The notes below the pieces were generated by a model, which worked only from the letters and a program-made list of their open reading frames with translations, was not told where the DNA came from and did not search any database. 45,123 nt of DNA from the UHGV virus genome UHGV-1374414; one strand, 5' to 3'. The position numbers and the translations under genes were made by a program. This document shows positions 1 to 45,123 of the stretch, one piece after another. Positions within the stretch are counted from its first letter, which is position 1. Each line of letters opens with the position of its first letter. Source of the DNA: a virus.

Positions 1-2153
1 AGCACGCCGCGCTCGACCATATCGTCGATTGCCTTCGTCGATGTGCCGCCTTTCGCAAGTCCAGCCTGGCGGACAATTGCCGATTTACTGAATCCGGTAT
101 GGTCCGGGTTATCTTCCATCAGTTTTTCCAGCGCCGCATAAAGCACTTTCTCTTTTTCGTTGCGCGGTCCTGCGGCGTTCTCCTCCTTAACTGCGGCTTT
201 GCCAGCGGCCTTCGCCTGTTCGATGGCGAACGGTGCCAGGGCGACCGGTACGAGGTAAAGAGTCTCGTCGCGTGGCGTGGATGCGATCGGCTTGACGTCC
301 CAACCGGCAACGACGTCACCGAAGTCTGGCCCGGTGCTGGTGGACTGGTGTGCTTCGAACGCTTCGGACTTGCGGAGATCAACCTTAACCTTGCACTTGA
401 GCAGGACGAAGCCGCGCGGCGCTTGCTTGATGCCGTTACGTGATTTTTCGTGATACAGGTTGAGTTGACCTGGCTGGTTGTCGTCCGGCTGTTCCAGGAA
501 GAACGCAGAATCGACAGCACCATGAAGCGCGCCGGACCCGCGTGGCGTTCTGCTGCCGTTTGCACCTTTCGCCGGGTGGTGGATGACGCCCGCACTGCCA
601 CCTGTATTTTCCGCAATGGCCTTCAGCGCCTTGACCACTTCGCCCATATCGCTGGCGTTGTTCTCGTCGAACGGTTTAGCATCGGCGGACCGCAACGCTA
701 CAGTCTGGTTGAGTGAGTCGAACGCCACCAGGCCAACCGGTTCGCCGTTAGCGGTGCGGTTGATGAAGCTGATAACTTCACGCAGTCCTGATTTGCTGGT
801 GATATCCCAGCCGCGTGATTGCAGATCGATAATGTGCAGCTTGTCCAGGTCGTGCTCGTATTTAATCTGCAATGCTTCCTTACGCTGGTTGGAGGCTTCA
901 CCACCTTCCGCGTCGAAATAGAAACAATGAGACTGGACGACCTTCGCACCGCCGAACGGAATACCCGCGGCAACCGCGCCCATTTGCCCCAGCACGTAGA
1001 ACGATTTGCCGATGTTAGACTCGCCAGCCATATACCAGGTCGATTTGAAGTTAATCAGCCCTTCGATGATCGGGTCGTGCTTACTGAACAGTGCGACCGG
1101 TTCGTTATCCAGGTCAGCGTCGGTACATACGCCGTACTCGTCGCCGTCTCCGACCGCATCAACAATATGATCATATAGGGACTCGACTTCCTCGTCGTCC
1201 AGTCCGGGGAGGATGGCGGCGATTTGCTTGCGTGACATGTTGTGCGGTTCGACGTTCAGGTGGTCCGGGATCCCGATAAGACGCAGCGCCAGGTGCTGGT
1301 GTCTGTTCAGTTCCGAGCAACACTCGTTGCCGGTGTGCATACACTTGAAACGGATCTCGCCATCCTTAACCATGATAGCCGTCGACCCTTCACCACTGTG
1401 CAGGTGTTCGTTCGGGCACGGCACTTCATAACCACGACCGGACGACAGCGGTTCGAATCCTGCCTGGAAGCACCAATCCAGAATGCCGTCCGCCACGCCG
1501 TCATCGCCCTGGGTCAGTTCGCGGCGTACTTCCTCTTTTTCCACTCCCAGCTTATCAGCCAGGCGAAGCAGACGACGGACGCGGGCACGTTTGCCGTAGT
1601 GACACTTAACAACCGATTGCTGGTGAGGCAGGTACATAAGGCGGTTTGTGTCTTTTGTACAATCATCGAAGTCCACATCTGACAGGCCCAGTTGGTGTAA
1701 TAGTGCATACTGGACGCGGCCCAGGTCTTCAGCCGGTACAGGCTTGTCAGTGAGCACCAGGAAACGGGCGCAACGCGTGCCGCCCTTCAGCGGGTGGCGG
1801 TCGCCGGTGGTGGTGTGAAATACGTGTTCCAGACCCGCGTCAATGAACGCCTTACGGCAGCGGCGCAGGGTGCGGGTGTCGGTGCGGTCAATATCAAAGA
1901 ACAGGATCGAGCGGTCCACCGCACTGGTCTTACGACGCAATCCGTCACTGGTATACGCCACGATGCCATCGGCCTTACGCTTGCGGCGCGCATACTCGGC
2001 TTTATCTTCCGTCTTGTTGATATGCACCGAGGAGATTTCTTTCGCATCTTTGATAAATTCGAAAAACTCATCGGTCGTCATCTGGAAGTTTTCCGCCCTG
2101 GCTTTTTCGCCTTTTTTAGCGGGTTTTGTTACAGCGAATTTAATCAAGCTCAT
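1..2153 (-). CDS. replicative primase/helicase (primase-polymerase-like N-terminal domain + P-loop helicase); 5' portion, ORF runs off left edge
   Basis: Stop-free minus-strand frame from ATG 2153-2151 (MSLIKFAVTKPAKK...) to position 1; absent from ORF track because no stop in window. Walker A GESNIGKS near 1002-1025; DxD-like ILFFDIDRTD and Cys/His cluster in N-terminal half. Confidence 0.75.
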   Translation of the reverse strand, partial: MSLIKFAVTKPAKKGEKARAENFQMTTDEFFEFIKDAKEISSVHINKTEDKAEYARRKRKADGIVAYTSDGLRRKTSAVDRSILFFDIDRTDTRTLRRCRKAFIDAGLEHVFHTTTGDRHPLKGGTRCARFLVLTDKPVPAEDLGRVQYALLHQLGLSDVDFDDCTKDTNRLMYLPHQQSVVKCHYGKRARVRRLLRLADKLGVEKEEVRRELTQGDDGVADGILDWCFQAGFEPLSSGRGYEVPCPNEHLHSGEGSTAIMVKDGEIRFKCMHTGNECCSELNRHQHLALRLIGIPDHLNVEPHNMSRKQIAAILPGLDDEEVESLYDHIVDAVGDGDEYGVCTDADLDNEPVALFSKHDPIIEGLINFKSTWYMAGESNIGKSFYVLGQMGAVAAGIPFGGAKVVQSHCFYFDAEGGEASNQRKEALQIKYEHDLDKLHIIDLQSRGWDITSKSGLREVISFINRTANGEPVGLVAFDSLNQTVALRSADAKPFDENNASDMGEVVKALKAIAENTGGSAGVIHHPAKGANGSRTPRGSGALHGAVDSAFFLEQPDDNQPGQLNLYHEKSRNGIKQAPRGFVLLKCKVKVDLRKSEAFEAHQSTSTGPDFGDVVAGWDVKPIASTPRDETLYLVPVALAPFAIEQAKAAGKAAVKEENAAGPRNEKEKVLYAALEKLMEDNPDHTGFSKSAIVRQAGLAKGGTSTKAIDDMVERGV

Positions 2154-2163
2154 TGCCGTGGCC

Positions 2164-2493
2164 TTACTTAGAAGTTTTATTATTGCGTACCCAGGAGCGC
2201 ACTGTGCTCTGATTAATTCCGGTCAACTCGGCAATCATCGCCCATGATTTACCCTCGGCGCGCAAACGGATAACCTGCTTTTTGTATTCTTCCATTTCTT
2301 CATTGTGTTTTTGCAGCTTGCTTGCTGCGGTACCGTTGAGTAGTTCCAGCCTGGCGCGCAATTCTTTTTCGGTAAGCCGTAGTCGTTCGATTTCGAATAA
2401 CACCGCCCCCACGGCATCTGTATAAGCCCATGACCGGCTTGTCTCACTGCAAACAGTCTTCGTTAACATTTCGATTGCGTCGTTTACATTCAT
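2164..2493 (-). CDS. helix-turn-helix DNA-binding protein (possible regulator)
   Basis: 109-aa ORF; C-terminal GKSWAMIAELTGINQSTVRSWVRN is a classic HTH; N-terminal coiled-coil; SD GAGGGA upstream; directly upstream of primase gene. Confidence 0.7.
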   Translation of the reverse strand: MNVNDAIEMLTKTVCSETSRSWAYTDAVGAVLFEIERLRLTEKELRARLELLNGTAASKLQKHNEEMEEYKKQVIRLRAEGKSWAMIAELTGINQSTVRSWVRNNKTSK

Positions 2494-2507
2494 TGCTCTT
2501 CCCTCAG

Positions 2508-2524
2508 TTGGTTAATGACCAACG
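2508..2524. promoter_or_regulatory. palindromic operator-like site GTTGGT-N5-ACCAAC
   Basis: Perfect 6-bp inverted arms around taatg, in the leader of the minus-strand promoter. Confidence 0.4.
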
Positions 2525-2553
2525 AAACTACACCCAAAACTGCATGGTGTCAA
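2525..2553 (-). promoter_or_regulatory. sigma70-like promoter for HTH/primase operon (TTGACA-17-TAGTTT on minus strand)
   Basis: Minus strand reads TTGACA ccatgcagttttgggtg TAGTTT about 35 nt upstream of the HTH gene ATG. Confidence 0.45.
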
Positions 2554-2623
2554 ATCCTTTGGTTATTGAAACGGGCGCGCACGCGTGTAATAATAATTCC
2601 CGTCTCATTGTCTCTTATTGGTT

Positions 2624-2657
2624 AGCGCCGTCGCATTTTGCCTCGGCGCTTTTTTTT
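2624..2657 (+). terminator. intrinsic terminator with no upstream plus-strand gene (orphan)
   Basis: agcgccg-loop-cggcgct stem followed by T8 run. Confidence 0.6.
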
Positions 2658-2667
2658 AAATTAGTTG

Positions 2668-2697
2668 TTGACACCCATCCTGCAACCAATCTATCAT
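2668..2697 (+). promoter_or_regulatory. strong sigma70-like early promoter (TTGACA-18-TATCAT)
   Basis: Consensus -35 TTGACA at 2668-2673, -10 TATCAT at 2692-2697; spacer contains GCAACCAAT motif; about 190-nt leader to first plus gene. Confidence 0.6.
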
Positions 2698-2892
2698 TCA
2701 CTCCGTCGACAGGATGCAGGACGCAAACTGGAGAGGGGCAACGCAGGGGCCGGATCGAAGTGTCAGGATTCCCAACCGTGATTATATAACCAGGTCCACT
2801 ACCCGAACGGGAGAACGCGTAACCTGGCGCTATGTTAAGGCCACCGACGAAGTTAACTGCCGACACCTAAATTAACCAATCGGAGATATACC

Positions 2893-3414
2893 ATGTTTGA
2901 GCAAATCGTAAACCTGATCACTCGCGGCGTAGTAGCACTGGAAACCATCGCTAAACATTATGAAACCGTTGGCGCTGCCGTTGGTAAGCAGGAAGACAAG
3001 AAGCCGTCTAAGGCGAAAAAAGAAGTTGTCGAAGATGACGACGATGATGCCGAAGACGAAAAACCGGCTAAATCTAAAAAAGCACCGGCGAAAGGTAAGG
3101 CCAAAAAAGAAGTCGTAGCAGATGACGACGATGATGCCGAAGACGAAGACGAAAAACCGGCGAAAGCTAAAAAAGCACCGGCGAAAGGCAAAGGTAAGAA
3201 AGATGCCGATCCGCTGGCGGAGATGCGCGACGAAATCAAACAGTATGCCGCGATTATCGCTGGTGGAGATGACGACGATGCGAACGACGAATTCGACGAC
3301 CTGCTGGAATCGTTCGAGATCAAATCAATCGCCAAGCTGGAAGATGACGACGTCGAAGACTTCCACAAAGAGCTAAAAGAAATTGTCGAAACCTATTTCG
3401 AACTGGAAGATTAA
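2893..3414 (+). CDS. highly charged acidic/lysine repeat protein (first early gene)
   Basis: 173 aa; SD GGAG 7 nt upstream; repeats of DDDDDAEDE-KPAKSKKAPAKGK; terminator immediately downstream. Confidence 0.8.
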   Translation: MFEQIVNLITRGVVALETIAKHYETVGAAVGKQEDKKPSKAKKEVVEDDDDDAEDEKPAKSKKAPAKGKAKKEVVADDDDDAEDEDEKPAKAKKAPAKGKGKKDADPLAEMRDEIKQYAAIIAGGDDDDANDEFDDLLESFEIKSIAKLEDDDVEDFHKELKEIVETYFELED

Positions 3415-3422
3415 TATATTCC

Positions 3423-3449
3423 GGCCCGCTAATCTGCGGGCCTCTTTTT
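3423..3449 (+). terminator. intrinsic terminator
   Basis: ggcccgc-taatct-gcgggcc hairpin followed by tcttttt. Confidence 0.65.
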
Positions 3450-3462
3450 AGAGGACGAGACA

Positions 3463-3714
3463 ATGGCACGCTTCACGCTAATCGAGGCGGTGGACTCCCG
3501 CGACCAGAGCCCATATTATTGGCTTTTCGAACGCATCGGCTATTTTCAGTCACGCGTTGCCGTAATAGACAAACGCCGCAACACCCCCGCGCAAATTAAG
3601 CGCACCACCTTTATTAATCCCGACTTTTATATTTGGGCGGATTCCAATCTGGAATTTGTTCGCTTCGCAGTTGCATCCGAAGCAAAAACAATCGACCGCT
3701 GGGAGACAAAATAA
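3463..3714 (+). CDS. hypothetical protein
   Basis: 83-aa ORF; SD GAGGA upstream. Confidence 0.55.
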   Translation: MARFTLIEAVDSRDQSPYYWLFERIGYFQSRVAVIDKRRNTPAQIKRTTFINPDFYIWADSNLEFVRFAVASEAKTIDRWETK

Positions 3715-3902
3715 TGACTGTATTCTTTGTTTCATTTCGTTGCCGTATCACTGGCGACGAGCTACCAGAAATAATTAGGCATGAGAACTGGCTTTGCTGT
3801 TGGGGGAAAGCCTGCGACCTGGCTTTGACAATGAACGAAGACGCGAAGCGGGCCAATGTTAAACACGACTATTACATTGCTCAATTTTCAAGGGTGGAAT
3901 AA
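3714..3902 (+). CDS. hypothetical small protein
   Basis: ATG overlaps upstream stop (TAATG); 62 aa, MTVFFVSF...; ORF-track start 3633 lies inside upstream gene. Confidence 0.45.
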   Translation: MTVFFVSFRCRITGDELPEIIRHENWLCCWGKACDLALTMNEDAKRANVKHDYYIAQFSRVE

Positions 3903-5332
3903 TGGCGATTAAACCAAAACGTAAAACGCAATCCGGTAGCAATACGGAACACTCATTACTCGGGCCATCCGGTGCTAAAAAATGGATGGGTTGCCCCGCC
4001 GCCCTGGTGGTAGAACAAGGTATCCCGAACGAATCCGGGCAAGCGGCAATTAACGGTACGAGTATGCACACCGTATCTGAAGTCGTGCTCAACCGCATTA
4101 TCGCCGGTGAGAAGCTGATAACCGCGAAGACGTACAAAGGGTGCTACGTCGAGAACGAAGGCAAGGGACCGGTGAAGGCACACCCGAAAGCACCGAAAGG
4201 CGGCGTACTGGTAAACGACGACATTGTGAAACAGTGCGACGCGTACATCGACCACTGGCGACCGCTCCTCGAAGTGGCGGAGTTTGTTCAGCTTGAGATG
4301 CGCGCCGATCTTACCCGCGTCCTACACTCGGGCTTCGAGATCGACGGCAACCGGGTTAAGACGTTCGGCACTGCCGATATGGTCATGGTCATGAAGAAGA
4401 CCGACGGCACGTACATGCTGATTGTTGGCGACCTGAAGACGGGACGGCATAAGGTCGAGGCGAAAGAAAACAAACAGCTTATGTTGTACGCGCTCGGCCT
4501 GCTGCGCAAGCTGAAAACTATGTACGACATTACAACCGTGCGCCTGGTTATCTTCCAGCCGTATTGCGGCGGGGCGTCGGAGTGGGATATTACAGTGGAA
4601 GCGCTGGAGATATTCGCGAAGTTTGCGTCCAAGCGTGCTATCGCCGCCCTGGAAGCGTACGCCCGCGGCAAAAAGGGACTCACCCGTGCCGACTTCCGAC
4701 CGAGCGTTGATGCGTGTCAGTGGTGCCGATTTGCGGATCAGTGTAGTGCCCGCGCTAAGGCCGCAATCGACACGATGACCCCACCAACGGCAACAGACGA
4801 AGACCTGGGCGACGACGTGAGTATTGCGACAGAGGAAGAATGCGCCAATCACGACCGCAATATGGCCCGCGAAGCCCGCAAAGCGGCACGACGTGAGAAG
4901 CGTGGTAAGAAAGAAGCGGCCCCCGGCGCTATGACCGCCGCGGAACTTCGCAAGGCATATGAAGGTCTTGACGCAATGCGCCAGCACATCAAGGCTATCG
5001 AGTCCGCGGTGTTCAAGGCCGTAATGGCGGGTGATGGCGAATCGCTGGGCCTCAAGATGGTTGCCGGTAAGGAAGGAATCCGCAAGTGGGCGGACGAGAG
5101 CGAAGTGATTGAAATCTTCACGAAGGCCCGGATCAAACGCGATGTGATGTACAAAGAAACATTGCTCAGTCCTACGGATGCCGAGAAGGTACTGAAGGAC
5201 GAGAAGCCGAAAGTGTGGGCGAAGTTGTGTGATAAAATCACGCGCGCACCGGCTAAACCTGTATTAGCGCCCATTGACGACCCGCGCCCTGCGTGGTCTG
5301 AAGCTACCGACGAGGACTTAAGCAATGAATAA
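3902..5332 (+). CDS. PD-(D/E)XK nuclease, Cas4/RecB-like (DUF2800-like) exonuclease
   Basis: 476 aa; N-terminal LLGPSGAKKWMGCPA; GDLKTGRHK and QLMLYA motifs; C-terminal Cys cluster CQWCRFADQC; start overlaps upstream stop. Confidence 0.7.
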   Translation: MAIKPKRKTQSGSNTEHSLLGPSGAKKWMGCPAALVVEQGIPNESGQAAINGTSMHTVSEVVLNRIIAGEKLITAKTYKGCYVENEGKGPVKAHPKAPKGGVLVNDDIVKQCDAYIDHWRPLLEVAEFVQLEMRADLTRVLHSGFEIDGNRVKTFGTADMVMVMKKTDGTYMLIVGDLKTGRHKVEAKENKQLMLYALGLLRKLKTMYDITTVRLVIFQPYCGGASEWDITVEALEIFAKFASKRAIAALEAYARGKKGLTRADFRPSVDACQWCRFADQCSARAKAAIDTMTPPTATDEDLGDDVSIATEEECANHDRNMAREARKAARREKRGKKEAAPGAMTAAELRKAYEGLDAMRQHIKAIESAVFKAVMAGDGESLGLKMVAGKEGIRKWADESEVIEIFTKARIKRDVMYKETLLSPTDAEKVLKDEKPKVWAKLCDKITRAPAKPVLAPIDDPRPAWSEATDEDLSNE

Positions 5333-5567
5333 AGTATTCGCAATCTTATTGATGTTTTTGCTAGGCGCGCTGGTCTTTGGCCTGTATTGCGTGCAAGGCG
5401 TGTTAGCGGTGGCATGGATTATTCGCCACCCTAGCCAATGGGAGGACGACGGCTACAACAAAGGTGTTCCGGACTGGATGGCGAATAATGGCGACCGCCC
5501 GCCGTTAAGCTGGATCAATAACGCCGCCAACTACGTGAACAGAAATCTTTTTAATAAAAACGCTTGA
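5325..5567 (+). CDS. small membrane protein
   Basis: 80 aa; hydrophobic N-terminus VFAILLMFLLGALVFGLYCV; start overlaps nuclease stop. Confidence 0.5.
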   Translation: MNKVFAILLMFLLGALVFGLYCVQGVLAVAWIIRHPSQWEDDGYNKGVPDWMANNGDRPPLSWINNAANYVNRNLFNKNA

Positions 5568-5592
5568 CCGCTCAGGCGCAACCAAGTAGATT
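5564..5592 (+). promoter_or_regulatory. sigma70-like promoter (TTGACC-17-TAGATT) with GCAACCAAG motif in spacer
   Basis: -35 at 5564-5569, -10 at 5587-5592; direct repeats GCAACCAAG at 5578-5586 and 5594-5602. Confidence 0.5.
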
Positions 5593-5657
5593 AGCAACCA
5601 AGCCGGACGGGGTGGCTCACAATAACCCCGATACATGTGAAAATGAGGAATTGGAAA

Positions 5658-6440
5658 ATGGCTAAAGTCAACCTGAAAAATGTGCGCGTATGTTTCCTGA
5701 AAATTTGGGAACGTGATACCCCTAAACAGGATGGACAAAAACCGGCATACCGCGCCGTGATTCTTCTTGATAAAGAAGATCCGCAGGTGGACAAAGTGGA
5801 AGCGGCAGCGCGCGCAGTGCTCACCGACAAGCTGAAATCCGAGAAGAATGCCGATAAGTGGATGGACCGCCACTACGCCCAGGATTCTAAGGAATGTGCA
5901 GTTCGCGACGGCGACGAGCGCGATGAAGTAACCGAAGAGTTCGAAGGCATGTTGTACATCAACGCCAAATCGTTCAAACAGCCTAACATCCAAACGTCAC
6001 TGGGCGAGAAGCAGACCGAGCAAGGTCTGACCGTAGAAGGCGACGAGATCGAAGGCCAGGAAATCTATTCCGGTTGCTATTGCAACGTGTCCCTCGATAT
6101 CTGGGCGTGGAACAACACCAACGGCAAGGGACTCGGCGCTGGCTTGCTGGGTTTACGCTTCCGGGATGACGGTGAAGCCTTCGGCGGTGGCGGGTCTTCT
6201 TGCTCCGATGAAGACTTGGGCGACGATGACGAAGATGAAGCACCGCGCAAGTCCAAAAAGTCAAAACGTCGCGATGACGATGATGAAGACGACAAGCCGC
6301 GCAAGTCCAAAAAGTCCAAGCGCCGCGATGACGACGACGATGAGGAAGATGAAAAACCTCGTAAACGTCGTAAGCCACGCGATGACGAAGATGAGGACGA
6401 CGACGAAGACGAAGCGCCACGCAAACGTCGCCGCCGTTAA
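5658..6440 (+). CDS. putative ssDNA-binding protein (DUF2815-like) with charged C-terminal repeat tail
   Basis: SD GAGG about 10 nt upstream of ATG 5658; MAKVNLKNVRVCF... N-terminus; C-terminal repeats of DDDDEDD-KPRKSKKSKRR; gene order nuclease-SSB-polymerase. Confidence 0.6.
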   Translation: MAKVNLKNVRVCFLKIWERDTPKQDGQKPAYRAVILLDKEDPQVDKVEAAARAVLTDKLKSEKNADKWMDRHYAQDSKECAVRDGDERDEVTEEFEGMLYINAKSFKQPNIQTSLGEKQTEQGLTVEGDEIEGQEIYSGCYCNVSLDIWAWNNTNGKGLGAGLLGLRFRDDGEAFGGGGSSCSDEDLGDDDEDEAPRKSKKSKRRDDDDEDDKPRKSKKSKRRDDDDDEEDEKPRKRRKPRDDEDEDDDEDEAPRKRRRR

Positions 6441-6458
6441 GGGCAAGGCCCACTATTC

Positions 6459-6484
6459 AAGCCCGCTTAATGCGGGCTTTTTAA
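6459..6484 (+). terminator. intrinsic terminator
   Basis: gcccgc-ttaat-gcgggc hairpin followed by ttttt. Confidence 0.65.
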
Positions 6485-6498
6485 TAGGACAATGAAAA

Positions 6499-6669
6499 AT
6501 GCGCATTAAAGCCAGCGAAGTAAAAGTCGGAATGCAGGTATGGTCCAAATTGCTGGGCGAGTATTTCACCGTTGCCGAGATTCGCAACAATGGCGAAGAG
6601 ATTGCCCTGTCTGACGGCATCTTCTCCATGATCGGCAGCGCTGACGCCGTAGTGAGGATTAAGCAATGA
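6499..6669 (+). CDS. small hypothetical protein (56 aa), translationally coupled to DNA polymerase
   Basis: ATG 6499 with AGGA upstream; stop overlaps polymerase ATG (ATGA); below the ORF-track length cutoff. Confidence 0.4.
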   Translation: MRIKASEVKVGMQVWSKLLGEYFTVAEIRNNGEEIALSDGIFSMIGSADAVVRIKQ

Positions 6670-8957
6670 AAGACTTCGAACGCCTTTTTCTCGATACCGA
6701 GACATTTAGCGGGGTGGACCTGAAGAAAGTGGGCGCATACGCCTACGCAGAACACCCAACAACCGAGATTATGATTTGCACGTACGCCATAGACGAGGGC
6801 CGCGTGCAGACATGGGATTGCACCGAGTCCCCAACAATGCCGCGTGAACTGCGCAAGGCGCTCCGCCAGGTATCCCGCAAGAAAGCAAAAATAGTGATGG
6901 CTAACGGCCTCCTGTTTGACCGCCTGGTTATTCGCGAGAAGTGGGGCATTGACCTGCCGGTAGGCCAGATCGAGGATACCATGATTATGGCCTTTCGCCA
7001 CGCGCTGCCGGGTAGCCTCGATATGCAGTGCCAGGTGTTGGGCGTCGACGCAGAGCACGCGAAGGATAAGGCGGGCAAGGCGCTGATCAAACGATTCTGT
7101 AAGCCAACCCCCAAGACCTACAAAATCCGCCGCTACACGCGCGAGACGCACCCCGAGGAGTGGGCTAAATTCCTGCGCTATGCCGCACTGGATATTATAG
7201 CGATGAGGGAAGTCTATTGGCGCATACCGGACTGGGGTAACACGCCGAAGGAAGATGAAATCCTGCTTATTGACCAGTTGATCAACGACCGCGGCTTCTA
7301 TGTGGACGTTGACCTGGCGAACGCCGCGATCAAAGCGGTGCAGGCGCATAAGGAAGAATTGAAGGAAGAAGCATGGGAGCGCTTCGGCGGTAAGCTGACA
7401 GGCAATGACTTCCTGCCAGCGCTGCGCGACCTGGCGCCTGCGTTCACAATCCACAACGCGCAGAAATCCACGCTTAACGACCTGCTGGAAGACCCGGACT
7501 TCCCCGACGAGGGCAAAGTGCTTATCGAGATGCGCCTCGGTGCGTCATCAACGGCATCGACTAAGTACAATCCGCTCGTTAATGGCTTATCCGCAGATGG
7601 TCGCCGTCGTGGGTGTCTCCAGTATGGCGGGGCGAAACGCACGCTACGCTGGGCGGGCAAAGGCTTCCAGCCGCAAAACCTGGCGCGTGGCGAGTACAGC
7701 GACGACCACGAAGGGAAGATTAAACGCCGCGAGGGTGAAAGCGACGTCTCGTTTTGGGTCCGGTCGCACATGCTCACCAACGGCATCAACTCCCTGTTAC
7801 GCGGGACCGCACACTGGGCGTATGACATATCGAAGCTAACCGCCTCGACCGTTCGCGGGTGCATCATTCCGGCGAAGGGCAAGAAGTTTGTCGTCGCGGA
7901 CTACTCCAACGTGGAAGGGCGTGGCCTTGCCTGGATCGCGGGCGAGAAAACCGCGTTAATGGTGTTTAAGGCCGGACGCGATATCTATTGCGAGACTGCC
8001 GGTAAGATGTTCGGCCTTGACCCGGACTACATTAAATCTAACCGCAAGGACTTACGTCAGATCGGTAAGGCGTGCGAATTGGGGTTGGGCTATGGCGGCG
8101 GCGTTGCGGCGTTCTTGCAGTTCGCTAAAAACCTGGGCCTCGACCTTTACACTATGGCTGACGTCATGAAAGGCACGTTCCCGGATCACATTTTGGCGGC
8201 GGCGAAACGAGGCTATGAGTACGCCCGCATTAACGAAGCGAAGCGCCCGCCGAAGCCTGGTAAGAAAGACGAGCGCCCAACTTACATACTGCCGAAAAAC
8301 GTATGGCTGACGTGCGACGCGATCAAACGTATGTGGCGTGAGGCTCACCCGAAGACGGTAGCCTTTTGGGCCGAGCTTGAGGACGCGGTGTTGTGTGCAA
8401 TCCGCAATCCGGGCAAAGCATACTGGGCTGGCGCTAACGTTCGCCCGGACGGTAGGAAAGCGCTCAAGATTGTTCGCACGAAGGCGAAGCACGACCCAAC
8501 CTTTGACGAGGAGCGCGACGACCCGGACGCCGCGGGGTGGTGGTTGAAAATTGAGTTGCCGTCGGGGCGCATCATGAGCTACCCCGGCATCGCGTTGTCT
8601 GTCACGACCGAGATTGACGAAGACACCGGCAAGAAGCGCACCAGCACACGCATTAAATATCAGGGCGAGAATCAGACGACGCGCCAGTGGGGCTTCCAGT
8701 ATACCTACGGCGGCAAACTGACGGAGAACATCGTACAGGCGTTATGCCGTGATATTCTCGCCTGGTCAATGCCAGGCGTTGAAGCCGCGGGCTATGAAAT
8801 CGTTCTATCGGTGCATGATGAATTGATCACCGAAGTGCCGGACACCGACGACTACACGACCGATGAGCTTTGCGCGCTGATGTGCGACCTGCCTATTTGG
8901 GCGAAAGGCTTCCCTCTTGCCGCAGAAGGCGATTGCATGTATCGCTACCGCAAGTAG
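6666..8957 (+). CDS. family A DNA polymerase with 3'-5' proofreading exonuclease domain
   Basis: 763 aa; Exo motifs FLDTETFS and YAALD; polymerase motif A DYSNVEGRGLAW, motif B RQIGKACELGLGYGGG, motif C SVHDE. Confidence 0.9.
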   Translation: MKDFERLFLDTETFSGVDLKKVGAYAYAEHPTTEIMICTYAIDEGRVQTWDCTESPTMPRELRKALRQVSRKKAKIVMANGLLFDRLVIREKWGIDLPVGQIEDTMIMAFRHALPGSLDMQCQVLGVDAEHAKDKAGKALIKRFCKPTPKTYKIRRYTRETHPEEWAKFLRYAALDIIAMREVYWRIPDWGNTPKEDEILLIDQLINDRGFYVDVDLANAAIKAVQAHKEELKEEAWERFGGKLTGNDFLPALRDLAPAFTIHNAQKSTLNDLLEDPDFPDEGKVLIEMRLGASSTASTKYNPLVNGLSADGRRRGCLQYGGAKRTLRWAGKGFQPQNLARGEYSDDHEGKIKRREGESDVSFWVRSHMLTNGINSLLRGTAHWAYDISKLTASTVRGCIIPAKGKKFVVADYSNVEGRGLAWIAGEKTALMVFKAGRDIYCETAGKMFGLDPDYIKSNRKDLRQIGKACELGLGYGGGVAAFLQFAKNLGLDLYTMADVMKGTFPDHILAAAKRGYEYARINEAKRPPKPGKKDERPTYILPKNVWLTCDAIKRMWREAHPKTVAFWAELEDAVLCAIRNPGKAYWAGANVRPDGRKALKIVRTKAKHDPTFDEERDDPDAAGWWLKIELPSGRIMSYPGIALSVTTEIDEDTGKKRTSTRIKYQGENQTTRQWGFQYTYGGKLTENIVQALCRDILAWSMPGVEAAGYEIVLSVHDELITEVPDTDDYTTDELCALMCDLPIWAKGFPLAAEGDCMYRYRK

Positions 8958-9024
8958 CGGAAATGTTGCTTTTAGCGGAAACGTCGGGCATTATTGTCTG
9001 GCGTTTTCTTTTTCGGGGGTGTAT

Positions 9025-9615
9025 ATGAAACATTGTGGGCGTTGTAATACGGATAAAGACGAGTCCGCTTTTAACAAGGGCCAGTCGTGGTGCGCCAAAT
9101 GCATGGCGGCATATAAGAAAGAGAGACGGGATAGGGAAAGAGGAGCGCCGCCGCGCGAAGTATGGCGAGAGTATACTGGGGAAATCGTAACATGCCGTAC
9201 GTGCGGGGCGCGCAAGCGGCTCACGCCGGAAAACTTCCGGGCAAGCCAGTCTCATATTCGTAAAGAATGCCGGTCGTGCGCTAATAAGTCCCGCCGTGAG
9301 TACAACCACCGGACACCAGAGATCCGCGCTTACTATAAGCTCTTTCAGTACCGTAAGGCGGACGAAAGGAAGGGGTTAAACACCGACCTCACCACCAAGG
9401 ACGTGCTACGCCTTACTTCTCAGCCATGCGCGTACTGCGGATTTACCGGCGACAATGGCGCGGACCGACTCGACAACGCGGTAGGCCATACTAAAGATAA
9501 CTGCGTGCCGTGCTGCGTAGAGTGCAACATAGCCCGCGGGGACCGGTTTACCCCGGACGAAATGAAGAAGTTTATCGGGCCAGCCATAGCTGCCGTAAGG
9601 AAAAGCCGACAATGA
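9025..9615 (+). CDS. HNH endonuclease with N-terminal zinc-ribbon repeats
   Basis: ATG 9025 after GGGGG SD (ORF-track start 8917 lies inside polymerase); two CxxC...CxxC modules; C-terminal CAYCG...DR...H...N...CCVECN HNH motif. Confidence 0.7.
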   Translation: MKHCGRCNTDKDESAFNKGQSWCAKCMAAYKKERRDRERGAPPREVWREYTGEIVTCRTCGARKRLTPENFRASQSHIRKECRSCANKSRREYNHRTPEIRAYYKLFQYRKADERKGLNTDLTTKDVLRLTSQPCAYCGFTGDNGADRLDNAVGHTKDNCVPCCVECNIARGDRFTPDEMKKFIGPAIAAVRKSRQ

Positions 9616-9890
9616 CACCGGAAGGCAAGATTCAAAGTCACCTGATGAAACGGGTGAAAGAGGTCGGCGGATTCTGCCGCAAACTGGCATGGGAGGGGCG
9701 CGCAGGTGCGCCCGACCTGATTATTATCATCAACGGCAAAATAGTGTTCGTCGAAGTGAAGCGCCCCGGAGGAAAACCGAAGCCGCACCAGGTACGTGAA
9801 CATGAGCGAATGGCCCGCCGCGGTGCTGACGTTCGCGTTATCGACAACATATCCGACTGCGATTTATTGGTTGCTGAATTGGTCGCATAG
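9612..9890 (+). CDS. VRR-NUC domain nuclease
   Basis: ATG overlaps HNH stop (ATGA); GAPDLIIIINGKIVFVEVKRPGGKPKPHQ fits VRR-NUC PD-(D/E)XK core. Confidence 0.75.
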   Translation: MTPEGKIQSHLMKRVKEVGGFCRKLAWEGRAGAPDLIIIINGKIVFVEVKRPGGKPKPHQVREHERMARRGADVRVIDNISDCDLLVAELVA

Positions 9891-9930
9891 CGGTATAGTG
9901 TGCCGGTTAGCCATATCGAGGATTTTAGCG

Positions 9931-10104
9931 ATGATTGAAGAAAAACGTTGTAGTAATTGCGGCTGTGTCAAGCCGCTATCCCAGTTCCACAAATACACCG
10001 GTAAGACTGCGCGCAGTCCAGACGGGCATCGGGCAGAGTGCAAATCGTGCCGCAATAAGAAAGAGCGCGAACGGCAGCGCCGCTACCGTGCAGAACAAAA
10101 ATAA
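9931..10104 (+). CDS. small zinc-ribbon protein (CxxC-N22-CxxC + basic tail)
   Basis: 57 aa from ATG 9931 with GAGGA SD; resembles the zinc-ribbon module at the HNH N-terminus. Confidence 0.5.
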   Translation: MIEEKRCSNCGCVKPLSQFHKYTGKTARSPDGHRAECKSCRNKKERERQRRYRAEQK

Positions 10105-10110
10105 TTAATA

Positions 10111-10135
10111 CGGCGGGCTTGTCCCGCCATTTTTG
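10111..10135 (+). terminator. intrinsic terminator
   Basis: ggcggg-cttgt-cccgcc hairpin followed by attttt. Confidence 0.6.
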
Positions 10136-10141
10136 GGAGAC

Positions 10142-10366
10142 ATGACGATGAAAGAACATTACCGACTCACCAAGCTGGGCGAATGCAAACCAGGCGATCG
10201 CGTATGGTTTATCGCTGGCATGAATGATCCGCTGCCGTTGACGGTGTGCTGGCAAAAGTTTAAGAGCTTCCGGGCTACTGGTGTCCACATCGGACACGCC
10301 ACCAACTACGACGCCACAAAAAGGAACTGGAACAGTGAAACCGAAGTCTGGAAAAAGGCGGAATAA
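10142..10366 (+). CDS. hypothetical protein
   Basis: ATG 10142 after GGGAGA; 74 aa. Confidence 0.5.
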   Translation: MTMKEHYRLTKLGECKPGDRVWFIAGMNDPLPLTVCWQKFKSFRATGVHIGHATNYDATKRNWNSETEVWKKAE

Positions 10367-10370
10367 AGAT

Positions 10371-11795
10371 ATGGCACGATTCCGACGCCGCGAATATCAG
10401 AAGTTGATAACCGCGTTCATCCTCAAGCATAAGCGATGTAATATCTGGGCGACAATGGGATCGGGTAAAACCGGCGCGACAATGTGGGCGCTGAATAAAA
10501 TGTTCCAGACTGGCGTCCTGTCCCATCATGAGGACCGCGTACTGGTGCTGGCCCCGCTGCGTGTTGCGTCAGGTACATGGCCCCCGGAGCAGGAGAAATG
10601 GCGGTTCTCATCCCTGCTGGTCGTAGACGGCACTGGGTCGGAGAAGGAACGTATTGCGGCGCTTGAGAGCGATGCTAACGTGGTTTGTGTTAACTATGAT
10701 GTGGTTGAGTGGCTGGTTGACTATTACGGCGATGCGTGGCCCTTTACGGTCGTTGTTGCCGATGAATCCACTAAGCTGAAAGGCTACCGAAGTAAGCAGG
10801 GAAGTAAGCGCGCCCGCGCACTGGCGGCGATTGCACATAAACACGTCAAGCGCTGGATTAACCTTACCGGCACACCAGCGCCAAACGGCTTGAAAGACTT
10901 ATGGGGTCAGACGTGGTTTGTCGACGGTGGCGAACGACTCGGCAGTAGCTATAAGGCATTTACGGATCGCTGGTTTATTAGCAAGCCTGTTAAGCCTGGC
11001 AGCTTCACGATGCAGCACGCTCCGCTAAAGAACTCCGAGAAAGAAATACAACAACGCCTGTCTGACGTATCACTAACCGTTGACGCGGCTGAATACTTCG
11101 GGTGCGACAAGCCAATCTATACGCCGGTTGTCGTGGACCTGCCGAAGAAAGCCCGCAAGATTTACGACCAGTTTGAAAGCGAGCTATTTGCCGAACTGGA
11201 AAGCGGAACAGTGGAAGCGGCTAACGCTGCGTCGAAGACCATCAAGTGCCTTCAGCTTGCATCTGGGGCCGTGTACAAGGTGGACGAAGACGGCGAACGG
11301 ACCGACGAGTGGGTGAAGATTCACGACGCGAAGCTGGACGCGCTTGAAAGTATCGTGGAGGAATTGAACGGGGCGCCGTTGCTCGTTGCGTATCAGTATA
11401 AGCATGACCTTGCACGTCTTAAGAAGAAATTTCCGCACGGCGTTGCTTTGGGTAAAGGAAAGCAGGGCAATAAGGATATGGAAGCATGGAACAGGGGCGA
11501 GATCCCCATCATGTTTGCACACCCGGCATCGGCGGGCCACGGCCTCAACCTGCAGGATGGCGGACATCACCTGGCAATCTTCTCCGATACCTGGAACTTT
11601 GAGCACTTTTCGCAGATCGTTGAACGTATCGGGCCGGTTCGCCAGATGCAGGCCGGACACCCTAGACCGGTATTCGTCTACATTATCCAGGCGCGCGGGA
11701 CACTGGACGAATTGGTCGCCGAGCGTCGCGACAGTAAGCGAGATATTCAGGACGATTTGATGGAATACATGAAAGCGAAGAAGGCGCGCAAATGA
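10371..11795 (+). CDS. SNF2/DEAD-like superfamily 2 helicase
   Basis: ATG 10371 (ORF-track start 10281 overlaps upstream gene); motifs GSGKTG, VVADESTKLK, LTGTPAPNGL, HPASAGHGLNLQ. Confidence 0.8.
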   Translation: MARFRRREYQKLITAFILKHKRCNIWATMGSGKTGATMWALNKMFQTGVLSHHEDRVLVLAPLRVASGTWPPEQEKWRFSSLLVVDGTGSEKERIAALESDANVVCVNYDVVEWLVDYYGDAWPFTVVVADESTKLKGYRSKQGSKRARALAAIAHKHVKRWINLTGTPAPNGLKDLWGQTWFVDGGERLGSSYKAFTDRWFISKPVKPGSFTMQHAPLKNSEKEIQQRLSDVSLTVDAAEYFGCDKPIYTPVVVDLPKKARKIYDQFESELFAELESGTVEAANAASKTIKCLQLASGAVYKVDEDGERTDEWVKIHDAKLDALESIVEELNGAPLLVAYQYKHDLARLKKKFPHGVALGKGKQGNKDMEAWNRGEIPIMFAHPASAGHGLNLQDGGHHLAIFSDTWNFEHFSQIVERIGPVRQMQAGHPRPVFVYIIQARGTLDELVAERRDSKRDIQDDLMEYMKAKKARK

Positions 11796-12487
11796 TAATC
11801 TGGTCATTGTTCGACGGCAGCGGCTTGATGATTGAGCGTGCTGCCGAGATGGGGCATAAGTGCTACTGTTTTAACTACTCCGAAGCCGATCACGGGTCTT
11901 ACCTTGACTACCGGATTTATGGTCGCGGGATCCGCTATCGCAATGAGTTTATCGATATGGACTTTGTGGACCGCGCGATGAATGGCGATTTCGGTACGCC
12001 AGATATCATCTATGCGTTCCCTCCGTGTACGGATCTGGCAGTGAGCGGTGCACCAGCTTTCCCGCGCAAGCGTGCGAAAGACCCGGCCTTTCAGCTTAAG
12101 GCGGTGCGCACCGCGAAGATCGCAGCTTACCTGGGTGATTTCTTTGAAGTGCCATATATGATTGAGAATCCGCGCAGTGTTCTTTCCACCCAGTGGCGCA
12201 AGCCGGATCACTCGTTCGACCCGTGGGAGTATGGGGGCTATCTGCCGGAGGATGACGTACACCCGCTCTTCCCGGAATACATCAACGCCCGCGATTCATA
12301 TCCGAAGCTGACCTGCTTATGGACCGGCAACGGCTTCCGTATGCCAGAGAAGAAACCTGTTTTCGTTGAAAAAGGGTACTCGAAGCAGTATAGTCGCCTC
12401 GGAGGCAAATCAGCCCGCACAAAATTAATCCGGTCGCTCACTCCGCGCGGCTTCGCGATAGCGGTTAACGAGGAAAATTTAAGATGA
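11792..12487 (+). CDS. putative DNA cytosine-C5 methyltransferase-like protein (compact, 231 aa)
   Basis: Motif I SLFDGSG, motif IV AFPPCTDLAVSG (PC catalytic Cys), ENP motif; start overlaps helicase stop. Confidence 0.5.
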   Translation: MIIWSLFDGSGLMIERAAEMGHKCYCFNYSEADHGSYLDYRIYGRGIRYRNEFIDMDFVDRAMNGDFGTPDIIYAFPPCTDLAVSGAPAFPRKRAKDPAFQLKAVRTAKIAAYLGDFFEVPYMIENPRSVLSTQWRKPDHSFDPWEYGGYLPEDDVHPLFPEYINARDSYPKLTCLWTGNGFRMPEKKPVFVEKGYSKQYSRLGGKSARTKLIRSLTPRGFAIAVNEENLR

Positions 12488-12807
12488 ATACGACATTCGA
12501 AGCCATCGACTTTTCGGTCGCAATGACTAACCAGCTATTCACCTACGACAGCAAAACCGGCGTCATCCGTCTGAAGTCCACCGGCTGCAAGATTGGCAAC
12601 ATCAATACTGCCGATGGCGGAACACGTATCGAATGCAACGGAAAGACGCTGTCTGGCGCACGCGTGGCGTGGATTATTGAGACGGGCAATACAATCCCTC
12701 CCGGCTTCGCCGTTGTGTGTCGCCAGCGCACACCGGGCCACTACGGCAACCGAATCAGCAATCTGTATTTGGTAGACGTTGCACGCGACCCTAACTTTTA
12801 TGCGTAA
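12484..12807 (+). CDS. hypothetical protein
   Basis: 107 aa; start overlaps upstream stop; weak HNH/AP2-like resemblance only. Confidence 0.5.
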   Translation: MNTTFEAIDFSVAMTNQLFTYDSKTGVIRLKSTGCKIGNINTADGGTRIECNGKTLSGARVAWIIETGNTIPPGFAVVCRQRTPGHYGNRISNLYLVDVARDPNFYA

Positions 12808-12812
12808 ATTGG

Positions 12813-12841
12813 TTGCATAATCATATTGGTTGCATTATATT
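12813..12841 (+). promoter_or_regulatory. sigma70-like promoter TTGCAT-17-TATATT built from two ATTGGTTGCAT direct repeats
   Basis: ATTGGTTGCAT at 12808-12818 and 12825-12835; -10 TATATT at 12836-12841; gene starts at 12889. Confidence 0.5.
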
Positions 12842-12888
12842 GAGGGTGTCCGGTTTGGACGCCCTTTTTAATACCCGGAGACAACACG

Positions 12889-13347
12889 ATGAAAATTTTA
12901 CAAGAAGAGAAAAATTACTGGGCCGCGCAATGCCTCGAAGCCCGCGAGCAAGCCGATCGGGCGAACGCGGTGGCGGACACCAACCAGGCGCTATATGAAG
13001 GCGAGAAGAAAGTGCGCCAGGAGCTAGAGGAGCGCTTCGAACTGCTTTTCGAATTGATGGGGATTATGCAGCGCACTGGATACACAACCAGCGTTGCGCT
13101 AAATCGCATCACTGCCGATGGTTTGCGTGAGCATTGCAAACGTGCCGAGGAGTACGTGCGCCCAAAAGGTCGCCAGTCTAAGATCGACCGTAAAGATCTG
13201 GTGCTTGTGGCGTGGCGCAATCCCACAAATGGCTATTTTCATGGTCGCCCTATGAGCGCCGAGGAGTCAAAGCGAGTGCAGCGAATCCTGAAGAAAGGCA
13301 ACAATATCGCCCTGTACGCGATAGCCCCCGACCATGACGAAGAATGA
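12889..13347 (+). CDS. hypothetical protein
   Basis: 152 aa; SD GGAG 8 nt upstream. Confidence 0.6.
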   Translation: MKILQEEKNYWAAQCLEAREQADRANAVADTNQALYEGEKKVRQELEERFELLFELMGIMQRTGYTTSVALNRITADGLREHCKRAEEYVRPKGRQSKIDRKDLVLVAWRNPTNGYFHGRPMSAEESKRVQRILKKGNNIALYAIAPDHDEE

Positions 13348-13819
13348 GCAAAAGGATAGCTGGCGCACGCCGCCAGCTTTATTTAAACCGCTGCGCCGTA
13401 AGTTCCGATTCCGTTACGATATGGCGGCGAGCGACGCCAATCATCTGCTACCGCGTTACTTCACGGCGGAGCGCAGCGCGCTTGATGTGGACTGGGCAGA
13501 GTTGAAAGGGTGGAAGTGGTGCAATCCGCCGTATTCCGACCCGCTGCCGTGGGTGGAGTGCGCAGCGCACGGACGCCGGACTGTCATGCTGCTGAATCAG
13601 GACACGTCGACGAAGTGGGCGAGGCTGGCCCGGAAGACTGCAAACCTGATAATTCTTCTGGACTGGCGGATTAGATTCATTCACGCCGTCACCGGTGAAG
13701 TTGGGCCGAGCAATAACAAGTGCCAGCAATTGATAATATTTGACGAAGCGCCGCCCATCGGCAGCGCACAAATTGAAATAATGAGCGAGAGTGAGTTACA
13801 TGAATATCTTAATCGTTGA
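13334..13819 (+). CDS. phage DNA N6-adenine methyltransferase (Dam-like)
   Basis: 161 aa; N-terminal DSWRTPPALF and WCNPPYS (NPPY motif). Confidence 0.75.
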   Translation: MTKNEQKDSWRTPPALFKPLRRKFRFRYDMAASDANHLLPRYFTAERSALDVDWAELKGWKWCNPPYSDPLPWVECAAHGRRTVMLLNQDTSTKWARLARKTANLIILLDWRIRFIHAVTGEVGPSNNKCQQLIIFDEAPPIGSAQIEIMSESELHEYLNR

Positions 13820-14024
13820 CCGCGACCCAGCGGTAGTAGACCAAATGCAAAAAGACTACGGTATTGACCCGCGACGCAATCGTGTGGTGCGCGCGTCTCG
13901 CCCCGAATACATCCAGGGCCTTGACCTCACCGGTTGGCTTGACATGACTCGGCGTTGCCATTTCGTGTGCAACTCCTTTACTGCGCGAAGCGCCCGTTAC
14001 ACCCTTATTGAGAGTTTAAAATGA
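13800..14024 (+). CDS. hypothetical protein
   Basis: ATG 13800; 74 aa; stop overlaps next ATG (ATGA). Confidence 0.45.
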   Translation: MNILIVDRDPAVVDQMQKDYGIDPRRNRVVRASRPEYIQGLDLTGWLDMTRRCHFVCNSFTARSARYTLIESLK

Positions 14025-14491
14025 AATTACTGATTTGCGATTTGGATGGCGTTATTAACGGTTCAAGCGATGCGCGTGCCGACCTGGTTCCGGGTATAAA
14101 AACGAAATCAACCTTCTGGGCAAAGTGGCACAAAGCGCACGTACGCGAAGACCTGAACATGGATATGCTGCCGCTGTTGCGCATGTACAAAGAGCAAGGC
14201 TTCGAGATCGCGTATCTGACCAACCGGCAGCGAGAATGCTGGGACACGACCGCCGAACAACTGGAGGTCTTCCCGGTGGGCCGGTTGTTTATGCGCCATA
14301 TGCAGGACGACACCCCGCCGCCAGAGTTTAAGGCGTGCGCCGTGTTCAAAATGGTTTGCTATGCGGACGTATCGGAACTGGTCATCATTGAAGACTGTCC
14401 GAAGAACATCGCGGCAATTCGTCGGGCGTGTAGCGATCTGGTCCCGAAAATTTACGCAATAAATGTTGCAAAATTTACTTGCAACCAATAG
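14021..14491 (+). CDS. HAD-superfamily phosphatase (nucleotidase / polynucleotide 3'-phosphatase-like)
   Basis: 156 aa; HAD motif I LLICDLDGVI, motif II YLTNR, acidic motif IIEDCP. Confidence 0.55.
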   Translation: MKLLICDLDGVINGSSDARADLVPGIKTKSTFWAKWHKAHVREDLNMDMLPLLRMYKEQGFEIAYLTNRQRECWDTTAEQLEVFPVGRLFMRHMQDDTPPPEFKACAVFKMVCYADVSELVIIEDCPKNIAAIRRACSDLVPKIYAINVAKFTCNQ

Positions 14492-14508
14492 GTTGGTTGC
14501 ACTATAGT
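14479..14508 (+). promoter_or_regulatory. sigma70-like promoter TTGCAA-18-TATAGT overlapping inverted repeat TGCAACCAA-tagg-TTGGTTGCA
   Basis: 9-bp inverted arms at 14480-14488 and 14493-14501; -10 TATAGT at 14503-14508; downstream gene at 14554. Confidence 0.45.
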
Positions 14509-14553
14509 TAACGCGTCGGGGCAATACAGCCCCTCACTTAAAAGGGTAATACT

Positions 14554-15048
14554 GTGAAAGCATACGAATACTGCAAAAACGCCGCCACCACTATGGAACA
14601 GCGCGGGAAAGAAAACGGCTATGACGGCGAGAAAGAAGAACGCAGTGCTAAGCAGATCGCTGCCGTGTTTAACGCGCTTACCGGTCGCGACCTTACCGAA
14701 CAAGAAGCCTGGGTCTTTATGATCTGCCTGAAGCTGGTGCGCCAGCAACGCAAGCACCAGGAAGATAATATCGTCGACCTGGTCGCGTATGCCGCCCTAC
14801 TGGGCGAGTCGTATATGACCGTGCACGACGAGATTCAGGTAGATACAACGGCAGAACAGTTTGAAAGCCTCAAAGGCTGGCCTATCAAGATCAAAGCCAC
14901 TAATTTCAATGCCGCCAATTTCGGCGTCGTAGCCCAGGACGTCCAGCCTATGGTCGTGCTCTCCGGCAAAGATGGGTCGAAAATCCTCATGACGCCGGAA
15001 GACTTCCGCAACATGGAAAAAACACTGGTGACTGGCGCACTGAAATAA
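14554..15048 (+). CDS. hypothetical protein
   Basis: 164 aa; GTG start with AAGGG SD 7 nt upstream. Confidence 0.5.
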   Translation: MKAYEYCKNAATTMEQRGKENGYDGEKEERSAKQIAAVFNALTGRDLTEQEAWVFMICLKLVRQQRKHQEDNIVDLVAYAALLGESYMTVHDEIQVDTTAEQFESLKGWPIKIKATNFNAANFGVVAQDVQPMVVLSGKDGSKILMTPEDFRNMEKTLVTGALK

Positions 15049-15089
15049 TTTAATCGCGGGCTTCGGCCCGCATCATCGAGGATCACACG

Positions 15090-15665
15090 ATGTACGGCGA
15101 ATATGAAATATCTGGTAAACAATTCCACCTGGCGGCAATGATAGCAAGCATCGAGTTTGATCAATGGCGCTTAAAGTCTGACGCGTGCAAGCAAAGCCGA
15201 CTGGTCGGTGTGCTGGGCGAAATGTTTGCAGGCATGTACCTTGAAGGGCAAGCAGGCGGGCGCAGTTGTATACCGCAGGGTCTGCTTATGCGTACGGGCC
15301 TGTTTAGCGCCAATACCATTGACCGCGGCGATATCATCATGGTCGGCAAGCGCAAGGTTAAGTCCGGTCCAGACTTCCGCGAGCATGTGATCGATGCCGT
15401 ATGGACCTACGAGGTTAAGGCCACCAGCGGCATCCGTCGCGGACTGGTTGAGGCACGTTGCGCTCGCGAATATCTATCACGTCGCGTTGCCGGGGTTATC
15501 CTGGTTGGTGTGTCGTTAGGGCCGCAAAGCGCGCACGGCGTGATTGAGGATATCGCGGAGCCGTACGTGATTGTGAACGACTGGCCCTTAGTGGAAGTGG
15601 AGGGAAAGGAATATTTCGAAAGCCCGCTGGTGCGGCGCAAAATGGACTGGGAAAACTCAAACTAA
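15090..15665 (+). CDS. hypothetical protein (possible PD-(D/E)XK-like nuclease)
   Basis: 191 aa; SD GAGGA 8 nt upstream; weak motif GDIIMVGK...IDAVWTYEVK. Confidence 0.55.
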   Translation: MYGEYEISGKQFHLAAMIASIEFDQWRLKSDACKQSRLVGVLGEMFAGMYLEGQAGGRSCIPQGLLMRTGLFSANTIDRGDIIMVGKRKVKSGPDFREHVIDAVWTYEVKATSGIRRGLVEARCAREYLSRRVAGVILVGVSLGPQSAHGVIEDIAEPYVIVNDWPLVEVEGKEYFESPLVRRKMDWENSN

Positions 15666-15693
15666 AAAAAAAGGGCCGTACGGCCCTTTCTTC
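15664..15693. terminator. bidirectional intrinsic terminator between convergent early (plus) and late (minus) transcription
   Basis: A9 run, gggccg-ta-cggccc hairpin, then T-rich tail; terminator-like on both strands. Confidence 0.7.
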
Positions 15694-17517
15694 TCATTTC
15701 TCCGCTAACTTACTTTCTAATGCCTCTACCTTCGCCGCTAAATGCTGAACAGTCGCGATGAGGTCAAGTAGTAGGACGTTTTCATCTAATGCCAGAAACT
15801 CTTTACCGGTTGCGTTGGTGTACTTGCGGACATACTGCGGGTCGATCTCTTCCAACTGCTGCGCGATAAAACCACGTCTAACAGTCTCTTTTTTGTCGTA
15901 GTTATAAACAAAGGAAGAGTATTCCATTGCCATAACGTTATCGAACGCAACTTGAGTGTCGATCCTGGCGATATCATGCTTCAGCGCCCTGTCGGATACC
16001 GGGGATTTTGCGAAAATATATCCAACAGACCCAACGTTGTTGCCGAAGGTAATATCGTATGACTCGGCGTTAAAGGTAGTATTCCGAACGATATCGGCGT
16101 TAGGCTGTGTTCCAGTCGCCAGATCATAGTCAAAGACCTGCGAAATCATAGCGTGAGGGTGTGATGACCCCGCAACGGGGTGAATCAACGCCCCGAACGA
16201 AATGAAGTTACGCCACCCACCACCCGCCGTGCCAGCGCCGCCACCGACAAAACCTACGTGGCCCGAGTATTGGCTGTCCATCCAGGTATTAGCAAGGGTC
16301 ACGTAGGTATTAACAGGCGACGCAGAAATGGACGACGGCCACAATGCTTTATAAAAAATAAGCCTACCATCATATTTAAAGTCCCACGCCGGCGAGTTAG
16401 CCGGGTCGAGGACGTTAACGGTCGCCAAACGGGTCCAGGCGTCTACGTTATTACGCCCCTGAAGCTGAATCGACGTTCTGTATTTTTCGGCCCCAGCAAC
16501 TACCACAGATGAGTCGAATCTACCGCCGTATACTTCTGCGCCATTCGCCGGATCTGAAGCGTAATTATTGCGTAAACCCCAAAGCCCCACGTCATCAAGA
16601 CCGCGCCACACCCACCCTTTAGTCGCAGAGTCAAGAGGGTCGACTGGGTCCGCGCCTACGCGAAGCGGTCCGGGCGGCATAAGGTTTGCCCACGACGCGC
16701 CTTTGTCCGCAAGCCCCGCGAGGTTGCCGGATTTGGTTAGTAGGTTGTCAGGGTTTACGCTTTGCGCCCACGCCTTGGCCTGATCGCGAAATCCCTGCGC
16801 GGCAGCGCTGGCGGCCTGCGCGTCAGTCTTCGCCGTATTGGCTTCGTCGCGAATAACGCCGGTATCCGTCTTGATCTGATTCGTCTGGTCCTTGATGGCC
16901 TGCGTATCAGTCTTAATCTGGTCAGTCTGCGTCTTGATGGTATTAGTGGCGTCGTGGATCGCCTGTGTATCAGCCTTAATCTGATTGGTGGCGTCGCGGA
17001 TGCCCGCCGTCTCGGTCTTGAAGCCTTCGGCCTCGTTCCGGTATCCCTGCGCGGCTGCTTCAGATGCAGCGGCTTGCTGTTGCAGGTTGCGCATCTCGAC
17101 GGGGTCTACTTCCTTCATCAAGGATGACAGGTAGCCCCATGACATACCCTGCATAACTTGCCCGTTGGGCAGCGTAACGGTGATTTCTTCAGCGTCGCCG
17201 AAGATTGCACGCCAGTTGTTTTCATCCGCGATCATCAAGCGTAATGCTTTCTGTGCCTGGACCGTTACGCCCATAGTTGCCAGGGACATGGTATCGCGCG
17301 CTACGCTATCCCACGCAAGCCCGGTTGCCGTTGGGCCGTCGAACGGCAGCACCAGGGTAAGCGCAGTGTCGCTTTCGATGGATGAAATTGCGATAGTGTA
17401 AGGGACTTGCCCCACTACCAGCGACAGAAAGTCGCCAGCCTTCAGCGCGGTAAACGTTGTGCCGACCCCCACAACCGCCTTGCTGTTATTCGTTACGGAT
17501 AGAGTACCCGCTGCCAT
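15694..17517 (-). CDS. tail fibre protein with C-terminal intramolecular chaperone (S74-like) domain
   Basis: ATG 17517 with GAGGA SD (ORF-track start 17544 lies in promoter motif); 11-aa repeats IKTDTQAIKDQTNQ; C-terminal ...VAFDNVMAMEYSSFVYNYD...AKVEALESKLAEK. Confidence 0.7.
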   Translation of the reverse strand: MAAGTLSVTNNSKAVVGVGTTFTALKAGDFLSLVVGQVPYTIAISSIESDTALTLVLPFDGPTATGLAWDSVARDTMSLATMGVTVQAQKALRLMIADENNWRAIFGDAEEITVTLPNGQVMQGMSWGYLSSLMKEVDPVEMRNLQQQAAASEAAAQGYRNEAEGFKTETAGIRDATNQIKADTQAIHDATNTIKTQTDQIKTDTQAIKDQTNQIKTDTGVIRDEANTAKTDAQAASAAAQGFRDQAKAWAQSVNPDNLLTKSGNLAGLADKGASWANLMPPGPLRVGADPVDPLDSATKGWVWRGLDDVGLWGLRNNYASDPANGAEVYGGRFDSSVVVAGAEKYRTSIQLQGRNNVDAWTRLATVNVLDPANSPAWDFKYDGRLIFYKALWPSSISASPVNTYVTLANTWMDSQYSGHVGFVGGGAGTAGGGWRNFISFGALIHPVAGSSHPHAMISQVFDYDLATGTQPNADIVRNTTFNAESYDITFGNNVGSVGYIFAKSPVSDRALKHDIARIDTQVAFDNVMAMEYSSFVYNYDKKETVRRGFIAQQLEEIDPQYVRKYTNATGKEFLALDENVLLLDLIATVQHLAAKVEALESKLAEK

Positions 17518-17538
17518 AGCTAAATCCTCGTAAATTGG

Positions 17539-17566
17539 TTGCATTCTTGATCGAGCGGTGTAATAC
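17539..17566 (+). promoter_or_regulatory. candidate promoter TTGCAT-16-TAATAC with ATTGGTTGCAT motif
   Basis: ATTGGTTGCAT at 17534-17544, about 55 nt upstream of lipoprotein gene. Confidence 0.35.
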
Positions 17567-17597
17567 TAAAACTCAACCAAATATAGGAGATGATACC

Positions 17598-17816
17598 ATG
17601 AAAACTTTAATTATGATTTGTGCTGTTCTTTTGTCCGGTTGCTCCGCTATGCCGACTAAAGTCTGCGACGCGACATACCAGAATAGTGGCATGGATTACT
17701 CAGTCCCCGTGTTTGGGGTCGCAGATTTTAGCGGTCACAAAATGTTACGGGCGGGATACCCGTTCAACTTCCAATACGTGTCAGTTGACCACTTCAAAAG
17801 CACAACCTGCAAATAA
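17598..17816 (+). CDS. small lipoprotein, candidate superinfection-exclusion protein (Cor/Llp-like)
   Basis: 72 aa; SD AGGAG 8 nt upstream; signal peptide with lipobox LLSGC; opposite strand to flanking tail genes; terminator follows. Confidence 0.6.
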   Translation: MKTLIMICAVLLSGCSAMPTKVCDATYQNSGMDYSVPVFGVADFSGHKMLRAGYPFNFQYVSVDHFKSTTCK

Positions 17817-17837
17817 GCCCCTTTCGGGGCTTTCTTC
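17814..17837 (+). terminator. intrinsic terminator
   Basis: agcccc-tttc-ggggct hairpin followed by ttcttc. Confidence 0.55.
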
Positions 17838-18510
17838 AATCATAATTGGCAGTGTTAATCGCCATAATCGCGTTGCCGTTGTTAGTATACCCCACCACAT
17901 CCCCCGTGGCGTTCCCCGACGACGCTGCCGATATACGCGTTCGCGACCCATCAAATCTGGCCCCCGTGTACGCTGTTACCGATATTACCTGCGGCTGGCC
18001 CTGCACAAAAAACCGGATCAGCGTAGACCCCAATATGCCCGGAGCGACGGCGTAGCTGCCGTTTAGCGTCTGGTCAATGTTAATCCCCCCGTTAGCGCCT
18101 GGCGATCCGACGGTAACTAAATCGCTTAGTACCCGGCTCTCGTTCGTCAGCACTAGCCTCCCCGTCTTATCCCAAATAGCGAAGCCCCACCGCGGAAGGG
18201 TCTGTGGGAATATGGCAAAGATGTATGCCGTCATCGTGAATCCTTGCCCAAATGGATTGCTGGCGCTCACCTTCACCACATTACCAACGCGAGAAGACCC
18301 TACGACGGTCGGCTGGGCGGTGTGCGTAGTTTTCACAAACGCTATTGCGGGGTAGTCACCGCCCAAATTAATATCGGCAGCCGCCGCCTGCGCAGTACCG
18401 TTAGCCGAAGACCCAACAACCACACGGCGGAATAGACAAAACGGCGTCGATTCTGGTGTGATAAACGGGTTGCCGTTTGGTAAGTCAATCAGCGCTCCGT
18501 AATTAGCCAT
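17836..18510 (-). CDS. tail protein (possible fibre/receptor-binding component)
   Basis: 224 aa; SD GGAG; lies between the J-like gene and the tail fibre gene. Confidence 0.5.
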   Translation of the reverse strand: MANYGALIDLPNGNPFITPESTPFCLFRRVVVGSSANGTAQAAAADINLGGDYPAIAFVKTTHTAQPTVVGSSRVGNVVKVSASNPFGQGFTMTAYIFAIFPQTLPRWGFAIWDKTGRLVLTNESRVLSDLVTVGSPGANGGINIDQTLNGSYAVAPGILGSTLIRFFVQGQPQVISVTAYTGARFDGSRTRISAASSGNATGDVVGYTNNGNAIMAINTANYD

Positions 18511-18812
18511 TATGCTCGCTCCACAAAAACAATAACGTCACATTCAGATGCGGAGTAAACCCCGCCACCTACCGCACTTGCCGCGGAAACCGTGATAGTG
18601 TTCCCGCTGGCGGTTATTCTGCGTCCTGGCCCGACCGCGCCTTTATCCAGTGCGACCACGTATCCGACCTTCATCCCCGCCGGTACAGGGAATGACCATG
18701 CGCCTGATTTTTGTCCTTCCGCAAGATGAATCCTTCCGATCACGCTTACCGGTTTAATGCCGTAGTTGTTTGGGCGTCCTTGCGCGTCCCACGTTGCGAT
18801 ACCGAATGCCAT
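18510..18812 (-). CDS. hypothetical tail-associated protein
   Basis: 100 aa; stop overlaps next start (TAATG). Confidence 0.5.
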   Translation of the reverse strand: MAFGIATWDAQGRPNNYGIKPVSVIGRIHLAEGQKSGAWSFPVPAGMKVGYVVALDKGAVGPGRRITASGNTITVSAASAVGGGVYSASECDVIVFVERA

Positions 18813-18823
18813 AAATAACCTCG

Positions 18824-18846
18824 TTAAAAAGGGGCCGAAGCCCCTA
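18824..18846 (-). terminator. intrinsic terminator/attenuator after J-like gene
   Basis: Minus strand: aggggcttcggcccct hairpin followed by ttttt. Confidence 0.5.
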
Positions 18847-18848
18847 TA

Positions 18849-21800
18849 CTACCAGCGACCAGTAAGCTCGCCAATTTGCACGCGTAAAACACCGTTCTCG
18901 TCTTTAACGCTGTAGTTGGTGTTGGTCTGCTTTGTACCACCACCGCTTCCGGTCCCCAGGTTGATAAACGTTCCATCCTTACCTAAGCGCCAGCCTCGCG
19001 TGCTGCCGTCGTAGTTATTAGATTGCAGCGTGTCCGTGATCTGCGCGAAGTTGATAGTCGCGTCCTTGATGCGTGCCGTGTCGATGTACACCGCCCCACC
19101 GTCTACGATAAACGCGGACGAAAGCGACCCGTTAGATGGGTGCATGATGTAGAACTGGTCCGCCTTGAACGCGATGCGTGATTTAACCGCGCCACCTTCC
19201 GCCACGACCGAAAGCTGCATACCGGCATCGTAGTAAGTACCGTTATACGTCACGCCAGCCTTAAGGCTGTATGTGGCACTACCGCCAGCATGGTTAAACG
19301 AAGACGTCATCTTCTGCTCGATAGCTGCGGACTGCTGACCGAACTGCGCCGCGACCTGGGTCTTATACTCCGCCAGTGCGCCCGCTACGTCTGCCGTTGC
19401 CGTTTGTACCTGCTGGATGGCTGCTTCCTGTTCCGAAAACTTAGCGGCAACAGTTTGCTGGTACTGGGCGAACGCTTGTTCATGCGTGCTTTGCGCAGTC
19501 TGCAACGTGTGGATCGCCGCTTCCGCATCGTCAAGGCGCGTGCCGATCAACGTCTCAAGTTGCGCGACCGCCTTGTGGGCATCCGCTGCCACGTTATACG
19601 CCACCGTGATTTCCGCATAAATCCCTTTATATTCGGCGCGGGCATTGAATAGCTGCTGGGCGTCCGTGAGCATTGATTCATAAATGCCTTGCGGAATGGT
19701 GTCTATTGCTTCCTGGAAGCGTTTACCATCCTCGGAAGTCAAGAACTCGTCATCAAGCCCCTTCATGTACTCGTCAACTTTGTCACTCACCTGGCCTTCA
19801 AACGGGGCGGACCAGTCCGACAGGTTGCCGATTTTATCAGCTACACGGGCGCGCAACTGCTGGTAAATGCCGAACTCCAGCGACGTTTGCGCATACTCCG
19901 CCCCAGGGTATGGGACGTTGGTTAGGAACTTCCATTCCGTTTCGCCCGTCTTGCGGACCTCAAGCTCGGTGTAAGAGATATCCGTCGCGGCGTTGTTGTG
20001 GTTCCACTTCCACAAAATTTGGTGGAGGCCAGAAATCGCGTTGGTGATGATAGGCGCGTTAAGCCCGCCGAGGCGACCTTCCACCGGCGTGATCGCGGAA
20101 GACACCCACGGGGACGAGATTTCGCCCATACCAATTGCGCGGACGCGTGCCTGGTAGTTACCGGAGAACACGTTAGGGATGTGCGCCCCATTCGACGCCG
20201 TGCGCGGGATATTCACCCAGTCGTTACCCCACTGGATTTCCATATTCTGCAAGCTGGTGCGTCGCCACTGGATTTCATACACCACGGCATCTTTCACCGG
20301 CGGGAAAACAATATCCACGTTGGTGATTAGCTGGCCTTGCGATGAGATCTGCGACGGGGTGATGGTAACGGATTCCGGCCCCTTCATTACACCGTCTGGC
20401 ACTTGCGTGAAGATACCAGGATCAAGGCGAGCGCCATTATCAACGGCATCATACTTGCTATCGTTGTATTCAATCCCGCGCACCGAGAAAGTGCTGGTAG
20501 AGTCGTCATATTCCAGGTCGGTGATGCGGAATTTCTGCAACTGGATATCATCGCCATCAACGCAAAACGGTTGGTCTGGAATCGGGTCGGCATCCAGTGC
20601 GGTTTTTAGAGTGACCTTGTTGCCGCTGACGTTGGCGATCTCGCGAGTCTCCACATTACCGCTATCGGTGCGTACCAGGAACTTATCGCCAGGGCGGAAC
20701 GTGATTTCGCAGTCCGTGTTCAGCACGGTACGCGTGCCTGGATCTGACAACAGGCGACCGCCTCGGGTCTCGAAGCCGCCAGAAATGTTTGTATCCGCGA
20801 TCGCGACTACGCTACCTGGAATAAAGAATAACCCTTCCATGCCAACTTTAAAGCTAACTTGCTGGTCAAGCTGGTTGGATATTAGCGCCCAGTGCCCGCG
20901 GCGTTGCGCTTCAGATTCACGCGTACAGCCGATCGCCGTGATATCAAGACGGTTGATCTTATGGCGGCGCACCAGTTCGACGCGCTGGCCCGTTGCGATA
21001 ACGTCATCATAGTGGTTTTTCGGGTTGCCGTATGCTACCGCGAAAGTGGAGTACCGCGTTTTCTGACTACCGGATGCGTAGTCGAATCGCCCATCAATTA
21101 CCGATGCGTTGGTGATAGTGTGAGATACCGCGGCTACCGGTTGGTCGCTGACGATATTCAACATCTGGTTGCCCCACCAGGTCATTCCGGCAAAGATGGC
21201 GGCTAAATCCTTAAGCACGGTCCAGGCGTCTGTCTGCGACTGGATGTACATATCATTCTTAAATCGGATTTCCCGCCCGCCGTTGCCGTCGCTTACCAGT
21301 TGATCGCAGCGCTGCGCAATCTGGTAAAGCGCATATCGGTTTAACATCTGCGGCTTGATCCTACGACCGAGGCCGAAGCGCTCAGTAATACAAATATCGT
21401 ACCAGTGCCACGCGGGATTATCTGTCCATGCGCGTTTGAACGTTCCATCCCAGTCCCCGGAATAGGTATGATTAATCGGGTCGTAGTTGTTCGGTATTAG
21501 AACTTTGCGGCCTTTGCACTTGATGGACACGCGCGGGATGTTCTGGAACGCTTTGGCGTCGAACTCCACAAACAACAGCGCGGTTAGCGGGTAACGCAGG
21601 CGGGCGTCGATAATCTCAGTGATGGATTGCACCCGGATATCATTAACCACTTTCGCCGATGTGGAGTCTGCCGTTATGCGGTGCACCTCCACTCGCCAGC
21701 CGGTATTCACGTTCGGCGGTAATTCGATGCGGTGGTCGCGCTCATATAGCGACATTGTTTTACCAACGGCGGCGAATCTGAACTCACGCGGGTCGGCGTT

Positions 21801-22268
21801 ATCCGTATACACAACGATCTTATAGTCGATGCGCCCGCCCACCAGGTCGCCATTATCTTCGTTGGTGTACAGGGCCGGAATACCGACACGAATGCGCACA
21901 GCGTCAAGACTGGTGTCGTTAATCTGGCGCACCCACGGCGTGCCGTTTTCCAGTTTTACACCGACGGATTGCTCGCTTTCTACCGCTGAAAATCCGTGGA
22001 TCACGTCCTGGTGCTGTGTGCCCGGGCGGAACTCCACGCGCGCGCCGGGGAAGTTTTCCGACAGGTCGGCGTTCTGGATCGGCGTGCCGTCCAGATATAC
22101 TCGCTGCCGCAATTCGCTGGCGCTGGTAATACTTTCGAATTCCCCTTCCCCTAGCGCAAGCAAGATGCGGATTTTAGCCAGGGAATGCAGGCTATCCGGC
22201 GTTTCCTGCGGGGTGTGCTGTTTGCCGCCGCCGCCTTTATGCCCTGTGACGTCGTAGATAATCGTCAT
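18849..22268 (-). CDS. tail tip / host-specificity protein (lambda J-like)
   Basis: 1139 aa; N-terminal ...GKQHTPQETPDSLHS... and YSGDWDGTFKRAWTDNPAWHWYD match remembered lambda J motifs; last gene of J/I/K/L/M order. Confidence 0.8.
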   Translation of the reverse strand: MTIIYDVTGHKGGGGKQHTPQETPDSLHSLAKIRILLALGEGEFESITSASELRQRVYLDGTPIQNADLSENFPGARVEFRPGTQHQDVIHGFSAVESEQSVGVKLENGTPWVRQINDTSLDAVRIRVGIPALYTNEDNGDLVGGRIDYKIVVYTDNADPREFRFAAVGKTMSLYERDHRIELPPNVNTGWRVEVHRITADSTSAKVVNDIRVQSITEIIDARLRYPLTALLFVEFDAKAFQNIPRVSIKCKGRKVLIPNNYDPINHTYSGDWDGTFKRAWTDNPAWHWYDICITERFGLGRRIKPQMLNRYALYQIAQRCDQLVSDGNGGREIRFKNDMYIQSQTDAWTVLKDLAAIFAGMTWWGNQMLNIVSDQPVAAVSHTITNASVIDGRFDYASGSQKTRYSTFAVAYGNPKNHYDDVIATGQRVELVRRHKINRLDITAIGCTRESEAQRRGHWALISNQLDQQVSFKVGMEGLFFIPGSVVAIADTNISGGFETRGGRLLSDPGTRTVLNTDCEITFRPGDKFLVRTDSGNVETREIANVSGNKVTLKTALDADPIPDQPFCVDGDDIQLQKFRITDLEYDDSTSTFSVRGIEYNDSKYDAVDNGARLDPGIFTQVPDGVMKGPESVTITPSQISSQGQLITNVDIVFPPVKDAVVYEIQWRRTSLQNMEIQWGNDWVNIPRTASNGAHIPNVFSGNYQARVRAIGMGEISSPWVSSAITPVEGRLGGLNAPIITNAISGLHQILWKWNHNNAATDISYTELEVRKTGETEWKFLTNVPYPGAEYAQTSLEFGIYQQLRARVADKIGNLSDWSAPFEGQVSDKVDEYMKGLDDEFLTSEDGKRFQEAIDTIPQGIYESMLTDAQQLFNARAEYKGIYAEITVAYNVAADAHKAVAQLETLIGTRLDDAEAAIHTLQTAQSTHEQAFAQYQQTVAAKFSEQEAAIQQVQTATADVAGALAEYKTQVAAQFGQQSAAIEQKMTSSFNHAGGSATYSLKAGVTYNGTYYDAGMQLSVVAEGGAVKSRIAFKADQFYIMHPSNGSLSSAFIVDGGAVYIDTARIKDATINFAQITDTLQSNNYDGSTRGWRLGKDGTFINLGTGSGGGTKQTNTNYSVKDENGVLRVQIGELTGRW

Positions 22269-22882
22269 TCGTTCAAGTCCTCGGTTACGATTCCGGCTGA
22301 AATAATAGCGCCGCCGATCTCACGTTCACCCCATAATACACCAAGTGCCGTTCCTTGCGCGGTCGTGTTTACCGGTCCGCCGAACGCGTACGACGCCTTG
22401 TTATCCACGTCCTGCCGTGTCTGCAATCCTTTCGGTTGCGGCGACAGTAATTGCATAACGCCACCCAGCGCCATCGACATCCCGAACGAAAACGTCGCTG
22501 CACCGATAGAGGCCGCGGTCGCCGCTGAAGCTCCGAAAGCGGCAGTCGCAAGCCCGCCGGTATAGAACGACGCCACTACGATCGCGACACCCGCCAGCAA
22601 TTGGCCCAGCCCCCTTTTTGCACCGGTCATAACCGGCGCGATGGTAATGACGCGGTTGCCGTGGAACTCGCCTAGCTCATCATAGCCGGTCATTGTGTGG
22701 TTGCCTTTGCGCACCTTGAACATCATGTTGTCCAGGTGGGCCGACATTAAAAAGTCCTGTAGGCCTGGCAACTTCACACACAGGCCGGTGATACCCTCGC
22801 CCGGCGTGAAGCAGTCCAGCTTATGCACTTTACCGAAACGACGTCCTAAGACGCCGTATAGTTTAAAGGTGGTCATTGCCAT
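22265..22882 (-). CDS. tail assembly protein (lambda I-like)
   Basis: 205 aa; hydrophobic Gly/Ala-rich C-terminal half; position between K-like and J-like genes. Confidence 0.6.
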   Translation of the reverse strand: MAMTTFKLYGVLGRRFGKVHKLDCFTPGEGITGLCVKLPGLQDFLMSAHLDNMMFKVRKGNHTMTGYDELGEFHGNRVITIAPVMTGAKRGLGQLLAGVAIVVASFYTGGLATAAFGASAATAASIGAATFSFGMSMALGGVMQLLSPQPKGLQTRQDVDNKASYAFGGPVNTTAQGTALGVLWGEREIGGAIISAGIVTEDLNE

Positions 22883-23613
22883 TCTGTGATATCCCCCGGT
22901 AGGTCTTTATGACGTACCCATTTAACCACATTGTCGCGGAAAAATCCCGCCCGGAAGGGGATCACGCTCGACAGGCTGCCGTAGATATGGTGTAGTAATT
23001 GGTTGCCCGGAAGGTAGATTCCGGCATGGTTAGGCACTGGCGCGCTAATCTGCATGATGACCATCGCCCCCGGCGTATTCTCCTCACACTCCCGGAAGCC
23101 AGCGCCATACCAATTGTCCATATACAGGTTTTCGCCTGTCTCCCACCAGTTGTACGGTACACGGAAGTCTGGCAGGTTTACGCCCTGCTTTTTATGCCAA
23201 TCCATAACGAGGCCATAACAATCCGTAATTCCGAGAACAAATCGGCGACCTACCAGCGGCGGGTCTTCCGGGTCGATCTCGATAAAGTCGCCATATTCGT
23301 TAGTGATGGTCCAGACGACGCCGCTGCCGTTGCAGCCGTTAACGTCGCCCAATGACGGGGTTAACTCGCGCTGACCGGGGTGCGAGTGGACTACGCGCAC
23401 GACGTCGCCCATATCCTCGGCATCCATCCAGGCCATATCGCTAATTGTAAACGCGTCTTTGCGCGAGCGCGCGCCGGTGGGGTCTTCGAAGACGTTCAGG
23501 CACGGGATAAACACTTGTTTGCGGCCCACCATGACGACCAGCCCGCACGCTTCTTCCGGCAGACATGCCGCAACGTGTGCGGCGATATCGCGTTTAACCT
23601 TCTTCGTTAGCAT
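22873..23613 (-). CDS. tail assembly protein (lambda K-like; JAB/MPN + NlpC/P60 motifs)
   Basis: 246 aa; HSHPGQRELTPSLGD (JAMM-like) and C-terminal GITDCYGLVMDWH (NlpC/P60-like Cys). Confidence 0.65.
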   Translation of the reverse strand: MLTKKVKRDIAAHVAACLPEEACGLVVMVGRKQVFIPCLNVFEDPTGARSRKDAFTISDMAWMDAEDMGDVVRVVHSHPGQRELTPSLGDVNGCNGSGVVWTITNEYGDFIEIDPEDPPLVGRRFVLGITDCYGLVMDWHKKQGVNLPDFRVPYNWWETGENLYMDNWYGAGFRECEENTPGAMVIMQISAPVPNHAGIYLPGNQLLHHIYGSLSSVIPFRAGFFRDNVVKWVRHKDLPGDITEWQ

Positions 23614-23615
23614 GA

Positions 23616-24404
23616 CTACCCCTTAATTAATTTGGACCCTGGAAAACCGCCGAAGTCCAGCACCGCCGCTTTTGGGTCCGCGAGACCTTGTCCAAAACGA
23701 AGATAGCAGTCCGACAAGCATCCGCCGCATCGGTCCATATTCATCGATATGACTTCGTTTCCACGCTCGTCGTAGTATTTGATGCCCGGCTTAGCAAGGT
23801 TCCACGTGCAACCGTCCCCGCTGGCGTACTTCCCATTGAGCGCCCATTCGCACATGTTCATGATCTGGCGGCGGGGAACTACTTGCCCCTCCATATCCGC
23901 GGGGGAGGATAGTGCGAAGGTGATTTGCTTGCCTGGATTGCGCCCGACCTGTGAGTCGATGTAATACTCCTGGACACGTTTTTGCGTCGGGTCTGGATCC
24001 GACCCGTTATCCAGGAACTTCGCGAATGTGTCGATTATTTCAACCTTCGCGCCCAGTAGCTGGTCGTGATTCAGTGACAACCTGGTGATTATGCCGCCAA
24101 TATCGACGATGGTCAGCTGCGGTTCTGCTGCCGTTGATGTGGAGAAGTTGAGGCCGGACAGGTCGAAGGGCCAAAATTCGAACTCCTGCCCGCCGAAGAA
24201 GATGGATTTAGGTTTTAGCTTGTCCTCGTCACCGCCTGCGGCGGCAATATCCTCGGCAGTGTGCGGAATAAAGCAGTAGTGAAAATAGTGATGGCCCGCG
24301 CCGATCGCGCCGTCGCCCGGCTCCACGTCCTGCGCGTCAATGTGAATCAGGCGAACGCGGCCCGATGGGTCAAAGCGCGTCGCCTCGCGATATAGTTTAT
24401 TCAT
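23616..24404 (-). CDS. tail tip protein (lambda L-like)
   Basis: 262 aa; Cys cluster CGGCLSDCY; position in M-L-K-I-J order. Confidence 0.6.
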   Translation of the reverse strand: MNKLYREATRFDPSGRVRLIHIDAQDVEPGDGAIGAGHHYFHYCFIPHTAEDIAAAGGDEDKLKPKSIFFGGQEFEFWPFDLSGLNFSTSTAAEPQLTIVDIGGIITRLSLNHDQLLGAKVEIIDTFAKFLDNGSDPDPTQKRVQEYYIDSQVGRNPGKQITFALSSPADMEGQVVPRRQIMNMCEWALNGKYASGDGCTWNLAKPGIKYYDERGNEVISMNMDRCGGCLSDCYLRFGQGLADPKAAVLDFGGFPGSKLIKG

Positions 24405-25000
24405 CTTACGAATCCAATAGCGGTCTTAAGGGTGGCGGACACCGTTGCCGTGTAGTGCCCGTTGTCAGTGTACGACAAGCTCGAACGCTCGACCACGAAT
24501 AAACCTGTTTCGCCATCCGGGGCGGTGACGACAAACGGCTTGACGAAGTGCCCGCGAAGGAAGTTGTAAACCAGTTTAGGGTTGCACCACTTATCAGTAG
24601 TCAGCCCGATGAATTGCACGGGGAACTGTTTCGTTTCGGCGTTCGGGCCGTCCGCGATGTTCTGACCGTAACCGTTACCGAATTGCAATTCCTCGGACCG
24701 GAAAGCCAACTGCACGTCTCCGCCGCCTTGCAATTGCATGTGCCAGTAATAGGGCCATTCGTTTGACCGCGGGTCGTGCGCTTCGATTAGCTCATAAGCC
24801 GCACCGGCTTTTGTCGGACCTGCCCAGTTATCTTTCAGTGTAATGACCGTGTTCGAGTTGAATGCTGCAATTTTGCCGGTGTAGTCGTTGCCGTCGATGC
24901 GGGTAAATACGCGGACCTTCCCGATATCGCTCAAGAACGCCGTTCCCGCGCCCGTGACGGTCTTACTTCCCTTAGTTAATGTGATTGTACCTTGTGACAT
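24401..25000 (-). CDS. minor/distal tail protein (lambda M-like position)
   Basis: 199 aa; immediately downstream of tape measure gene; overlapping stop/start with L-like gene. Confidence 0.55.
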   Translation of the reverse strand: MSQGTITLTKGSKTVTGAGTAFLSDIGKVRVFTRIDGNDYTGKIAAFNSNTVITLKDNWAGPTKAGAAYELIEAHDPRSNEWPYYWHMQLQGGGDVQLAFRSEELQFGNGYGQNIADGPNAETKQFPVQFIGLTTDKWCNPKLVYNFLRGHFVKPFVVTAPDGETGLFVVERSSLSYTDNGHYTATVSATLKTAIGFVR

Positions 25001-25002
25001 AA

Positions 25003-25036
25003 AAAAGCCCCCACGATGGATGTGAGGGCCATTTTA
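25003..25036 (-). terminator. hairpin + T-run attenuator between tape measure and M-like gene
   Basis: Minus strand: ccctcac-loop-gtggggg hairpin followed by ctttttt. Confidence 0.4.
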
Positions 25037-27679
25037 TCATCGTTTGTAAAGTACACCACCCGGTTTCGTCGCTTTCACGATCTCGGCCTTCACCGCTTCG
25101 GTGATTTGCTTTCCGAACGCCTGCGCGGTGCGCGGGTCTGGTCCGCTAACACTGGTATCCGTCTTACCGGTCCCCATGTTAACGTTGGTCGTTACAATCA
25201 TCCCTCCGCCTACACCGGCAGCGGCAACGCCCAGTTTGCCGTCCGGCCCGCGCTTCAGTGGCATGATGGCTTCGGGTCCGGCCTCCCCCATCAATCCTGC
25301 GCCCTTAGCGAACGCCTGGACGCCATAACTGAAAAAGGTGGGCTGGCTTACCACTTGCCCCGAATAGGCCGCTAGGTTGCCCCCTGCGTACGCTCCGCCG
25401 TCCGCATTCTTAGTGAGGCCGGAAAAGATAGCGCCGAACAATCCGTTTTTGCCGCCGTCGCCACCGAAAGCGCTAACGATGGACTTGAACGCCTGCGAGG
25501 TAGCCAGCTTTATTAATTCGCTCAGAATGGACTTAACCATATCTTTTGCGTTCAGCTTGCCAGTCTCGAAAAACTCGTTCATCGTGTCCTGCATAGCGCC
25601 GAACGTGAATTTTGTGAGTGACGCCATCTGCGTATAGCCGTTACCCATTTCATCCACGCTATCCTTAAGCCCACGGCTGAATCCATCCCATAGTGAGGCG
25701 TTAGCACCGGTCTGTGCTTCCTGCACTTCGCGCAGCTTAGACACCGCCAGATCAATATCGGTATCGTTAGCGCCCACCCGCTTCAGGCGGTCAATTAGCT
25801 GCAATTCTTCGCGCAGGTTAGCCGCTTCGCGAGTGGAAAGCGCATAGCCCGCCGCGGTTGCTTTTAGCTCGGCGTTCTGGTTCTTAACGAAGGCGTCGAT
25901 CTGCGCGTGCGCCTTGACCTGCTTCTCTTTCGCGTCCAGCAATTTAGCTTCTTCTACGATCTGCTCGCGGACTTCCTTCACGCGCCCGAACTCGACTAAT
26001 TGCTGCTTCTCTGCTGCCGTTAGTGCCCTTTCTTTGCTTGCGGCGATTAACTGCTCATTATCCGCGATCAGCTTGTTTAGGGCCGCTTGCGCGCGTTGCG
26101 TGCGGGTCTGCGTCGAGGAGTTGGCTTCGATCTGCTTTCCAGACTCACGAAGCTGTGCCAGTTCGCTTCGCGCGACTTCCAGCATTTTCAGCCCGGCATC
26201 GACTCGAATAGCGGCGGCCTTCTTCGGGGCGGGGTCTTTGTAACGCTTGTTTACCTGCTTCACCGCCTCGGCAAGCTCTTTCTCGTCAATCACGCCGCGC
26301 TTATTAAGCAAATTGAGGCGGGCGATCTCGTCGGCGCGCCTCTTCGCGTTGGTTGCGTACTCCTTCTCAAACGCAGCGCGGTCGCGGGCGGTGCGGTTTG
26401 CCTCTTCGTTCGACTTTGCTGCTTCATCCGCGGCGCGGGCGTTGTCACGCTCCGCACGGTTACGCAGGGTGAGCGACGCCACTACTTTTTCCTGGGCTAC
26501 CAGTTCGCTATAAAGCATGTTAATACGTGCTTTCTGCGCCTCGGTCATTACCCCACCGGCAGCGTTTACCGCTTTCATCTCGGCATAATAGGCCGTAGTC
26601 ATGCGCTGCAAGGATTCCCGCGCTTTCATCTCGGACTCATTCGAGGACTGCGCGCGACCCACATCCAGGATTGCATCCCACATAGATTTCGCTGCCGATG
26701 TGACGACGTTCATCGACCGCTCAAGCGTGCCCATGTTGGACTTAATATCGTTGGTCATAGTGGTGAACGACGCGGCTGCGGTTTTGTTAGCCAGCGCCAC
26801 TGCTTCAGTCTCACGACCCATATCCACAAGCGACTGCACCTGCTGGATCTGCGCTTCGTTTACGACGTGATACTTATCCGCCAATGCTCGCAAGCCGCCT
26901 ACCGGGTCGGTTGACAGCTTCGCCACCGCCGCGACCACATCCTCGATCGGCTGGCTGGATACCTTCGAAAAATCATTCACCACTTTCGCCAGCGTGCCGA
27001 AGTCTGCACCCGCTTTCACACCAGCCGCCGCCAGTGCCTGGATTGTGTCACGCGTTTTACGGAATGACCCGCCCATGCGCTCGGCGTTCTCGGATAGCAC
27101 CAGGATCTGGTTTGCCGTTAGGCCGGAAATGTTACCTGACAGCGCCAGCGTCTTGTTAAGCGCTGCGACCTGGTTCTCTGCGCGGGACGTAATTGCCACG
27201 CCCACGCCTAACGTTGCCGTTACGGCGGCAAGGCCGATCCCTACTGGGCCGAGGAAGCCCGCAACAAAACGCAGCGTGTTACCCAGTCCGCCGAACGCCC
27301 CGGTAAGCTGTGGTAACTGCTGAAGCATAACGCGGTGCACCGGCATACCCATCTCAAGCGTAACTGCGATATCCTGTAACTGGAATGCGGCGTTACGCGA
27401 GGCAAAGCCCAGGTTTTTGGTCGACATGCCTAACCGGTTGGCAAGTCGCTCCTGTTTCGTCATGCCATCGGCGGCGCGCTGCGATTCGTTCGCCAGCTTT
27501 TCCATTCCTCCCGCGGCGTCACTCGTCACCTTTTTGGATTTGCCGAGGGTGTCGTTTAATTTCTTAACCTTGTTTTCTGTGTTCTCGGATTTCTGTGCGA
27601 AGGAGTCCAACACAGTATTTGCCGTTCTGATTTGTGCAACATCCGCCTTCAGCGTGATGCCTGCTGCTTGATCTGCCAT
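25037..27679 (-). CDS. tail tape measure protein
   Basis: 880 aa; Ala/Gln/Lys-rich, coiled-coil-like; SD AAGGGGA; position between chaperone and distal tail genes. Confidence 0.85.
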   Translation of the reverse strand: MADQAAGITLKADVAQIRTANTVLDSFAQKSENTENKVKKLNDTLGKSKKVTSDAAGGMEKLANESQRAADGMTKQERLANRLGMSTKNLGFASRNAAFQLQDIAVTLEMGMPVHRVMLQQLPQLTGAFGGLGNTLRFVAGFLGPVGIGLAAVTATLGVGVAITSRAENQVAALNKTLALSGNISGLTANQILVLSENAERMGGSFRKTRDTIQALAAAGVKAGADFGTLAKVVNDFSKVSSQPIEDVVAAVAKLSTDPVGGLRALADKYHVVNEAQIQQVQSLVDMGRETEAVALANKTAAASFTTMTNDIKSNMGTLERSMNVVTSAAKSMWDAILDVGRAQSSNESEMKARESLQRMTTAYYAEMKAVNAAGGVMTEAQKARINMLYSELVAQEKVVASLTLRNRAERDNARAADEAAKSNEEANRTARDRAAFEKEYATNAKRRADEIARLNLLNKRGVIDEKELAEAVKQVNKRYKDPAPKKAAAIRVDAGLKMLEVARSELAQLRESGKQIEANSSTQTRTQRAQAALNKLIADNEQLIAASKERALTAAEKQQLVEFGRVKEVREQIVEEAKLLDAKEKQVKAHAQIDAFVKNQNAELKATAAGYALSTREAANLREELQLIDRLKRVGANDTDIDLAVSKLREVQEAQTGANASLWDGFSRGLKDSVDEMGNGYTQMASLTKFTFGAMQDTMNEFFETGKLNAKDMVKSILSELIKLATSQAFKSIVSAFGGDGGKNGLFGAIFSGLTKNADGGAYAGGNLAAYSGQVVSQPTFFSYGVQAFAKGAGLMGEAGPEAIMPLKRGPDGKLGVAAAGVGGGMIVTTNVNMGTGKTDTSVSGPDPRTAQAFGKQITEAVKAEIVKATKPGGVLYKR

Positions 27680-27744
27680 TATGCAGTCCCCTTTTTTTTA
27701 TGCAGTTGCCGATTGACATTGTATCAGCGAATTTCAAACAAACC

Positions 27745-27918
27745 TTATGCAGTCTCAGACGAGGGGGACCATTGACCCCCGTCTAGTCTGAAAGACTGGG
27801 GTTTGTCCCGCCTGTCCCGATCGGCTAAAAACCGCGGCAGCACTGGCTGGGGCGGGGTGCTGTCCCGCTTTGTCCCGCCCATTGTTTGTCCCGCTTTCTG
27901 TCCCGCTTACTTTATGCA
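27745..27918. repeat. composite repeat element copy 1: GC-rich hairpins followed by array of TGTCCCGC iterons, bounded by TTATGCA motifs
   Basis: Hairpin cagacgaggggg/cccccgtctag 27756-27786; six TGTCCCG(C) direct repeats (27794, 27803, 27861, 27871, 27886, 27898); about 85 percent identical to 44690-44873. Confidence 0.8.
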
Positions 27919-27929
27919 CGAAATCCGAA

Positions 27930-28062
27930 TAGGTATGCACATTTACAGGGCGGGACAAAACGGGACGTCCCGCTTGTCCCGTTTTGAGTTTATGCAGTGG
28001 AAGTGAGTAGGTATGCAGTTTTGCAGGTGCGGGACAAAACGGGACGTCCCGCTTGTCCCGCT
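27930..28062. repeat. two tandem ~80-bp units each containing a 33-bp palindromic core GCGGGACAAAACGGGACGTCCCGCTTGTCCCG
   Basis: Cores at 27949-27981 and 28028-28060 with perfect 12-bp palindrome CGGGACGTCCCG; each preceded by GTATGCA. Confidence 0.8.
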
Positions 28063-28742
28063 TCACTGTGCGGGGTTCTGCTGCGCCATCTCATCAAGCG
28101 CAATTCGTTCCATTAGCTTGATATCTTTAAACGCGCGCTGCTCGTTTTCGATACCGTGCATCTTAAATAACCACTCCAGCACGCCGTAGTCGATGCCGTA
28201 TGCGCCACCAAATCCGGTGCGCCATTGCGTTGAGCAATCTGTGAAGACTGCGACTACCTTCGCGTTGTCGGGCCATAGCGCAACAGGCGGACAAACATCT
28301 TCGGGGGCCGCGCCCCATAAACTTGCGGCTAAATCTTCGGAGGGTGGCGGCGGGCCATAAAAGCGTCGCGCCGCCTCAATTAGTTTTTTTCACGCAATCC
28401 CATCAGTTCGAGATAGTACGACGTGTGGAACACACCGAACGCGCGTGGGTAGTTGACCACCAGGCGGCGGACGTTCTCCGCGTTGAATTCGTCTGGCAGA
28501 TTCCAGCCTTCTGCGACGTGCATGATGGCCTCGACCATAACGTTAAAGCCGTCCGGGTCATTGTCGTCATATTCCGACAGCTTGCGTTCAGTGTCCTGCA
28601 TGGTCTGCGAAAATTCGTCGATCGGGCGGTGGCGTACGGTAAACGTCATTTTGCCGGGTTCGGTCTCACCAGGGCGCGGGATCTCAATCGGCAGCTTAAA
28701 GGTTGGTTTAGGGTCAAGTGTGAAGAGTGGTGCTTTAGCCAT
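28063..28742 (-). CDS. tail assembly chaperone G-T fusion made by programmed -1 ribosomal frameshift
   Basis: G frame ends at A7 run (mRNA G AAA AAA AC UAA); -1 frame then stays open about 105 codons to TGA at 28063-28065. Confidence 0.6.
28380..28742 (-). CDS. tail assembly chaperone (lambda G-like)
   Basis: ATG 28742 with GGAGA SD (ORF-track start 28757 is TTG); 120 aa; between major tail and tape measure genes. Confidence 0.7.
   Translation of the reverse strand: MAKAPLFTLDPKPTFKLPIEIPRPGETEPGKMTFTVRHRPIDEFSQTMQDTERKLSEYDDNDPDGFNVMVEAIMHVAEGWNLPDEFNAENVRRLVVNYPRAFGVFHTSYYLELMGLREKN
28383..28389 (-). other. -1 frameshift slippery heptamer A_AAA_AAC
   Basis: Seven consecutive A on minus strand (plus-strand T7 at 28384-28390) two codons before G stop. 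Confidence 0.55.
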
Positions 28743-28758
28743 TGTAGTATTCTCCAAT

Positions 28759-28781
28759 AAAAAAAGGGCCGTGCTGGCCCC
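28759..28781 (-). terminator. intrinsic terminator/attenuator after major tail gene
   Basis: Minus strand: gggcc-agcac-ggccc hairpin followed by T7. Confidence 0.6.
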
Positions 28782-28811
28782 ATATTAACACTCGCTATTT
28801 AAGCGACCAAA

Positions 28812-29537
28812 TCAAGACAATGCCTCGACCAGATCCTTACGGTAGATAACCATATCAGACTGCATGGTCAGCGTGGATTGCACCGTTTCCACGTTGTTTA
28901 CTTCAGCGGAAGGAATCTTCTGGAAAGATACCTTTGCCGGGTAAATACGGATCTCACCTTTGCCGCTTGCCGCTGCCGGGTTAGTGAACTTAATCACAGT
29001 GGTTTTCTGTGTGTCGTCCAGGTCTTCCAGGATTGGGCGGATCGGGTCTTCTTCGTCGTGGGTGAAGGTGTAAGTCTGCACAAACGGATTTTTCGTGGTG
29101 TTCAGACTGATCGCGGTGTTCACCTGCAACGGCTGGAAGGTAGTAGTCTGCTGGTCGCCACCAGACACGGCAACGTTAGTAATGAAAGGGAAGTCGATAA
29201 AGCTCGACACCTTCACCACTTCGCCCGGAGTGCCTACACCAAACGCGCCAGTAGGATATTTGGTCACGTCCGAGGTGTCGAAGCGCGCCAGCGTAACGTC
29301 GTTGGTAGCCACTTTACCCACGAGGAACGCGCGGTTCAGCGCACGGACCCACGGAGTTTTAGTGAACATTACCACGTCGCCAACCTTCAGGCCATGAGAA
29401 GCCGCGCAGGTGATAACGCAACCTTTCGTAAGATCAGAGATAGACGCGGCTGCGTTGGTAGCTGCCGTAACAGCGATGCCGCTGCCCAGTACGGACCCAA
29501 TCTGGACGCTGGACCCGTTAGGAAGTTGATAACCCAT
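28812..29537 (-). CDS. major tail protein
   Basis: 241 aa; SD AGGAG; followed by attenuator then G/G-T; position typical of lambda V. Confidence 0.65.
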   Translation of the reverse strand: MGYQLPNGSSVQIGSVLGSGIAVTAATNAAASISDLTKGCVITCAASHGLKVGDVVMFTKTPWVRALNRAFLVGKVATNDVTLARFDTSDVTKYPTGAFGVGTPGEVVKVSSFIDFPFITNVAVSGGDQQTTTFQPLQVNTAISLNTTKNPFVQTYTFTHDEEDPIRPILEDLDDTQKTTVIKFTNPAAASGKGEIRIYPAKVSFQKIPSAEVNNVETVQSTLTMQSDMVIYRKDLVEALS

Positions 29538-29597
29538 AATGACGCTCCTGTTTAGATATACGGATTAATGATACCGCACGCATAGAATTGCGCCAAA

Positions 29598-30020
29598 TCA
29601 GGCGCAACAGGTGTAGGGGACTGTGACCACGATGCGGGCACGATCAACATCCTCAATCACGGAACTGGTGTACGGCGCGTCCTGAAGCTGGAATGCAGCG
29701 CCAGTAAGCCTTACGGACTGCCACTTGTCAGACGTCGCGATGGCGTCAGCCAGTTCGCTCGCATACTGTGTGCCAGTACCCGCGGGAAATACCACAGCAA
29801 CCTGATACACACCTGCATAGATCCGGCCCTTCTGCTGGAATCCCACAAACTGGGTCGGGGCCGGAAGCAGATACGGTTCCAAGTAGACACCGCTGCCGTT
29901 TGCGTGGTCGCCGCTCACGTTCTCCCAGTTAACCTTTATCGGGCGCGTGCTAGTGCTCAGGCTAACCGATAGCTCTTCGACAACGCTGTTAAGCGCCTTG
30001 CGGATTAGAGTATTGCTCAT
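29598..30020 (-). CDS. tail terminator / tail completion protein (position-based)
   Basis: 140 aa; upstream of major tail gene. Confidence 0.45.
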   Translation of the reverse strand: MSNTLIRKALNSVVEELSVSLSTSTRPIKVNWENVSGDHANGSGVYLEPYLLPAPTQFVGFQQKGRIYAGVYQVAVVFPAGTGTQYASELADAIATSDKWQSVRLTGAAFQLQDAPYTSSVIEDVDRARIVVTVPYTCCA

Positions 30021-30613
30021 TATTTCACCTTCGAATTAATTTCAGCCGCTACTACACGAACAATCCCCGCGGGCGCTTGTTTACTCCAGCCATACTCAAG
30101 TCGCTGCGCATACGGCACATTGTTAGTAAACCAGATCGACCCGTATTCACCGGAATCGTAATGCGCCAGCACTTCACGCCCTGCGGCTAATGTTGCCGCT
30201 CCGGCCTTGTCCACGCGGTCAATAGCGCCGACAGCCGGGCGGTCGAACGTAACCTGCCAGTTTCCCCGGAAGCGTCCGCCGGTGTAATTCTTCGCAGCCC
30301 AGCCACGCTGGCGGAACGTGACGTTGCCGTTTTTAGTTTTGAATGATACAAGCACACTGGCGTGCTTCTTCTGCCCACGCTTCAGTTTGCCGCCGTTCTT
30401 GCGGCGCTGTGCGGCGTTCGCCTTGTTCGCGTGTTCGCGTGCAAGCGCGTAAGCCCTGTTAATTTTCCACCGGCGGGGGTCGCCCACCGGGGAGATCTCA
30501 ATAAGGCGTCCGAGTATTTGCATACCGTACGCCCGCACCGCCTTGTCGTTGTTCTCCTTCGTCTTATCCACCCACGTAGCAATAGTGGCGGCGAATGAGT
30601 AGACTTCAGCCAC
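30020..30613 (-). CDS. head-tail connector / neck protein (position-based)
   Basis: 197 aa; GTG start with AAGGGG SD; stop overlaps next start. Confidence 0.45.
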   Translation of the reverse strand: MAEVYSFAATIATWVDKTKENNDKAVRAYGMQILGRLIEISPVGDPRRWKINRAYALAREHANKANAAQRRKNGGKLKRGQKKHASVLVSFKTKNGNVTFRQRGWAAKNYTGGRFRGNWQVTFDRPAVGAIDRVDKAGAATLAAGREVLAHYDSGEYGSIWFTNNVPYAQRLEYGWSKQAPAGIVRVVAAEINSKVK

Positions 30614-30614
30614 G

Positions 30615-30968
30615 TTAGCCCCTTAGCTGTAGTTGAAACAGCATGGTAGTGCCCGCCGGTTGCAGTGGGTTAGGGTTGACGACCCGGTAGTCAGTGCCGT
30701 CCAGGTTAACCAGGTCTCCCACCCGCAATTGCTCAACCGCCCGACATAAAAACTTCACATCACCGGCAACGATACGCGTTCCGTCGATCTCGCTAGGCTT
30801 GTACTCCTCGCGAAGACCGATGACGTCAAACGACGTTGGCGGGATTACCACTTCGTCGCCGTCTACGCGGTCAACCGATCCCGGACGCGCAACCGTAACG
30901 GTCATGCCGAATTTATTAATCAGCTTATTCACTTTCCGCTTTAATCCTGCGTAATTAAAGCCCGCCAT
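30615..30968 (-). CDS. head closure / head-tail adaptor protein (position-based)
   Basis: ATG 30968 with AGGAG SD (ORF-track start 30977 is GTG); 117 aa. Confidence 0.45.
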   Translation of the reverse strand: MAGFNYAGLKRKVNKLINKFGMTVTVARPGSVDRVDGDEVVIPPTSFDVIGLREEYKPSEIDGTRIVAGDVKFLCRAVEQLRVGDLVNLDGTDYRVVNPNPLQPAGTTMLFQLQLRG

Positions 30969-31072
30969 CTTCTTCACTCTCCTGTGCCGGTGGTACTGGT
31001 TCTGGCTCCGGTTGTTCTGGTTGCCGTTTAGTGTTGGCGGCGATTATCGCCGCGAGTAATGCAGGATTCATA

Positions 31073-31573
31073 TTACCCCCTGAATACGTCGAAATTTCCT
31101 GCGGCGTTGCCGCCTGAATCAACCCAGTGCCCTAACAAGCCATCCCACCACGGAAACGACACCCCGCTACCAATCGACGCCGGGTCGTATTCCATCGTGA
31201 TCGGGCCGACCGTTTCGCGGATAGTCTCTTTACCATCGCCGACCGGAGAAATATCGATCTCGTCCGCCACCAACAGCGCCAGCCGGTAAACAGCTTGCTC
31301 AACGGCAACGGGGATTGATGCAAAGTCTACGATTTTCCCGACAGGCACTACCGCCACGACTTCGGTTAGCGTGTCGCGCACCGGCTTCCCGTCCGATGGG
31401 TAGTTGATGCGGGGCCATGCGTCTATTCCTGTCTGGTCCGCCTGTTCGCCGATCCAGTTGATGCCGTTAAGGAAGTCATTAACGATGGTAAGGTGTCGCG
31501 TCGCATCGCCCAGCGTAATTTCAACGCCTCGCGCAGCGGCATAATCAACAAAGGTTTGCGGGTCGCCATACAT
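31073..31573 (-). CDS. head completion / head-tail joining protein (position-based)
   Basis: ATG 31573 with AGGAG SD; ORF-track start 31615 lies inside the terminator hairpin after the capsid gene. Confidence 0.5.
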   Translation of the reverse strand: MYGDPQTFVDYAAARGVEITLGDATRHLTIVNDFLNGINWIGEQADQTGIDAWPRINYPSDGKPVRDTLTEVVAVVPVGKIVDFASIPVAVEQAVYRLALLVADEIDISPVGDGKETIRETVGPITMEYDPASIGSGVSFPWWDGLLGHWVDSGGNAAGNFDVFRG

Positions 31574-31587
31574 CTTATTTGCTCCTA

Positions 31588-31612
31588 TAAAAAAGGCGGG
31601 CATAAGCCCGCC
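31588..31612 (-). terminator. intrinsic terminator after major capsid gene
   Basis: Minus strand: gggcgggc-ttat-gcccgcc hairpin followed by tttttta. Confidence 0.65.
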
Positions 31613-31631
31613 CATTTGGGATGTGCGTAGA

Positions 31632-32732
31632 TCAGGACGCTTTGGTCGCAGTCAGCGTAACCAGTACGCCCGCCGTTTCCTTGATGTGACGGGTCGGCAC
31701 TTCCTGTGCGGCCTGGGTCTTACGACGGCCTTTAGTATCGCCATCACCAACAGCGCCAACATCCTGAACGGTTGCCGGTGCGTTGTCTACCTGGCCCTGA
31801 TCCAGTTCCCAGTTAGCGGAAGTGGTGATATCGTCCAGTTTGAACGAGCGCACACCTTCGATCGGGGTACGAGCGGATGCCTTCAGACGATAGCCTTTAA
31901 CCGCCACGTTGAAGTCGAACTCGCCCTGCCACCAGCGTTCGATGTTCTCGTTACCGCCTTTTTCCTGCGCCAGCATATCGAGGCCGTTGGTGGTAACTGC
32001 AACCGCGCCAGGGACCAGACCCAGCATTGTACCTGCACCCATAGCATCGGCAGCGGCATCGGAGATAATGAAACGACGTCCCAGGCCATCGCCCATTACC
32101 TGGAGATCGCCAATTGCGAATACCTGTTCGGCAGAAGGGAGCGCCTGGTACGCAATGAAGTTTGCCCAGGTAACGCCGTCCATAAACCAGGACTTAATCA
32201 AAGACGCCTGATCGCCGAACTTAGAAGCCGCCAGCGGGAAGTCTGCCAGGGTCGGGAAGGTACGACCGCCAACGCCGTCAACGCGCGCCGGTTGGGTGTA
32301 TTTTGCCGCTGCGTTGCTTTCGATCGCCGCTTTACTTGCGCCGATACCCGCTTTCAGGTAATGCAGCATAATCGCTTGAGTAGCCTGTGCCGCGATCTCA
32401 GCCGCAACGCTGTTAACGTTGGTTTCGATCTTAGCCATCATGGCCTTCGTGATTGCTACCGGACCCACTTTCGCGGAAAGGTTAACCGAGTTGGTCAGCA
32501 TACGCGCCAGCACTTTTGCGGTCGCCGGAGTACCTACAGGGGCGTAGGCGTTACGGTCGGTAACGAGGTTGGCTATCAAGCCTACGGACATTTTTTCTAC
32601 AACATCCTTCAGCACTTCACCCGTACCGAGAACAACAGCGCCATTGGCGGCAGCGTTGAAAACGTTCAGGTTGTCGGGGATCATTTGCGTAACCGCGGTA
32701 ACGAGTTTACGCTGGAACACTGTTAAAGACAT
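31632..32732 (-). CDS. major capsid protein
   Basis: 366 aa; SD AAAGGA; follows scaffold gene and is followed by strong terminator; antisense ORF 31623-32726 rejected. Confidence 0.75.
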   Translation of the reverse strand: MSLTVFQRKLVTAVTQMIPDNLNVFNAAANGAVVLGTGEVLKDVVEKMSVGLIANLVTDRNAYAPVGTPATAKVLARMLTNSVNLSAKVGPVAITKAMMAKIETNVNSVAAEIAAQATQAIMLHYLKAGIGASKAAIESNAAAKYTQPARVDGVGGRTFPTLADFPLAASKFGDQASLIKSWFMDGVTWANFIAYQALPSAEQVFAIGDLQVMGDGLGRRFIISDAAADAMGAGTMLGLVPGAVAVTTNGLDMLAQEKGGNENIERWWQGEFDFNVAVKGYRLKASARTPIEGVRSFKLDDITTSANWELDQGQVDNAPATVQDVGAVGDGDTKGRRKTQAAQEVPTRHIKETAGVLVTLTATKAS

Positions 32733-32798
32733 ATCGAAATCCTTTGAGTTGTGAGCATTCGCCCAGTGACGTTAATGTTACCTTAGATTTACGCGCTC

Positions 32799-32824
32799 GC
32801 AAAATTGCCCGCTTTCGCGGGCAA
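32799..32824 (-). terminator. hairpin + T-run attenuator between scaffold and capsid genes
   Basis: Minus strand: ttgcccgc-gaaa-gcgggcaa hairpin followed by tttt. Confidence 0.45.
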
Positions 32825-32829
32825 TCTGC

Positions 32830-33534
32830 TTACTCGTCGTCGCCCATCTTAGCGATGATTTCACCCGCCTGTTTCGTAAGGTCAGTGATACCGAAGCTGT
32901 GGCCCATAGTGATTTTCGACTTCACATCTTCGACAACCTGCGTCGGTTTGCTAGGCGCGCCACCGGCTGGCGTGCCGGCCAGGACGGATGCAAAATCGGC
33001 GTTATTACGGAACTCTTTTTCAAGCTCTTCCATAGTCAGCGCGGACGGTTTGCCATCCTGCAAGACACGCACTTTCAAGCTGCCGTCTTCGCCGTCTTCC
33101 AGCGTCAGGCGGTCCATTACGTGGCGTTGCATGATGCCCGCATTCTTACCGAACAGCTTCGACGCCAGGTCTTTGGCAGCGCTGCCGATGGTTAGATCGT
33201 GGATCTGCTTGCGGTAGGCTTCGATTTTTCCCGATGTGTCTGCTTCGTGTTTCGCAAACTTATCCTTCCAGGACTTATCGATCGCTTCGAGGTCGCCATT
33301 TTTGCGCGCGGCGGCTTCCTCTTTCTCTTTCGCAAGGCGCTCAGCTTCGGCGCGGCGTTCGGCTTCTGCCTTCTTCTCGCTCACCAGCTTCGCGTTGTTG
33401 TCTTTCAGACCCTTGATTTCCGCCTGTACTTCTTCTGCGGTCATGAACGTTGATTTATACCCATCGCCATCGGCAACAAAAAGCGCCTTCATACCTTCCG
33501 GCAACGCGTCATATTCTGCTTTAGTAAGTTTCAT
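32830..33534 (-). CDS. capsid scaffolding protein
   Basis: ATG 33534 with GGGGGA SD; 234 aa, charged coiled-coil KAEAERRAEAERLAKEKEEAAARK; immediately upstream of capsid gene. Confidence 0.65.
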   Translation of the reverse strand: MKLTKAEYDALPEGMKALFVADGDGYKSTFMTAEEVQAEIKGLKDNNAKLVSEKKAEAERRAEAERLAKEKEEAAARKNGDLEAIDKSWKDKFAKHEADTSGKIEAYRKQIHDLTIGSAAKDLASKLFGKNAGIMQRHVMDRLTLEDGEDGSLKVRVLQDGKPSALTMEELEKEFRNNADFASVLAGTPAGGAPSKPTQVVEDVKSKITMGHSFGITDLTKQAGEIIAKMGDDE

Positions 33535-33624
33535 GCTATCCCCCTGGGATTGTGGCAGAGCAGGCCACCCGCTCGACTTCACGCTTCTAATATTATCAGC
33601 GATAAAAATAATCGCAAAATTCGC

Positions 33625-33653
33625 TTGCAATCCGCGTATTGGTTGCATATATT
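33625..33653 (+). promoter_or_regulatory. sigma70-like promoter TTGCAA-17-TATATT with tandem ATTGGTTGCA motifs
   Basis: Motif copies at 33638-33648 and 33651-33661; 25-nt stretch 33650-33674 identical to minus-strand 44510-44486. Confidence 0.5.
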
Positions 33654-33681
33654 GGTTGCACACCAACATGAGGATATGACA

Positions 33682-34194
33682 ATGATTAAAGTTAACTATG
33701 CCGATCTTAAAGCCGCTATGATGTGCGCCGCAACTAATGACGTGCGGTACTATCTGAATGGTGTATTTTTCGACGAGAAAGGATTCATCGTGGCCACCGA
33801 CGGTCATCGTTTGTTCTGCGGGTCCGCGGTTGTTCCCGGAGGTGAAAGTAAAATAGTAGCAATTAAAGGCCGCTTACCTACAAAATTCGAATACTGCAAC
33901 ATAGACGGCACATCCGCTGCGTTCTTTGATAGTAAAGACGTATTAATCGGTACCATACCCGTAGAGATCATAGACGGCAGATTCCCAGACTGGCGTCGTG
34001 TTACGTCTTTCGACAGCGCTAAAGTGGAGGCTATAGGGTTTGCCGGGGTATACCTGTCCGACGCCTGCAAAATTGCTAAATTGTTCGACCGTAAGTTTGA
34101 TAGCTTAAAACTGGAATTTCAGGGAGTAGACAAGGCGACACGTGTGCTGTTCAAAGGCGGTGCCTTCCTTGTTATCATGCCGATGCGTTTGTAG
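33682..34194 (+). CDS. truncated beta sliding clamp (DnaN)-like protein
   Basis: 170 aa; SD GAGGA 7 nt upstream; NDVRYYLNG, VATDGHRL, DGRFPDWRRV and C-terminal VIMPMRL match remembered E. coli DnaN domain II/III (QDVRYYLNG, ATDGHRLA, DGRFPDYRRV, VVMPMRL). Confidence 0.75.
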   Translation: MIKVNYADLKAAMMCAATNDVRYYLNGVFFDEKGFIVATDGHRLFCGSAVVPGGESKIVAIKGRLPTKFEYCNIDGTSAAFFDSKDVLIGTIPVEIIDGRFPDWRRVTSFDSAKVEAIGFAGVYLSDACKIAKLFDRKFDSLKLEFQGVDKATRVLFKGGAFLVIMPMRL

Positions 34195-34201
34195 CTAACA
34201 G

Positions 34202-34238
34202 AAAAAGGGGCCATCACGGCCCCCGAATTATTTTCTGC
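34202..34238. terminator. bidirectional intrinsic terminator
   Basis: A-run, ggggcc-atcac-ggcccc hairpin, then gaattatttt. Confidence 0.6.
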
Positions 34239-34444
34239 AACTCCAGCACTTGCGCCCGCAGCTTCGCGCCGCATTCCATATTTTTCACGTCAATCATCAA
34301 ATCTTCGTCGGGGTCCGCGGACGGGTTATCGAACTTGCACGGCGGTCGCAGTGCCGACTCCGTTAGCGGCATCAACGGCACGTTGCTTGATCCGCACGCG
34401 CTCAGCATCAAAACTACAATCAGGGCGGTTAGGGCGCGTAACAT
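34214..34444 (-). CDS. outer-membrane spanin (Rz1-like lipoprotein), partly embedded in i-spanin gene
   Basis: ATG 34444 with AAGAGG SD; signal peptide with lipobox LSAC; Pro-rich; out-of-frame overlap with 34326-34655. Confidence 0.6.
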   Translation of the reverse strand: MLRALTALIVVLMLSACGSSNVPLMPLTESALRPPCKFDNPSADPDEDLMIDVKNMECGAKLRAQVLELQKIIRGP

Positions 34445-34655
34445 ATTTAACAACCTCTTTCGTGATAGTCCGGTATTCTACGTCGCGGGCTTGTTCGGCC
34501 TGCACGGAGCGCTCAATAACTTTAGTTTGCTGCCGTTGGGCTTCTGCTTGCGCTTCTTGCGCCGCCTCCGCCACTACGCCAGCGCGATAGGAGTCACCTA
34601 GCCAGAATCCTACCACCAGACCGATAACCAGTCCGATCGCTGCATATTTAATCAC
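34326..34655 (-). CDS. inner-membrane spanin (Rz-like)
   Basis: GTG 34655 with GGGGG SD; N-terminal TM helix AAIGLVIGLVVGFWLG then charged coiled-coil AEAAQEAQAEAQRQQ. Confidence 0.55.
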   Translation of the reverse strand: MIKYAAIGLVIGLVVGFWLGDSYRAGVVAEAAQEAQAEAQRQQTKVIERSVQAEQARDVEYRTITKEVVKYVTRPNRPDCSFDAERVRIKQRAVDAANGVGTATAVQVR

Positions 34656-35751
34656 GCCATAGCCCCCTGTTTTTAAGCTGCGCAATAGTCATTAGTTCGC
34701 CAGTATCGGTGAACATCTTCGGCACTTTCACTCCGCGCATAATCTGGTCTGCGCGCTGCACCCCATATAATTCCTCCAGAATATGGCGCGGCTGGCGCTG
34801 CACCCAGGAGAAGAAATCAGTCTGCGCGTCGACCTGCTCACTCAGCAATCTGCCCGCTTCAGCCTTCAGTGCCGGACGCTTACCACTGGGCCAATCTTCC
34901 ATACCTTTGACTTTCCACGTCTCCGTCGACCGGCAGCAATAATGCAGCTTGCCAGGGCCAGCGCCATATTGTGATCCCGCCACCACTTTCCCTCCGCGCC
35001 TTCCTTTGGTGTCGGGAGTAACATCAACCGGATAAAACAGGCGATCGCGTAGCTGGCACATGGGAGAAGTATGCGTGTCCAATGTAGCCAACCATTGGCG
35101 ACCTTCGAGAATATCGTCATTAGCTTTTACCATTAATTCGCGGGCGGTCGCCGCATAGTGGTTGACCGCGGACTTAACAACGCTTGAGATTGCTTGCGCA
35201 CTACGACCGCCTAGCGCGCGCCTCACATCCGCGATAATTTCCATCGTCGGCTTGCCCTGGATGAAGCCAGCGCGCACCTGATTACCGATCTGCGTCCTGG
35301 TCCACTCAGAGAGTGAGTCAGGCCATTGCATCATCGTATTACCCTGGAACGGGTTTTTCATAGCCGTCGCTGCGATCTGTGCACCGGTCACTACCCCAAC
35401 CACCTCGACAGCCGGTACGGCGACCGCGGGCTGGATCGCTGCCGTTAATGTATCGGCAAGATAATCAGCCTCGGTGTCGGCGAACTCCTGAAGGCTTTCA
35501 GCCAGCGCCTTAAACTCGGTGCGCAGTTCCGTTTTGACGGTCTTGTCGAGTTGCGTCAACAGTGTGGTAAGCGCCTTGTTATTCATGGACTTTTTGCCAT
35601 CAAGTAACTCGGTCAGCTTACCCAGTAAAGTGGGCCGGAACTTCTCCCACATAGCCAGCACCCTTCGCGCCTGGTCATTGCTCAGGCGCTGGGTGAAGAT
35701 GTGACGGCGAATCATTCGATCCGCCATATATTGATTAATTGTCTTCGCCAT
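34648..35751 (-). CDS. minor head / head morphogenesis protein (position-based)
   Basis: 367 aa immediately downstream of portal gene with overlapping start. Confidence 0.5.
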   Translation of the reverse strand: MAKTINQYMADRMIRRHIFTQRLSNDQARRVLAMWEKFRPTLLGKLTELLDGKKSMNNKALTTLLTQLDKTVKTELRTEFKALAESLQEFADTEADYLADTLTAAIQPAVAVPAVEVVGVVTGAQIAATAMKNPFQGNTMMQWPDSLSEWTRTQIGNQVRAGFIQGKPTMEIIADVRRALGGRSAQAISSVVKSAVNHYAATARELMVKANDDILEGRQWLATLDTHTSPMCQLRDRLFYPVDVTPDTKGRRGGKVVAGSQYGAGPGKLHYCCRSTETWKVKGMEDWPSGKRPALKAEAGRLLSEQVDAQTDFFSWVQRQPRHILEELYGVQRADQIMRGVKVPKMFTDTGELMTIAQLKNRGLWRD

Positions 35752-37255
35752 TGTCCGCTACCTTGTCCGGGTCTTCTTCGGTAGATTCTACCGCATCAGG
35801 GGACATTTGAGGCAATGGATTCTGATTTCGCAATTCGTCTTCCACCTGCTCGACGGTTTGCGAGTCGTCGATGACGCCCTGCGCCATCATCCACTTGATG
35901 AAGTCAGCCAGTCGGACCGTGCCAGTCTGCACACCCGACATCATCGCGGTCATAAGCTGTGCATCAACCGTGATTTCGGTGTAGAACTTATTCAGCGTCA
36001 CACGCTGGTCGGCGGTGTCGCCCGTGAATAGCTGGACGATTTGCAGCGCACGGTTGAAAGCCTTCTCAACGTTACCGGCAATAAGCGACAGGATACTGTT
36101 ATCAGTCTGCGCATCATAGGCCGCCTCGGTTGCCGTCTTAGGTGCGGTCCCCTTCTCGACCAGGGCCGCGCCCAGTTTAGCCATTTGCAATTCGCGGCGC
36201 TCACACAGTGCAACAGACAAGTTGCGCTCCTCGGCCTGAATCAGTTTAGCGTCCATGTTCTGACCCAGAATGACGCCCTTAGTCGCACCGAGGGCAATGC
36301 CTCCCTTCAGGTTCTTGTCAGCCCATGATTGAGTCAAGCCCATTGCCACCAGGGTAGGTTGACCCACGATGTGCGCAATCTCGGCGACGTCCGCTTCGGC
36401 GTTGTAGTGCTTAATGTTGATGGATGCGATATCCGCCAGCGGAGCGGCGTCAGGCGTTGCGTTGTTGTCCACCGCACCACACCAGCAAAACGGAAGTTGT
36501 GTAAGCGCATTACCGGCGGCATCCACCAGCGGTACAAGGTCGGTGCGGGTAAATCCACGCGGCAAGTCCATTTGCACCTCGGACGTGTCCGCGTTGTAGT
36601 ACCAGCGGCGGGCGTGTGCCGCACCGTTAATCATGCGAAGCTCGGTCCAGATTGTTACTTCGTGGTTTGCGAAGTCGTCCGGGTCTTCGGTGCTGATTTC
36701 GTCCGTTTCCTTCAGCACAATTAGCGTATCGACACCGTGGGTCTGCCGCCAGTTGATGATCTGTTCTGCCGTGTACAGGCGGATAAGCGGGCGGTGTGAC
36801 GCCATCTCAGCGGCTGTCTGCGGCACTACGTTACCCAGTTCATCAAAATGCGCCTGGCGGTCGTAGTCGACCATAAAGCCCGCACGTCCCGATTGCAGCA
36901 CTTCAGACATAGCACCGCGCAGGAGTTGCGGCAGCGGCATACCACTGCCGTCTACGTCGTCAATCAGGTCCGCCATCGCCCCGGAAAGGTCGAGACTTAC
37001 CGGTTTAGCAAAGGCAACGCCTAACAGCGCGTTAAGTGTGCGGGCGGTGGCGTTCAGGAATACAGCGCGTTGCTTATACGCCTTATATCTCGCCCGTGCT
37101 TTCGGGTCAGTGTTGTCGCCACTGGCTGGGTGTGGAAGGTATAAGGGGCCGCACGCCTTCACGGCGCGCTCCCCTGCTACACAGTCACGGATCATTTTCC
37201 ACTCTGGCGCGATGCGCGCATAGAGCGGGTGCTGGTTGTCAACGTTAACGGTCAT
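35735..37255 (-). CDS. portal protein
   Basis: 506 aa; SD AAGGA; directly downstream of large terminase gene. Confidence 0.65.
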   Translation of the reverse strand: MTVNVDNQHPLYARIAPEWKMIRDCVAGERAVKACGPLYLPHPASGDNTDPKARARYKAYKQRAVFLNATARTLNALLGVAFAKPVSLDLSGAMADLIDDVDGSGMPLPQLLRGAMSEVLQSGRAGFMVDYDRQAHFDELGNVVPQTAAEMASHRPLIRLYTAEQIINWRQTHGVDTLIVLKETDEISTEDPDDFANHEVTIWTELRMINGAAHARRWYYNADTSEVQMDLPRGFTRTDLVPLVDAAGNALTQLPFCWCGAVDNNATPDAAPLADIASINIKHYNAEADVAEIAHIVGQPTLVAMGLTQSWADKNLKGGIALGATKGVILGQNMDAKLIQAEERNLSVALCERRELQMAKLGAALVEKGTAPKTATEAAYDAQTDNSILSLIAGNVEKAFNRALQIVQLFTGDTADQRVTLNKFYTEITVDAQLMTAMMSGVQTGTVRLADFIKWMMAQGVIDDSQTVEQVEDELRNQNPLPQMSPDAVESTEEDPDKVADNGEDN

Positions 37256-37265
37256 GGTCGTTTCC

Positions 37266-38651
37266 TTAGTAGAAGTCTACAGTTGGAACAACGGCGACAG
37301 GACGAATCACTGGGAACAGGTGCGCAATTGGATAGCCAGCGGCATCGTTCATGTGGTCCACACCGGCGGTTTTATCCGGCTCGCCTTTCTTCAGGTCGTA
37401 AACCTGCTGTTCCAGACATTTCGCTAGTGTAGGGCATTTATCCAGGTTGACAAAATACTGGCGCACGCCCTTCGAGTTGCACATCATCGTATTCATCGCG
37501 ATCAATCGGTCTTTCACAGGTGGGTTAACACTGTCATACTCCACCTCGAAGCCCGCGTCTTCCAGTTGCGCTATATCGGACGATGATGCGTTGACAGTCT
37601 TGCGAGACTTGCCGCTGCTATCCGGGTAAACGACAACACGACCGGCAGCACAATGATCGGGGTAGCGCTCCTCGATCGCCTCAATCATAGCCGGGGTATC
37701 GAACAGGTCCACGAATTCATCCACTGCGTGAATCTCGTCGCGGAACTCCTTGTTTTCGGTGATGCGCTGCCGTCTGACGTACACGACCGCCGCCATTTTC
37801 GTGACGTTAAAGTCCATACCGATAATCAGCGTGTCTTCCGGCTGCACTTCTTCGGTGCTGGCGTTATCCTCACGATTGAACATCTTGTATACCGCGCCCG
37901 ACGTAAGGTTGACAAACATACCGTTCAGGTACGCATCAATCAGGTTAGCCGGGTACTGGCTGCGCAGAGTGTCGATAAAGTCAGCCGGTAAGTGGTGATT
38001 ATCGGTAGTCTTCGCCCGGATCAAACGTTTCTGGCTATCCTTCTCCACTTCGAAAATCTGGTACATCGCCCGGAAGCCTTCAGGCGTGGATACGATGACG
38101 AACTGGCGTACCAAGCCAGCACGCAGACGACCAAGCAATTTGTGATATGCCGCCATCGCGACGTCTTGCTTCGTGGTGTCGAACTCGTCGGCAACAATCC
38201 ATGCGGCGTTAACCCCGATAAGGCGGGTGTAGTTTTCCATTGACTCGCAGATTACGCGGGTCCATTTGCCTTTCACCAGAACGCTGTAGATCTTGTCCTG
38301 CTTATTGAACTTCCACCGGAAGCCCGCCTCGTCAAACGCCTTTTCCAATTCTGGATACATGATTTTAACCAGAAGTGGAATAGTCGGTTCTGTAACGATG
38401 CCATCATGACCAGGGTTCAGGGTTAAAAGCTGGATGACCTTTCGCGCCGCGACCCATGACTTGCCACCACCGAAGCCGGAGCACAGGCCGAGGATTTTAG
38501 TCTTCGTGTCGCGCAGTAGCTCCACCTGGTGAGGAAGGCAATCAGGCTGGTAAAGGCGGACGGCCTGTGCAACGCGTGTCGGGCGCGGCGGTCTGTTTCG
38601 CTTTGCGATCGCGCGTTCAAGGGCGCGATGTTCTGCCGCATAGTTACGCAT
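37266..38651 (-). CDS. terL: terminase large subunit
   Basis: 461 aa; Walker A GFGGGKS, Walker B WIVADEFD; start overlaps small subunit stop (TAATG). Confidence 0.85.
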   Translation of the reverse strand: MRNYAAEHRALERAIAKRNRPPRPTRVAQAVRLYQPDCLPHQVELLRDTKTKILGLCSGFGGGKSWVAARKVIQLLTLNPGHDGIVTEPTIPLLVKIMYPELEKAFDEAGFRWKFNKQDKIYSVLVKGKWTRVICESMENYTRLIGVNAAWIVADEFDTTKQDVAMAAYHKLLGRLRAGLVRQFVIVSTPEGFRAMYQIFEVEKDSQKRLIRAKTTDNHHLPADFIDTLRSQYPANLIDAYLNGMFVNLTSGAVYKMFNREDNASTEEVQPEDTLIIGMDFNVTKMAAVVYVRRQRITENKEFRDEIHAVDEFVDLFDTPAMIEAIEERYPDHCAAGRVVVYPDSSGKSRKTVNASSSDIAQLEDAGFEVEYDSVNPPVKDRLIAMNTMMCNSKGVRQYFVNLDKCPTLAKCLEQQVYDLKKGEPDKTAGVDHMNDAAGYPIAHLFPVIRPVAVVPTVDFY

Positions 38652-39202
38652 TACTCACCCTGACCTTTGCCAGTAGGCTCCACAACGACGTCGCCGTTAT
38701 CATCTTCGTCGTCATCCAGCGGTACATCGTCCCGGACGCCGTGGTTGGCTTTAAGCAGGAAGGTAGCGAAGCCCGCCGCGATGGTCACGCCGCCAGCTTC
38801 CATCAGGAACGTTTTCTGCAACTCCATAGCGTCCGCCATCGCCTCGGCGAACTCCTCATGTGCGCGCGCCCAGCGGTACAGGCAGGCGACGCCTACACCA
38901 ATATCTGCGGCAAAGCGACCTAGAGTCGGCATCTTGTTGCGAGGGATTACCTGCGCAGCACCTTTGTCGGAGTAGTTGATTTGCCAGGCTACGGCATCGG
39001 CGAAATAGCGGCGAAGCTGGTCACAATACACGGTACGGTAGTCGGTAGGACGTCCACATTTGCCGCCTCTACGGCGCTTGCCGTATTCGATCTCCGGCCC
39101 GAGATTGGTGTGTTCTGTTTGCTCGCCTGGTTTACGGCGCGGGGTAACTGCTACTCGTCCGTCCAGTTTAGCGCGACGGCCTTTAACTTTAATTTCTGCC
39201 AT
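38651..39202 (-). CDS. putative terminase small subunit
   Basis: ATG 39202 with AAAGGG SD; basic N-terminus, acidic C-terminus; translationally coupled to terL. Confidence 0.5.
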   Translation of the reverse strand: MAEIKVKGRRAKLDGRVAVTPRRKPGEQTEHTNLGPEIEYGKRRRGGKCGRPTDYRTVYCDQLRRYFADAVAWQINYSDKGAAQVIPRNKMPTLGRFAADIGVGVACLYRWARAHEEFAEAMADAMELQKTFLMEAGGVTIAAGFATFLLKANHGVRDDVPLDDDEDDNGDVVVEPTGKGQGE

Positions 39203-39282
39203 GATATAAGCCCTTTTGTGCATATGCGCCGACCATCGGCAACATAGGAGACGGCCCTGCCATCTAAGGGGATTATAACAGG

Positions 39283-39308
39283 CACAAAAAAGCCCACCAA
39301 ATCGGCGG
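39283..39308 (-). terminator. intrinsic terminator upstream of terminase genes
   Basis: Minus strand: gcccgcc-gattt-ggtgggc hairpin followed by tttttt. Confidence 0.5.
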
Positions 39309-39318
39309 GCTAGGAGGA

Positions 39319-39531
39319 TTAAACGGGGCGACCGTAGTATCGGGTTAACATGCTTTCTACTTCGCGTATAGCGCCTTCTGTGTAGCGTATTTGCGATAGT
39401 ATCTCGATCCGCTCGCTGATAGACATGCCTATCGCCGCTGCCGTTCGTTCGAATCGGCGCAAGCCTTCGAGTTGTTTGCGTAGTTCCTTCAGGCGGGTGG
39501 CCTGCGTGCTCATGAATACTTGTCTAATCAT
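39319..39531 (-). CDS. hypothetical protein
   Basis: 70 aa; start overlaps upstream stop (ATGA). Confidence 0.45.
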   Translation of the reverse strand: MIRQVFMSTQATRLKELRKQLEGLRRFERTAAAIGMSISERIEILSQIRYTEGAIREVESMLTRYYGRPV

Positions 39532-40670
39532 TTCAACATTTCCGGGCTAATGGTTAAGCGCGCTACTTCGCCGTAGTTGGCGCTGTAGGTGATTACGTTG
39601 GCACTGCGTCCGGACATCCAACCGCCGCGGCTGGCATATGCGTCTTTCGCTGCGAGGGTCCGGTGCTGTTCAACAATCATGTTGCGGGATTCAACAATCT
39701 TCTGGTGGTGCAAGTGGCCTACATGCGCGTAGCTGTACTCGCTGGCCCCGAAAGCCTGTCTGAATTTAGAAATCATAACGGTTTCGATGGCATCGAAGCG
39801 CGCTTTGTGCCCGTGGTGGAAGAACAGCGTGGTCTTGCCGTGCTGCACCATTTTGTACACGTCCGGGGACGTGTCCACATCGACACGAGGCTCGTTCTCG
39901 TACAGCGTATTGAACATTTCAGCCAGCCAAATCATACCAGACTCGTCATGATTCCCCTGGACGATTAGCAGTTTGACTTTGTGGTGTTTTTGCAGCGCCA
40001 GCTCCACCACGTTGCGCACCATGCGAATCATGTATCGTACCAGCTTCTGGTAGCGGGTATCTGCGTCCAGTACGTGACCGCTGGCAGGAGTGACGGCATC
40101 GAGGCTATCAAAGTGGGCCATATCACCGAGGATATTAATCACGGCAGTGCCTGCGTCCGGTGCGCGTGCGAAGGCTTCGACAAACCAGCGGTAGAACAGG
40201 TCTTCGGCAATCGCCATATCCCAGTCTTCGCCCGTCTCTTCGCCCCAGGCCAACATGCCCAGGTGGAAGTCGGACACGGTGTACAGGTTGAGTAGGTCAA
40301 GTGCCTGGATCGGGACTGGTGGGGCGCTTACTGGTGCTGCCGGTTTTATTTCGCTGTTCATACCCTCGACAACAGCGCGCATGGCTTCAAGCTGGCGCTC
40401 CTTGTCCTGCTCAGTGATAACCCACGACATGACTTCTTCGCCATTGCCGCGCACCAGGGCGGATACGCGCTTAACACCGAAGCCATCGGCAACGCGCTTA
40501 CGGATTACGGCATCGTTACCGTGACCAATACCTTTCTTCGACAGGCGGGCTTTGCGCATGTAGACATTTCGGAGGGAAAGACCGTACCTCTTAGCAATAT
40601 CTTTCGAGGTAGTGCCGGATTGCAACTCGGCGATCAATTGCTCGTCGGTGATTTTAGTTTGCGGGTGCAT
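39528..40670 (-). CDS. calcineurin-like metallophosphoesterase with N-terminal HTH domain
   Basis: 380 aa; N-terminal TSKDIAKRYGLSLRNVYMRKARL (HTH); phosphoesterase motifs SDFHLG, GDMAHFD, GNHDE, HHGH, GHLHH. Confidence 0.7.
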   Translation of the reverse strand: MHPQTKITDEQLIAELQSGTTSKDIAKRYGLSLRNVYMRKARLSKKGIGHGNDAVIRKRVADGFGVKRVSALVRGNGEEVMSWVITEQDKERQLEAMRAVVEGMNSEIKPAAPVSAPPVPIQALDLLNLYTVSDFHLGMLAWGEETGEDWDMAIAEDLFYRWFVEAFARAPDAGTAVINILGDMAHFDSLDAVTPASGHVLDADTRYQKLVRYMIRMVRNVVELALQKHHKVKLLIVQGNHDESGMIWLAEMFNTLYENEPRVDVDTSPDVYKMVQHGKTTLFFHHGHKARFDAIETVMISKFRQAFGASEYSYAHVGHLHHQKIVESRNMIVEQHRTLAAKDAYASRGGWMSGRSANVITYSANYGEVARLTISPEMLK

Positions 40671-40801
40671 ATTAATTCACTTCATGATTAAGGGACCGAA
40701 GACAATATACCACGGTCCCTATTGTGGCGTGTTATAGCAGTTCGCAAATAACCATACCGATAAATGCTGCGGTGGACCGGATGGCCAATACCCAAATATC
40801 A

Positions 40802-41029
40802 TTACGTGCCATAGTGTAACTCCATCTCAGTGAAAGCGGCGCTTATGCCGTCGTTAGTTATCCATACACCGCGCGTATCGCTAAACTTGAATACTTCAGT
40901 CCAGTTCCCGTGCTCATTCATAACGTAATACTTATCGTCAATCAGGAAAACACCATATTCCAGATACTGGATTACGGCGCGCGTAGCGGATTCATGACAG
41001 ATGACCGTGCAGATTAATTCAGGTTCCAT
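40802..41029 (-). CDS. hypothetical protein
   Basis: ATG 41029 with GAGGAG SD; 75 aa. Confidence 0.5.
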   Translation of the reverse strand: MEPELICTVICHESATRAVIQYLEYGVFLIDDKYYVMNEHGNWTEVFKFSDTRGVWITNDGISAAFTEMELHYGT

Positions 41030-41059
41030 AGTGTAATACTCCTCTCGTTGATTGGTCGC

Positions 41060-41089
41060 AGTATGGCGTATATGTTGGTTGCAAGTCAA
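41060..41089 (-). promoter_or_regulatory. sigma70-like promoter TTGACT-18-CATACT (minus strand) with TTGCAACCAAC motif in spacer
   Basis: Located between terminator 41096-41128 and gene starting at 41029. Confidence 0.4.
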
Positions 41090-41095
41090 GCAATA

Positions 41096-41128
41096 AAAAG
41101 CCCGGAATTAACCGGGCTTGTGGTTTTA
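41096..41128 (-). terminator. intrinsic terminator after Ig-like gene (hairpin could act on both strands)
   Basis: agcccgg-ttaatt-ccgggct hairpin with T runs on both sides. Confidence 0.6.
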
Positions 41129-41539
41129 TCCTGCGGCTCCCGTTACGGTGAAGATGGCGGACGCCATCGCCCCGCCCCCATCGGATGCCACCCAGAAGAT
41201 GTGGACGCCACCCTCCGTTCTTGCTGTGATTTCGCCGGTAGCCTGATTGATTTCCGCGCATTCTGGGTTTGCAGACACCCACTTCCCTACCTTGTTAGTT
41301 GCGTCGGATGGCAGGACGGCAACAGAAGCGGCGGCTTTCGCCCCAACTGCGGCTGACACTGGGGTGATGGTTATGGTCGCACTTGCCACTGGCTTACTTT
41401 CCGGCGGGCTAGGTAACTTCGCGTCGAAGACCCCAGCGCGGCTGATCGTATCCGCTACAATAGCGCGTGCGCCTGGGTCTTCGATTTTAGCCAGCGCAGC
41501 AAGCGCGTCGGCGTTATGATCAAGAATACTTTTTAACAT
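41126..41539 (-). CDS. bacterial Ig-like (Big_2-type) domain protein
   Basis: 137 aa; ITPVSAAVGAKAAASVAVLPSDATNKVGKWVSANPECAEINQATGEI resembles Big_2 fold. Confidence 0.55.
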   Translation of the reverse strand: MLKSILDHNADALAALAKIEDPGARAIVADTISRAGVFDAKLPSPPESKPVASATITITPVSAAVGAKAAASVAVLPSDATNKVGKWVSANPECAEINQATGEITARTEGGVHIFWVASDGGGAMASAIFTVTGAAG

Positions 41540-41555
41540 ACTGTGTTACCCCGTA

Positions 41556-42047
41556 TTATGCTGCGTTACGTCCGATTCTCTCGGCAACGTCCCACTGCTT
41601 ACCATCGAATAGCGCTTGCCTGCCGATTGCTCGACGGACCAGACCCTTGAGCACTTCCCCGCCTTGCTTGCGGAACTGCGGCAGAGTAGCACGGACCTTC
41701 GCCCAGTCACCCAGTCGCACTGCATCATCGAAGTCATTAGCGATATGGTCCGGTACGATCGGACCCTGACCTGCATTGATTACCAGATCCACCAGCGCGT
41801 CGAATTGCGCCTGGTTAATGCTCGGATGTGCGTATTTGTTCACCCAATCTTCCGCATACGCCACGTCACGCTTGAGTAGTTCCAGCGCTTCCGCGCGGGT
41901 AATGCTTCGAGGCGGGTTAGTGCCGGTGTGTCCATAACCCCAGGTGTACAGGCCGCGGGCCTGCTCTTTCTTAGTCGCGAAATACGGCACTGGGCTAAAA
42001 GCCTCCCATGCTGCCGTGAATCGCAGACCGTTGTCACTGAATCGCAT
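41556..42047 (-). CDS. endolysin (phage lysozyme, GH24-like)
   Basis: 163 aa; N-terminal ...EAFSPVPYFATKKEQARGLYTWGYGHT resembles T4-lysozyme catalytic region; preceded by two small membrane proteins. Confidence 0.7.
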   Translation of the reverse strand: MRFSDNGLRFTAAWEAFSPVPYFATKKEQARGLYTWGYGHTGTNPPRSITRAEALELLKRDVAYAEDWVNKYAHPSINQAQFDALVDLVINAGQGPIVPDHIANDFDDAVRLGDWAKVRATLPQFRKQGGEVLKGLVRRAIGRQALFDGKQWDVAERIGRNAA

Positions 42048-42279
42048 GTTTTACCCCATTCAAAACAGCATTACGCAGCGTGCGCAATGCAAACAGCCAG
42101 ATTAACGCGGTCCAGGTGGTATCAGATACGTCTCCTGTTTGCAGCAGTCCGATAATACAGACCATTGCCGTTAACAGATACAGCACCCGACCGAAAATGC
42201 CATCCTGGACGGACGGCGCATACACGTTAAACAGGGACGAAGCCCCGATGATAACAAACAACAGGACGGAGATAATCAT
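42034..42279 (-). CDS. holin/antiholin-like small membrane protein
   Basis: 81 aa with 2-3 hydrophobic helices; overlaps endolysin start. Confidence 0.55.
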   Translation of the reverse strand: MIISVLLFVIIGASSLFNVYAPSVQDGIFGRVLYLLTAMVCIIGLLQTGDVSDTTWTALIWLFALRTLRNAVLNGVKHAIQ

Positions 42280-42566
42280 TTTGCACCCCCCGGAAGTCGG
42301 AACGACGCAATAGTCCCCCTGATCCGGTCGGCGATTGGCATCCAGAAGATCGCAGTTACGAAGCCCAAACCGGCGACAGTGCGCTCACCCGACAAACCAG
42401 CCCACTCAGCGATAGCCGGTGCGCCAAATATGGCACACAGGAAGCCAACTACGATATATAAAACGAAGTTCAGCGGCCCTTTCGTAGCCTCGCCATGAAT
42501 GCGTGCGCCTACGAAGCCGCCAGCCAGACATGCGATGGCAAATAGCCACTCGTTTATCTTATCCAT
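42276..42566 (-). CDS. holin-like membrane protein
   Basis: 96 aa; three predicted TM helices; first gene after upstream terminator. Confidence 0.55.
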   Translation of the reverse strand: MDKINEWLFAIACLAGGFVGARIHGEATKGPLNFVLYIVVGFLCAIFGAPAIAEWAGLSGERTVAGLGFVTAIFWMPIADRIRGTIASFRLPGGAK

Positions 42567-42567
42567 A

Positions 42568-42600
42568 AAAAAGTCCCAGTAAGTTTTAGCTCACTGGGAC
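42568..42600 (-). terminator. intrinsic terminator upstream of lysis cassette
   Basis: Minus strand: 9-bp perfect stem agtcccagt/actgggact followed by tttttt. Confidence 0.55.
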
Positions 42601-42618
42601 TATATCACGCTTGCATAA

Positions 42619-42906
42619 TTAATCGAAAATGGACCACTTGCCGACGCCTTTCCACTCCCACCCGGATGATCGAACGGCTTCGAATGTTCGACCGCCTATC
42701 ATATCCCGATACCATAGCCACCACATGCGAAGCCGGGTTGGGTGTTCCGTGATGCCACGGCGCTTGTATATCTGGAATGTCATGCGGGTAATGCTGGCAG
42801 CTTCCACGGCAGGCCAAATCAGGAATACCCATATCGCGCCCAGCACTGCCTTGGTAAGGCATAGCCAACTGGCCAATCCAAACCAATATATAAAATCGTG
42901 TAACAT
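42619..42906 (-). CDS. small membrane protein
   Basis: ATG 42906 with GGAGGGGG SD; 95 aa; hydrophobic N-terminal helices; overlaps alternative ORF 42819-43031. Confidence 0.5.
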   Translation of the reverse strand: MLHDFIYWFGLASWLCLTKAVLGAIWVFLIWPAVEAASITRMTFQIYKRRGITEHPTRLRMWWLWYRDMIGGRTFEAVRSSGWEWKGVGKWSIFD

Positions 42907-43027
42907 CGTATCGCCCCCTCCGGTTTGCCAATATGGCGCGCCCATGCACGCGCCACGAAGTAATTGCGAAACACCCGACCGCCTATCTCAAAGCGGTTGT
43001 GCATCAGCGTATCACGGATAGTCGAAC

Positions 43028-43570
43028 TCATTTCAGAATCACCGAGCGCGGGTCAATGGCGTTCATGCTGCCGTCACGTTCGACGCGGATGAATCCCACA
43101 CCGTATTCCCGCGCCTGGCGCTGCGCATTCGTCACAGCATCAAAGCGATTGATGATTTCATGCGTCGCCCGTTTCATTTTCGCTTGCACCTGGGTCGCGT
43201 CGTAAGTCGCGCGCTCATGTGGCCGGCGGTTACGCAGGCAGTATTTGCGGCCCACGCGCTCGTAGTTGACCAGCCCGAAGTACATCATACCCCTCTGTAT
43301 GTTACCCCCTACGCCGCCATTGCGGGTCTGCATACGCAGGCCGTTCCGGTAGGTGCGTTCCACGACCCACAGCTGCCCGTCGCGAACATCCCGCAGCACA
43401 TCGCCGCGCTTGATATCGTGGGTTAGTACGTCAAAGTTTGCCGGTAGGTGGACCGTATCCTCCAGACACTCAAGGCCGCTGTGTATGTGGCGCAAGCGCA
43501 CGCAGGTAGGAAGGGTCTGGATCGGTCTCATGATATAGCCGTCGGCTTTACGGCGGAATAGTAATTTCAT
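43028..43570 (-). CDS. hypothetical protein, paralog family member 1 (with C-terminal extension)
   Basis: 180 aa; shares GDVLRD-x4-G-LWV and GLV-Y-RVGRK with 43567-43911. Confidence 0.6.
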   Translation of the reverse strand: MKLLFRRKADGYIMRPIQTLPTCVRLRHIHSGLECLEDTVHLPANFDVLTHDIKRGDVLRDVRDGQLWVVERTYRNGLRMQTRNGGVGGNIQRGMMYFGLVNYERVGRKYCLRNRRPHERATYDATQVQAKMKRATHEIINRFDAVTNAQRQAREYGVGFIRVERDGSMNAIDPRSVILK

Positions 43571-43911
43571 TTGCGCAGTCTCCAGGTTGCTTTACGGCCT
43601 ACGCGGGTGTAGTCCACCAGGCCAATCGTGTTAATAGTTTGCTGTTTGCCATCCGGGCGGGCAAGCAGTAGCGTGTGCTGCCGTTTGTCTTTCTCCCAAA
43701 TACTAGCCGCAACCCATAGTTCGCCAGTGTGCTTGTCGCGCAGCACATCGCCACACCGGACGTTATGCTTGAAATAGTCGTATGCGCTCAGCATACCGAT
43801 CGGCAGCGCCAGGCGGTCGTCGCCCAGTCCTAAGATGACGAACGCGCCGCGAACGTCGATAAGGTCATAAGTGGACCCCGATTGCTCGTGGCGTGCGGTT
43901 ACTCGAATCAT
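43567..43911 (-). CDS. hypothetical protein, paralog family member 2
   Basis: 114 aa; RCGDVLRDKHTGELWV...GLVDYTRVGRKATWRLRK; ATGA overlaps on both sides. Confidence 0.6.
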   Translation of the reverse strand: MIRVTARHEQSGSTYDLIDVRGAFVILGLGDDRLALPIGMLSAYDYFKHNVRCGDVLRDKHTGELWVAASIWEKDKRQHTLLLARPDGKQQTINTIGLVDYTRVGRKATWRLRK

Positions 43912-44177
43912 TTGCTCAGTCTCCAGTGTTTGCCTACCCGCTCAATGGCGGGCTTTCGGCGTAATGTAATACGGATCCCCATTGGTTGCAAGGAAGTCCG
44001 CACCCTGAAATCGTGTTGTGCTGCGAACTGGTGCAAGTAGCGAGTCTGCGTTAACGGCTTTACGTCGTCGCGATAGCACCAGAATACCGATTCGCCCTCA
44101 ACCGCATTCTCAGCCCATATTCGTATGCAATGCAGGGGAATATGCCACGAAAGCTGTTTTGCGCGTCTGCGGCTCAT
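43908..44177 (-). CDS. hypothetical protein (possible diverged third paralog)
   Basis: 89 aa; C-terminus IERVGKHWRLSK resembles RVGRKATWRLRK of neighbour. Confidence 0.5.
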   Translation of the reverse strand: MSRRRAKQLSWHIPLHCIRIWAENAVEGESVFWCYRDDVKPLTQTRYLHQFAAQHDFRVRTSLQPMGIRITLRRKPAIERVGKHWRLSK

Positions 44178-44186
44178 TTTGGCCCC

Positions 44187-44477
44187 CTATTTCGCAAGCT
44201 GGGAGAATAGTTCGCGCTGGGCTTTAATCCGGGCGACGTTAGTCACTGCCGTTTCGCCGATACCGAAGCGATACGCCAGGCGTTCACGGGCAAATGCCAG
44301 CGCGTAAGCCCTGATAGCCGCGCGCAACGGCTCGGGGTCTTCCATGCCCGCGGTCGCATCCATGATCGCAAACCAGGTCGGAGCTACCAGGCGCTCCCAC
44401 GGTGCTCTGCCGTGGGTATATCTCACTTCGACCGGTTTTGCCACCGCCATTGTGTAATTCCAGATTAACGCTCTCAT
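44187..44477 (-). CDS. hypothetical protein (first gene of minus-strand operon after control region)
   Basis: 96 aa; SD GAGGA 9 nt upstream; leader identical to that of DnaN-like gene. Confidence 0.55.
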   Translation of the reverse strand: MRALIWNYTMAVAKPVEVRYTHGRAPWERLVAPTWFAIMDATAGMEDPEPLRAAIRAYALAFARERLAYRFGIGETAVTNVARIKAQRELFSQLAK

Positions 44478-44505
44478 TGTTCAGTCCTCATGTTGGTGTG
44501 CAACC

Positions 44506-44534
44506 AATATAGCAGGGTGCCAGGGCGGATGCAA
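44506..44534 (-). promoter_or_regulatory. sigma70-like promoter TTGCAT-17-TATATT (minus strand) from two ATATTGGTTGCA repeats
   Basis: Minus-strand -35 = plus 44529-44534, -10 = plus 44506-44511. Confidence 0.5.
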
Positions 44535-44611
44535 CCAATATTAATCACGCGCATGAAAAAGTTGATCGCTATCTGCTGTGACTGCAAACTGCGTTTTTCA
44601 CTCCGCATAAT

Positions 44612-44630
44612 GCAACCTGCATTGGTTGCC
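44612..44630. promoter_or_regulatory. inverted repeat GCAACC-tgcatt-GGTTGC (motif-derived operator-like site)
   Basis: Perfect 6-bp arms; overlaps ATTGGTTGCC at 44621-44630. Confidence 0.35.
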
Positions 44631-44689
44631 TAGTTCACCGGCGACCGCACTTCGCATCATGCTGCCGTGTATTTTGCAATCCCCGGATT

Positions 44690-44873
44690 TTATTCAGTCT
44701 CAGACGAGGGGGGCCACTGACCCCCGTCTAGTCTGAAAGACTGGGGTGCTGTCCCGCTGTCCCGCTCCTCTGGAAGCCGCGCCATCCGGGGCGGGACTGG
44801 GGTGCTGTCCCGCTTTGTCCCGCCCCTTGTTTGTCCCGCTTTTTGTCCCGCTTACTTTATGCAATAAAACTGC
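44690..44873. repeat. composite repeat element copy 2 (hairpins + TGTCCCGC iteron array), near primase gene 3' end
   Basis: About 85 percent identical to 27745-27918 in same orientation; five to six TGTCCCGC iterons; AT-rich tract follows. Confidence 0.8.
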
Positions 44874-44900
44874 ATAACTATTCACTATATCTACACTACA

Positions 44901-45002
44901 CGGCAACCAATGCGACCAGCTAAAAACACTCAATCCGGCAACCAATGCTCGCACAAATTAATCGTTTAGCGATATGGGGATTCCCATATCGGCAACCAAT
45001 GC
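44901..45002. repeat. three direct repeats of CGGCAACCAATGC plus a 20-bp palindrome
   Basis: Repeats at 44901-44913, 44936-44948, 44990-45002; palindrome GATATGGGGATTCCCATATC at 44971-44990. Confidence 0.7.
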
Positions 45003-45014
45003 GCGCAGAATTTA

Positions 45015-45123
45015 ATCTTTTAAATCATCATCGGTCGCCGAAAGCGTGATGGGTATATTCGTTTTAATGACGATATTCGACGACCCATAGATGGCCCCGG
45101 TATGCGGATCGGTATAAAAACCG
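45015..45123 (-). CDS. 3' end of the same primase/helicase gene if the sequence is circular (stop TAA at 45012-45014)
   Basis: Minus-strand frame open from right edge to TAA. The 2 leftover nt at positions 2-1 plus 1 nt at 45123 make an in-frame CTC codon, giving ...DMVERGV-L-GFYTDPHTGAIYGSSNIVIK...DDDLKD*. Confidence 0.55.

What the first reader, a model, noticed from the sequence alone, without database searches (positions are those of the whole stretch)
39528..40670. HTH domain fused to a calcineurin-like metallophosphoesterase just upstream of the terminase genes
The N-terminal HTH plus a full set of phosphoesterase motifs (DxH, GDxxD, GNHD/E, HHGH, GHxH) suggests a DNA-targeted nuclease or phosphatase. 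Comparable metallophosphatase-type proteins in other phages are linked to host DNA degradation or DNA processing. The fusion and its position next to packaging genes are unusual.
Basis: partly seen in the sequence, partly recalled or inferred. Interest (0 to 1): 0.5.

Follow-up and report, generated by a model that had tools for sequence, protein, structure and literature searches.

The report
Common phage DNA-binding metallophosphoesterase, probable nuclease
The gene is real and encodes a DNA-binding domain fused to a metal-dependent phosphoesterase that most resembles DNA nucleases, but it belongs to a very common, already annotated and untested phage family (phage T1 gp16), and its place beside the packaging genes is peculiar to this phage genus.

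Summary
ORF 39528-40670 (minus strand, 380 aa) has an N-terminal three-helix HTH, a beta-hairpin plus helix, and a complete binuclear metallophosphoesterase (MPE) core. One correction: motif II is GDxxH, not GDxxD.

The window is an almost complete E. coli Dhillonvirus genome. The protein is 96-99% identical to GenBank proteins already called "putative phosphoesterase" or "DNA repair exonuclease" (PHROG 704, E 1e-160). The family includes T1 gp16, occurs in at least 2,075 phage records and 4,657 50%-identity clusters, and also sits in proteobacterial prophages. About 88% of full-length members carry the HTH, so the fusion is the rule.

Terminase adjacency is not conserved: TerL lies within 3 kb in 1 of 47 dereplicated lineages. 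Here the gene has its own conserved extended -10 element, and terminator-like hairpins flank it. Recurrent neighbours are lysozyme, dNMP kinase, a dATP/dGTP diphosphohydrolase-like protein, a HAD phosphatase and DNA ligase.

Best reading: a stand-alone, HTH-tethered DNA nuclease of the DNA/nucleotide-metabolism module. No enzyme activity has been tested. Interest is modest.

The parts
39528..40670 (-). CDS of 380 aa: HTH-metallophosphoesterase, PHROG 704, the phage T1 gp16 family
   Evidence: ORF list. PHROG 704 at E 1.1e-160 over the full length. 96-99% identical proteins in Dhillonvirus records.
40536..40646 (-). N-terminal three-helix HTH (residues 9-45), LuxR/resolvase/sigma-r4-like
40353..40481 (-). 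Conserved beta-hairpin (residues 64-73 and 79-88) plus helix (90-106); G77 and W83 are invariant in the N-terminal alignment; no structural match found
   Evidence: Retained in the short Campylobacter homologue that lacks the HTH.
39531..40295 (-). Binuclear metallophosphoesterase core (residues 126-380), with no capping domain after it
40263..40271 (-). Motif I, D134-F-H136 (within SDFHLG, compare SbcD SDWHLG)
40113..40127 (-). Motif II, G182-D183-M-A-H186 (GDxxH). H186 sits at the position of P. putida MPE His81 (metal-ligand Asp78 + 3), which is needed for nuclease activity but not for bis-pNPP hydrolysis
   Evidence: PMC7826289.
40053..40094 (-). Family-specific conserved loop V-T194-P-x-S-G-H-x-L-D202-x-D-x-R206; candidate substrate-binding element (inference)
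   Evidence: T194 invariant; L201, D202 and R206 conserved in at least 90% of 54 members.
39942..39956 (-). Motif III, G239-N240-H241-D-E
39807..39818 (-). Motif IV, H285-H286-G-H288
39705..39719 (-). Motif V, G318-H319-L-H321-H322
40704..40712 (-). Extended -10-like element TGgTATATT, about 35 nt upstream of the ATG; probable own sigma-70 promoter (inference)
   Evidence: The only block conserved in all 7 Dhillonvirus intergenic sequences, including two whose upstream region is otherwise different. Coordinates.
41098..41119 (-). Terminator-like hairpin plus T-run closing the upstream lysis-side unit
   Evidence: Scan. Independently annotated at the same place in phage WFI.
39319..39531 (-). 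orf70, a small ORF whose ATG overlaps the MPE stop (ATGA); specific to this genus, function unknown
   Evidence: phrog_20931 only. No Pfam match. Found only in Dhillonvirus loci.
39291..39311 (-). Terminator-like hairpin plus T-run between orf70 and the small terminase gene
   Evidence: Scan. Annotated terminator at the same place in phage WFI.

Best explanation
The gene encodes a stand-alone, two-metal (probably Mn2+) phosphodiesterase that acts on DNA, that is, a nuclease with Mre11/SbcD/DP1-like and P. putida-MPE-like chemistry. A flexible N-terminal HTH holds it on DNA, in place of a Rad50/SbcC partner and a capping domain.

Proposed mechanism (inferred):
- The metal-bridged water attacks a DNA phosphodiester.
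- H241 (GNH) acts as general acid.
- H186 (GDxxH) positions the DNA or the general acid.

It is transcribed from its own sigma-70-type promoter as part of the phage's DNA/nucleotide-metabolism functions, not as a packaging protein. The most likely biological role is cutting or trimming DNA during lytic growth. The target would be either the host chromosome, feeding nucleotide re-use, or ends and branches of replication/recombination intermediates.

What is shown: the architecture, the intact active site, the nuclease-like fold ranking, the variable genomic position and the recurrent nucleotide-metabolism neighbours. What is inferred: the substrate, the in vivo role and the timing of expression.
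For: - All seven canonical metal ligands and the motif III His are conserved across 54 members at 31-81% identity.
- The model is confident: pLDDT 92.8.
- The MPE-only profile reaches only T. maritima Mre11 and the P. putida MPE nuclease in the PDB. Motif I aligns (SDWHLG against TDxHLG) and motif II is identical (GDLLH).
- H186 is conserved in at least 90% of members. It occupies the position of P. putida MPE His81, which is essential for DNA cleavage but not for bis-pNPP hydrolysis. That enzyme is a monomeric MPE nuclease without capping domain or SMC partner (PMC7826289).
- The N-terminal domain is a DNA-binding-type HTH and is kept in 88% of full-length representatives.
- Gene context is DNA/nucleotide metabolism. 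In 47 dereplicated lineages, 15 have a dNMP kinase, a dATP/dGTP-diphosphohydrolase-like protein or a HAD_PNKP phosphatase within 3 kb. DNA ligase, endonuclease VII, exonuclease, SSB and DNA polymerase also occur nearby.
- There is a precedent for a phage MPE that degrades DNA in vitro and host DNA in vivo (PMC12287305).
- T1 and TLS degrade the host chromosome, and the responsible gene is still unidentified (PMC11447400). T1 carries a member of this family, gp16.
Against: - No biochemical or genetic data exist for any member of this family in the literature searched.
- Sequence-level links to Mre11/SbcD are not significant: E 0.16-0.5 and hhalign probability 3%.
- The neighbours are nucleotide-level enzymes, which would also fit a nucleotide substrate.
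- Members occur in integrated prophages of many Proteobacteria. That argues against wholesale host-chromosome degradation as the family-wide role.
- This window has no dNMP kinase, and its HAD phosphatase is about 25 kb away.
Confidence: 0.45

Rival explanations
1. Nucleic-acid end-healing enzyme. The MPE would act as a 2',3'-cyclic phosphodiesterase or 3'-phosphatase, like the MPE domain of Clostridium thermocellum Pnkp or lambda phosphatase acting on 2',3'-cyclic phosphates. It would prepare broken DNA or RNA ends for sealing, working with a HAD_PNKP-type phosphatase and a ligase.
For: - A HAD_PNKP phosphatase gene directly follows the homologue in Kagunavirus, Jedunavirus and several metagenomic lineages.
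- In L038 and L044 the order is MPE - HAD - dNMP kinase - ATP-dependent DNA ligase.
- A ligase precedes the homologue in Campylobacter phages.
- MPE domains with this activity are documented (PMC2190708, listed).
- P. putida MPE yields mixed 3'-PO4 and 3'-OH ends.
Against: - HAD is within 3 kb in only 3 of 47 lineages, and ligase in 2 of 47.
- The P-loop neighbour is a dNMP kinase, not a polynucleotide kinase.
- Motif II is GDxxH, not GDxVDRG.
- A HAD phosphatase would make a second 3'-phosphatase redundant.
Confidence: 0.12
2. Nucleotide-level phosphoesterase. It would hydrolyse dNTPs/NTPs, 3'-nucleotides, or cyclic or oligo-nucleotide signals, either to remodel pools for phage DNA synthesis or to destroy defence second messengers. 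The HTH would serve localisation or autoregulation.
For: - The commonest functional neighbours are nucleotide-pool enzymes: dGTP_diPhyd_N in 8 of 47 lineages, DNMK in 6 of 47 and HAD in 3 of 47.
- A calcineurin-like plus HAD pair that acts on dNTPs exists on the defence side (PMC12871103).
Against: - A conserved DNA-binding HTH is hard to justify for a small-molecule enzyme.
- The best structural and sequence neighbours are nucleases.
- The GDxxH histidine is dispensable for small-substrate hydrolysis in P. putida MPE, yet it is conserved in at least 90% of members here.
- There is no PADLOC or anti-defence family match.
Confidence: 0.12
3. Replication or recombination accessory whose essential role is largely non-catalytic or protein-directed. 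Bxb1 gp47 is the model: from my own knowledge, not checked here, it is a phosphoesterase-like recombination directionality factor that is also needed for phage DNA replication. The HTH would target the protein to phage DNA.
For: - A phage MPE-like protein of cluster A mycobacteriophages (the Bxb1 gp47 family) is required for phage DNA replication in M. tuberculosis (PMC12287305; Bxb1 gp47 located).
- Family members sit in replication modules and in temperate prophages.
Against: - The invariance of every catalytic residue across a very divergent family argues for catalysis.
- It belongs to a different PHROG (704 against 221), with no specific similarity to gp47 (hhalign probability 4.7%).
- This virulent phage genome shows no integrase in the annotation of a close relative.
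Confidence: 0.08
4. Packaging-associated nuclease that helps the terminase cut concatemers, by analogy with the HNH proteins next to terminases of HK97-like cos phages (the analogy rests on my own knowledge). This is the reading implied by the first reader.
For: - The gene lies 0.9 kb upstream of TerL on the same strand in Dhillonvirus.
- TerL lies 1.9-4 kb downstream in some other lineages.
Against: - TerL is within 3 kb in only 1 of 47 dereplicated lineages.
- In T1 the gene is more than 30 kb from the terminase genes in the linear record, and the record annotates a terminator immediately after it.
- In K1ind2 it lies among tail genes on the opposite strand.
- A terminator-like hairpin separates it from TerS here and in phage WFI.
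- Lysozyme is the commonest neighbour (13 of 47), which fits a position at a module boundary.
Confidence: 0.04
5. Ser/Thr/Tyr protein phosphatase of the lambda NinI (PPP) type.
For: It belongs to the same superfamily and carries the five motifs. Lambda encodes such an enzyme.
Against: - hhalign probability against lambda phosphatase is 1%.
- It belongs to a different PHROG (246 against 704).
- Motif II lacks the PPP-type DRG.
Confidence: 0.03

Closest known systems
PHROG 704 / phage T1 gp16 (ST16) family. Public records name its members 'DNA repair exonuclease', 'putative phosphoesterase', 'calcineurin-like phosphoesterase' or 'winged HTH domain-containing protein'
   Same: Full-length match at E 1e-160. 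Same length and the same HTH + hairpin + MPE architecture. 96-99% identical proteins occur in Dhillonvirus, about 75% in Kagunavirus and Jerseyvirus-type phages, and 42-47% in T1-like phages.
   Different: Nothing structural differs. Only the genomic position (beside the terminase) is specific to this genus. The family has no experimentally defined function.
Mre11 / SbcD nuclease subunits
   Different: No capping domain, no Rad50/SbcC partner gene, no C-terminal Rad50-binding helices, and an extra N-terminal HTH. Sequence similarity is not significant (E 0.16; hhalign 3%).
PolD small subunit DP1 (archaeal 3'-5' proofreading exonuclease)
Pseudomonas putida MPE / PdeM (ligase-associated DNA-damage-response ssDNA endonuclease)
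   Same: A stand-alone MPE nuclease without capping domain or SMC partner. Shares the GDxxH and GNH histidines that are essential for DNA cleavage. A ligase is an occasional neighbour.
Cluster A mycobacteriophage MPE (A10ZJ24 Gp48, Bxb1 gp47, L5 gp54; PHROG 221)
   Same: A phage-encoded MPE with all five motifs. Gp48 degrades DNA in vitro and host DNA in vivo, and is needed for phage DNA replication in M. tuberculosis (PMC12287305).
   Different: About 255 aa, no HTH and a different PHROG. hhalign probability is 4.7%.
Lambda NinI Ser/Thr phosphatase and the C. thermocellum Pnkp phosphatase domain (PPP-like MPEs)
   Same: The same superfamily and the same metal-ligand scheme.

Membership tests
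Binuclear metallophosphoesterase (calcineurin-like) superfamily | Five motifs supplying seven metal ligands (D-x-H, G-D, G-N-H, H, G-H-x-H) | tested here: met
   D134, H136, D183, N240, H286, H319 and H321 are present. All are invariant, or conserved in at least 90%, across 54 members.
Binuclear metallophosphoesterase (calcineurin-like) superfamily | The superfamily's characteristic beta-sandwich fold | tested here: met
Binuclear metallophosphoesterase (calcineurin-like) superfamily | Score above the Pfam gathering threshold (PF00149 / PF12850) | tested here: not met
   20.0 against 21.5 bits, and 21.8 against 27 bits. The curated sequence models do not capture this family; membership rests on the motifs and the fold.
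Mre11 / SbcD | Nuclease-type active site (GDxxH, GNHD) | tested here: met
Mre11 / SbcD | Capping domain C-terminal to the phosphoesterase domain | tested here: not met
   The protein ends with the MPE core (residues 126-380). Only 187-193 residues align to chains of 319-362 residues.
Mre11 / SbcD | Rad50/SbcC SMC-like ATPase partner encoded with it | tested here: not met
   No such gene appears in the window's ORF map, in the full annotation of a close relative, or around homologues. The ~185-aa 'ATP-binding protein' neighbour in K1ind2 is a dNMP kinase. The 192-aa SBP gene annotated 'Rad50 ATPase' has no Pfam match and only function-unknown PHROG matches.
Mre11 / SbcD | Significant sequence or profile similarity | tested here: not met
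   E 0.16-0.5 against T. maritima Mre11. hhalign probability 3% against E. coli SbcD. SbcD falls in PHROG 100, not 704.
PPP-family protein phosphatase (lambda NinI type) | GDxVDRG / GNHE motifs and the PPP fold as closest relative | tested here: not met
PdeM / P. putida MPE (TIGR04123) | Score above the NCBIfam cut-off; Lhr-ligase-exonuclease operon | tested here: not met
   10.9 bits against 150. No Lhr helicase nearby. Ligase is within 3 kb in 2 of 47 lineages.
PHROG 704 (phage T1 gp16 family) | Full-length profile match | tested here: met
   E 1.1e-160, residues 5-380 against profile positions 2-390 of 390. T1 ST16 is annotated 'DNA repair exonuclease', the name of PHROG 704. K1ind2's own note calls its homologue similar to T1. 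T1-like phages match the query at 42-47% identity. T1 ST16 itself was not aligned to the query.
LuxR/GerE-type HTH | Tri- or tetra-helical HTH with a significant profile match | tested here: inconclusive
Any nuclease or phosphatase family | Demonstrated enzymatic activity and substrate | not testable with these tools
   This needs purified protein. No published assay for this family was found.

The most novel reading that the evidence does not exclude
This HTH-MPE family (T1 gp16 and its Dhillonvirus, Kagunavirus, Jerseyvirus and Webervirus homologues) is the still-unidentified nuclease that breaks down the host chromosome for nucleotide re-use in T1-like and related virulent siphophages. It would work as a Rad50-independent Mre11-like enzyme tethered to DNA by its HTH. 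If so, it would also be the source of the m6-dAMP danger signal sensed by PUA-Cal-HAD-type defences in these phages.
Probability: 0.18. Interest if true: 0.55.

Novelty: already known. Interest (0 to 1): 0.3.

Why it matters
The family is among the more widespread uncharacterised enzymes of enterobacterial siphophages. It is found in about 4% of all phage records searched, including the classic phage T1 and many therapy-candidate phages.

If it is a partner-less, HTH-tethered Mre11-like nuclease, two things would follow:
- It would add a minimal architecture to the MPE nucleases.
- It could answer a question that the T1/TLS literature still lists as open: which gene degrades the host chromosome (PMC11447400).

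For genome annotation the practical points are these:
- The gene should not be read as a packaging function.
- The neighbouring 'polynucleotide kinase' genes in relatives are phosphatase-only HAD proteins.
- The neighbouring 'ATP-binding protein' in K1ind2 is a dNMP kinase.

Tried and rejected
- Single-sequence searches were uninformative. phmmer against PDB sequences gave only spurious designed-repeat hits. NCBIfam gave nothing meaningful. PADLOC gave nothing.
- hhalign of the family alignment against single sequences of E. coli SbcD, lambda phosphatase and Bxb1 gp47 gave probabilities of 1-5%. These neither support nor exclude anything.
- The search for related loci with the 54-sequence alignment failed for lack of a conserved stretch. 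A 10-sequence alignment worked.
- The afdb50 fold library was not available.
- An inverted repeat just upstream of the start codon (about 40692-40720) looked like a regulatory hairpin. Its arms are not conserved or compensated in relatives. The conserved block inside it is an extended -10 element, so I rejected the hairpin reading.
- I first read the HAD + P-loop neighbours as a split T4-type polynucleotide kinase-phosphatase. The P-loop protein is a dNMP kinase, so I rejected that.
- I considered a Rad50-like partner. The 'Rad50 ATPase' annotation on a 192-aa gene in Klebsiella phage SBP has no Pfam match and only function-unknown PHROG matches.
- Literature searches for a functional study of this family found none. 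The T1 genome paper is not held.
Full report
WHAT IS THERE. Megablast of the surrounding 4 kb finds 157 phage records, nearly all E. coli Dhillonvirus (HK578-like siphophages), at 90-95% nucleotide identity. At 45,123 bases the window is essentially a whole genome of that genus. Its gene order matches phage vB_EcoS_L-h 1M read in reverse. On the coding (minus) strand the local order is:
- holins, then lysozyme (41556-42047)
- a 137-aa protein with an Ig-like domain (41126-41539)
- a terminator-like hairpin (41119-41098)
- a 75-aa ORF and a 26-codon hydrophobic ORF
- the gene in question
- a 70-aa ORF whose ATG overlaps its stop codon (39319-39531)
- a terminator-like hairpin (39311-39291)
- the small terminase subunit TerS (38651-39223), the large subunit TerL (37266-38651), then the portal.

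DOMAINS AND MOTIFS. Single-sequence Pfam hits to Metallophos_2 and Metallophos (21.8 and 20.0 bits) and to several HTH models (E 0.02-0.15) all fall below the gathering scores. The evidence therefore had to come from the family.

The protein matches PHROG 704 ('DNA repair exonuclease') over its whole length at E 1e-160. The family is large:
- A word-indexed search of 5.8 billion proteins gave 3,704 hits.
- An exhaustive HMMER search of 50%-identity representatives gave 4,657 clusters at E of 1e-3 or better, and 1,133 at 1e-30 or better.

In an alignment of 54 members sharing 31-81% identity with the query, D134, H136, G182, D183, T194, N240, H241, H286, G318 and H321 are invariant. H186, D188, D202, R206, D242, H285, H288 and H319 are conserved in at least 90%. 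These residues make up the five MPE motifs:
- DFH (134-136)
- GDMAH (182-186)
- GNHDE (239-243)
- HHGH (285-288)
- GHLHH (318-322).

One correction to the finding: motif II is GDxxH, not GDxxD.

An AlphaFold2 model built on that alignment is confident (mean pLDDT 92.8, pTM 0.79). It shows:
- three helices at residues 9-17, 22-29 and 33-45
- a less confident linker
- a beta-hairpin (64-73 and 79-88) and a helix (90-106)
- an MPE core from 126 to the C-terminus.

A family HTH profile detects the HTH in 126 of 144 full-length representative clusters. Several of the remainder show divergent HTH-like N-termini on inspection. A few lineages, such as the 317-aa Campylobacter protein, start directly at the hairpin. 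The fusion is therefore the normal state of this family, not an oddity.

NUCLEASE OR PHOSPHATASE.
- Next come LpxH (13.8), MJ0936 (13.4) and further Mre11 chains (13.0-13.4).
- PPP-type protein phosphatases (PP5, PP1, calcineurin) score 8.5-9.3, and P. putida MPE scores 9.2.
- Foldseek also puts Mre11 and DP1 on top.
- A profile of the MPE core alone reaches only T. maritima Mre11/SbcD (E 0.16-0.49) and the P. putida MPE nuclease (E 0.49) among all PDB sequences. These hits are not significant. They do align motif I (SDWHLG against TDxHLG) and an identical motif II, GDLLH.
- E. coli SbcD has HTSDWHLG, AGDVFD and AGNHD at the corresponding places.

The near-invariant H186 sits three residues after the bridging Asp, as His81 does in P. 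putida MPE (metal ligand Asp78). In that enzyme His81 and the motif III His113 are essential for DNA cleavage but dispensable for bis-pNPP hydrolysis. That enzyme is also a monomer with neither capping domain nor SMC partner (PMC7826289). From memory, the equivalent His of P. furiosus Mre11 (H52) is needed for its exonuclease activity; I did not verify this here.

Against formal membership in Mre11/SbcD:
- The protein stops at the end of the MPE core, so it has no capping domain.
- No Rad50/SbcC-like gene is present in the window or next to homologues.
- hhalign against single SbcD, lambda phosphatase or Bxb1 gp47 sequences is uninformative.

My conclusion is that this is a separate family of the MPE superfamily. 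Its nearest structural relatives are DNA nucleases, and it most probably works like them.

GENOMIC CONTEXT. tblastn finds the protein in 2,075 of 50,697 phage records: Escherichia 560, Klebsiella 468, Salmonella 373, Vibrio 254, Campylobacter 59 and others. Its position differs from genus to genus:
- In T1 it is gp16 (ST16), between the dam region and the lysis genes, with an annotated terminator immediately after it. It is more than 30 kb from the terminase genes in the linear record.
- In Hanrivervirus Henu8 it lies between an HNH gene and the holin.
- In Cornellvirus Shemara it is a lone gene between spanin and head genes on the other strand, with its own terminator.
- In Kagunavirus K1ind2 it lies among tail genes.
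- In Jedunavirus SBP and in K1ind2 a 'polynucleotide kinase' follows it directly.
- In Campylobacter Fletchervirus it follows a DNA ligase.
- In a Vibrio phage it follows SSB and an RNase H-like gene.

The 'polynucleotide kinase' genes hit only the Pfam HAD_PNKP phosphatase domain. The next gene in K1ind2 and in L038 is a dNMP kinase (PHROG 139). In the metagenomic loci L038 and L044 the order is exonuclease - endonuclease VII - MPE - HAD - dNMP kinase - ATP-dependent DNA ligase.

I collected 80 viral loci and 64 loci from bacterial genomes. I dereplicated them at 70% MPE identity and kept those with at least 2.5 kb on both sides, which left 47 lineages. I then counted neighbours within 3 kb with iterated profile searches:

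| Neighbour within 3 kb | Lineages (of 47) |
|---|---|
| Lysozyme | 13 |
| dATP/dGTP-diphosphohydrolase-like (PF18909) | 8 |
| dNMP kinase | 6 |
| HAD phosphatase | 3 |
| DNA ligase | 2 |
| TerL | 1 (this Dhillonvirus lineage) |

Fifteen of the 47 have at least one nucleotide-metabolism neighbour. There is no background model for these counts, so they show module membership, not statistical enrichment.

The gene therefore typically sits at the end of the DNA/nucleotide-metabolism module, often next to the lysis cassette. Terminase adjacency is a lineage-specific result of module order.

Within Dhillonvirus, phage WFI carries independently annotated terminators on both sides of the MPE-orf70 pair, matching my scan. 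The only intergenic block conserved in all seven Dhillonvirus sequences is ccgTGgTATATTgtc. That includes two sequences whose upstream region is otherwise unrelated. The block is an extended -10-like element about 35 nt before the ATG (coordinates 40712-40704).

The gene's G+C content (0.552) equals that of the genome (0.547). This window has a HAD phosphatase of the same PHROG as the neighbours in other genera (415), but it lies at 14021-14488, far from the MPE. The window has no dNMP kinase.

LITERATURE. I found no functional study of this family. Three papers bear on the question:
- A Dhillonvirus genome paper simply lists the gene as 'putative phosphoesterase' (PMC5893235).
- The 2024 re-annotation of the T1-like phage TLS states that T1 and TLS degrade the host genome and re-use the nucleotides, and that the responsible gene products have not been identified. 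It also lists a 'proof-reading exonuclease (gp66)', which may be the TLS member of this family; I did not check this (PMC11447400).
- A mycobacteriophage MPE (A10ZJ24 Gp48, of the Bxb1 gp47 family) has phosphodiesterase activity, degrades DNA in vitro, degrades host DNA in vivo, and is needed for phage replication in M. tuberculosis (PMC12287305). That protein is about 255 aa, lacks an HTH and falls in PHROG 221. It is a functional precedent, not a relative.

In addition, a 2026 preprint shows that a PUA-Calcineurin-HAD defence senses m6-dAMP released by phage-induced chromosome degradation. That defence protects against a T1-like phage, Bas12 (PMC12871103).

INTERPRETATION. The best-supported model is an HTH-tethered, partner-less, two-metal DNA phosphodiesterase acting in phage DNA/nucleotide metabolism (confidence about 0.45). 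The specific role of host-chromosome breakdown is attractive for T1-like and other virulent lineages. It is weakened by the family's presence in integrated prophages of many Proteobacteria, where homologues lie on multi-megabase chromosomes with lysozyme and terminase genes nearby. I give that reading about 0.18.

The rivals are:
- an end-healing phosphoesterase working with the HAD phosphatase and a ligase (0.12)
- a nucleotide-level hydrolase (0.12)
- a mainly non-catalytic replication factor (0.08)
- a packaging helper (0.04)
- a protein phosphatase (0.03).

Nothing here demonstrates activity, substrate or timing of expression.

VERDICT. Interest is 0.3.

Noticed in passing
window 14021-14488 (+); L004 6122-6607; L003 6116-6610; L089 (T1) 4948-5478: Genes annotated 'polynucleotide kinase' in T1, K1ind2 and Klebsiella phage SBP, and the window's PHROG 415 homologue, match only the HAD_PNKP phosphatase domain or HAD acid-phosphatase models. 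No kinase domain is detected, so the name is misleading.
   Followed up: partly
L004 6607-7161; L038 7716-8282; L096 4165-4821: The 'ATP-binding protein' that follows the HAD gene next to MPE homologues is a dNMP kinase (PHROG 139, Pfam DNMK). In L038 and L044 an ATP-dependent DNA ligase follows it, giving an MPE - HAD - dNMP kinase - ligase cassette.
   Followed up: partly
window 40704-40712 (-): The extended -10-like element TGgTATATT is the only intergenic block conserved in all seven Dhillonvirus sequences upstream of the gene. The inverted repeat around it (about 40692-40720) is not conserved.
   Followed up: partly
window 39319-39531 (-): A 70-aa ORF whose ATG overlaps the MPE stop codon (ATGA), which suggests translational coupling. 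It is specific to Dhillonvirus, matches phrog_20931 and has no Pfam match. Some relatives annotate a shorter version (start at Met7), and it was not detected in two IMG/VR relatives (L009, L010).
   Followed up: partly
window 40802-41029 (-) and 40732-40812 (-): A 75-aa ORF (phrog_16851, function unknown) and an overlapping 26-codon hydrophobic ORF lie between the upstream terminator-like hairpin and the MPE gene. The 26-codon ORF is conserved in four relatives but absent from two (L009, L010), and the 75-aa ORF gave no match in any fetched relative. A sigma-70-like promoter match (41089-41060) precedes them.
   Followed up: no
window 41126-41539 (-): A 137-aa protein directly after the lysozyme carries a C-terminal Ig-like (Big_2) domain and a 48-aa N-terminal part of its own PHROG (11068). 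It sits where a spanin gene would normally be expected.
   Followed up: no
L005 6466-6978; L053 7812-8321; L097 6793-7518 and others: A dATP/dGTP diphosphohydrolase N-terminal domain protein (PF18909) lies within 3 kb of the MPE gene in 8 of 47 dereplicated lineages. After lysozyme it is the most frequent neighbour among the six families counted.
   Followed up: partly
L094-L157 (bacterial genome contigs): Homologues at 31-55% identity lie in chromosomes of Dyella, Bordetella, Luteimonas, Rhizobium, Pseudomonas, Paraburkholderia and others, with phage lysozyme, terminase and HNH genes nearby. The family is therefore also carried by prophages and is not restricted to virulent phages.
   Followed up: partly
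window 12889-13347 (+): A 152-aa ORF matches PHROG 10530, labelled 'DNA ligase', at E 2e-91. It has no Pfam match and is far too short for a ligase, so the label looks unreliable.
   Followed up: no

What the first reader, a model, noticed from the sequence alone, without database searches (positions are those of the whole stretch)
43028..44177. Tandem array of two to three paralogous small genes with ATGA-overlapping junctions
Genes 43028-43570 and 43567-43911 share a ~90-aa domain (GDVLRD-x4-G-LWV ... GLV-Y-RVGRK), and 43908-44177 ends in a similar VGKHWRLSK. Junction DNA is also repeated (catttgc[g/t]cagtctccag at 43560-43580 and 43905-43925). They are the first genes of the minus-strand operon, a typical place for host-takeover or anti-defence genes.
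Basis: seen in the sequence. Interest (0 to 1): 0.5.

Follow-up and report, generated by a model that had tools for sequence, protein, structure and literature searches.

The report
Duplicated small gene in variable phage slot
Two neighbouring small genes of this E. coli phage (genus Dhillonvirus) are real but distant duplicates encoding a basic double-barrel (SH3/Tudor-like) module of unknown function; the extra copy is a 341-bp cassette in a slot that varies between related phages, so this is an ordinary case of phage gene shuffling.

Summary
The window is a Dhillonvirus (HK578/SO-1-like) genome.

**What holds up**
- Genes 43028-43570 ("A", the gp52 family, 180 aa) and 43567-43911 ("B", 114 aa) are true paralogues. 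BLASTP gives 35% identity over 84 aa, E=8e-13, and B matches the gp52 PHROG profile at E=6e-11.
- B is a stand-alone copy of gp52's N-terminal module. AlphaFold (pLDDT 86) predicts two tandem SH3/Tudor/KOW-like barrels.
- B is under purifying selection (dN/dS about 0.2). It occurs in only 7 of about 157 dhillonvirus records.

**What does not hold up**
- The third gene (gp51-like, 43908-44177) is not a detectable paralogue. Only its last ~11 residues resemble the others.
- That resemblance comes from the repeated 19-nt junction CTGGAGACTG[A/C]GCAAATGA. The junction carries the ribosome-binding site and the overlapping start of the next gene, and it precedes gp52 in all 16 genomes examined, in two reading frames. 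It brackets B as a 341-bp indel relative to phage SO-1.
- The genes are not first on their strand. The helicase-primase gene lies upstream and wraps around the window ends.

Function is unknown. My best guess is a cytoplasmic adaptor that binds RNA polymerase or nucleic acid, and this is weakly supported. Interest is low to moderate.

The parts
43567..43911 (-). Gene B, 114 aa, pI 9.8. Accessory paralogue of the N-terminal module of gp52. Predicted as two tandem five-stranded SH3-like barrels (residues 4-49 and 55-106).
43028..43570 (-). Gene A, the gp52 family (phrog_10243), 180 aa, pI 10.3. A core but fast-evolving Dhillonvirus gene. It has an N-terminal double-barrel module (residues 1-116, 43223-43570), a variable linker, and a conserved C-terminal helix plus beta-hairpin domain (residues ~121-180, 43031-43210; phrog_27442).
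   Evidence: phrog_10243 over the full length, E=7.7e-77, and phrog_27442 on residues 127-180. Found in 156 phage records at 31-83% identity. AF2 pLDDT 60 overall and 70-83 in the N-terminal module. Conservation profile.
43735..43752 (-). GDVLRD motif of B (residues 54-59), at the first strand of barrel 2. This is the most conserved stretch shared with A.
   Evidence: Alignments A1 and A4: DVLRD is invariant in 26-27 sequences.
43388..43405 (-). GDVLRD motif of A (residues 56-61). A 14-nt run (ggcgatgtgctgcg) is identical to B. The natural B::A chimera P0005 has its crossover at this motif.
   Evidence: Sequence. P0005 sequence and its genomic context. Column entropy 0.05 over residues 51-60.
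43908..43926 (-). Junction copy 1: CTGGAGACTGAGCAAATGA. It holds the last five sense codons (WRLSK) and the stop of gp51, the Shine-Dalgarno GGAG (43924-43921), a 9-nt spacer, and the ATG of B (43911-43909).
43567..43585 (-). Junction copy 2: CTGGAGACTGCGCAAATGA. It holds the last five sense codons (WRLRK) and the stop of B, GGAG (43583-43580), and the ATG of A (43570-43568). Together with copy 1 it forms the direct repeat bracketing a 341-bp indel relative to phage SO-1.
   Evidence: The two blastn alignments to SO-1 overlap by exactly this 19 nt (L001 4323-4341).
43908..44177 (-). gp51-like core gene, 89 aa, pI 11.1 (phrog_12533). It forms the upstream border of the variable slot and is not a demonstrable paralogue of A or B.
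   Evidence: phrog_12533, E=2e-58. Found in 157 records at 73-98% identity. No BLASTP alignment to A or B. hhalign probability 0.4%.
42572..42601 (-). Strong intrinsic-terminator-like hairpin with a T-run. It closes the small-gene cluster and abuts the first holin ATG (42566).
   Evidence: A terminator is annotated at the same place in WF5505.
44609..45014 (-). Repeat-rich spacer between the helicase-primase gene and the small-gene cluster, called 'region B' in the SO-1 record. It is a candidate origin or promoter region.

Best explanation
**What it is (well supported)**
- The region is a variable accessory-gene slot between two core Dhillonvirus genes, gp51 and gp52.
- Here the slot holds the rare 114-aa gene B. 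B is a truncated, diverged paralogue of the N-terminal module of gp52 (gene A).
- Both proteins are basic and lack any signal peptide. They are built from two tandem SH3-like (Tudor/KOW-type) beta-barrels. gp52 carries an extra conserved C-terminal domain.

**How the arrangement arose and is maintained (partly shown, partly inferred)**
- Every cassette in the slot ends in the same ~17-19-nt junction, GGAGACTGAGCAA(A)TGA.
- This junction provides the Shine-Dalgarno sequence and the overlapping, translationally coupled start codon of the next gene. Its sequence and position are shown; its ribosome-binding function is inferred from consensus and spacing.
- Because it is repeated on both sides of each cassette, it also serves as the homology for gain, loss and exchange of cassettes. 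B is a 341-bp indel bracketed by two copies.
- B's structure is a gp52 N-module up to 'RVGRK' followed by a gp51-like tail '..WRL(S/R)K*'. This fits an unequal crossover between the similar 'ERVG(R)K' codons of gp51 and gp52 (inferred).
- The paralogues still recombine with each other at the GDVLRD codons, as the natural chimera P0005 shows.

**What the proteins do (inferred, about 0.2 probability)**
They act as cytoplasmic adaptor proteins made from the transcription unit between the replication genes and the lysis and late genes. The conserved GDVLRD…G.LWV hairpin of barrel 2 binds a host nucleic-acid machine. Bacterial RNA polymerase is the most likely target, by analogy with the CarD, Mfd-RID and UvrD/PcrA Tudor-like domains. 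Direct nucleic-acid binding is the alternative. B lacks the C-terminal domain and would act as a specificity variant or competitor of gp52.
For: **Paralogy**
- BLASTP E=8e-13, the PHROG profile at E=6e-11 and a full-length alignment with 17 invariant columns.

**Fold**
- B model: pLDDT 85.6, with two identical beta1-4/short-helix/beta5 units. The lower-confidence model of A gives the same strand order.

**B is a functional gene**
- dN/dS 0.20 at dS 0.27.

**Slot variability**
- 16 loci show a slot of 0, ~130, ~140-150, 313, 327, 341 or 462 nt.
- Database counts: gp51 in 157 records, gp52 in 156, acidic 44-aa ORF in 105, 50-aa ORF in 25, B in 7.

**Junction**
- Present before gp52 in all 16 loci whatever lies upstream, and read as WRLSK*, RRLSK* or EETEQ*.
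- Two copies in the window against 0 expected.
- SO-1 lacks exactly one repeat unit plus B.

**Recombination**
- The chimera P0005 (B residues 1-58 followed by gp52) sits alone between gp51 and the holins.
- Other fusion or deletion variants exist: P0135, P0138 and P0131.

**Other**
- Basic charge: pI 9.8-11.1.
- Position: between the helicase-primase and a terminator that precedes the holins.
Against: - There is no sequence-level match to the CarD_TRCF_RID, KOW or any other Pfam family at E<=1, nor to NCBIfam.
- The only PDB sequence hit, E. coli RNAP omega against the C-terminal helix of A, is at chance level (E=0.3-1.2).
- Expression timing, the promoter and essentiality are unknown.
- The unequal-crossover scenario rests on a ~9-nt similarity plus the junction. 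The 30-35% identity between B and A means either an old event or capture from a divergent phage, and these cannot be told apart here.
- The A model has only moderate confidence (pLDDT 60).
Confidence: 0.6

Rival explanations
1. Anti-defence or host-takeover cassette. B, and perhaps gp52, binds and inhibits a bacterial immune protein or serves as a decoy. The slot is an 'accessory region' where counter-defence genes are swapped between phages.
For: - B is patchy: 7 of about 157 records.
- The slot holds at least four or five alternative small ORFs.
- gp52 evolves far faster than its neighbour gp51: 31-83% against 73-98% identity. It has mosaic variable blocks, a pattern typical of arms-race genes.
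- Dhillonviruses are known to carry lineage-specific anti-defence genes, for example anti-Tmn (PMC11846954).
Against: - No similarity to any known anti-defence or defence family.
- The characterised Dhillonvirus defence-interacting genes lie in the other genome arm and are unrelated.
- The cluster is not in an immediate-early position.
- No experimental link exists.
- This rival does not conflict with the cassette model. It differs only in the binding partner.
Confidence: 0.25
2. Lysis-module accessory SH3 proteins. Like the stand-alone SH3 (DUF7244) gene next to the lysis cassette of T1-like phages, B and gp52 would bind peptidoglycan and assist the endolysin.
For: - SH3-like fold.
- The cluster lies ~0.5-1 kb upstream of the holin-holin-endolysin genes.
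- A precedent has been proposed for Drexlerviridae (PMC13164509).
Against: - No signal peptide or transmembrane segment is evident in either sequence, so neither protein has a route to the periplasm before lysis.
- A strong terminator separates the cluster from the holin genes.
- No Pfam hit at E<=1, so there is no match to DUF7244 or SH3 clan families.
- The nearest structural neighbours are Tudor/KOW-type barrels. Only a few lysin SH3 hits appear, at lower rank.
Confidence: 0.07
3. Three-member paralogue array. gp51-like (43908-44177) would be a third, highly diverged copy of the same domain.
For: - The gp51 tail 'ERVGKHWRLSK' lines up with 'ERVGRKYCLRN' of A and 'TRVGRKATWRLRK' of B, at the same position as the domain end.
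- gp51 has similar size and basic charge.
Against: - BLASTP finds nothing.
- hhalign matches 11 columns only, with E=0.15 and probability 0.4%.
- gp51 belongs to a different PHROG family.
- The WRLSK part is encoded by the junction DNA, which is conserved in another reading frame elsewhere.
- The gp51 structure was not predicted here, so a shared fold is not excluded.
Confidence: 0.08
4. B is a decaying duplicate or an annotation artefact with no function.
For: - B is rare.
- It is truncated relative to gp52.
- Many broken or fused variants of this region occur in metagenomic contigs.
Against: - The 114-codon frame is intact in all carriers at 89-99% identity.
- dN/dS is about 0.2.
- It has its own Shine-Dalgarno sequence and coupled start.
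- The model is confidently folded.
Confidence: 0.03

Closest known systems
gp52 of Sodalis phage SO-1 / HK578_052 family (PHROG phrog_10243), uncharacterised
   Same: Gene A is a full-length member (E=7.7e-77). B shares the N-terminal module, with the same invariant residues and predicted fold. The GenBank record of phage WF5505 already notes that the B orthologue is 'weakly similar to gp52'.
   Different: B lacks the linker and the C-terminal domain (phrog_27442). It is only ~30-35% identical to gp52 proteins. It is an accessory gene, not a core one.
Tudor-like RNA-polymerase-interacting domains (CarD N-terminal domain, Mfd RID, UvrD/PcrA C-terminal Tudor)
KOW-type barrels (NusG/Spt5, eL14, eL27, bL19, EF-P domain I)
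   Different: No KOW Pfam hit. The context is not ribosomal or an elongation factor.
Stand-alone SH3 (DUF7244) gene beside the lysis cassette of Drexlerviridae (PMC13164509)
   Same: A small stand-alone SH3-fold gene of a coliphage siphovirus, located upstream of the lysis genes, with patchy distribution.
   Different: No sequence match. A and B are separated from the lysis genes by a terminator. They have double barrels. The function of DUF7244 is itself only hypothesised.
Mosaic 'boundary sequences' and accessory regions of phage genomes (short conserved junctions between exchangeable genes, as described for lambdoid phages)
   Same: A short conserved sequence at gene boundaries flanks alternative cassettes and marks the indel end-points.
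   Different: Here the boundary is also the ribosome-binding site plus the ATGA coupled start. It is embedded in the 3' coding end of whichever gene lies upstream, in more than one reading frame.

Membership tests
phrog_10243 (Dhillonvirus gp52 family) | Significant match to the family profile over its full length (184 positions) | tested here: met
   Gene A: E=7.7e-77 over profile positions 1-184.
phrog_10243 (Dhillonvirus gp52 family) | The same full-length match, tested for gene B | tested here: not met
   B matches only profile positions 44-109 (E=6.3e-11). In the alignment it covers only the N-terminal module and lacks the C-terminal domain. B is therefore a domain-level paralogue and not an orthologous member.
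SH3-like barrel fold (Tudor/KOW class) | Five antiparallel strands forming a small barrel, with a short helix or 3-10 turn before strand 5 | tested here: met
CarD_TRCF_RID / UvrD-PcrA Tudor (RNAP-binding) | Sequence-profile membership (Pfam) | tested here: not met
   No Pfam family at E<=1 for A or B.
CarD_TRCF_RID / UvrD-PcrA Tudor (RNAP-binding) | Binding to the RNA polymerase beta lobe | not testable with these tools
   This needs a complex prediction or a pull-down experiment.
KOW motif family (PF00467) | Sequence-profile match to the KOW motif | tested here: not met
   No Pfam hit at E<=1.
DUF7244 stand-alone SH3 of T1-like lysis modules | Pfam/InterPro DUF7244 match, and a position directly inside the lysis cassette | tested here: not met
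   No Pfam hit. The cluster is separated from the holins by gp53 and a terminator.
Known anti-defence proteins of Dhillonvirus (anti-Tmn; and the Avs2 trigger Ksap1) | Homology or synteny with SM_S22 ORF35, or with the 74-aa Ksap1 gene lying between the methyltransferase and phosphatase genes | tested here: not met
   SM_S22 CDS0035 is taken here to be ORF35. Against A it gives no alignment. Its window homologue lies at 12889-13347 on the other strand. The Ksap1 locus is described as lying elsewhere.
Three-gene paralogue array including gp51 | Significant sequence or profile similarity of gp51 to A or B | tested here: not met
Defence-system components (PADLOC) / NCBIfam named families | A profile match | tested here: not met
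   No families at E<=1.

The most novel reading that the evidence does not exclude
gp52 and its stand-alone copy B would be a previously unrecognised class of phage-encoded tandem-Tudor proteins. They would dock on host RNA polymerase as CarD, Mfd and UvrD do, and control the switch to late (lysis and structural) transcription across the terminator at 42572-42601. The fast-evolving gp52 alleles and the interchangeable slot cassettes (B, the 50-aa single barrel) would tune or compete for that interaction. The junction would work as a built-in cassette-exchange site.
Probability: 0.08. Interest if true: 0.6.

Novelty: new member of a known kind. Interest (0 to 1): 0.25.

Why it matters
If the reading is right, the practical value is modest.

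- It gives a fold (tandem SH3/Tudor-like) and a domain map to an orphan family that is core to a commonly isolated coliphage genus used in the BASEL and phage-therapy collections.
- It separates real paralogy from a look-alike tail that is caused by an embedded ribosome-binding site.
- It documents a clean natural example of a short junction, combining RBS and coupled start, that doubles as the recombination site for swapping small accessory genes. This is useful for phage engineering, because the gp51/gp52 junction is a natural insertion site that tolerates 0-462 nt.
- The function of these proteins remains open. Only if they prove to be polymerase-binding regulators or counter-defence factors would the finding become important.

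Tried and rejected
- **Third paralogue (gp51).** BLASTP and hhalign were negative.
- **Internal sequence repeat between the two barrels.** hhalign of subdomain 1 against subdomain 2 gave E=0.15 over 9 columns. The repeat is structural only.
- **The 50-aa slot ORF as a paralogue.**
  - BLASTP to B: E=0.17.
  - hhalign of two sequences: nothing.
  - hhalign of a four-member family against barrel 1: 45 collinear columns, E=0.004, but probability only 8%.
  - Foldseek match of what is probably this ORF, a 50-aa BFVD protein from phage 011D5 (its identity was not checked): TM 0.86, E=0.059.
  - Verdict: suggestive, not established.
- **RNAP omega mimicry by the C-terminal helix of A.** The profile search of PDB sequences returned only E. 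coli omega (E=0.3-0.7). The single-sequence search put it at E=1.2, level with ribosomal protein uL4. Treated as chance.
- **Named families.** Pfam, NCBIfam and PADLOC gave no hits. PHROGs returned only families of unknown function.
- **Exhaustive profile search of 1.84 billion representatives.** Only 25 hits, essentially all dhillonvirus-type variants and fragments. No annotated distant relative was found.
- **Context of stand-alone C-domain homologues.** P0147 lies after the lysozyme gene of an unrelated 44.8-kb siphophage. The 176-aa protein at the gp52-like position there is unrelated. This was uninformative.
- **Literature.** No paper found assigns a function to gp51 or gp52. Anti-Tmn, Ksap1, and the RAZR, Borvo and retron triggers of dhillonviruses are all other genes.
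- **Sigma-70 promoter scan.** No consensus-quality promoter on the minus strand between 44478 and 45014.
Full report
**Source and layout**

The 2.5 kb around the finding matches 159 phage records, nearly all Escherichia or Shigella phages of the genus Dhillonvirus, including HK578, Sodalis phage SO-1 and several BASEL phages. Identity is 84-90%.

In those records the gene order is gp47, helicase-primase, a ~480-bp repeat region ('region B' in SO-1), then small genes gp49-gp53, then holin, holin and endolysin. The window has the same order on its minus strand.

tblastn with the SO-1 helicase-primase shows that this gene occupies window 2153->3 and continues at 45122->45015. The window is therefore a circular permutation cut inside that gene. 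The small genes are not the first genes on the strand.

The cluster ends at a strong terminator-like hairpin (42601-42572) whose T-run abuts the first holin ATG at 42566.

**Checking the observation**

The three ORFs and their ATGA overlaps are as described.

- A (180 aa) and B (114 aa) align at 35% identity over 84 residues, E=8e-13.
- As an independent check, B matches PHROG phrog_10243 at E=6.3e-11. A matches the same profile end to end at E=7.7e-77.
- In an alignment of 22 gp52-family proteins, three B-type proteins and one chimera, B aligns along its whole length to residues 1-116 of A. There are 17 invariant columns, including H51, D57-V-L-R-D61, G65, W68, L100 and R105-V-G107.
- The gp51-like protein gives no BLASTP alignment to A or B. 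A profile-profile comparison aligns only 11 tail columns, with E=0.15 and probability 0.4%.
- The repeated junction is at 43567-43585 and 43908-43926, 18/19 identical. It is found twice in the window against zero expected.

**What the junction is**

I extracted the 45 nt upstream of the gp52 start in 15 related loci plus the window.

- All carry GGAGAC(T/A)GA(G/A)C(A/T)A(A)TGA immediately before and overlapping the gp52 ATG, whatever the upstream gene.
- Upstream of gp52 the junction closes gp51 (…HWRLSK*), B (…TWRLRK*) or a 50-aa ORF (…YRRLSK*).
- It also closes a 44-50-aa acidic ORF, where the same nucleotides are read in another frame (…EETEQ*). Locus L016 carries the motif in yet another sequence context.
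- GGAG sits 9 nt before the ATG, which is a normal Shine-Dalgarno spacing.

The conserved element therefore acts at the DNA or RNA level. It is the ribosome-binding site and coupled start of the downstream gene, embedded in the last codons of whichever gene is upstream. This explains why the tail of gp51 looks like the tail of B without any domain homology.

**A variable slot**

Across the 16 loci, the distance from the gp51 stop to the gp52 start is 0, ~130, ~140-150, 313, 327, 341 or 462 nt. The slot holds different combinations of small ORFs.

| Element | Records in the phage database (by tblastn) | Identity |
|---|---|---|
| gp51 | 157 | 73-98% |
| gp52 (A) | 156 | 31-83% |
| Acidic 44-aa ORF | 105 | – |
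| 50-aa ORF | 25 | – |
| B | 7 (5 distinct phages: WFI, WF5505, 101114B2, 22664B1, CHD2B1) | – |

- B lies between gp51 and gp52 in the two carrier records examined (WF5505 and CHD2B1).
- Against SO-1, the window aligns as two blocks that overlap in SO-1 by exactly the 19-nt junction. B is therefore a 341-bp indel bracketed by a direct repeat of the junction.
- B is a live gene. Against the WF5505 and CHD2B1 copies, dS is about 0.27 and dN about 0.055, giving dN/dS of about 0.20, similar to gp51.

**Recombination between the paralogues**

- The big protein database holds only five B-type proteins.
- One of them, P0005 (190 aa), is identical in type to B for residues 1-58. At the shared GDVLRD motif it switches to a gp52 sequence that includes the C-terminal domain.
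- In its contig, P0005 is the only gene between gp51 and the holin region. This is the expected product of a deletion by recombination between the tandem paralogues.
- In the window, the identical run at that motif is 14 nt.
- The exhaustive profile search also recovered N-module::gp53 fusions and internally deleted forms. This region rearranges often.
- B consists of a gp52 N-module up to RVGRK followed by a gp51-like tail. This is what an unequal crossover between the similar ERVG(R)K codons of gp51 and gp52 would produce. That step is inference.

**Structure**

- The A model is only moderately confident: pLDDT 60 overall, 70-83 in the N-terminal 80 residues, and below 50 in the linker and long helix.
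- The B model is confident: pLDDT 85.6, pTM 0.74. It shows two consecutive units of four strands, a short helix and a fifth strand, at residues 4-49 and 55-106. This is a tandem SH3-like barrel.
- No sequence similarity between the two barrels is detectable.
  - CarD;
  - the C-terminal Tudor domains of PcrA and UvrD, including the UvrD complex with the RNAP lobe;
  - Mfd;
  - KOW-type ribosomal proteins (eL14, eL27) and bL19;
  - NusG/Spt5, EF-P domain I, PsaE and NdhS.
- These scores establish the fold class, not a function.
- The most conserved surface element in both paralogues is HDI.RGDVLRD..DG.LWVV, with column entropy 0.05-0.34. The second half of barrel 1, the middle of barrel 2 and the linker are mosaic and variable.
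- gp51, B, A and the 50-aa ORF are all strongly basic, pI 9.8-11.2.

**Family breadth and annotation**

- A profile of the family, searched without a word index against 1.84 billion representative proteins, found 25 proteins.
- Apart from two short stand-alone homologues of the C-terminal domain (P0146, P0147), the hits whose sequences were inspected (14 of the 25) are dhillonvirus-type variants or fragments. The family is confined to this phage group.
- Pfam, NCBIfam and PADLOC give nothing at E<=1. The PHROG families are all 'unknown function'.
- The GenBank record of WF5505 already says that its B orthologue is 'weakly similar to gp52 [Sodalis phage SO1]'. The paralogy itself has therefore been noticed before.

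**Literature**

- The Dhillonvirus anti-Tmn protein is ORF35 of phage SM_S22 (PMC11846954). Taken as CDS0035 of the deposited record, it is a 154-aa protein in the other genome arm. It is 77% identical to window ORF 12889-13347 and unrelated to A.
- The RAZR, Borvo and retron-Eco8 determinants of SECphi18 are the portal, the DNA polymerase and SSB.
- A stand-alone SH3 (DUF7244) next to the T1-like lysis cassette has been proposed as a lysis accessory (PMC13164509). A and B do not match it and have no export signal.

**Mechanism**

- Shown:
  - the paralogy;
  - the cassette indel bracketed by the junction repeat;
  - conservation of the junction irrespective of reading frame;
  - purifying selection on B;
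  - natural chimeras between the paralogues.
- Predicted with good confidence: the tandem SH3-like fold.
- Inferred:
  - that the junction functions as ribosome-binding site and recombination site;
  - the unequal-crossover origin of B.
- Function: my best guess, at about 0.2, is a cytoplasmic adaptor that uses the conserved barrel-2 hairpin to bind RNA polymerase or nucleic acid during the replication-to-late transition. B would act as a variant or competitor lacking the C-terminal domain.
- Support for that guess is limited to fold neighbours, basic charge and a position just upstream of the terminator that precedes the lysis and late genes.
- An anti-defence role (about 0.25, overlapping with the above) cannot be excluded. 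A lysis role is unlikely.

**Verdict**

This is a real two-gene paralogy, not three, in an ordinary phage mosaic hot spot, together with an explanation of the repeated junction. It is a new member of known kinds: an orphan SH3-fold phage protein and an accessory-gene cassette. Interest is low to moderate.

Noticed in passing
window 44480-45014 (minus strand), between the helicase-primase stop and gp50-like: A repeat-rich region. GCATTGGTTGCC occurs three times direct (about 45002-44902) and once inverted (44619-44630). ATATTGGTTGCA occurs twice, 31 nt apart (44499-44541), flanking a weak TTGCAT-17 nt-TATATT promoter-like site. GCGGGACA occurs at least six times (44740-44860). The SO-1 record calls this 'region B' and notes similarity to a 'region A'. 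It may be an origin or an operator array.
   Followed up: partly
window 42566-42601 (minus strand): The terminator hairpin AGTCCCAGT…ACTGGGACT plus TTTTT ends directly at the ATG of the first holin (42566). The only Shine-Dalgarno-like GGGA lies inside the 3' arm of the stem. Transcription termination and occlusion of holin translation could therefore be coupled, which may be a lysis-timing device.
   Followed up: no
window 3-2153 and 45015-45122 (minus strand): The replicative helicase-primase gene (98% identical to SO-1 gp48) is split by the window ends. The contig is a circular permutation, and ORF lists miss this gene.
   Followed up: yes
window 12889-13347 (+): A 152-aa ORF 77% identical to SM_S22 CDS0035. 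This is presumably ORF35, the experimentally characterised anti-Tmn protein of Dhillonvirus (PMC11846954). The published data show that close homologues differ in activity.
   Followed up: partly
window 43082-43156 (minus strand; A residues 139-163): THEIINRFDAVTNAQRQAREYGVGF resembles E. coli RNAP omega residues ~10-34 ([25 protein letters not shown], about 12/25 identical; omega sequence quoted from memory). The score is at chance level (E=0.3-1.2).
   Followed up: yes
Slot between gp51 and gp52 in related loci, e.g. L015 3267-3419, L007 3267-3419, L021 ~683-847, L022 668-841: A 50-57-aa basic ORF (MIRVKSKATGLIYLVVWEGNG…YRRLSK) occupies the slot in 25 phage records. It starts with the same MIRV codons as B. 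Its family aligns collinearly but weakly to barrel 1 (E=0.004). The predicted structure of a 50-aa protein from phage 011D5, probably this ORF, superposes on the A model (TM 0.86). It may be a single-barrel relative.
   Followed up: partly
window 42819-43031 and 42619-42945 (minus strand): The 70-aa ORF after A and the gp53-like ORF overlap by 127 nt as listed. PHROG matches suggest that the real products are about 46 aa and about 95 aa (start at M14, 42906). Metagenomic variants fuse the gp52 N-module directly to the gp53 C-terminus (P0135, P0138).
   Followed up: partly
window 44187-44477 (minus strand), gp50-like: A 96-aa basic protein with a weak helix-turn-helix signal (Pfam HTH_Tnp_4, E=0.09, residues 65-81). 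It may be a DNA-binding regulator next to the repeat region. Identity to related phages varies widely, from 53% to 95%.
   Followed up: no
L018 8001-8189 (MN855773.1) and L017 322-585: Stand-alone homologues of the C-terminal domain of gp52 (62 and 87 aa, phrog_27442) occur in non-dhillonvirus phage contigs. In MN855773.1 the gene lies just after the lysozyme gene. The C-domain is therefore an independent mobile module.
   Followed up: partly

What the first reader, a model, noticed from the sequence alone, without database searches (positions are those of the whole stretch)
44690..44873. Second copy of the iteron/hairpin element next to the primase gene end and the main control region
This ~184-bp copy is about 85 percent identical to 27745-27918 and in the same orientation, about 17 kb away. 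It sits between the 3' end of the primase/helicase gene (if circular) and the promoter of the first minus-strand small gene, followed by an AT-rich tract. Iterons plus an AT-rich region next to replication genes is the classic origin architecture, so this copy is the stronger ori candidate. Two direct copies also bracket the lysis-packaging-head-tail segment and could support recombination.
Basis: partly seen in the sequence, partly recalled or inferred. Interest (0 to 1): 0.75.

Follow-up and report, generated by a model that had tools for sequence, protein, structure and literature searches.

The report
Paired iteron-type replication origin element
This non-coding element next to a coliphage's primase-helicase gene looks like a replication origin built from short protein-binding repeats, a hairpin and an AT-rich patch, and related phages keep a matched second copy inside their late genes, as the model phage SPP1 does.

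Summary
Window 44690-44885 and 27745-27940 form the only long dispersed non-coding direct repeat (about 82-84% identical, 16,945 bp apart). The window is a Dhillonvirus genome, and both loci are conserved in 159 GenBank phages; the Sodalis phage SO-1 record already labels them "region A" and "region B".

Copy B (the finding) starts about 110 bp after the stop of a minus-strand primase/helicase (RepA-like AAA_25 core). It has three ATTGGTTGC promoter/operator sites, a 67-73% AT patch with a conserved box, seven GTCCCGC repeats and a conserved 49-nt hairpin.

An origin reading is well supported by comparison:
- GTCCCGC arrays in unrelated viral contigs lie inside lambda-O-like initiator genes or at the 3' end of AAA_25 helicase genes (26 of 35, against 5 of 51 controls).
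- Close relatives keep the box and hairpin but use four different repeats.
- In the one variant-repeat lineage where both loci could be read (type 2), both carry the new repeat, and LM40P1's two copies co-vary (10:1:1).
- Eiauvirus and a Klebsiella phage also have two loci with their own repeats.

The closest known parallel is SPP1 oriL/oriR. Origin activity and the binding protein remain untested. I rate it a new variant of a known kind, of moderate interest.

The parts
44695..44743 (.). Conserved imperfect hairpin module (CAGTCTCAGACGAGGGGGG..CCCCCGTCTAGTCTGAAAGACTG) at the promoter-distal end of copy B
   Evidence: Folds as ssDNA at -13.4 to -14.1 kcal/mol, z -3.1 to -3.5 on either strand. 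The stem is invariant and the loop variable in 14 genomes at both loci. Divergent versions, including eiAU, still fold. RNAalifold finds no covariation signal.
44751..44765 (+). Two adjacent GTCCCGC repeats (44751-44757, 44759-44765)
44766..44806 (.). GC-rich spacer (23-30% AT) holding one inverted repeat copy (GCGGGAC, 44791-44797)
   Evidence: In lineages with other repeat types this spacer is replaced by a TGATTTATAAGGA-containing segment.
44807..44851 (+). Four phased GTCCCGC repeats (starts 44807, 44817, 44833, 44845; spacing 10, 16, 12 bp)
   Evidence: Identical spacing in copy A (27862, 27872, 27888, 27900). This block carries the A/B lineage-specific co-variation.
44852..44899 (.). AT-rich tract (67-73% AT) with the TTATGCA/TGCATAA inverted repeat (44857-44877) and the box GTGAATAGTTATGCAG on the minus strand (44870-44885); candidate unwinding element
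   Evidence: RTAGKTATGCA occurs 3 times in the window, only at the two loci (0.09 expected). The same box is in St162, in the relatives with other repeat types and in the AT-rich core of the O-like origins.
44903..45000 (-). Three tandem ATTGGTTGC sites (+ strand GCAACCAAT at 44903, 44938, 44992) pointing into the element; promoter/operator-type sites
   Evidence: The site at 44903-44911 has a -10-like AATAGT at 18 bp, lying inside the box.
45012..45123 (-). 3' end of the primase/helicase gene (stop codon 45012-45014); the gene continues at window 1-2153
1..2153 (-). 5' part of the primase/helicase gene (754 aa): AAA_25 RepA-like core at 357-531, confident N-terminal alpha/beta domain, C-terminal winged-helix-like tail at 662-740
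   Evidence: best structural fit RSF1010 RepA, TM 0.59-0.63, rmsd 4.0-4.6 A
2164..2493 (-). 109-aa HTH protein (HTH_23 / sigma-70 region-4-like), co-transcribed upstream of the primase/helicase. Its HTH half is invariant across repeat types, so it is not the repeat reader
44499..44630 (-). Downstream control region: TTGCAT-17-TATATT promoter overlapped by two ATTGGTTGC sites (44500, 44531) and an inverted GCAACC..GGTTGC pair (44612-44630), ahead of the first small gene (44477-44187)
27750..27798 (.). Copy A hairpin module, just upstream of the tape-measure gene start (27679)
27805..27906 (+). Copy A repeat block (six GTCCCG cores) with a GC-rich spacer
27911..28066 (.). Copy A extension absent from B: two tandem 78-79-bp modules, each made of TTTATGCA, the box (ATAGGTATGCA at 27929, GTAGGTATGCA at 28007, inverted relative to B) and a palindromic GCGGGACAAAACGGGACGTCCCGCTTGTCCCG unit

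Best explanation
Copy B is the initiator-binding part of a phage replication origin placed directly 3' of the primase/helicase gene. A phage-encoded, lineage-specific DNA-binding function binds the phased GTCCCGC repeats. My favoured candidate is the winged-helix-like C-terminal tail of the primase/helicase itself. Binding would load the RepA-like helicase at the adjoining AT-rich box and hairpin, where the strands open and the enzyme's own primase domain starts synthesis. Transcription from the three ATTGGTTGC promoter-like sites that point into the element may assist opening. Copy A, in the tail operon, is a second site read by the same factor. It acts either as a second origin or, as proposed for SPP1 oriR, as a bound roadblock or partner site that helps switch replication to concatemer synthesis. 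Shown here: the anatomy, its conservation, the association of this repeat with replication initiators, repeat-type switching, and co-switching of the two loci. Inferred: protein binding, the identity of the binder, the unwinding site, origin firing, and the role of copy A.
For: Position and anatomy: the phased repeats, GC-rich spacer, 67-73% AT tract and hairpin begin about 110 bp after the primase/helicase stop. Conservation: both loci are present in 159 phages, A-A identity 0.89 and B-B identity 0.90, with an invariant hairpin stem. Association across unrelated phages: in IMG/VR contigs, 15 of 35 GTCCCGC arrays with non-coding spacing lie in or abut a gene matching PHROG 'replication initiation O-like / DnaD-like loader', followed by a Toprim+AAA_25/DnaB_C helicase. 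A further 10 lie within about 0-300 bp of the 3' end of AAA_25 helicase genes with Prim-Pol, Toprim/Zn-ribbon or no primase domain, and 1 has a helicase within 3 kb. That totals 26 of 35, against 5 of 51 arrays with coding-type spacing. Specificity switching: homologues 67-70% identical keep the ATTGGTTGC sites, and the box and hairpin wherever the contig reaches them, but carry GCGGGACA, GTGTGGCA, GTGTGCCA or GGTGCCA. More distant relatives carry TTGCGAGT, GGGGGAGA or CGCCCCG at the same place. Coupling of the two loci: one 27.6-kb type-2 contig begins in its tape-measure-side copy and ends in its helicase-side copy with the same 27 nt, and both carry GTGGCA repeats. LM40P1 against the window gives 10:1:1 informative sites for A/B co-variation. 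Klebsiella VLCpiS11a, the L166 lineage and Edwardsiella eiAU each have two loci sharing their own motifs. Candidate binder: the tail at 662-740 is predicted with H-(b)-H-H-b-b topology at pLDDT 70-87 and is the fastest-evolving part of the protein. Precedents: SPP1 oriL/oriR (PMC6316719) and the pRN1 stem-loop origin 3' of its primase-helicase-winged-helix gene (PMC4234260).
Against: No functional data exist, and I found no paper on a Dhillonvirus origin. The binder is not identified. Tail identity does not track repeat type cleanly: the window and P0013 share a repeat but are only 0.58 identical in the tail, like pairs with different repeats. Profile comparisons of the tail with the tails of other GTCCCGC-associated helicases and with the O-like DNA-binding domain are not significant (probabilities below 5%). 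It is unexplained why unrelated proteins would share one 7-bp repeat. The IMG/VR survey was seeded with the motif itself, contains near-duplicate contigs, and leaves 9 of 35 arrays unassigned (one lies beside an integrase). The cumulative GC-skew minimum at the window end fits an origin here, but it coincides with the switch in gene orientation and so is confounded. Hairpin covariation is essentially nil.
Confidence: 0.68

Rival explanations
1. The repeats bind the replication protein, but this copy is not where replication starts. It would act as a regulatory or mechanical site: titration or handcuffing of the initiator, autoregulation of the primase/helicase operon from its 3' end, or a fork barrier. 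The true start site would be copy A or somewhere else.
For: Copy A has twice as many repeat cores (14 against 7) and has arrays on both sides of its boxes, like the O-like origins. In SPP1, one of two similar sites is proposed to act as a fork barrier rather than as the working origin (PMC6316719).
Against: The helicase-side position is the most widely conserved one. It is kept in St162, where no second copy was found, and in at least 10 unrelated contigs. Only B has the AT-rich tract fed by promoter-like sites.
Confidence: 0.12
2. It is a transcription control module at the early/late boundary. The hairpin would act as a terminator or attenuator, or as an antitermination RNA (nut/put-like, two copies on the sense strand of a 29-kb operon). 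The repeats would be binding sites for a transcription regulator.
For: Both copies lie on the transcribed strand inside a long co-directional gene block. Three promoter-like sites point into B. One GenBank record carries a software-predicted terminator inside the element.
Against: No intrinsic-terminator pattern occurs on the sense strand, and there is no U-tract after the hairpin. There are no Rfam matches and no covariation. The same repeats occur inside initiator coding regions, on the antisense strand, in other phages, which does not fit an RNA element. The only nearby HTH regulator is invariant while the repeats switch.
Confidence: 0.1
3. It is a packaging signal (a pac or cos accessory site bound by small terminase).
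For: Short direct repeats are typical of terminase recognition sites. In one unrelated contig (L041) the arrays lie just upstream of a gene resembling small terminase.
Against: B lies about 5.5 kb from the terminase genes (38651-39223). Packaging in this genus is reported as headful, and records are oriented by terminase convention (PMC9022532). Alternatively a cos sequence, ATCTTAAGGG, is reported (PMC10673088); it has no exact match in the window, and its only 1-mismatch match lies far from both loci. The repeat's genomic associations are with replication genes.
Confidence: 0.03
4. It is a selfish or neutral duplicated sequence (a MITE-like insertion or a remnant duplication) with no function beyond providing homology for recombination.
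For: It is a dispersed direct repeat with signs of concerted evolution.
Against: Both loci are kept in all 159 genomes, with a hairpin more conserved than the flanking genes. The two-locus design recurs in other genera with unrelated repeat sequences, and at a different second position in VLCpiS11a. No additional copies and no target-site duplications were seen.
Confidence: 0.03

Closest known systems
Bacillus phage SPP1 oriL / oriR (origin-binding protein gp38)
   Same: Two origin regions of similar design (direct repeats plus an AT-rich unwinding element) lie about 13 kb apart on a roughly 44-kb siphophage genome. One lies in the replication genes; the other sits in a non-coding segment that interrupts the conserved order of the virion-assembly genes. 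Both are bound by one initiator, and the late-region copy is proposed to stall forks and trigger the theta-to-concatemer switch (PMC6316719). Here the copies are 16.9 kb apart, B lies beside the replication genes, and A interrupts the tail chaperone / tape-measure junction.
   Different: In SPP1, oriL lies inside the initiator gene, and a separate initiator, loader and DnaB-type helicase are used. Here the site is non-coding, 3' of a fused primase/RepA-like helicase, carries a conserved hairpin, and no separate initiator is recognisable. Binding of one protein to both sites is inferred only from co-switching of the repeats.
Lambda-type origin embedded in the O initiator gene
   Same: Phased short repeats next to an AT-rich core. 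The very same GTCCCGC repeat and an ATAGTTATG-type box are used by O-like/DnaD-like initiator genes in many IMG/VR contigs.
   Different: In the window the arrays are non-coding, and no O-like protein is detectable.
pRN1-type origin (stem-loop directly downstream of the ORF904 primase-helicase-winged-helix gene), also noted in some phages
   Same: An essential stem-loop origin lies just 3' of the gene for a multifunctional primase/helicase with a C-terminal winged-helix domain. The published model has the protein first binding downstream of its own gene (PMC4234260).
   Different: ORF904 has an SF3 helicase and a Prim-Pol domain, and its roughly 100-nt stem-loop lacks iterons. Here the helicase is RepA/AAA_25-type, the hairpin is about 49 nt, and it is accompanied by repeats.
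IncQ plasmid RSF1010 oriV (from my own knowledge: iterons, a GC-rich stretch, an AT-rich stretch and ssiA/ssiB hairpins; RepA helicase, RepB' primase, RepC iteron binder)
   Same: The order of parts is similar (repeats, GC-rich spacer, AT-rich tract, hairpin). The helicase core's best structural match is RSF1010 RepA.
   Different: No RepC-like initiator was found. Primase and helicase are fused. There is one hairpin per copy rather than two on opposite strands. The sequence match to RepA is not significant (E = 0.54).
Satellite phage P4 ori / crr (from my own knowledge: the alpha primase-helicase binds type I iterons at ori and at the distant cis-required crr)
   Same: Two separated sites carry the same short repeats, presumably read by a C-terminal DNA-binding domain of a fused primase-helicase.
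   Different: P4 alpha is an SF3 (D5-type) helicase and the sites are 4.5 kb apart. I found no source for this in the searchable library, so the comparison rests on recall.

Membership tests
Iteron-type (initiator-bound) replication origin | Cluster of at least 3 short phased repeats at roughly helical spacing | tested here: met
   Seven GTCCCGC cores at B (the block of four is spaced 10, 16 and 12 bp) and 14 at A. Enrichment: 22 observed against 9.6 expected.
Iteron-type (initiator-bound) replication origin | Adjacent AT-rich unwinding region | tested here: met
   Windows starting at 44840-44870 are 67-73% AT, against 45% for the genome.
Iteron-type (initiator-bound) replication origin | Linked in cis to the replication initiator or helicase gene | tested here: met
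   The element begins about 110 bp after the primase/helicase stop. The same geometry is seen in relatives and in at least 10 unrelated contigs.
Iteron-type (initiator-bound) replication origin | Repeat sequence is lineage-specific and changes along with a DNA-binding determinant | tested here: inconclusive
   Four repeat types occur among proteins 67-70% identical, and the tail is the most variable region. The tail/type association holds for two of three same-type pairs only.
Iteron-type (initiator-bound) replication origin | Initiation of DNA synthesis at the site and specific protein binding | not testable with these tools
   Needs ori-cloning, marker-frequency analysis or 2D gels, and EMSA or footprinting.
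SPP1-type dual origin (oriL/oriR) | Two distant loci of similar design, one in the replication genes and one interrupting the late-gene order | tested here: met
   compared with PMC6316719.
SPP1-type dual origin (oriL/oriR) | Both loci bound by the same initiator | not testable with these tools
   Indirect support only: the two loci co-switch repeat type and co-vary.
SPP1-type dual origin (oriL/oriR) | gp38-family initiator with a separate loader and DnaB-type helicase | not tested
   No gp38 comparison was run. The window's replication gene is a fused primase/RepA-like helicase.
Lambda-type origin inside the O gene | Repeats embedded in the initiator coding sequence | tested here: not met
   The arrays are intergenic in the window, and an O-like profile finds nothing there. 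The feature is met in the unrelated class-2 contigs.
pRN1-type stem-loop origin | Conserved stem-loop just 3' of a primase-helicase-winged-helix gene | tested here: met
   A 49-nt hairpin, z about -3, retained in divergent lineages. Tail topology is H-(b)-H-H-b-b.
pRN1-type stem-loop origin | SF3 helicase plus Prim-Pol replication protein | tested here: not met
   Pfam finds only AAA_25, and the best structural match is RSF1010 RepA.
Intrinsic (rho-independent) terminator | GC-rich hairpin followed by a U/T run on the transcribed strand | tested here: not met
   No hit at B. The only hit at A is on the antisense strand and is within chance expectation.
Any curated RNA family (Rfam 15) | Match at gathering score | tested here: not met
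   No matches in the whole window.

The most novel reading that the evidence does not exclude
The two loci form an obligatory start-and-partner pair read by a rapidly diversifying specificity determinant. One site fires, and the other, bound by the same protein inside the late operon, arrests or re-routes forks to switch the phage to concatemer synthesis. Frequent switching of repeat type at both loci together (at least four types among near relatives) would create replicon 'incompatibility groups'. These would stop co-infecting relatives from using each other's replication proteins. The same GTCCCGC code is shared with O-like initiators and with several primase-helicase architectures in unrelated phages, which would imply an exchangeable origin-specificity module.
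Probability: 0.25. Interest if true: 0.7.

Novelty: new variant of a known kind. Interest (0 to 1): 0.55.

Why it matters
Dhillonviruses are common, easily grown coliphages that are used in the BASEL collection and in biocontrol work, yet I found no described origin for them. A defined origin, together with a natural series of four or more interchangeable repeat types, would give a simple system for studying how a fused primase-helicase finds its start site and how origin specificity evolves. It would also allow a test of whether a second, late-region origin copy is a general device for switching replication mode, an idea so far based mainly on SPP1. There are practical consequences too: the pair of repeats breaks short-read assemblies at predictable points, and it defines cis elements that engineered or minimised phage genomes must keep.

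Tried and rejected
- A sigma-70 promoter and intrinsic-terminator scan of both loci found nothing useful.
- An Rfam scan of the whole window found no hits.
- Literature searches for a Dhillonvirus origin and for the repeat sequence found nothing relevant.
- The SO-1 record's note on regions A and B is truncated in the tool output, so the depositors' own suggestion could not be read.
- An HMM of the O-like DNA-binding domain against the window and relatives gave no hit.
- hhalign among the three candidate binding domains was not significant.
- A protein search with the C-terminal tail alone gave 2 hits, both uninformative. One was a Dhillonvirus gene split by an assembly gap.
The full-length model's PDB search was dominated by the RecA-fold core, so the winged-helix call rests on topology only.
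- An IMG/VR scan for type-2 arrays returned 78 unrelated loci.
- GenBank searches for variant-repeat isolates found none.
- A metagenome scan for 'type-2 repeat plus hairpin' found none.
- The NC_015391 accession guess failed, and a chaperone-based search did not reach the Edwardsiella phages. eiAU was finally reached through its tape-measure protein.
- My prediction that P0012 and P0015 would carry GCGGGACA was wrong; they carry GGTGCCA.
- The pac/cos, terminator, RNA-element and mobile-element readings were considered and rejected for the reasons given under the rival explanations.

Full report
**What the window is.** The 45,123-bp window is a complete, circularly permuted genome of a Dhillonvirus (an HK578/SO-1-like virulent coliphage). 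The region of the finding matches 159 GenBank phage records at 76-99% identity. Gene order follows annotated relatives. A minus-strand HTH gene (2164-2493) and the primase/helicase gene (2153..1, continuing 45123..45012) are followed on the same strand by small genes, then lysis, terminase, head and tail genes, down to 15694. Early replication genes run on the plus strand from 2893 to 15665.

**Checking the observation.** The two copies are real. They align at 83% column identity with flanks and 0.839 over the shared module. As a 196-nt ungapped pair (27745-27940 and 44690-44885; 82% identical; 16,945 bp apart; same orientation) they are the only long non-coding dispersed repeat in the window. 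GTCCCGC occurs 22 times against 9.6 expected, and 17 of these lie in the two loci.

- Copy B lies between the primase/helicase stop (45012-45014) and the control region of the first small minus-strand gene. A 67-73% AT tract adjoins the repeats.
- Copy A fills an unusual 390-bp gap between the tail chaperone genes and the tape-measure gene. It has twice as many repeat cores, because of two extra 78-79-bp modules.
- The pair was noticed before. The Sodalis phage SO-1 GenBank record annotates "region A" and "region B" as repeat regions with mutual similarity. I found no paper that analyses them.

**Anatomy of copy B, read in the direction of transcription (minus strand).**
1. Three ATTGGTTGC sites.
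2. An AT-rich tract containing a TTATGCA/TGCATAA inverted repeat and the box GTGAATAGTTATGCAG.
3. Four phased GCGGGACA repeats.
4. A GC-rich spacer with one inverted repeat copy.
5. Two more repeats.
6. A 49-nt imperfect hairpin.

The hairpin folds at -12 to -14 kcal/mol as single-stranded DNA (z -3.1 to -3.5) on either strand in both copies. In 14 genomes its stem is invariant at both loci while its loop varies.

ATTGGTTGC is a genome-wide motif: 16 copies where about 0.3 are expected (my estimate from motif length and genome size). Seven of the 16 have a -10-like hexamer at 16-18 bp, against 8% of random positions. Others overlap the -10/+1 region, so the motif behaves as a promoter-associated operator.

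**Simple alternatives fail.** There is no intrinsic terminator on the sense strand and no sigma-70 consensus hit, and no Rfam family matches. The published packaging predictions for the genus are headful (PMC9022532) or a cos site, ATCTTAAGGG (PMC10673088). That sequence has no exact match in the window, and its only 1-mismatch match is far from both loci.

**The neighbouring proteins.**
- The primase/helicase (754 aa) has a Pfam AAA_25 core. Its best structural fit is the RSF1010 RepA helicase (TM 0.59-0.63, rmsd 4.0-4.6 A).
- It has a confidently modelled N-terminal alpha/beta domain.
- Its C-terminal tail (662-740) is predicted with winged-helix topology at pLDDT 70-87.
- The upstream gene, annotated "resolvase" or "transposase" in databases, encodes only a small protein with an HTH resembling sigma-70 region 4.

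**The repeat in unrelated phages.** Two IMG/VR scans for GTCCCGC arrays returned Dhillonvirus copies and many unrelated contigs (GC 41-73%). After arrays with coding-type periods (9 or 12) were set aside as an internal control, the 35 remaining arrays fell as follows:

| Context | Arrays (of 35) |
|---|---|
| In or abutting a roughly 250-300-aa ORF with an N-terminal wHTH | 15 |
| Within about 0-300 bp of the 3' end of an AAA_25 helicase gene | 10 |
| Helicase within 3 kb | 1 |
| Neither | 9 |

- The 250-300-aa ORFs match PHROG families "replication initiation O-like" and "DnaD-like helicase loader". They are followed by a Toprim+AAA_25/DnaB_C helicase, which is the lambda layout of an origin inside the initiator gene.
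- The helicase genes with a 3' array carry Prim-Pol, Toprim/Zn-ribbon or no primase domain.
- In total 26 of 35 arrays sit in a replication context, against 5 of 51 control arrays.
- In the O-like class the arrays flank an AT-rich core whose ATAGTTATG part matches the window's box. RTAGKTATGCA occurs three times in the window, only at the two loci, against 0.09 expected.
- Caveats: the survey was seeded with the motif, includes near-duplicate contigs, and leaves 9 arrays unassigned.

**Repeat switching.** Relatives with the same primase/helicase all keep a 290-900-bp non-coding gap right after the gene, but the repeat differs:

| Lineage (helicase identity to the window) | Repeat after the helicase gene |
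|---|---|
| Klebsiella phage VLCpiS11a (48%) | TTGCGAGT |
| Salmonella phage St162 (43%) | GGGGGAGA |
| Edwardsiella phage eiAU | CGCCCCG |
| Window, L164 (type 1; 68%) | GCGGGACA |
| L165, L168 (type 2; 68-70%) | GTGTGGCA |
| L169 (type 3; 69%) | GTGTGCCA |
| L170, L171 (type 4; 67-68%) | GGTGCCA |

Types 1-4 come from metagenomic homologues only 67-70% identical to the window protein. All of them keep the ATTGGTTGC sites. The box is present in six of the seven loci (not evident in L169), and the hairpin is present wherever the contig extends far enough. This is how origin repeats behave when they co-evolve with an initiator's specificity. The HTH half of the upstream protein is nearly invariant across all four types, so it is not the repeat reader. 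Its constancy matches the constant ATTGGTTGC sites instead.

The primase/helicase tail is the fastest-evolving part of that protein (0.48-0.60 identity between types, against 0.68-0.79 elsewhere). Two same-type pairs show raised tail identity (0.82 and 0.67). The window and P0013, which share a repeat, do not (0.58), so the tail-as-reader idea is only suggestive. Profile comparisons between the tail, the tails of other GTCCCGC-associated helicases and the O-like DNA-binding domain are not significant.

**Coupling of the two loci.** Among close genomes, A and B evolve as orthologues: identity is 0.756 within a genome and 0.745 between genomes. At greater distance they co-vary.
- The window against LM40P1 gives 10 informative sites where the two copies of one genome agree against the other genome. 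One site supports orthology and one supports the remaining pattern. All 10 lie in the repeat block.
- A 27,589-bp type-2 contig starts 215 bp upstream of its tape-measure gene and ends 110 bp after its helicase stop. The same 27 nt are at both ends, and the tape-measure-side copy carries GTGGCA repeats plus the hairpin. Both loci therefore switched repeat type together.
- VLCpiS11a has a second copy of its own roughly 300-bp TTGCGAGT element, in the same orientation, between the head-morphogenesis and spanin genes.
- The L166 lineage shares GGGATC..GATCC and GCTGCCAAC motifs between its two loci.
- eiAU shares a 52-nt CGCCCCG-containing block (88% identical) and GCAACCAAC sites between its two loci, and has a homologous hairpin before its tape-measure gene.
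- No second copy was found in St162 or SonjaBuckley.
- Divergent hairpins still fold (z -2.5 to -4.0), but formal covariation is nil.

**Interpretation.** The best-supported reading is that B is the initiator-binding, unwinding and priming region of the phage origin, placed 3' of the primase/helicase gene. A would be a second site read by the same lineage-specific factor. [quoted passage not shown] One lies in the replication genes and one interrupts the assembly-gene order. Both are bound by gp38, and the late copy is proposed to stall forks and trigger concatemer synthesis (PMC6316719). pRN1 is an experimentally supported case of a stem-loop origin just downstream of a primase-helicase-winged-helix gene (PMC4234260). 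The part order also recalls IncQ oriV, and the two-site logic recalls P4 ori/crr; both of those comparisons rest on my own knowledge.

Membership in any of these families fails on protein type. The window has no gp38 or O-like initiator, no SF3 helicase and no RepC, so this is a new variant of the iteron-origin kind rather than a member of a named system. Origin firing, protein binding and the role of copy A are inferences.

**Verdict.** Confidence in an origin function for this copy is about 0.68. It is a new variant of a known kind, and interest is moderate (0.55).

Noticed in passing
window 2682, 9866, 12808, 12825, 14481, 17534, 22998, 33638, 33651, 43981, 44500, 44531, 44621, 44903, 44938, 44992: The 9-mer ATTGGTTGC/GCAACCAAT occurs 16 times (about 0.3 expected from motif length and genome size). 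It often supplies a TTGC -35 element 17 bp from a good -10 (TATATT, TATAGT), or overlaps the -10/+1 region as a second copy. It is conserved in all relatives examined, as TTGGTTGC in the Klebsiella phage and eiAU. The co-transcribed 109-aa protein, whose HTH resembles sigma-70 region 4, is equally invariant, which makes the two a plausible regulator/operator pair.
   Followed up: partly
window 2164-2493 (-): This gene is annotated 'resolvase' or 'transposase' in GenBank relatives and in PHROGs, but it has only a C-terminal HTH (HTH_23 / Sigma70_r4_2) and no catalytic domain. The database name is probably wrong. Its N-terminal 45 residues are hypervariable between lineages.
   Followed up: partly
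window 33638-33690 (+) and 44480-44540 (-): Nearly the same promoter/5' leader (ATATTGGTTGCACACCAACATGAGGA...ATG) precedes two different genes. One is a plus-strand gene embedded in the minus-strand head module (start about 33682); the other is the first small minus-strand gene (44477).
   Followed up: no
window 3009-3300 and 6206-6412: Two early proteins carry related tandem acidic (Asp/Glu-rich) and Lys-rich coding repeats: the 173-aa ORF at 2893-3414 and the gp2.5-like SSB at 5637-6440.
   Followed up: no
L168 5390-5410, L169, L170, L171, L166 about 7860, L253 (eiAU) both loci: A conserved TGATTTATAAGGA-type motif sits between the repeat groups in the type 2-4 lineages, in the L166 lineage and in eiAU. 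In the window's type-1 element it is replaced by a GC-rich spacer. It could be a host-factor site.
   Followed up: no
L165 end / L250 start (contig logan ERR11172925_9173); L253 record start: Short-read assemblies break exactly at the A/B repeat. One contig runs from copy A to copy B with identical 27-nt ends, and the eiAU GenBank record starts inside its region A. This is a predictable assembly hazard for these phages.
   Followed up: partly
GenBank MG065648 (Campylobacter phage A144), OQ221563 (Acinetobacter phage NJ01): Records named for Campylobacter and Acinetobacter hosts are near-identical Dhillonvirus genomes. This probably reflects contamination or host mislabelling.
   Followed up: no
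L041 5471-5838; L090 2537-2775: Two GTCCCGC arrays lie in non-replication contexts. In L041, convergent arrays flank an AT-rich stretch just upstream of a terminase-small-subunit-like gene. In L090, the array abuts a phage integrase gene.
   Followed up: partly
L007 (St162) 41141-41652 and 21762-21943; L006 (VLCpiS11a) 1-127 = 39665-39791: St162 has perfect tandem duplications of 256 bp and 91 bp, and the VLCpiS11a record has a 127-bp end overlap. These are likely assembly or circularisation artefacts in the public records.
   Followed up: no
L005 (SO-1) 30312-33500: The SO-1 DNA polymerase gene is annotated as interrupted by a group I intron carrying an HNH endonuclease. The window's polymerase gene (6666-8957) is uninterrupted.
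   Followed up: no

What the first reader, a model, noticed from the sequence alone, without database searches (positions are those of the whole stretch)
44880..45012. Operator-like array: three CGGCAACCAATGC repeats plus a 20-bp palindrome between primase gene end and the minus-strand promoter
Three direct copies of a 13-mer containing the global motif are spaced 35 and 54 bp apart, and GATATGGGGATTCCCATATC sits between copies two and three. Multiple spaced operators next to a promoter resemble repressor/activator arrays; the palindrome could also be a terminator-like hairpin after the primase gene.
Basis: seen in the sequence. Interest (0 to 1): 0.55.

Follow-up and report, generated by a model that had tools for sequence, protein, structure and literature searches.

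The report
Protein-binding repeats flanking a phage origin
The three repeats are real, conserved docking sites for a phage DNA-binding protein at the edge of the probable replication origin just after the primase-helicase gene. The same short motif also sits on about eight promoters across the genome, while the third repeat and the palindrome are a recent, dispensable 54-bp duplication.

Summary
CGGCAACCAATGC occurs exactly at 44901, 44936 and 44990. The "palindrome" has 8-9-bp arms around a 4-nt non-palindromic centre.

The window is a complete, circularly permuted Dhillonvirus genome (a virulent coliphage related to SO-1 and HK578). The array lies 10 bp after the stop codon of the minus-strand primase-helicase gene. 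It forms the edge of a conserved 530-bp non-coding region with an origin-like layout: repeats, a 30%-GC block, GCGGGACA iterons at 70-75% GC, a GC hairpin, then more motif copies on a promoter.

Across 15 relatives the innermost copy is invariant and the middle copy is present in 14. The stop-proximal copy and the palindrome occur in only 6, inside a 54-bp duplication of the gene's 3' end.

The 9-bp core occurs 16 times in the window (0.6 expected), almost all non-coding. It is conserved at orthologous sites and overlaps the core elements of about eight promoters.

Relatives with primase-helicase identity down to 37-49% keep TTGG-NN-GC sites around the primase stop, with variable number, spacing and orientation.

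The array is not a terminator, not a clear promoter and not coding. The protein that reads it is unresolved: either the 109-aa HTH protein of the same operon or the primase-helicase itself. This is a new member of a known kind, of moderate interest.

The parts
44901..44913 (-). Repeat copy 1, the innermost. It reads GCATTGGTTGCCG on the primase (minus) strand and directly abuts the AT-rich block.
   Evidence: Exact match. The core and flanks G(C/T)ATTGGTTGCCG are present in 15/15 relatives.
44936..44948 (-). Repeat copy 2, the middle copy.
   Evidence: Exact match. Present in 14/15 relatives, mostly as GCATTGGTTGCCA. Two have a point change and L009 has it deleted.
44990..45002 (-). Repeat copy 3, 10 bp after the primase stop codon. 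It lies inside the lineage-specific 54-bp duplication.
   Evidence: Exact match. Present in only 6/15 relatives, two of them with a mutated core, GGTCGCC.
44971..44990 (.). Imperfect palindrome GATATGGG-GATT-CCCATATC (9-bp arms if 44970-44991 is taken).
   Evidence: Unique in the window. RNA hairpin of -16.6 kcal/mol, z = -2.0, no U tract. Absent from 9/15 relatives. Its centre flips AATC/GATT/AATT among carriers.
44970..45023 (-). 54-bp indel as placed by the alignment. It is a tandem duplication of the last primase codons, the stop and one repeat (33 nt; 44936-44968 versus 44990-45022, 88% identical), plus the 21-nt palindromic filler.
   Evidence: family D1; alignment A1 gap columns 11-64.
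44855..44900 (.). AT-rich block (30-32% GC), a putative DNA-unwinding element. It contains the invariant TGAATAGTTATGCA and the inverted repeat TTATGCA-N7-TGCATAA (44857-44877).
   Evidence: Composition. Invariant columns in A1. GAATAGTTATGCA is also found next to the motif in Salmonella phage vB_SenTO17, and GAATAGGTATGCA in L026. Loop flip GTTTTAT/ATAAAAC in 5 versus 9 relatives.
44750..44853 (-). GC-rich iteron block: six GCGGGACA copies on the minus strand plus inverted GGCGGGAC copies (70-75% GC).
   Evidence: The same module is duplicated at 27.80-28.06 kb, SO-1's 'region A'.
44690..44745 (.). Conserved GC-rich hairpin at the end of the module shared with region A.
   Evidence: -28.4 kcal/mol, z = -4.3. 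Stem conserved and loop variable in A1.
44619..44630 (+). Fourth 12-mer, GCATTGGTTGCC, inverted relative to the array and 282 bp from copy 1. With the array it brackets the AT-rich, iteron and hairpin core.
   Evidence: I2-I4. Conserved in all relatives at a constant 281-282 bp.
44500..44541 (-). Two further core copies (ATATTGGTTGCA) lying on the promoter of the downstream genes. One supplies the -35 TTGCAT (44534-44529) and the other overlaps the -10 TATATT (44511-44506). They are followed by the leader ACACCAACATGAGGA and the ATG at 44477.
   Evidence: The same leader and promoter cassette occurs at 33625-33690 and in vB_SenTO17.
45012..45123 (-). 3' end of the primase-helicase gene, which continues at 1-2153 across the window junction.
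   Evidence: Intact 754-aa ORF across the junction. AAA_25 domain. The helicase core matches RSF1010 RepA best among solved helicases (TM 0.65-0.69). A helix-helix-helix-strand-strand unit is predicted at residues 666-737.
1..2153 (-). 5' part of the primase-helicase gene.
2164..2493 (-). 109-aa HTH protein, the first gene of the operon that ends at the array. It is the leading candidate reader of the motif.
   Evidence: HTH_23, HTH_28 and Sigma70_r4_2 all above cut-off. Confined to the genus and the 68% clade. The HTH half is conserved even when the N-terminal half is replaced.

Best explanation
The three 13-mers are sequence-specific binding sites for a phage-encoded DNA-binding protein. The conserved core is ATTGGTTGC, read on the primase strand.

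They form the primase-proximal flank of a set of six such sites that bracket the phage's probable replication origin. The order is: primase stop, 1-3 sites, a 30%-GC unwinding block, GCGGGACA iterons, a GC hairpin, one inverted site, then two sites on the promoter of the downstream genes.

The same core acts as an operator on about eight other promoters. One protein could therefore couple early and middle transcription with events at the origin.

The most likely reader is the 109-aa HTH protein encoded at the head of the same operon. The primase-helicase itself is the alternative.

Occupancy of the array next to the AT-rich block is inferred to do one or both of two things: help assemble or open the origin complex, or stop read-through from the primase operon into the origin.

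Only the innermost one or two sites are needed. The third copy and the palindrome arose by a recent 54-bp tandem duplication of the gene end and are dispensable.

Shown here: existence, conservation, non-coding status, the architecture, promoter overlap elsewhere, and the duplication.
For: Real and non-random:
- Three exact copies.
- The core occurs 16 times against 0.59 expected.

Selection:
- Every intergenic copy is conserved at the orthologous place in SO-1, Bas85, LM40P1 and Teewinot, despite 73-85% identity in the flanks.
- 10 of 14 copies in SO-1 lie in the 6.5% of the genome that is non-coding (P about 1e-9).
- Constraint falls from copy 1 (15/15) to copy 2 (14/15) to copy 3 (6/15).

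Non-coding:
- The open frame across the region shows substitutions of 40/32/27 by codon position.
- It carries stops or frameshifts in 5 relatives.

Operator behaviour elsewhere:
- The motif lies in the spacer of TTGACA-18-TATCAT (2668-2697), TTGACC-17-TAGATT (5564-5592) and TTGACT-18-CATACT (41089-41060).
- It supplies the -35 in TTGCAT/TTGCTG-17-TATATT/TATAGT/AATACT at 9871, 12813, 17539 and 44534.

Origin-like context:
- A 30-32% GC trough lies between the array and a 70-75% GC iteron block.
- The 530 bp are non-coding in a genome that is 93.5% coding.
- The region is immediately 3' of a RepA(RSF1010)-like primase-helicase.
- Two inverted repeats in the region show loop-flip polymorphisms.
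- SO-1's GenBank record already marks this stretch as repeat 'region B'.

Deep conservation of the layout:
- Clades with 68%, 48% and 43-46% primase identity keep TTGG-NN-GC sites at the primase stop and again on the downstream promoter, while the iterons change. The variants are TTGGTTGC, TTGGCAGC, TTGGCCGC and TTGGCTGC.
- In 22 of 29 diverse loci one variant occurs at least twice within about 800 bp of the stop, and usually nowhere else.

Candidate reader:
- The HTH protein is in the same operon.
- Its HTH half is preserved across three allele classes and the 68% clade.
- Spread of the motif to many promoters coincides with presence of this protein: 3-5 copies outside the origin per 8.4-kb locus, against 0-2 in clades with a Cro-type regulator.
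Against: - No binding, replication or transcript data exist for any Dhillonvirus in the searchable literature.
- Origin function is inferred from layout only. GC skew is confounded by transcription direction and there is no DnaA-box enrichment.
- The TTGG-NN-GC bracket also exists in clades that lack the 109-aa HTH protein and carry an unrelated Cro-type regulator instead. The HTH protein therefore cannot be the universal reader, and the primase-helicase is the only constant neighbour.
- Spacing of 35/54 bp here, and 16, 23/55 and 56/45 bp elsewhere, is not helically phased. Orientation also varies. This is unlike classical iterons.
- A weak promoter-like pair, TTGCCG-18-AATAGT, uses copy 1 as its -35 and its -10 is invariant in 15 relatives. 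A promoter role for copy 1 is not excluded.
Confidence: 0.5

Rival explanations
1. The repeats are origin sites read by the replication protein itself, not by a transcription factor. The reader would be the primase-helicase, through its C-terminal winged-helix-like domain or the zinc-binding module of the primase. They would serve as loading or initiation sites beside the unwinding element, as with P4 alpha at ori/crr or RSF1010 RepC/RepA at oriV. The promoter copies would be a secondary co-option specific to Dhillonviruses.
For: - The only gene that always accompanies the TTGG-NN-GC bracket is the primase-helicase.
- In Cro-type clades the motif is confined to this region, with 0 copies elsewhere in the locus.
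- In many clades one copy is embedded in the last codons of the gene, E-L-V-A = GAA-TTG-GTT-GCx.
- The helicase core is RepA(RSF1010)-like.
- A C-terminal helix-helix-helix-strand-strand unit is predicted with pLDDT 70-83.
- The sites abut the AT-rich block.
Against: - The putative recognition helix of the C-terminal domain differs between clades that share TTGGTTGC (Dhillonvirus TSTKAIDDMVERG versus L028 NYKKVLEELVRRR). It appears to track the iteron family instead: GCGGGACA, TTGCGAGT or GGGGGAGA (few independent clades).
- The motif's placement over the -35, spacer and -10 of about eight promoters is what a transcription factor would show.
- No fold or family match could be obtained for the C-terminal domain.
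Confidence: 0.27
2. The array is purely transcriptional. It would be a cluster of operator sites where the bound regulator acts as a roadblock that ends the HTH/primase-helicase transcript, or controls entry into the downstream gene block. It would have no role in replication. Alternatively, copy 1 is the -35 of a weak, factor-dependent promoter.
For: - No intrinsic terminator lies between the primase gene and the next genes.
- All three sites are co-oriented with the operon.
- The same core is operator-like at other promoters.
- TTGCCG-18-AATAGT has the geometry of the other motif-based promoters, and its -10 is invariant in 15 relatives.
Against: - Orientation and number of the sites vary between clades: inverted pairs in L026 and vB_SenTO17, and the opposite orientation in L029. 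A polar roadblock would not predict this.
- The hexamers are weak (3/6 and 4/6), and the motif-to-AATAGT spacing is not kept in vB_SenTO17 or L026.
- The adjacent AT-rich and iteron layout remains unexplained under this reading.
Confidence: 0.15
3. The palindrome is the intrinsic terminator of the primase-helicase gene, and the repeats are incidental.
For: It forms a 9-bp hairpin (-16.6 kcal/mol) 22 nt after the stop codon.
Against: - There is no U tract; the sequence after the stem is CUAAACGAUUAAUUU.
- It was not called by the terminator scan.
- The z-score is only -2.0.
- It is absent from 9 of 15 close relatives, which keep the same gene order.
- The repeats are conserved independently of it.
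Confidence: 0.04
4. The array has no function and is left over from slipped-strand duplication.
For: Copy 3 and the palindrome clearly arose by a 54-bp tandem duplication and vary in presence. Copy 3 is already mutated in two carriers.
Against: - Copies 1 and 2 are conserved far better than their spacer and flanks.
- The same core is conserved at many unlinked loci.
- The same position is occupied by related motifs in phages whose primase identity is below 50%.
Confidence: 0.04

Closest known systems
Iteron-type origins next to their replication gene (phage lambda ori, satellite phage P4 ori/crr bound by the alpha primase-helicase, RSF1010 oriV with RepC/RepA)
   Same: - Short direct repeats lie beside an AT-rich block and a GC-rich stretch, immediately adjacent to the gene for the replication protein.
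- The helicase core here is RSF1010 RepA-like.
- A second copy of the iteron module lies elsewhere in the genome (region A, 27.8 kb), recalling P4 ori/crr.
   Different: - The 13-mers are shorter than typical 17-22-bp iterons.
- Their spacing (35/54 bp) is not helically phased.
- Number and orientation vary between close relatives.
- The same core is scattered over promoters genome-wide.
- A separate repeat family (GCGGGACA) looks more like the classical iterons.
- Nothing has been shown experimentally.
DnaA boxes (a 9-bp asymmetric site clustered at oriC beside the unwinding element and scattered in promoters, where DnaA acts as a transcription factor)
   Same: - A 9-bp asymmetric core.
- The densest cluster lies beside an AT-rich block next to replication genes.
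- Single or paired copies overlap promoters elsewhere.
- This is the best analogy for how the system may work.
   Different: - The sequence is different; there is no enrichment of TTWTNCACA.
- This is an analogy only, not membership.
Stoperators of cluster A mycobacteriophages (L5 gp71: 13-bp asymmetric sites spread through the genome)
   Same: A roughly 13-bp asymmetric motif is repeated 15-20 times through a siphovirus genome, almost always in short intergenic gaps.
   Different: - Dhillonviruses are virulent (PMC9022532), and no integrase or immunity repressor was seen in the annotations consulted.
- The sites overlap core promoter elements in both orientations and show no single orientation relative to transcription.
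- The largest cluster is at an origin-like region.
T4 MotA boxes at middle promoters
   Same: In four promoters the motif replaces a canonical -35 (ATTGGTTGCAT, then 16-17 nt, then TATATT), like a factor-dependent promoter class.
   Different: - No MotA or AsiA homologues were identified.
- Other copies lie in the spacer or at +1 of strong TTGACA-type promoters, which suggests repression.
- The array copies lack a proper -10.

Membership tests
Iteron-type replication origin | Several direct repeats of one sequence beside an AT-rich unwinding block | tested here: met
   Three direct 13-mers abut a 30-32% GC block (44855-44900), which is followed by a 70-75% GC repeat block.
Iteron-type replication origin | Regular, helically phased spacing and fixed number and orientation of repeats | tested here: not met
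   Spacing is 35 and 54 bp. There are 1, 2 or 3 copies among close relatives. Orientation and spacing differ in L026 (16 bp, inverted), L029 (23/55) and L030 (56/45).
Iteron-type replication origin | Location next to the gene of the replication or initiator protein | tested here: met
   The array is 10 bp after the stop of the primase-helicase gene. This position is conserved in 22 of 29 diverse loci.
Iteron-type replication origin | Initiator binding and a mapped replication start | not testable with these tools
   No experimental data were found.
Operator array of a transcription factor | Sites overlap or adjoin core promoter elements | tested here: inconclusive
   Met for the same core at about eight other loci. 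For the array itself there is only a weak pair, TTGCCG-18-AATAGT (8/12). The standard scan found no promoter in 44300-45123.
Operator array of a transcription factor | Sequence conservation of sites above that of flanking non-coding DNA | tested here: met
Operator array of a transcription factor | A cognate DNA-binding protein that co-occurs and co-varies with the site | tested here: inconclusive
   The HTH protein is present and its HTH half is conserved wherever the motif is genome-wide. Related sites also exist in clades without it.
Rho-independent terminator (the palindrome) | GC-rich stem-loop followed directly by a U tract | tested here: not met
   The 9-bp stem has no U tract and the scan made no call.
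Stoperator system (L5-like) | Sites in one orientation relative to the direction of transcription | tested here: not met
   Orientations are mixed at promoters and within region B.
Known RNA family | Match to an Rfam covariance model | tested here: not met
   No match at gathering threshold anywhere in the window.

The most novel reading that the evidence does not exclude
A small phage HTH protein acts like a viral DnaA. It binds a cluster of ATTGGTTGC sites on both sides of the unwinding element and iteron core to license or position the RepA-like primase-helicase at the origin. Through the same 9-bp site it also switches about eight promoters, repressing strong TTGACA-type early promoters and substituting for the -35 at TTGCAT-type promoters. 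One protein would thereby couple the transcription programme of a virulent siphovirus to replication. The TTGG-NN-GC bracket around the primase stop, partly written into the enzyme's own last codons, would be an ancient feature shared with many Guernseyvirinae.
Probability: 0.2. Interest if true: 0.6.

Novelty: new member of a known kind. Interest (0 to 1): 0.4.

Why it matters
Dhillonviruses are among the coliphages most often isolated and are used in reference collections and therapy candidates. I found no mapped origin, promoters or regulators for them in the searchable literature.

This analysis gives testable cis-element maps:
- a probable origin (region B), with a duplicated iteron module (region A);
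- a genome-wide 9-bp regulatory motif with two promoter architectures;
- two candidate reader proteins.

Experiments should therefore target copies 1-2 and the inverted partner at 44619. If the dual origin-and-promoter role holds, it would be a compact example of coupling between replication and transcription in a virulent phage.

Tried and rejected
- **Rfam** scan of the whole window: nothing found.
- **Standard promoter and terminator scan** of 44300-45123: nothing found.
- **DnaA boxes:** no enrichment and none in the region.
- **GC skew:** follows gene orientation, so it is uninformative for locating the origin.
- **Literature:**
  - Nothing on SO-1 regions A/B, Dhillonvirus origins or promoters, or the motif strings; the motif-string search returned no relevant paper among those listed.
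  - The truncated GenBank note ('possible ...') could not be read in full.
- **Coding potential** of the 85-codon open frame that some annotators call across the array and iterons: rejected. There is no third-position bias, and relatives carry stops and frameshifts.
- **HTH protein homologues in Guernseyvirinae:** none. Their upstream regulators are unrelated Cro/CI-type proteins.
- **PDB hit 8vd6** to the HTH half: PMC12339374, a protein-design paper, is the plausible source and the chain is five near-identical idealised repeats, so I take it to be a de novo designed repeat protein and not informative.
- **BurrH/TALE-like hit** to the primase-helicase C-terminal domain: the total score is inflated by about 20 repeats, and each single match is marginal (i-E at least 1.2). 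It is kept only as a curiosity.
- **Pfam on the C-terminal domain:** nothing.
- **Single-sequence structure prediction of the C-terminal domain:** pLDDT 45, unusable, so no fold search was run on it.
- **Short-query homologue search:** only 2 hits.
- **Packaging or terminus role:** unlikely. The genus uses headful packaging and its genomes assemble as circles (PMC9022532).

Full report
**1. What the window is**

A megablast of 43000-45123 hits 159 phage records, almost all Escherichia Dhillonvirus (relatives of SO-1 and HK578) at 80-95% identity.

The large minus-strand primase-helicase ORF (754 aa) is intact when the right end of the window is joined to the left end. The window is therefore a complete, circularly permuted genome. 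The gene starts at 2153, and its stop codon is at 45012-45014.

The genus is virulent and uses headful packaging (PMC9022532).

**2. Check of the observation**

- CGGCAACCAATGC occurs exactly at 44901, 44936 and 44990, with spacing of 35 and 54 bp.
- A one-mismatch copy lies inverted at 44619.
- The palindrome at 44971-44990 has 8-bp arms around a non-palindromic 4-nt centre, or 9-bp arms with the flanking C/G. It is unique in the window.
- The 9-bp core GCAACCAAT occurs 16 times against 0.59 expected.

Only the description 'perfect 20-bp palindrome' and the implied adjacency to a promoter need qualification.

**3. Anatomy of the region, read on the primase (minus) strand**

In order after the primase stop:
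1. GCATTGGTTGCCG three times.
2. An AT-rich block of 30-32% GC (44855-44900). It contains TGAATAGTTATGCA and the inverted repeat TTATGCA-N7-TGCATAA.
3. A 70-75% GC block with six GCGGGACA repeats plus inverted copies (44750-44853).
4. A strongly structured GC hairpin (44690-44745; -28.4 kcal/mol, z = -4.3).
5. An inverted 12-mer, GGCAACCAATGC (44619-44630).
6. Two more core copies (44531, 44500) lying on the -35 TTGCAT and the -10 TATATT of a sigma70-like promoter.
7. The leader ACACCAACATGAGGA and the ATG at 44477.

SO-1's GenBank record annotates the equivalent 480 bp as a repeat_region: 'region B; direct, inverted and palindromic repeats; sequence similarity with region A'.

Region A corresponds to window 27.75-28.07 kb, between the tail chaperone genes and the tape-measure gene. 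It shares the GCGGGACA-plus-hairpin module but has no GCAACCAAT copy. The finding's repeats therefore lie just outside a duplicated module of about 170 bp.

**4. Conservation within the genus**

In an alignment of 15 genomes:
- The innermost copy (44901) is present with an invariant core in all 15.
- The middle copy is present in 14, two of them with a point change.
- The stop-proximal copy and the palindrome occur in only 6.

Copy 3 and the palindrome lie in a 54-bp indel. It consists of a 33-nt duplicate of the last primase codons, the stop and one repeat (44936-44968 versus 44990-45022, 88% identical), plus a 21-nt palindromic filler.

In a search of 157 phage records, many hits covered the whole query in one piece, consistent with the three-copy form. 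Many others aligned with a gap or in two pieces, consistent with the two-copy form; this was not checked record by record.

An 85-codon open frame that some annotators call here is not coding. Substitutions fall 40/32/27 on codon positions 1/2/3, and five relatives have stops or a frameshift.

**5. The motif genome-wide**

All intergenic copies are conserved at orthologous positions in SO-1, Bas85, LM40P1 and Teewinot, even where the 70-nt flanks on each side are only 73-85% identical. Each genome has 14-16 exact copies.

In SO-1, 10 of 14 copies are not inside a CDS, although only 6.5% of the genome is non-coding (P about 1e-9).

With relaxed hexamer criteria, nearly every site lies inside a sigma70-like promoter, in one of two arrangements.

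*Strong -35 with the motif (GCAACCAAx orientation) in the spacer next to the -10, often with a second copy just after the -10:*
- TTGACA-18-TATCAT at 2668-2697
- TTGACC-17-TAGATT at 5564-5592
- TTGACT-18-CATACT at 41089-41060

*The motif itself provides the -35 (ATTGGTTGCAT), with a -10 after 16-17 nt:*
- 9871
- 12813
- 17539
- 44534

At 14481 the motif forms a palindrome, TGCAACCAA-TAGG-TTGGTTGCA, inside TTGCAA-18-TATAGT.

This is what binding sites of a regulator look like. The array copies have no such context; they have only a weak TTGCCG-18-AATAGT pair (8/12).

The origin-region copies also share distinctive flanks (GC-core-C). These are found only in region B, in four copies.

**6. Distant relatives**

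The primase-helicase family extends to a 68% clade, a 48-49% clade and the Guernseyvirinae at 43-46%.

| Relative | Primase identity | Sites around the primase stop | Rest of the region |
|---|---|---|---|
| L026 | 68% | One AATTGGTTGCCAC inside the last codons; two inverted copies 16 bp apart just after the stop | GAATAGGTATGCA, GCGGGACA iterons, the same hairpin, and a motif-based promoter |
| vB_SenTO17 | 43% | A perfect 15-bp inverted repeat straddles the stop (ATTCGCAGCCAACAT / ATGTTGGCTGCGAAT) | GAATAGTTATGCA, GGGGGAGA iterons, then the motif again 3 nt upstream of TTGCAA-17-TAATAT with the same ACACCAACAgAGGA leader; both repeat families occur only in this region of that genome |
| L029 | 46% | Three direct GCTGCCAAC copies after the stop (spacing 23/55) | Two inverted copies further on |
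| L030 | 48% | Three GTTGGCCGC copies | Three inverted copies, the last on a -35 |
| L028 | 48% | Uses TTGGTTGC | (see calls) |

In an automatic survey, 22 of 29 diverse loci had one TTGG-NN-GC variant at least twice within about 800 bp of the primase stop, and usually nowhere else. Six loci had none. In the annotated-phage set, Tsm2 likewise has four TTCCGCACA copies instead.

The position beside the primase stop and the AT-rich block is therefore old. Number, spacing and orientation are plastic.

**7. Which protein reads the sites?**

*Candidate 1: the 109-aa protein at 2164-2493, the first gene of the same operon.*
- It matches HTH_23, HTH_28 and Sigma70_r4_2.
- Among annotated phages it is found only in the genus (155 records). 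Homologues also occur in the 68% clade.
- Its HTH half is kept even in CHD5UKE2, where the N-terminal half is replaced. That genome keeps the full motif set.
- Spread of the motif to many promoters coincides with presence of this protein.

*Candidate 2: the primase-helicase, the only constant neighbour of the bracket.*
- Its helicase core matches RSF1010 RepA best among solved helicases (TM 0.65-0.69).
- Its last roughly 90 residues are predicted as helix-helix-helix-strand-strand, which is winged-helix-like, with pLDDT 70-83.
- The domain has no family or fold assignment.
- Its putative recognition helix seems to track the iteron family rather than TTGG-NN-GC. This would assign the iterons to the primase-helicase and leave the 13-mers to another reader, but too few independent clades are available to be sure.

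The small regulators upstream of the primase in Guernseyvirinae are Cro/CI-type and unrelated to the 109-aa protein.

**8. Mechanism (inferred)**

The layout is a site cluster, an AT-rich block, GC-rich iterons, a hairpin, then an inverted site and a promoter. It lies next to a RepA-like primase-helicase. Two inverted repeats in it show loop-flip polymorphisms among relatives, a trace of hairpin-mediated template switching. All this fits a replication origin flanked by regulator sites.

Binding at the array would do one of two things:
- help build or open the origin complex;
- prevent read-through from the primase operon, since no intrinsic terminator is present.

The same protein bound on the downstream promoter and on about eight others would tie transcription to the same factor.

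The palindrome is not a canonical terminator: it has no U tract, z = -2.0, and it is absent from most relatives.

**9. Comparison and novelty**

- The closest functional analogies are iteron origins next to their replication gene (lambda, P4 ori/crr, RSF1010 oriV).
- For the dual use of one 9-bp site at an origin and in promoters, the closest analogy is DnaA boxes.
- The array fails the classical iteron criteria of regular phasing and fixed number.
- It fails the orientation rule of stoperators and the terminator definition.
- It is best filed as a new member of the broad class of protein-binding repeat arrays at phage origin and regulatory regions.
- The repeat region was already flagged in SO-1's 2009 GenBank record, but I found no published analysis.

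Interest is moderate, at 0.4.

Noticed in passing
window 27750-28070 and 44690-44870: A module of about 170 bp is duplicated 17 kb apart. It consists of TGCATAAAGTAA, GCGGGACA x4, a GC-rich stretch, GCGGGACA x2 and a conserved GC hairpin. One copy lies in a non-coding gap inside the tail gene block (SO-1 'region A'). The other lies after the primase-helicase gene ('region B'). 14 of the 16 GCGGGACA copies in the window lie in these two regions. The arrangement recalls P4 ori/crr or SPP1 oriL/oriR.
   Followed up: partly
window 44857-44877 and 44972-44989: Two inverted repeats show 'loop-flip' polymorphism among close relatives. TTATGCA[GTTTTAT or ATAAAAC]TGCATAA splits 5 versus 9 of 15. ATATGGG[AATC / GATT / AATT]CCCATAT also varies. 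In each case the centres are exact reverse complements, which is the signature of hairpin- or cruciform-mediated inversion.
   Followed up: partly
window 2566-2657 (+ strand): A promoter-like site, TTGAAA-17-AATAAT with an upstream TG (10/12), is followed about 30 nt downstream by a good intrinsic terminator. The terminator stem is GCGCCG...CGGCGC followed by U8 (-16.7 kcal/mol, z = -3.7). This could be a small RNA of about 55 nt, or an insulator. It lies just upstream of the rightward early promoter TTGACA-18-TATCAT, which carries the motif in its spacer.
   Followed up: partly
window 2506-2522: The palindrome GTTGGT-CATTA-ACCAAC is made of two TTGGT half-sites, the first half of the global motif. 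It lies in the leader just upstream of the HTH gene's ribosome-binding site. It is a possible autoregulatory operator.
   Followed up: no
window 33625-33690 and 44477-44541: Nearly identical cassettes of promoter, leader and ribosome-binding site (TATATTGGTTGCACACCAACATGAGGA) drive two units. One is the opposite-strand 'moron' gene at about 33694-34194 (weak DNA polymerase III beta-like Pfam match, strong PHROG match to RusA-like resolvase). The other is the gene block downstream of region B. The leader ACACCAACA-GAGGA is even kept in Salmonella phage vB_SenTO17.
   Followed up: partly
primase-helicase C-terminus (window 45015-45045; relatives L026, L028, L030, L043, L046-L051): The acidic tail D-(D/E)-D-L-x-D is conserved across all clades and recalls the acidic C-terminal tail of T7 gp4. 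In many clades a motif copy is written into the codons E-L-V-A (GAA TTG GTT GCx) 32-36 nt before the stop. The central dinucleotide of the motif changes together with the amino acid there: V (GTT) versus A (GCC).
   Followed up: partly
primase-helicase residues about 685-710 (encoded near window 130-210, minus strand): The segment GFSKSAIVRQAGLAKGGTSTKAI gives repeated weak matches to the 33-aa DNA-reading repeats of the TALE-like protein BurrH (PDB 4cja). Each single match is marginal (i-E at least 1.2). The similarity may be convergent or just a generic helix-turn-helix resemblance.
   Followed up: partly
L018 (Serratia phage Tsm2) 5288-5347: Instead of TTGG-NN-GC sites, this relative has four TTCCGCACA / TGTGCGGAA copies in alternating orientation directly after the primase stop, followed by an AT-rich stretch. 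Six further Guernseyvirinae-type loci (L053-L055, L057-L059) also lack the TTGG-NN-GC bracket.
   Followed up: no

What the first reader, a model, noticed from the sequence alone, without database searches (positions are those of the whole stretch)
45015..45123. Window is probably a complete circular genome; primase/helicase ORF is split across the ends
The minus-strand primase frame starting at 2153 has no stop before position 1 and leaves 2 unpaired nt there. The minus-strand frame entering from the right edge leaves exactly 1 nt (45123) and then runs 36 codons stop-free to TAA at 45012-45014. Joined, they form an in-frame CTC codon and a 753-aa protein. So coordinate 1 is an arbitrary linearisation point, and the right-end control region lies just downstream of the replication gene.
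Basis: seen in the sequence. Interest (0 to 1): 0.5.

Follow-up and report, generated by a model that had tools for sequence, protein, structure and literature searches.

The report
Circular phage map cut inside replication gene
The window is one complete genome of an ordinary Dhillonvirus-type E. coli phage whose sequence file happens to start in the middle of its helicase-primase gene, so the "split gene" comes from where the circle was cut and is not a biological feature.

Summary
The minus-strand ORF 2153..1 continues in frame at 45123 through a CTC (Leu718) codon to TAA at 45012-45014. The product is 754 aa, not 753.

The join is real:
- A synthetic 1,400-nt junction aligns as one unbroken piece in 154 Dhillonvirus records.
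- Sodalis phage SO-1, deposited as a circular record, is colinear base-to-base across the cut, and SO-1's own cut is continuous in the window.
- The joined protein matches homologues end to end down to 43% identity.

The window is exactly one genome length and has no terminal overlap. Published work on close relatives shows that these phages assemble as circles because virion DNA is linear, terminally redundant and packaged by the headful mechanism. "Circular" therefore describes the map and the replicating form, not the packaged DNA.

The gene encodes an AEP-fold primase, a Cys/His module, a RepA/DnaB-type helicase, a winged-helix-like C-terminal domain (where the cut falls) and an acidic tail.

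The adjacent "control region" is SO-1's annotated repeat region B. Across distant relatives it keeps an origin-like layout: a conserved 15-nt box, lineage-specific 7-mer repeats and a hairpin. That is the only mildly novel lead.

The finding itself is ordinary and already known.

The parts
1..2153 (-). Helicase-primase gene, 5' part: ATG at 2153-2151, codons 1-717, plus the first two bases of codon 718
   Evidence: Pfam AAA_25 covers residues 357-531. phrog_3228 matches end to end. The N-terminal 318 aa has an AEP fold.
45012..45123 (-). Helicase-primase gene, 3' part: third base of codon 718 (45123), codons 719-754, and stop TAA at 45014-45012
   Evidence: The last 37 aa are identical in SO-1 and in P0001. 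The C-terminal 87 aa is found in 188 phage records.
2164..2493 (-). 109-aa helix-turn-helix protein gene, directly upstream of the helicase-primase gene on the same strand and 10 nt from it
   Evidence: Pfam HTH_23, HTH_28 and Sigma70_r4_2. The HK578 counterparts gp45-gp46 are described as one operon of replication-initiation genes (bioRxiv 10.64898/2026.07.10.737580).
44478..45011 (.). Non-coding repeat region between the helicase-primase stop and the next minus-strand gene; equivalent to 'region B' of SO-1
   Evidence: SO-1 repeat_region annotation at 40178-40657, aligned to window 44474-45123. Repeats are listed.
44901..45002 (-). Three copies of GCATTGGTTGCCG (44990-45002, 44936-44948, 44901-44913); this is the genome-wide ATTGGTTGC motif
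44871..44885 (-). 15-nt box GTGAATAGTTATGCA, inside an AT-rich stretch (44852-44900, 26.5% GC against 54.7% for the genome)
   Evidence: The box is conserved with 0-1 mismatch after the helicase-primase stop in lineages whose protein is only 37-45% identical.
44751..44851 (.). Seven GTCCCGC repeats (six direct, one inverted); read on the minus strand they are GCGGGACA
   Evidence: The most-repeated 7-mer differs between lineages. In 500 shuffles of the SO-1 region the maximum count was 2-4, against 7 observed.
44695..44743 (.). G/C-rich hairpin with an outer stem
   Evidence: Folded as ssDNA: dG -13.4 kcal/mol, z = -3.4. Other lineages have hairpins of similar form but different sequence.
44499..44541 (-). 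Two TGCAACCAATAT motifs; on the minus strand they read TTGCAT-N17-TATATT, 20-50 nt upstream of the gene that starts at 44477
   Evidence: The strict sigma-70 scan did not call it.
44187..44477 (-). First gene downstream of the repeat region (96 aa, no family assigned)
27680..28064 (.). Second copy of the hairpin-plus-repeat element ('region A' of SO-1), lying between the tail chaperone and tape-measure genes
   Evidence: Ten GTCCCGC copies. Window 27745-27918 matches SO-1 region B at 84%, and the two window copies are aligned. Box variants lie at 27927 and 28005.
37266..39223 (-). Large (37266-38651) and small (38651-39223) terminase subunit genes; many related records are conventionally started at the small-subunit gene
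   Evidence: Pfam Terminase_6N and Terminase_6C; weak P22 gp3 / Sf6 small-terminase hits. The SO-1 record junction maps to 39277|39278.

Best explanation
The window is one full unit length of a Dhillonvirus (HK578 / SO-1 group) coliphage genome. It was assembled as a circle and written out from an arbitrary point that falls in codon 718 of the replicative helicase-primase gene.

Nothing biological happens at coordinate 1. Joining end to start restores a 754-aa protein with five parts:
- an AEP-fold primase (about residues 1-205);
- a Cys/His module (246-287);
- a RepA/DnaB-type SF4 helicase (about 357-600);
- a winged-helix-like domain (about 666-737);
- a conserved acidic DDL tail.

The assembly closes because virions of this genus carry linear, terminally redundant, circularly permuted DNA made by headful packaging. 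After injection that DNA can circularise. This last step is taken from the literature on relatives and is inferred for this phage.
For: Shown here:
- The in-frame join is present in the sequence.
- The junction probe aligns as a single piece, 93-95% identical, in 154 of 159 matching records.
- An exact 36-nt junction-spanning string lies internally in two IMG/VR contigs.
- Colinearity with the circular SO-1 record is reciprocal across both cut points.
- All 40 IMG/VR loci carry the gene as one uninterrupted match inside a contig.
- Homologues 747-781 aa long cover 97-100% of the joined protein, down to 43% identity.
- E676, G687 and D751 are invariant, and L752 nearly so, in 36 homologues.
- There is no terminal overlap and no shared 14-mer between the ends.

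From the literature:
- Five SO-1-like phages 'circularized during de novo assembly', suggesting terminally redundant virion DNA, and PhageTerm predicted headful packaging for Opt-212 (PMC9022532).
- UDS3lw: headful packaging with a pac site (PMC13348001).
- TerL is of the Terminase_6N/6C type.
Against: - No reads are available, so the physical ends of this particular phage are not observed.
- The exact joined protein is not in the 15-billion-protein collection, and no record is more than about 95% identical. Continuity therefore rests on relatives, not on a second copy of this same genome.
- The winged-helix call for the C-terminal domain rests only on the secondary-structure order of a model with pLDDT about 70-82. 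No fold search of that domain alone was possible.
Confidence: 0.94

Rival explanations
1. The window ends are the real physical ends of the virion DNA (cohesive ends or short direct terminal repeats) that happen to lie inside the helicase-primase gene.
For: None found. The one oddity is that phage bob's record carries a 77-bp tandem duplication at window-equivalent positions 38-114, so two assemblies were broken within about 100 nt of each other.
Against: - There is no terminal repeat or overlap.
- The cut lies inside a conserved domain of an essential gene.
- 154 relatives read straight through it.
- Relatives are reported as headful packagers.
- The bob duplication is exactly 77 bp, the size of an untrimmed SPAdes k-mer overlap, and it frameshifts bob's gene. 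It looks like an assembly artefact.
Confidence: 0.02
2. The window is not a complete genome. It is a fragment, or more than one unit length, cut from a longer contig, a concatemer or a prophage, and the end-to-end match is incidental.
For: The origin and topology of the source contig are not given.
Against: - Every part of SO-1 maps once and in order. The only gaps are internal mosaic modules at 15.7-19.0, 40.7-41.4, 43.6-43.9 and 44.3-44.5 kb.
- There is no loss or gain at the junction, to the base.
- The length is typical of the genus.
- Nothing is duplicated between the ends.
- No bacterial flanks are present: the window matches Dhillonvirus records throughout apart from those internal mosaic gaps.
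Confidence: 0.03
3. The repeat region next to the cut (44478-45011) is only a transcriptional control region, with promoters for the next operon and operator sites for a phage regulator. It has no role in replication.
For: - ATTGGTTGC motifs lie in promoter-like positions and orientations upstream of several genes across the genome, including the gene at 44477.
- The region also precedes an operon in the other lineages.
- The second copy (region A) sits just upstream of the tape-measure gene.
Against: - The layout has several origin-like parts: 5-7 short repeats whose sequence changes with the lineage of the adjacent initiator-like gene, an AT-rich stretch (26.5% GC), a box conserved across genera, and a conserved hairpin form. 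This is more typical of iteron origins.
- The protein's two enzymatic domains best match RepB' and RepA of the iteron plasmid RSF1010.
- The two roles are not mutually exclusive.
Confidence: 0.35

Closest known systems
Dhillonvirus genomes (Sodalis phage SO-1 NC_013600, Escherichia phage HK578 and about 160 records)
   Same: - Whole-genome colinearity.
- 92-95% nucleotide identity over about 93% of the length.
- The same helicase-primase (754 aa in SO-1).
- The same repeat regions A and B, already annotated in SO-1.
   Different: - No record is identical.
- The tail-fibre region and a few small early-gene modules are replaced (gaps).
- The record is cut at a different point and written in the opposite orientation to SO-1.
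Headful-packaging (pac) phages such as P22, Sf6 and SPP1, which have terminally redundant, circularly permuted genomes
   Same: - The assembly closes into a circle.
- TerL is of the Terminase_6N/6C type, and TerS shows weak P22 gp3 / Sf6-like hits.
- Relatives are called headful by PhageTerm.
   Different: The physical ends, the pac site and the extent of redundancy are not observed for this phage. The TerS hits are below Pfam's cut-off.
T7 gp4 bifunctional primase-helicase
   Same: - An acidic C-terminal tail (established knowledge for gp4).
   Different: - The primase here has an AEP/Prim-Pol fold, not a zinc ribbon plus TOPRIM.
- There is an extra winged-helix-like domain after the helicase.
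IncQ plasmid RSF1010 replication system (RepB' primase, RepA helicase, RepC iteron binder, oriV with iterons and ssi hairpins)
   Same: - The neighbouring DNA has short direct repeats, an AT-rich stretch and a hairpin.
   Different: - All functions are fused in one phage protein.
- No similarity to RepC was tested or found.
- No biochemical evidence exists that the repeats or the hairpin act in initiation.
- The description of oriV comes from general knowledge and was not tested here.
Satellite phage P4 alpha protein with ori and crr
   Same: The logic is the same: primase, helicase and a C-terminal winged-helix origin binder in one protein, acting on two separated clusters of short repeats (general knowledge). 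Dhillonviruses likewise have two clusters, regions A and B.
   Different: - P4 alpha uses a TOPRIM-type primase and an SF3 helicase (general knowledge).
- The second cluster is absent in the Cornellvirus relative, so a two-site requirement is not general in this family.

Membership tests
Genus Dhillonvirus | High nucleotide identity and colinearity over most of the genome with accepted members | tested here: met
   92-95% identity over about 93% of 25 kb against about 160 records. The window is colinear with SO-1.
Circularly permuted, terminally redundant (headful) phage genome | A unit-length sequence whose ends abut without gain or loss | tested here: met
   The junction is continuous to the base in SO-1, and the reverse also holds. 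The junction probe aligns as a single piece in 154 records. There is no terminal overlap.
Circularly permuted, terminally redundant (headful) phage genome | No fixed virion ends; read starts spread downstream of a pac site; DNA longer than unit length | not testable with these tools
   This needs raw reads or virion DNA. It is reported for the relatives Opt-212 and UDS3lw.
Circularly permuted, terminally redundant (headful) phage genome | Terminase of a headful-type lineage | tested here: inconclusive
   TerL matches Terminase_6N and Terminase_6C, families that are not exclusive to headful packagers. The TerS hits to P22 gp3 and Sf6 are below the curated cut-off.
phrog_3228 replicative helicase-primase | Full-length match to the family profile | tested here: met
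   1142.9 bits, residues 1-752 of 754 against profile positions 3-765 of 766.
SF4 (DnaB / RepA-type) replicative helicase | RecA-like core with Walker A and B motifs, and fold similarity to hexameric replicative helicases | tested here: met
   [not shown]
AEP (archaeo-eukaryotic primase / Prim-Pol) superfamily | AEP catalytic fold with the acidic DxD motif | tested here: met
   [not shown]
T7 gp4-type (zinc ribbon + TOPRIM) primase-helicase | DnaG-like TOPRIM primase domain | tested here: not met
   [not shown]
Iteron-type replication origin | A cluster of three or more short direct repeats next to an AT-rich stretch, beside the initiator gene | tested here: met
   Seven GTCCCGC copies in 101 nt. 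The 49-nt stretch next to them is 26.5% GC. The cluster lies directly 3' of the helicase-primase gene. The same layout, with different repeat sequences, occurs in at least six lineages.
Iteron-type replication origin | The initiator binds the repeats and replication starts there | not testable with these tools
   This needs EMSA or footprinting, plus origin mapping. GC skew follows gene orientation and is uninformative.

The most novel reading that the evidence does not exclude
The non-coding region immediately 3' of the helicase-primase gene, next to the window's cut, is the replication origin of this whole phage family (Dhillonvirus, Cornellvirus and uncultured relatives).

On this reading:
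- lineage-specific 7-mer iterons are read by the variable C-terminal winged helix of the helicase-primase itself, which is the very domain the cut bisects;
- a 15-nt box, GTGAATAGTTATGCA, is conserved across genera;
- an ssi-like hairpin is primed by the AEP domain.

The result would be an RSF1010-like three-protein initiation system fused into one polypeptide. Dhillonviruses would carry a duplicated second site inside the tail gene cluster.
Probability: 0.35. Interest if true: 0.45.

Novelty: already known. Interest (0 to 1): 0.13.

Why it matters
For annotation, the window should be treated as circular. Conventionally the record would be re-started at the small terminase gene.

Phage bob shows what goes wrong when a circular overlap is left untrimmed. 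A 77-bp duplication frameshifts the same gene in a RefSeq record.

Biologically the finding adds nothing new to what is known of Dhillonviruses.

The side observation could matter modestly. This is a very commonly isolated group of coliphages in which no origin has been described, at least in the papers searched. A candidate origin with a built-in, lineage-specific initiator domain would make its replication directly testable.

Tried and rejected
- The strict sigma-70 promoter and intrinsic-terminator scan of 44100-45123 found nothing. The promoter-like reading of the ATTGGTTGC motif therefore rests on position and orientation only.
- Pfam and PDB sequence searches of the N-terminal (1-318), middle and C-terminal (660-754) segments gave no meaningful hit. 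The BurrH and homeobox hits were judged spurious.
P0001 (98% identical) was used instead.
- The exact joined protein is not in the 15-billion-protein collection.
- GC skew tracks gene orientation and cannot locate an origin.
- I considered reading the conserved box as a DnaA box and rejected it. It matches only 7-8 of 9 positions, and several lineages have A in place of G in the CAC core (sequences).
- A second repeat cluster was sought in Cornellvirus FSL SP-031 and not found. The P4-like two-site idea is therefore not general.
- The apparent co-variation between recognition helix and repeat sequence is confounded with phylogeny. Two lineages keep the domain but have no repeats at this position (L029, L032).
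- Full-text searches for the box sequence, and for origin or iteron work on these genera, found nothing.

Full report
**1. The observation**

On the minus strand an ATG at 2153-2151 opens a frame that reaches position 1 without a stop, giving 717 codons plus two bases. At the other end, base 45123 is followed by 36 sense codons and TAA at 45014-45012.

Joining the ends creates a CTC codon (Leu718) and an ORF of 754 aa plus stop.

The window has no Ns and no terminal overlap, and the first and last 3 kb share no 14-mer.

Chance alone would produce an in-frame, stop-free join about 13% of the time. The sequence pattern by itself is therefore weak evidence, and homology has to decide.

**2. Is the join real?**

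The window is a Dhillonvirus-type coliphage of the HK578 / SO-1 group. About 160 records match at 90-95% identity, and none is identical.

- A synthetic probe made of the last 700 and first 700 bases aligns as a single piece, 93-95% identical, in 154 of 159 matching records.
- An exact 36-nt string spanning the cut lies internally in two IMG/VR contigs.
- Against Sodalis phage SO-1, deposited as a circular 45,169-bp record, window 45123|1 corresponds to SO-1 40066|40065 with no base gained or lost. SO-1's own record junction corresponds to window 39277|39278.
- The only parts of the window not matched by SO-1 are internal mosaic modules, namely the tail-fibre region and a few small genes.
- In 19 relatives the point equivalent to the window's cut lies anywhere from 5% to 97% of the record length. 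This is what arbitrary linearisation of a circular map looks like.

**3. The protein**

Length and conservation:
- The joined protein is the same length as SO-1 gp48, with identical last 37 residues.
- It aligns without gaps to a 754-aa protein that stands for 517 sequences.
- It matches phrog_3228 "replicative helicase-primase" from end to end.
- Homologues of 747-781 aa cover 97-100% of it, down to 43% identity.
- All 40 IMG/VR loci carry the gene uninterrupted inside a contig.
- The C-terminal 87 residues are found in 188 phage records, including Salmonella phages at 28% identity.
- D751 is invariant and L752 nearly invariant in 36 homologues.

Domains:
- Between the two lies an invariant Cys/His module (246-287).
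- After the helicase the model shows three helices and a beta-hairpin (666-737), which is winged-helix-like, and then a disordered acidic tail. The cut, at Leu718, falls at the junction between the third helix and the wing. The winged-helix assignment is an inference from secondary-structure order only.

**4. What "circular" means**

Published work on close relatives states that five SO-1-like phages "circularized during de novo assembly", suggesting terminally redundant virion chromosomes. PhageTerm predicted headful packaging for Opt-212 (PMC9022532). UDS3lw is reported as a headful packager with a pac site (PMC13348001).

The large terminase here matches Terminase_6N and Terminase_6C, and the small subunit resembles P22 gp3 and Sf6 weakly.

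The best reading is therefore a circular map of a linear, permuted, terminally redundant virion DNA. For this particular phage that is inferred, because no reads are available.

**5. The neighbouring "control region"**

Region 44478-45011 lies directly 3' of the stop codon and 5' of the next minus-strand gene (44477). It corresponds to the repeat "region B" already annotated in SO-1. SO-1 also annotates a related "region A", which in the window is 27680-28064, between the tail chaperone and tape-measure genes.

Read along the minus strand, region B contains, in order:
- three GCATTGGTTGCCG motifs;
- an AT-rich stretch (26.5% GC) holding the box GTGAATAGTTATGCA;
- seven GCGGGAC repeats;
- a stable hairpin (z = -3.4);
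- two more ATTGGTTGCA motifs that form TTGCAT-N17-TATATT just before the next gene.

**6. Comparative result, noticed in passing**

I examined the 700 nt after the helicase-primase stop in the 40 loci.

- The 15-nt box survives with 0-1 mismatch in Dhillonviruses, a Cornellvirus and several uncultured lineages whose protein is only 37-45% identical.
- The 7-mer repeated 5-7 times next to it differs by lineage: GCGGGAC, ACTCGCA, GGGGAGA, TCCGACA, AGGGATA, CGGACAA and GGGATGA. In shuffles of the SO-1 region the maximum count never exceeded 4, against 7 observed.
- Each lineage also has a G/C-rich hairpin of similar form but different sequence.

This is the layout of an iteron-type origin beside its initiator gene. 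Both enzymatic domains also best match the RSF1010 replication proteins.

Caveats:
- Two lineages lack the repeats at this position.
- The Cornellvirus has only one cluster, so region A is a Dhillonvirus-specific duplicate.
- The match between recognition-helix variation and repeat sequence is confounded with phylogeny.
- A purely transcriptional role is not excluded.
- No paper in the searchable library describes this. A 2026 preprint treats HK578 gp45-gp46 as replication-initiation genes.

**7. Verdict**

What was found is an arbitrary cut in the circular map of a typical member of a well-sampled phage genus, splitting a known gene. It is ordinary, and its use is practical: rotate the record before annotating it. 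The only lead with some novelty is the origin-like architecture beside the cut.

Noticed in passing
window 44478-45011; loci L006, L008-L047 (700 nt after the helicase-primase stop): An origin-like layout is conserved across genera. The 15-nt box GTGAATAGTTATGCA survives with 0-1 mismatch even where the protein is only 37-45% identical. It is flanked by 5-7 copies of a 7-mer that differs by lineage (GCGGGAC, ACTCGCA, GGGGAGA, TCCGACA, AGGGATA, CGGACAA, GGGATGA), followed by a G/C-rich hairpin of conserved form.
   Followed up: partly
window 27680-28064 and 44690-44885: A hairpin-plus-repeat element of about 200 bp occurs twice in direct orientation, with about 84-90% identity between region A and region B copies in cross-genome comparisons. 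The second copy sits unusually between the tail assembly chaperone and tape-measure genes. SO-1 annotates both as regions A and B. The Cornellvirus relative has only the copy next to the helicase-primase gene.
   Followed up: partly
window 2682, 9866, 12808, 12825, 14481, 17534, 22998, 33638, 33651, 43981, 44500, 44531, 44621, 44903, 44938, 44992: The motif ATTGGTTGC occurs 16 times against 0.6 expected. Many copies lie just upstream of gene starts and point the same way as the gene, including in front of opposite-strand 'moron' genes and of the HTH and helicase-primase operon. The motif often supplies a TTGCAT -35-like hexamer 17 nt before TATATT. It is conserved at syntenic sites in SO-1 and bob. 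It may be a promoter element or an operator for a phage regulator.
   Followed up: partly
L002 (Escherichia phage bob, NC_073072.1) 36442-36595; equivalent to window 38-114: An exact 77-bp tandem duplication inside bob's helicase-primase gene frameshifts the annotated C-terminus (762 aa, with an unrelated tail). Its size matches an untrimmed SPAdes k=77 circular overlap, so it is probably an assembly artefact in a RefSeq record. It lies only 37 nt from where this window is cut.
   Followed up: partly
window 2164-2493 (-): A 109-aa protein encoded just upstream of the helicase-primase gene is variously annotated in relatives as 'transposase', 'Gam' or 'resolvase'. It matches only HTH families (HTH_23, HTH_28, Sigma70_r4_2), so those names look wrong. 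It is a candidate binder of one of the repeated motifs.
   Followed up: no
joined protein residues 748-754 (window 45015-45035): An acidic C-terminal tail with an invariant D-L pair (DDDLKD here; D/E-D-L-x-D/N/S in most, ending at E in two lineages) is conserved across all lineages examined. It is reminiscent of the polymerase-binding acidic tails of T7 gp4 and of SSB proteins.
   Followed up: no
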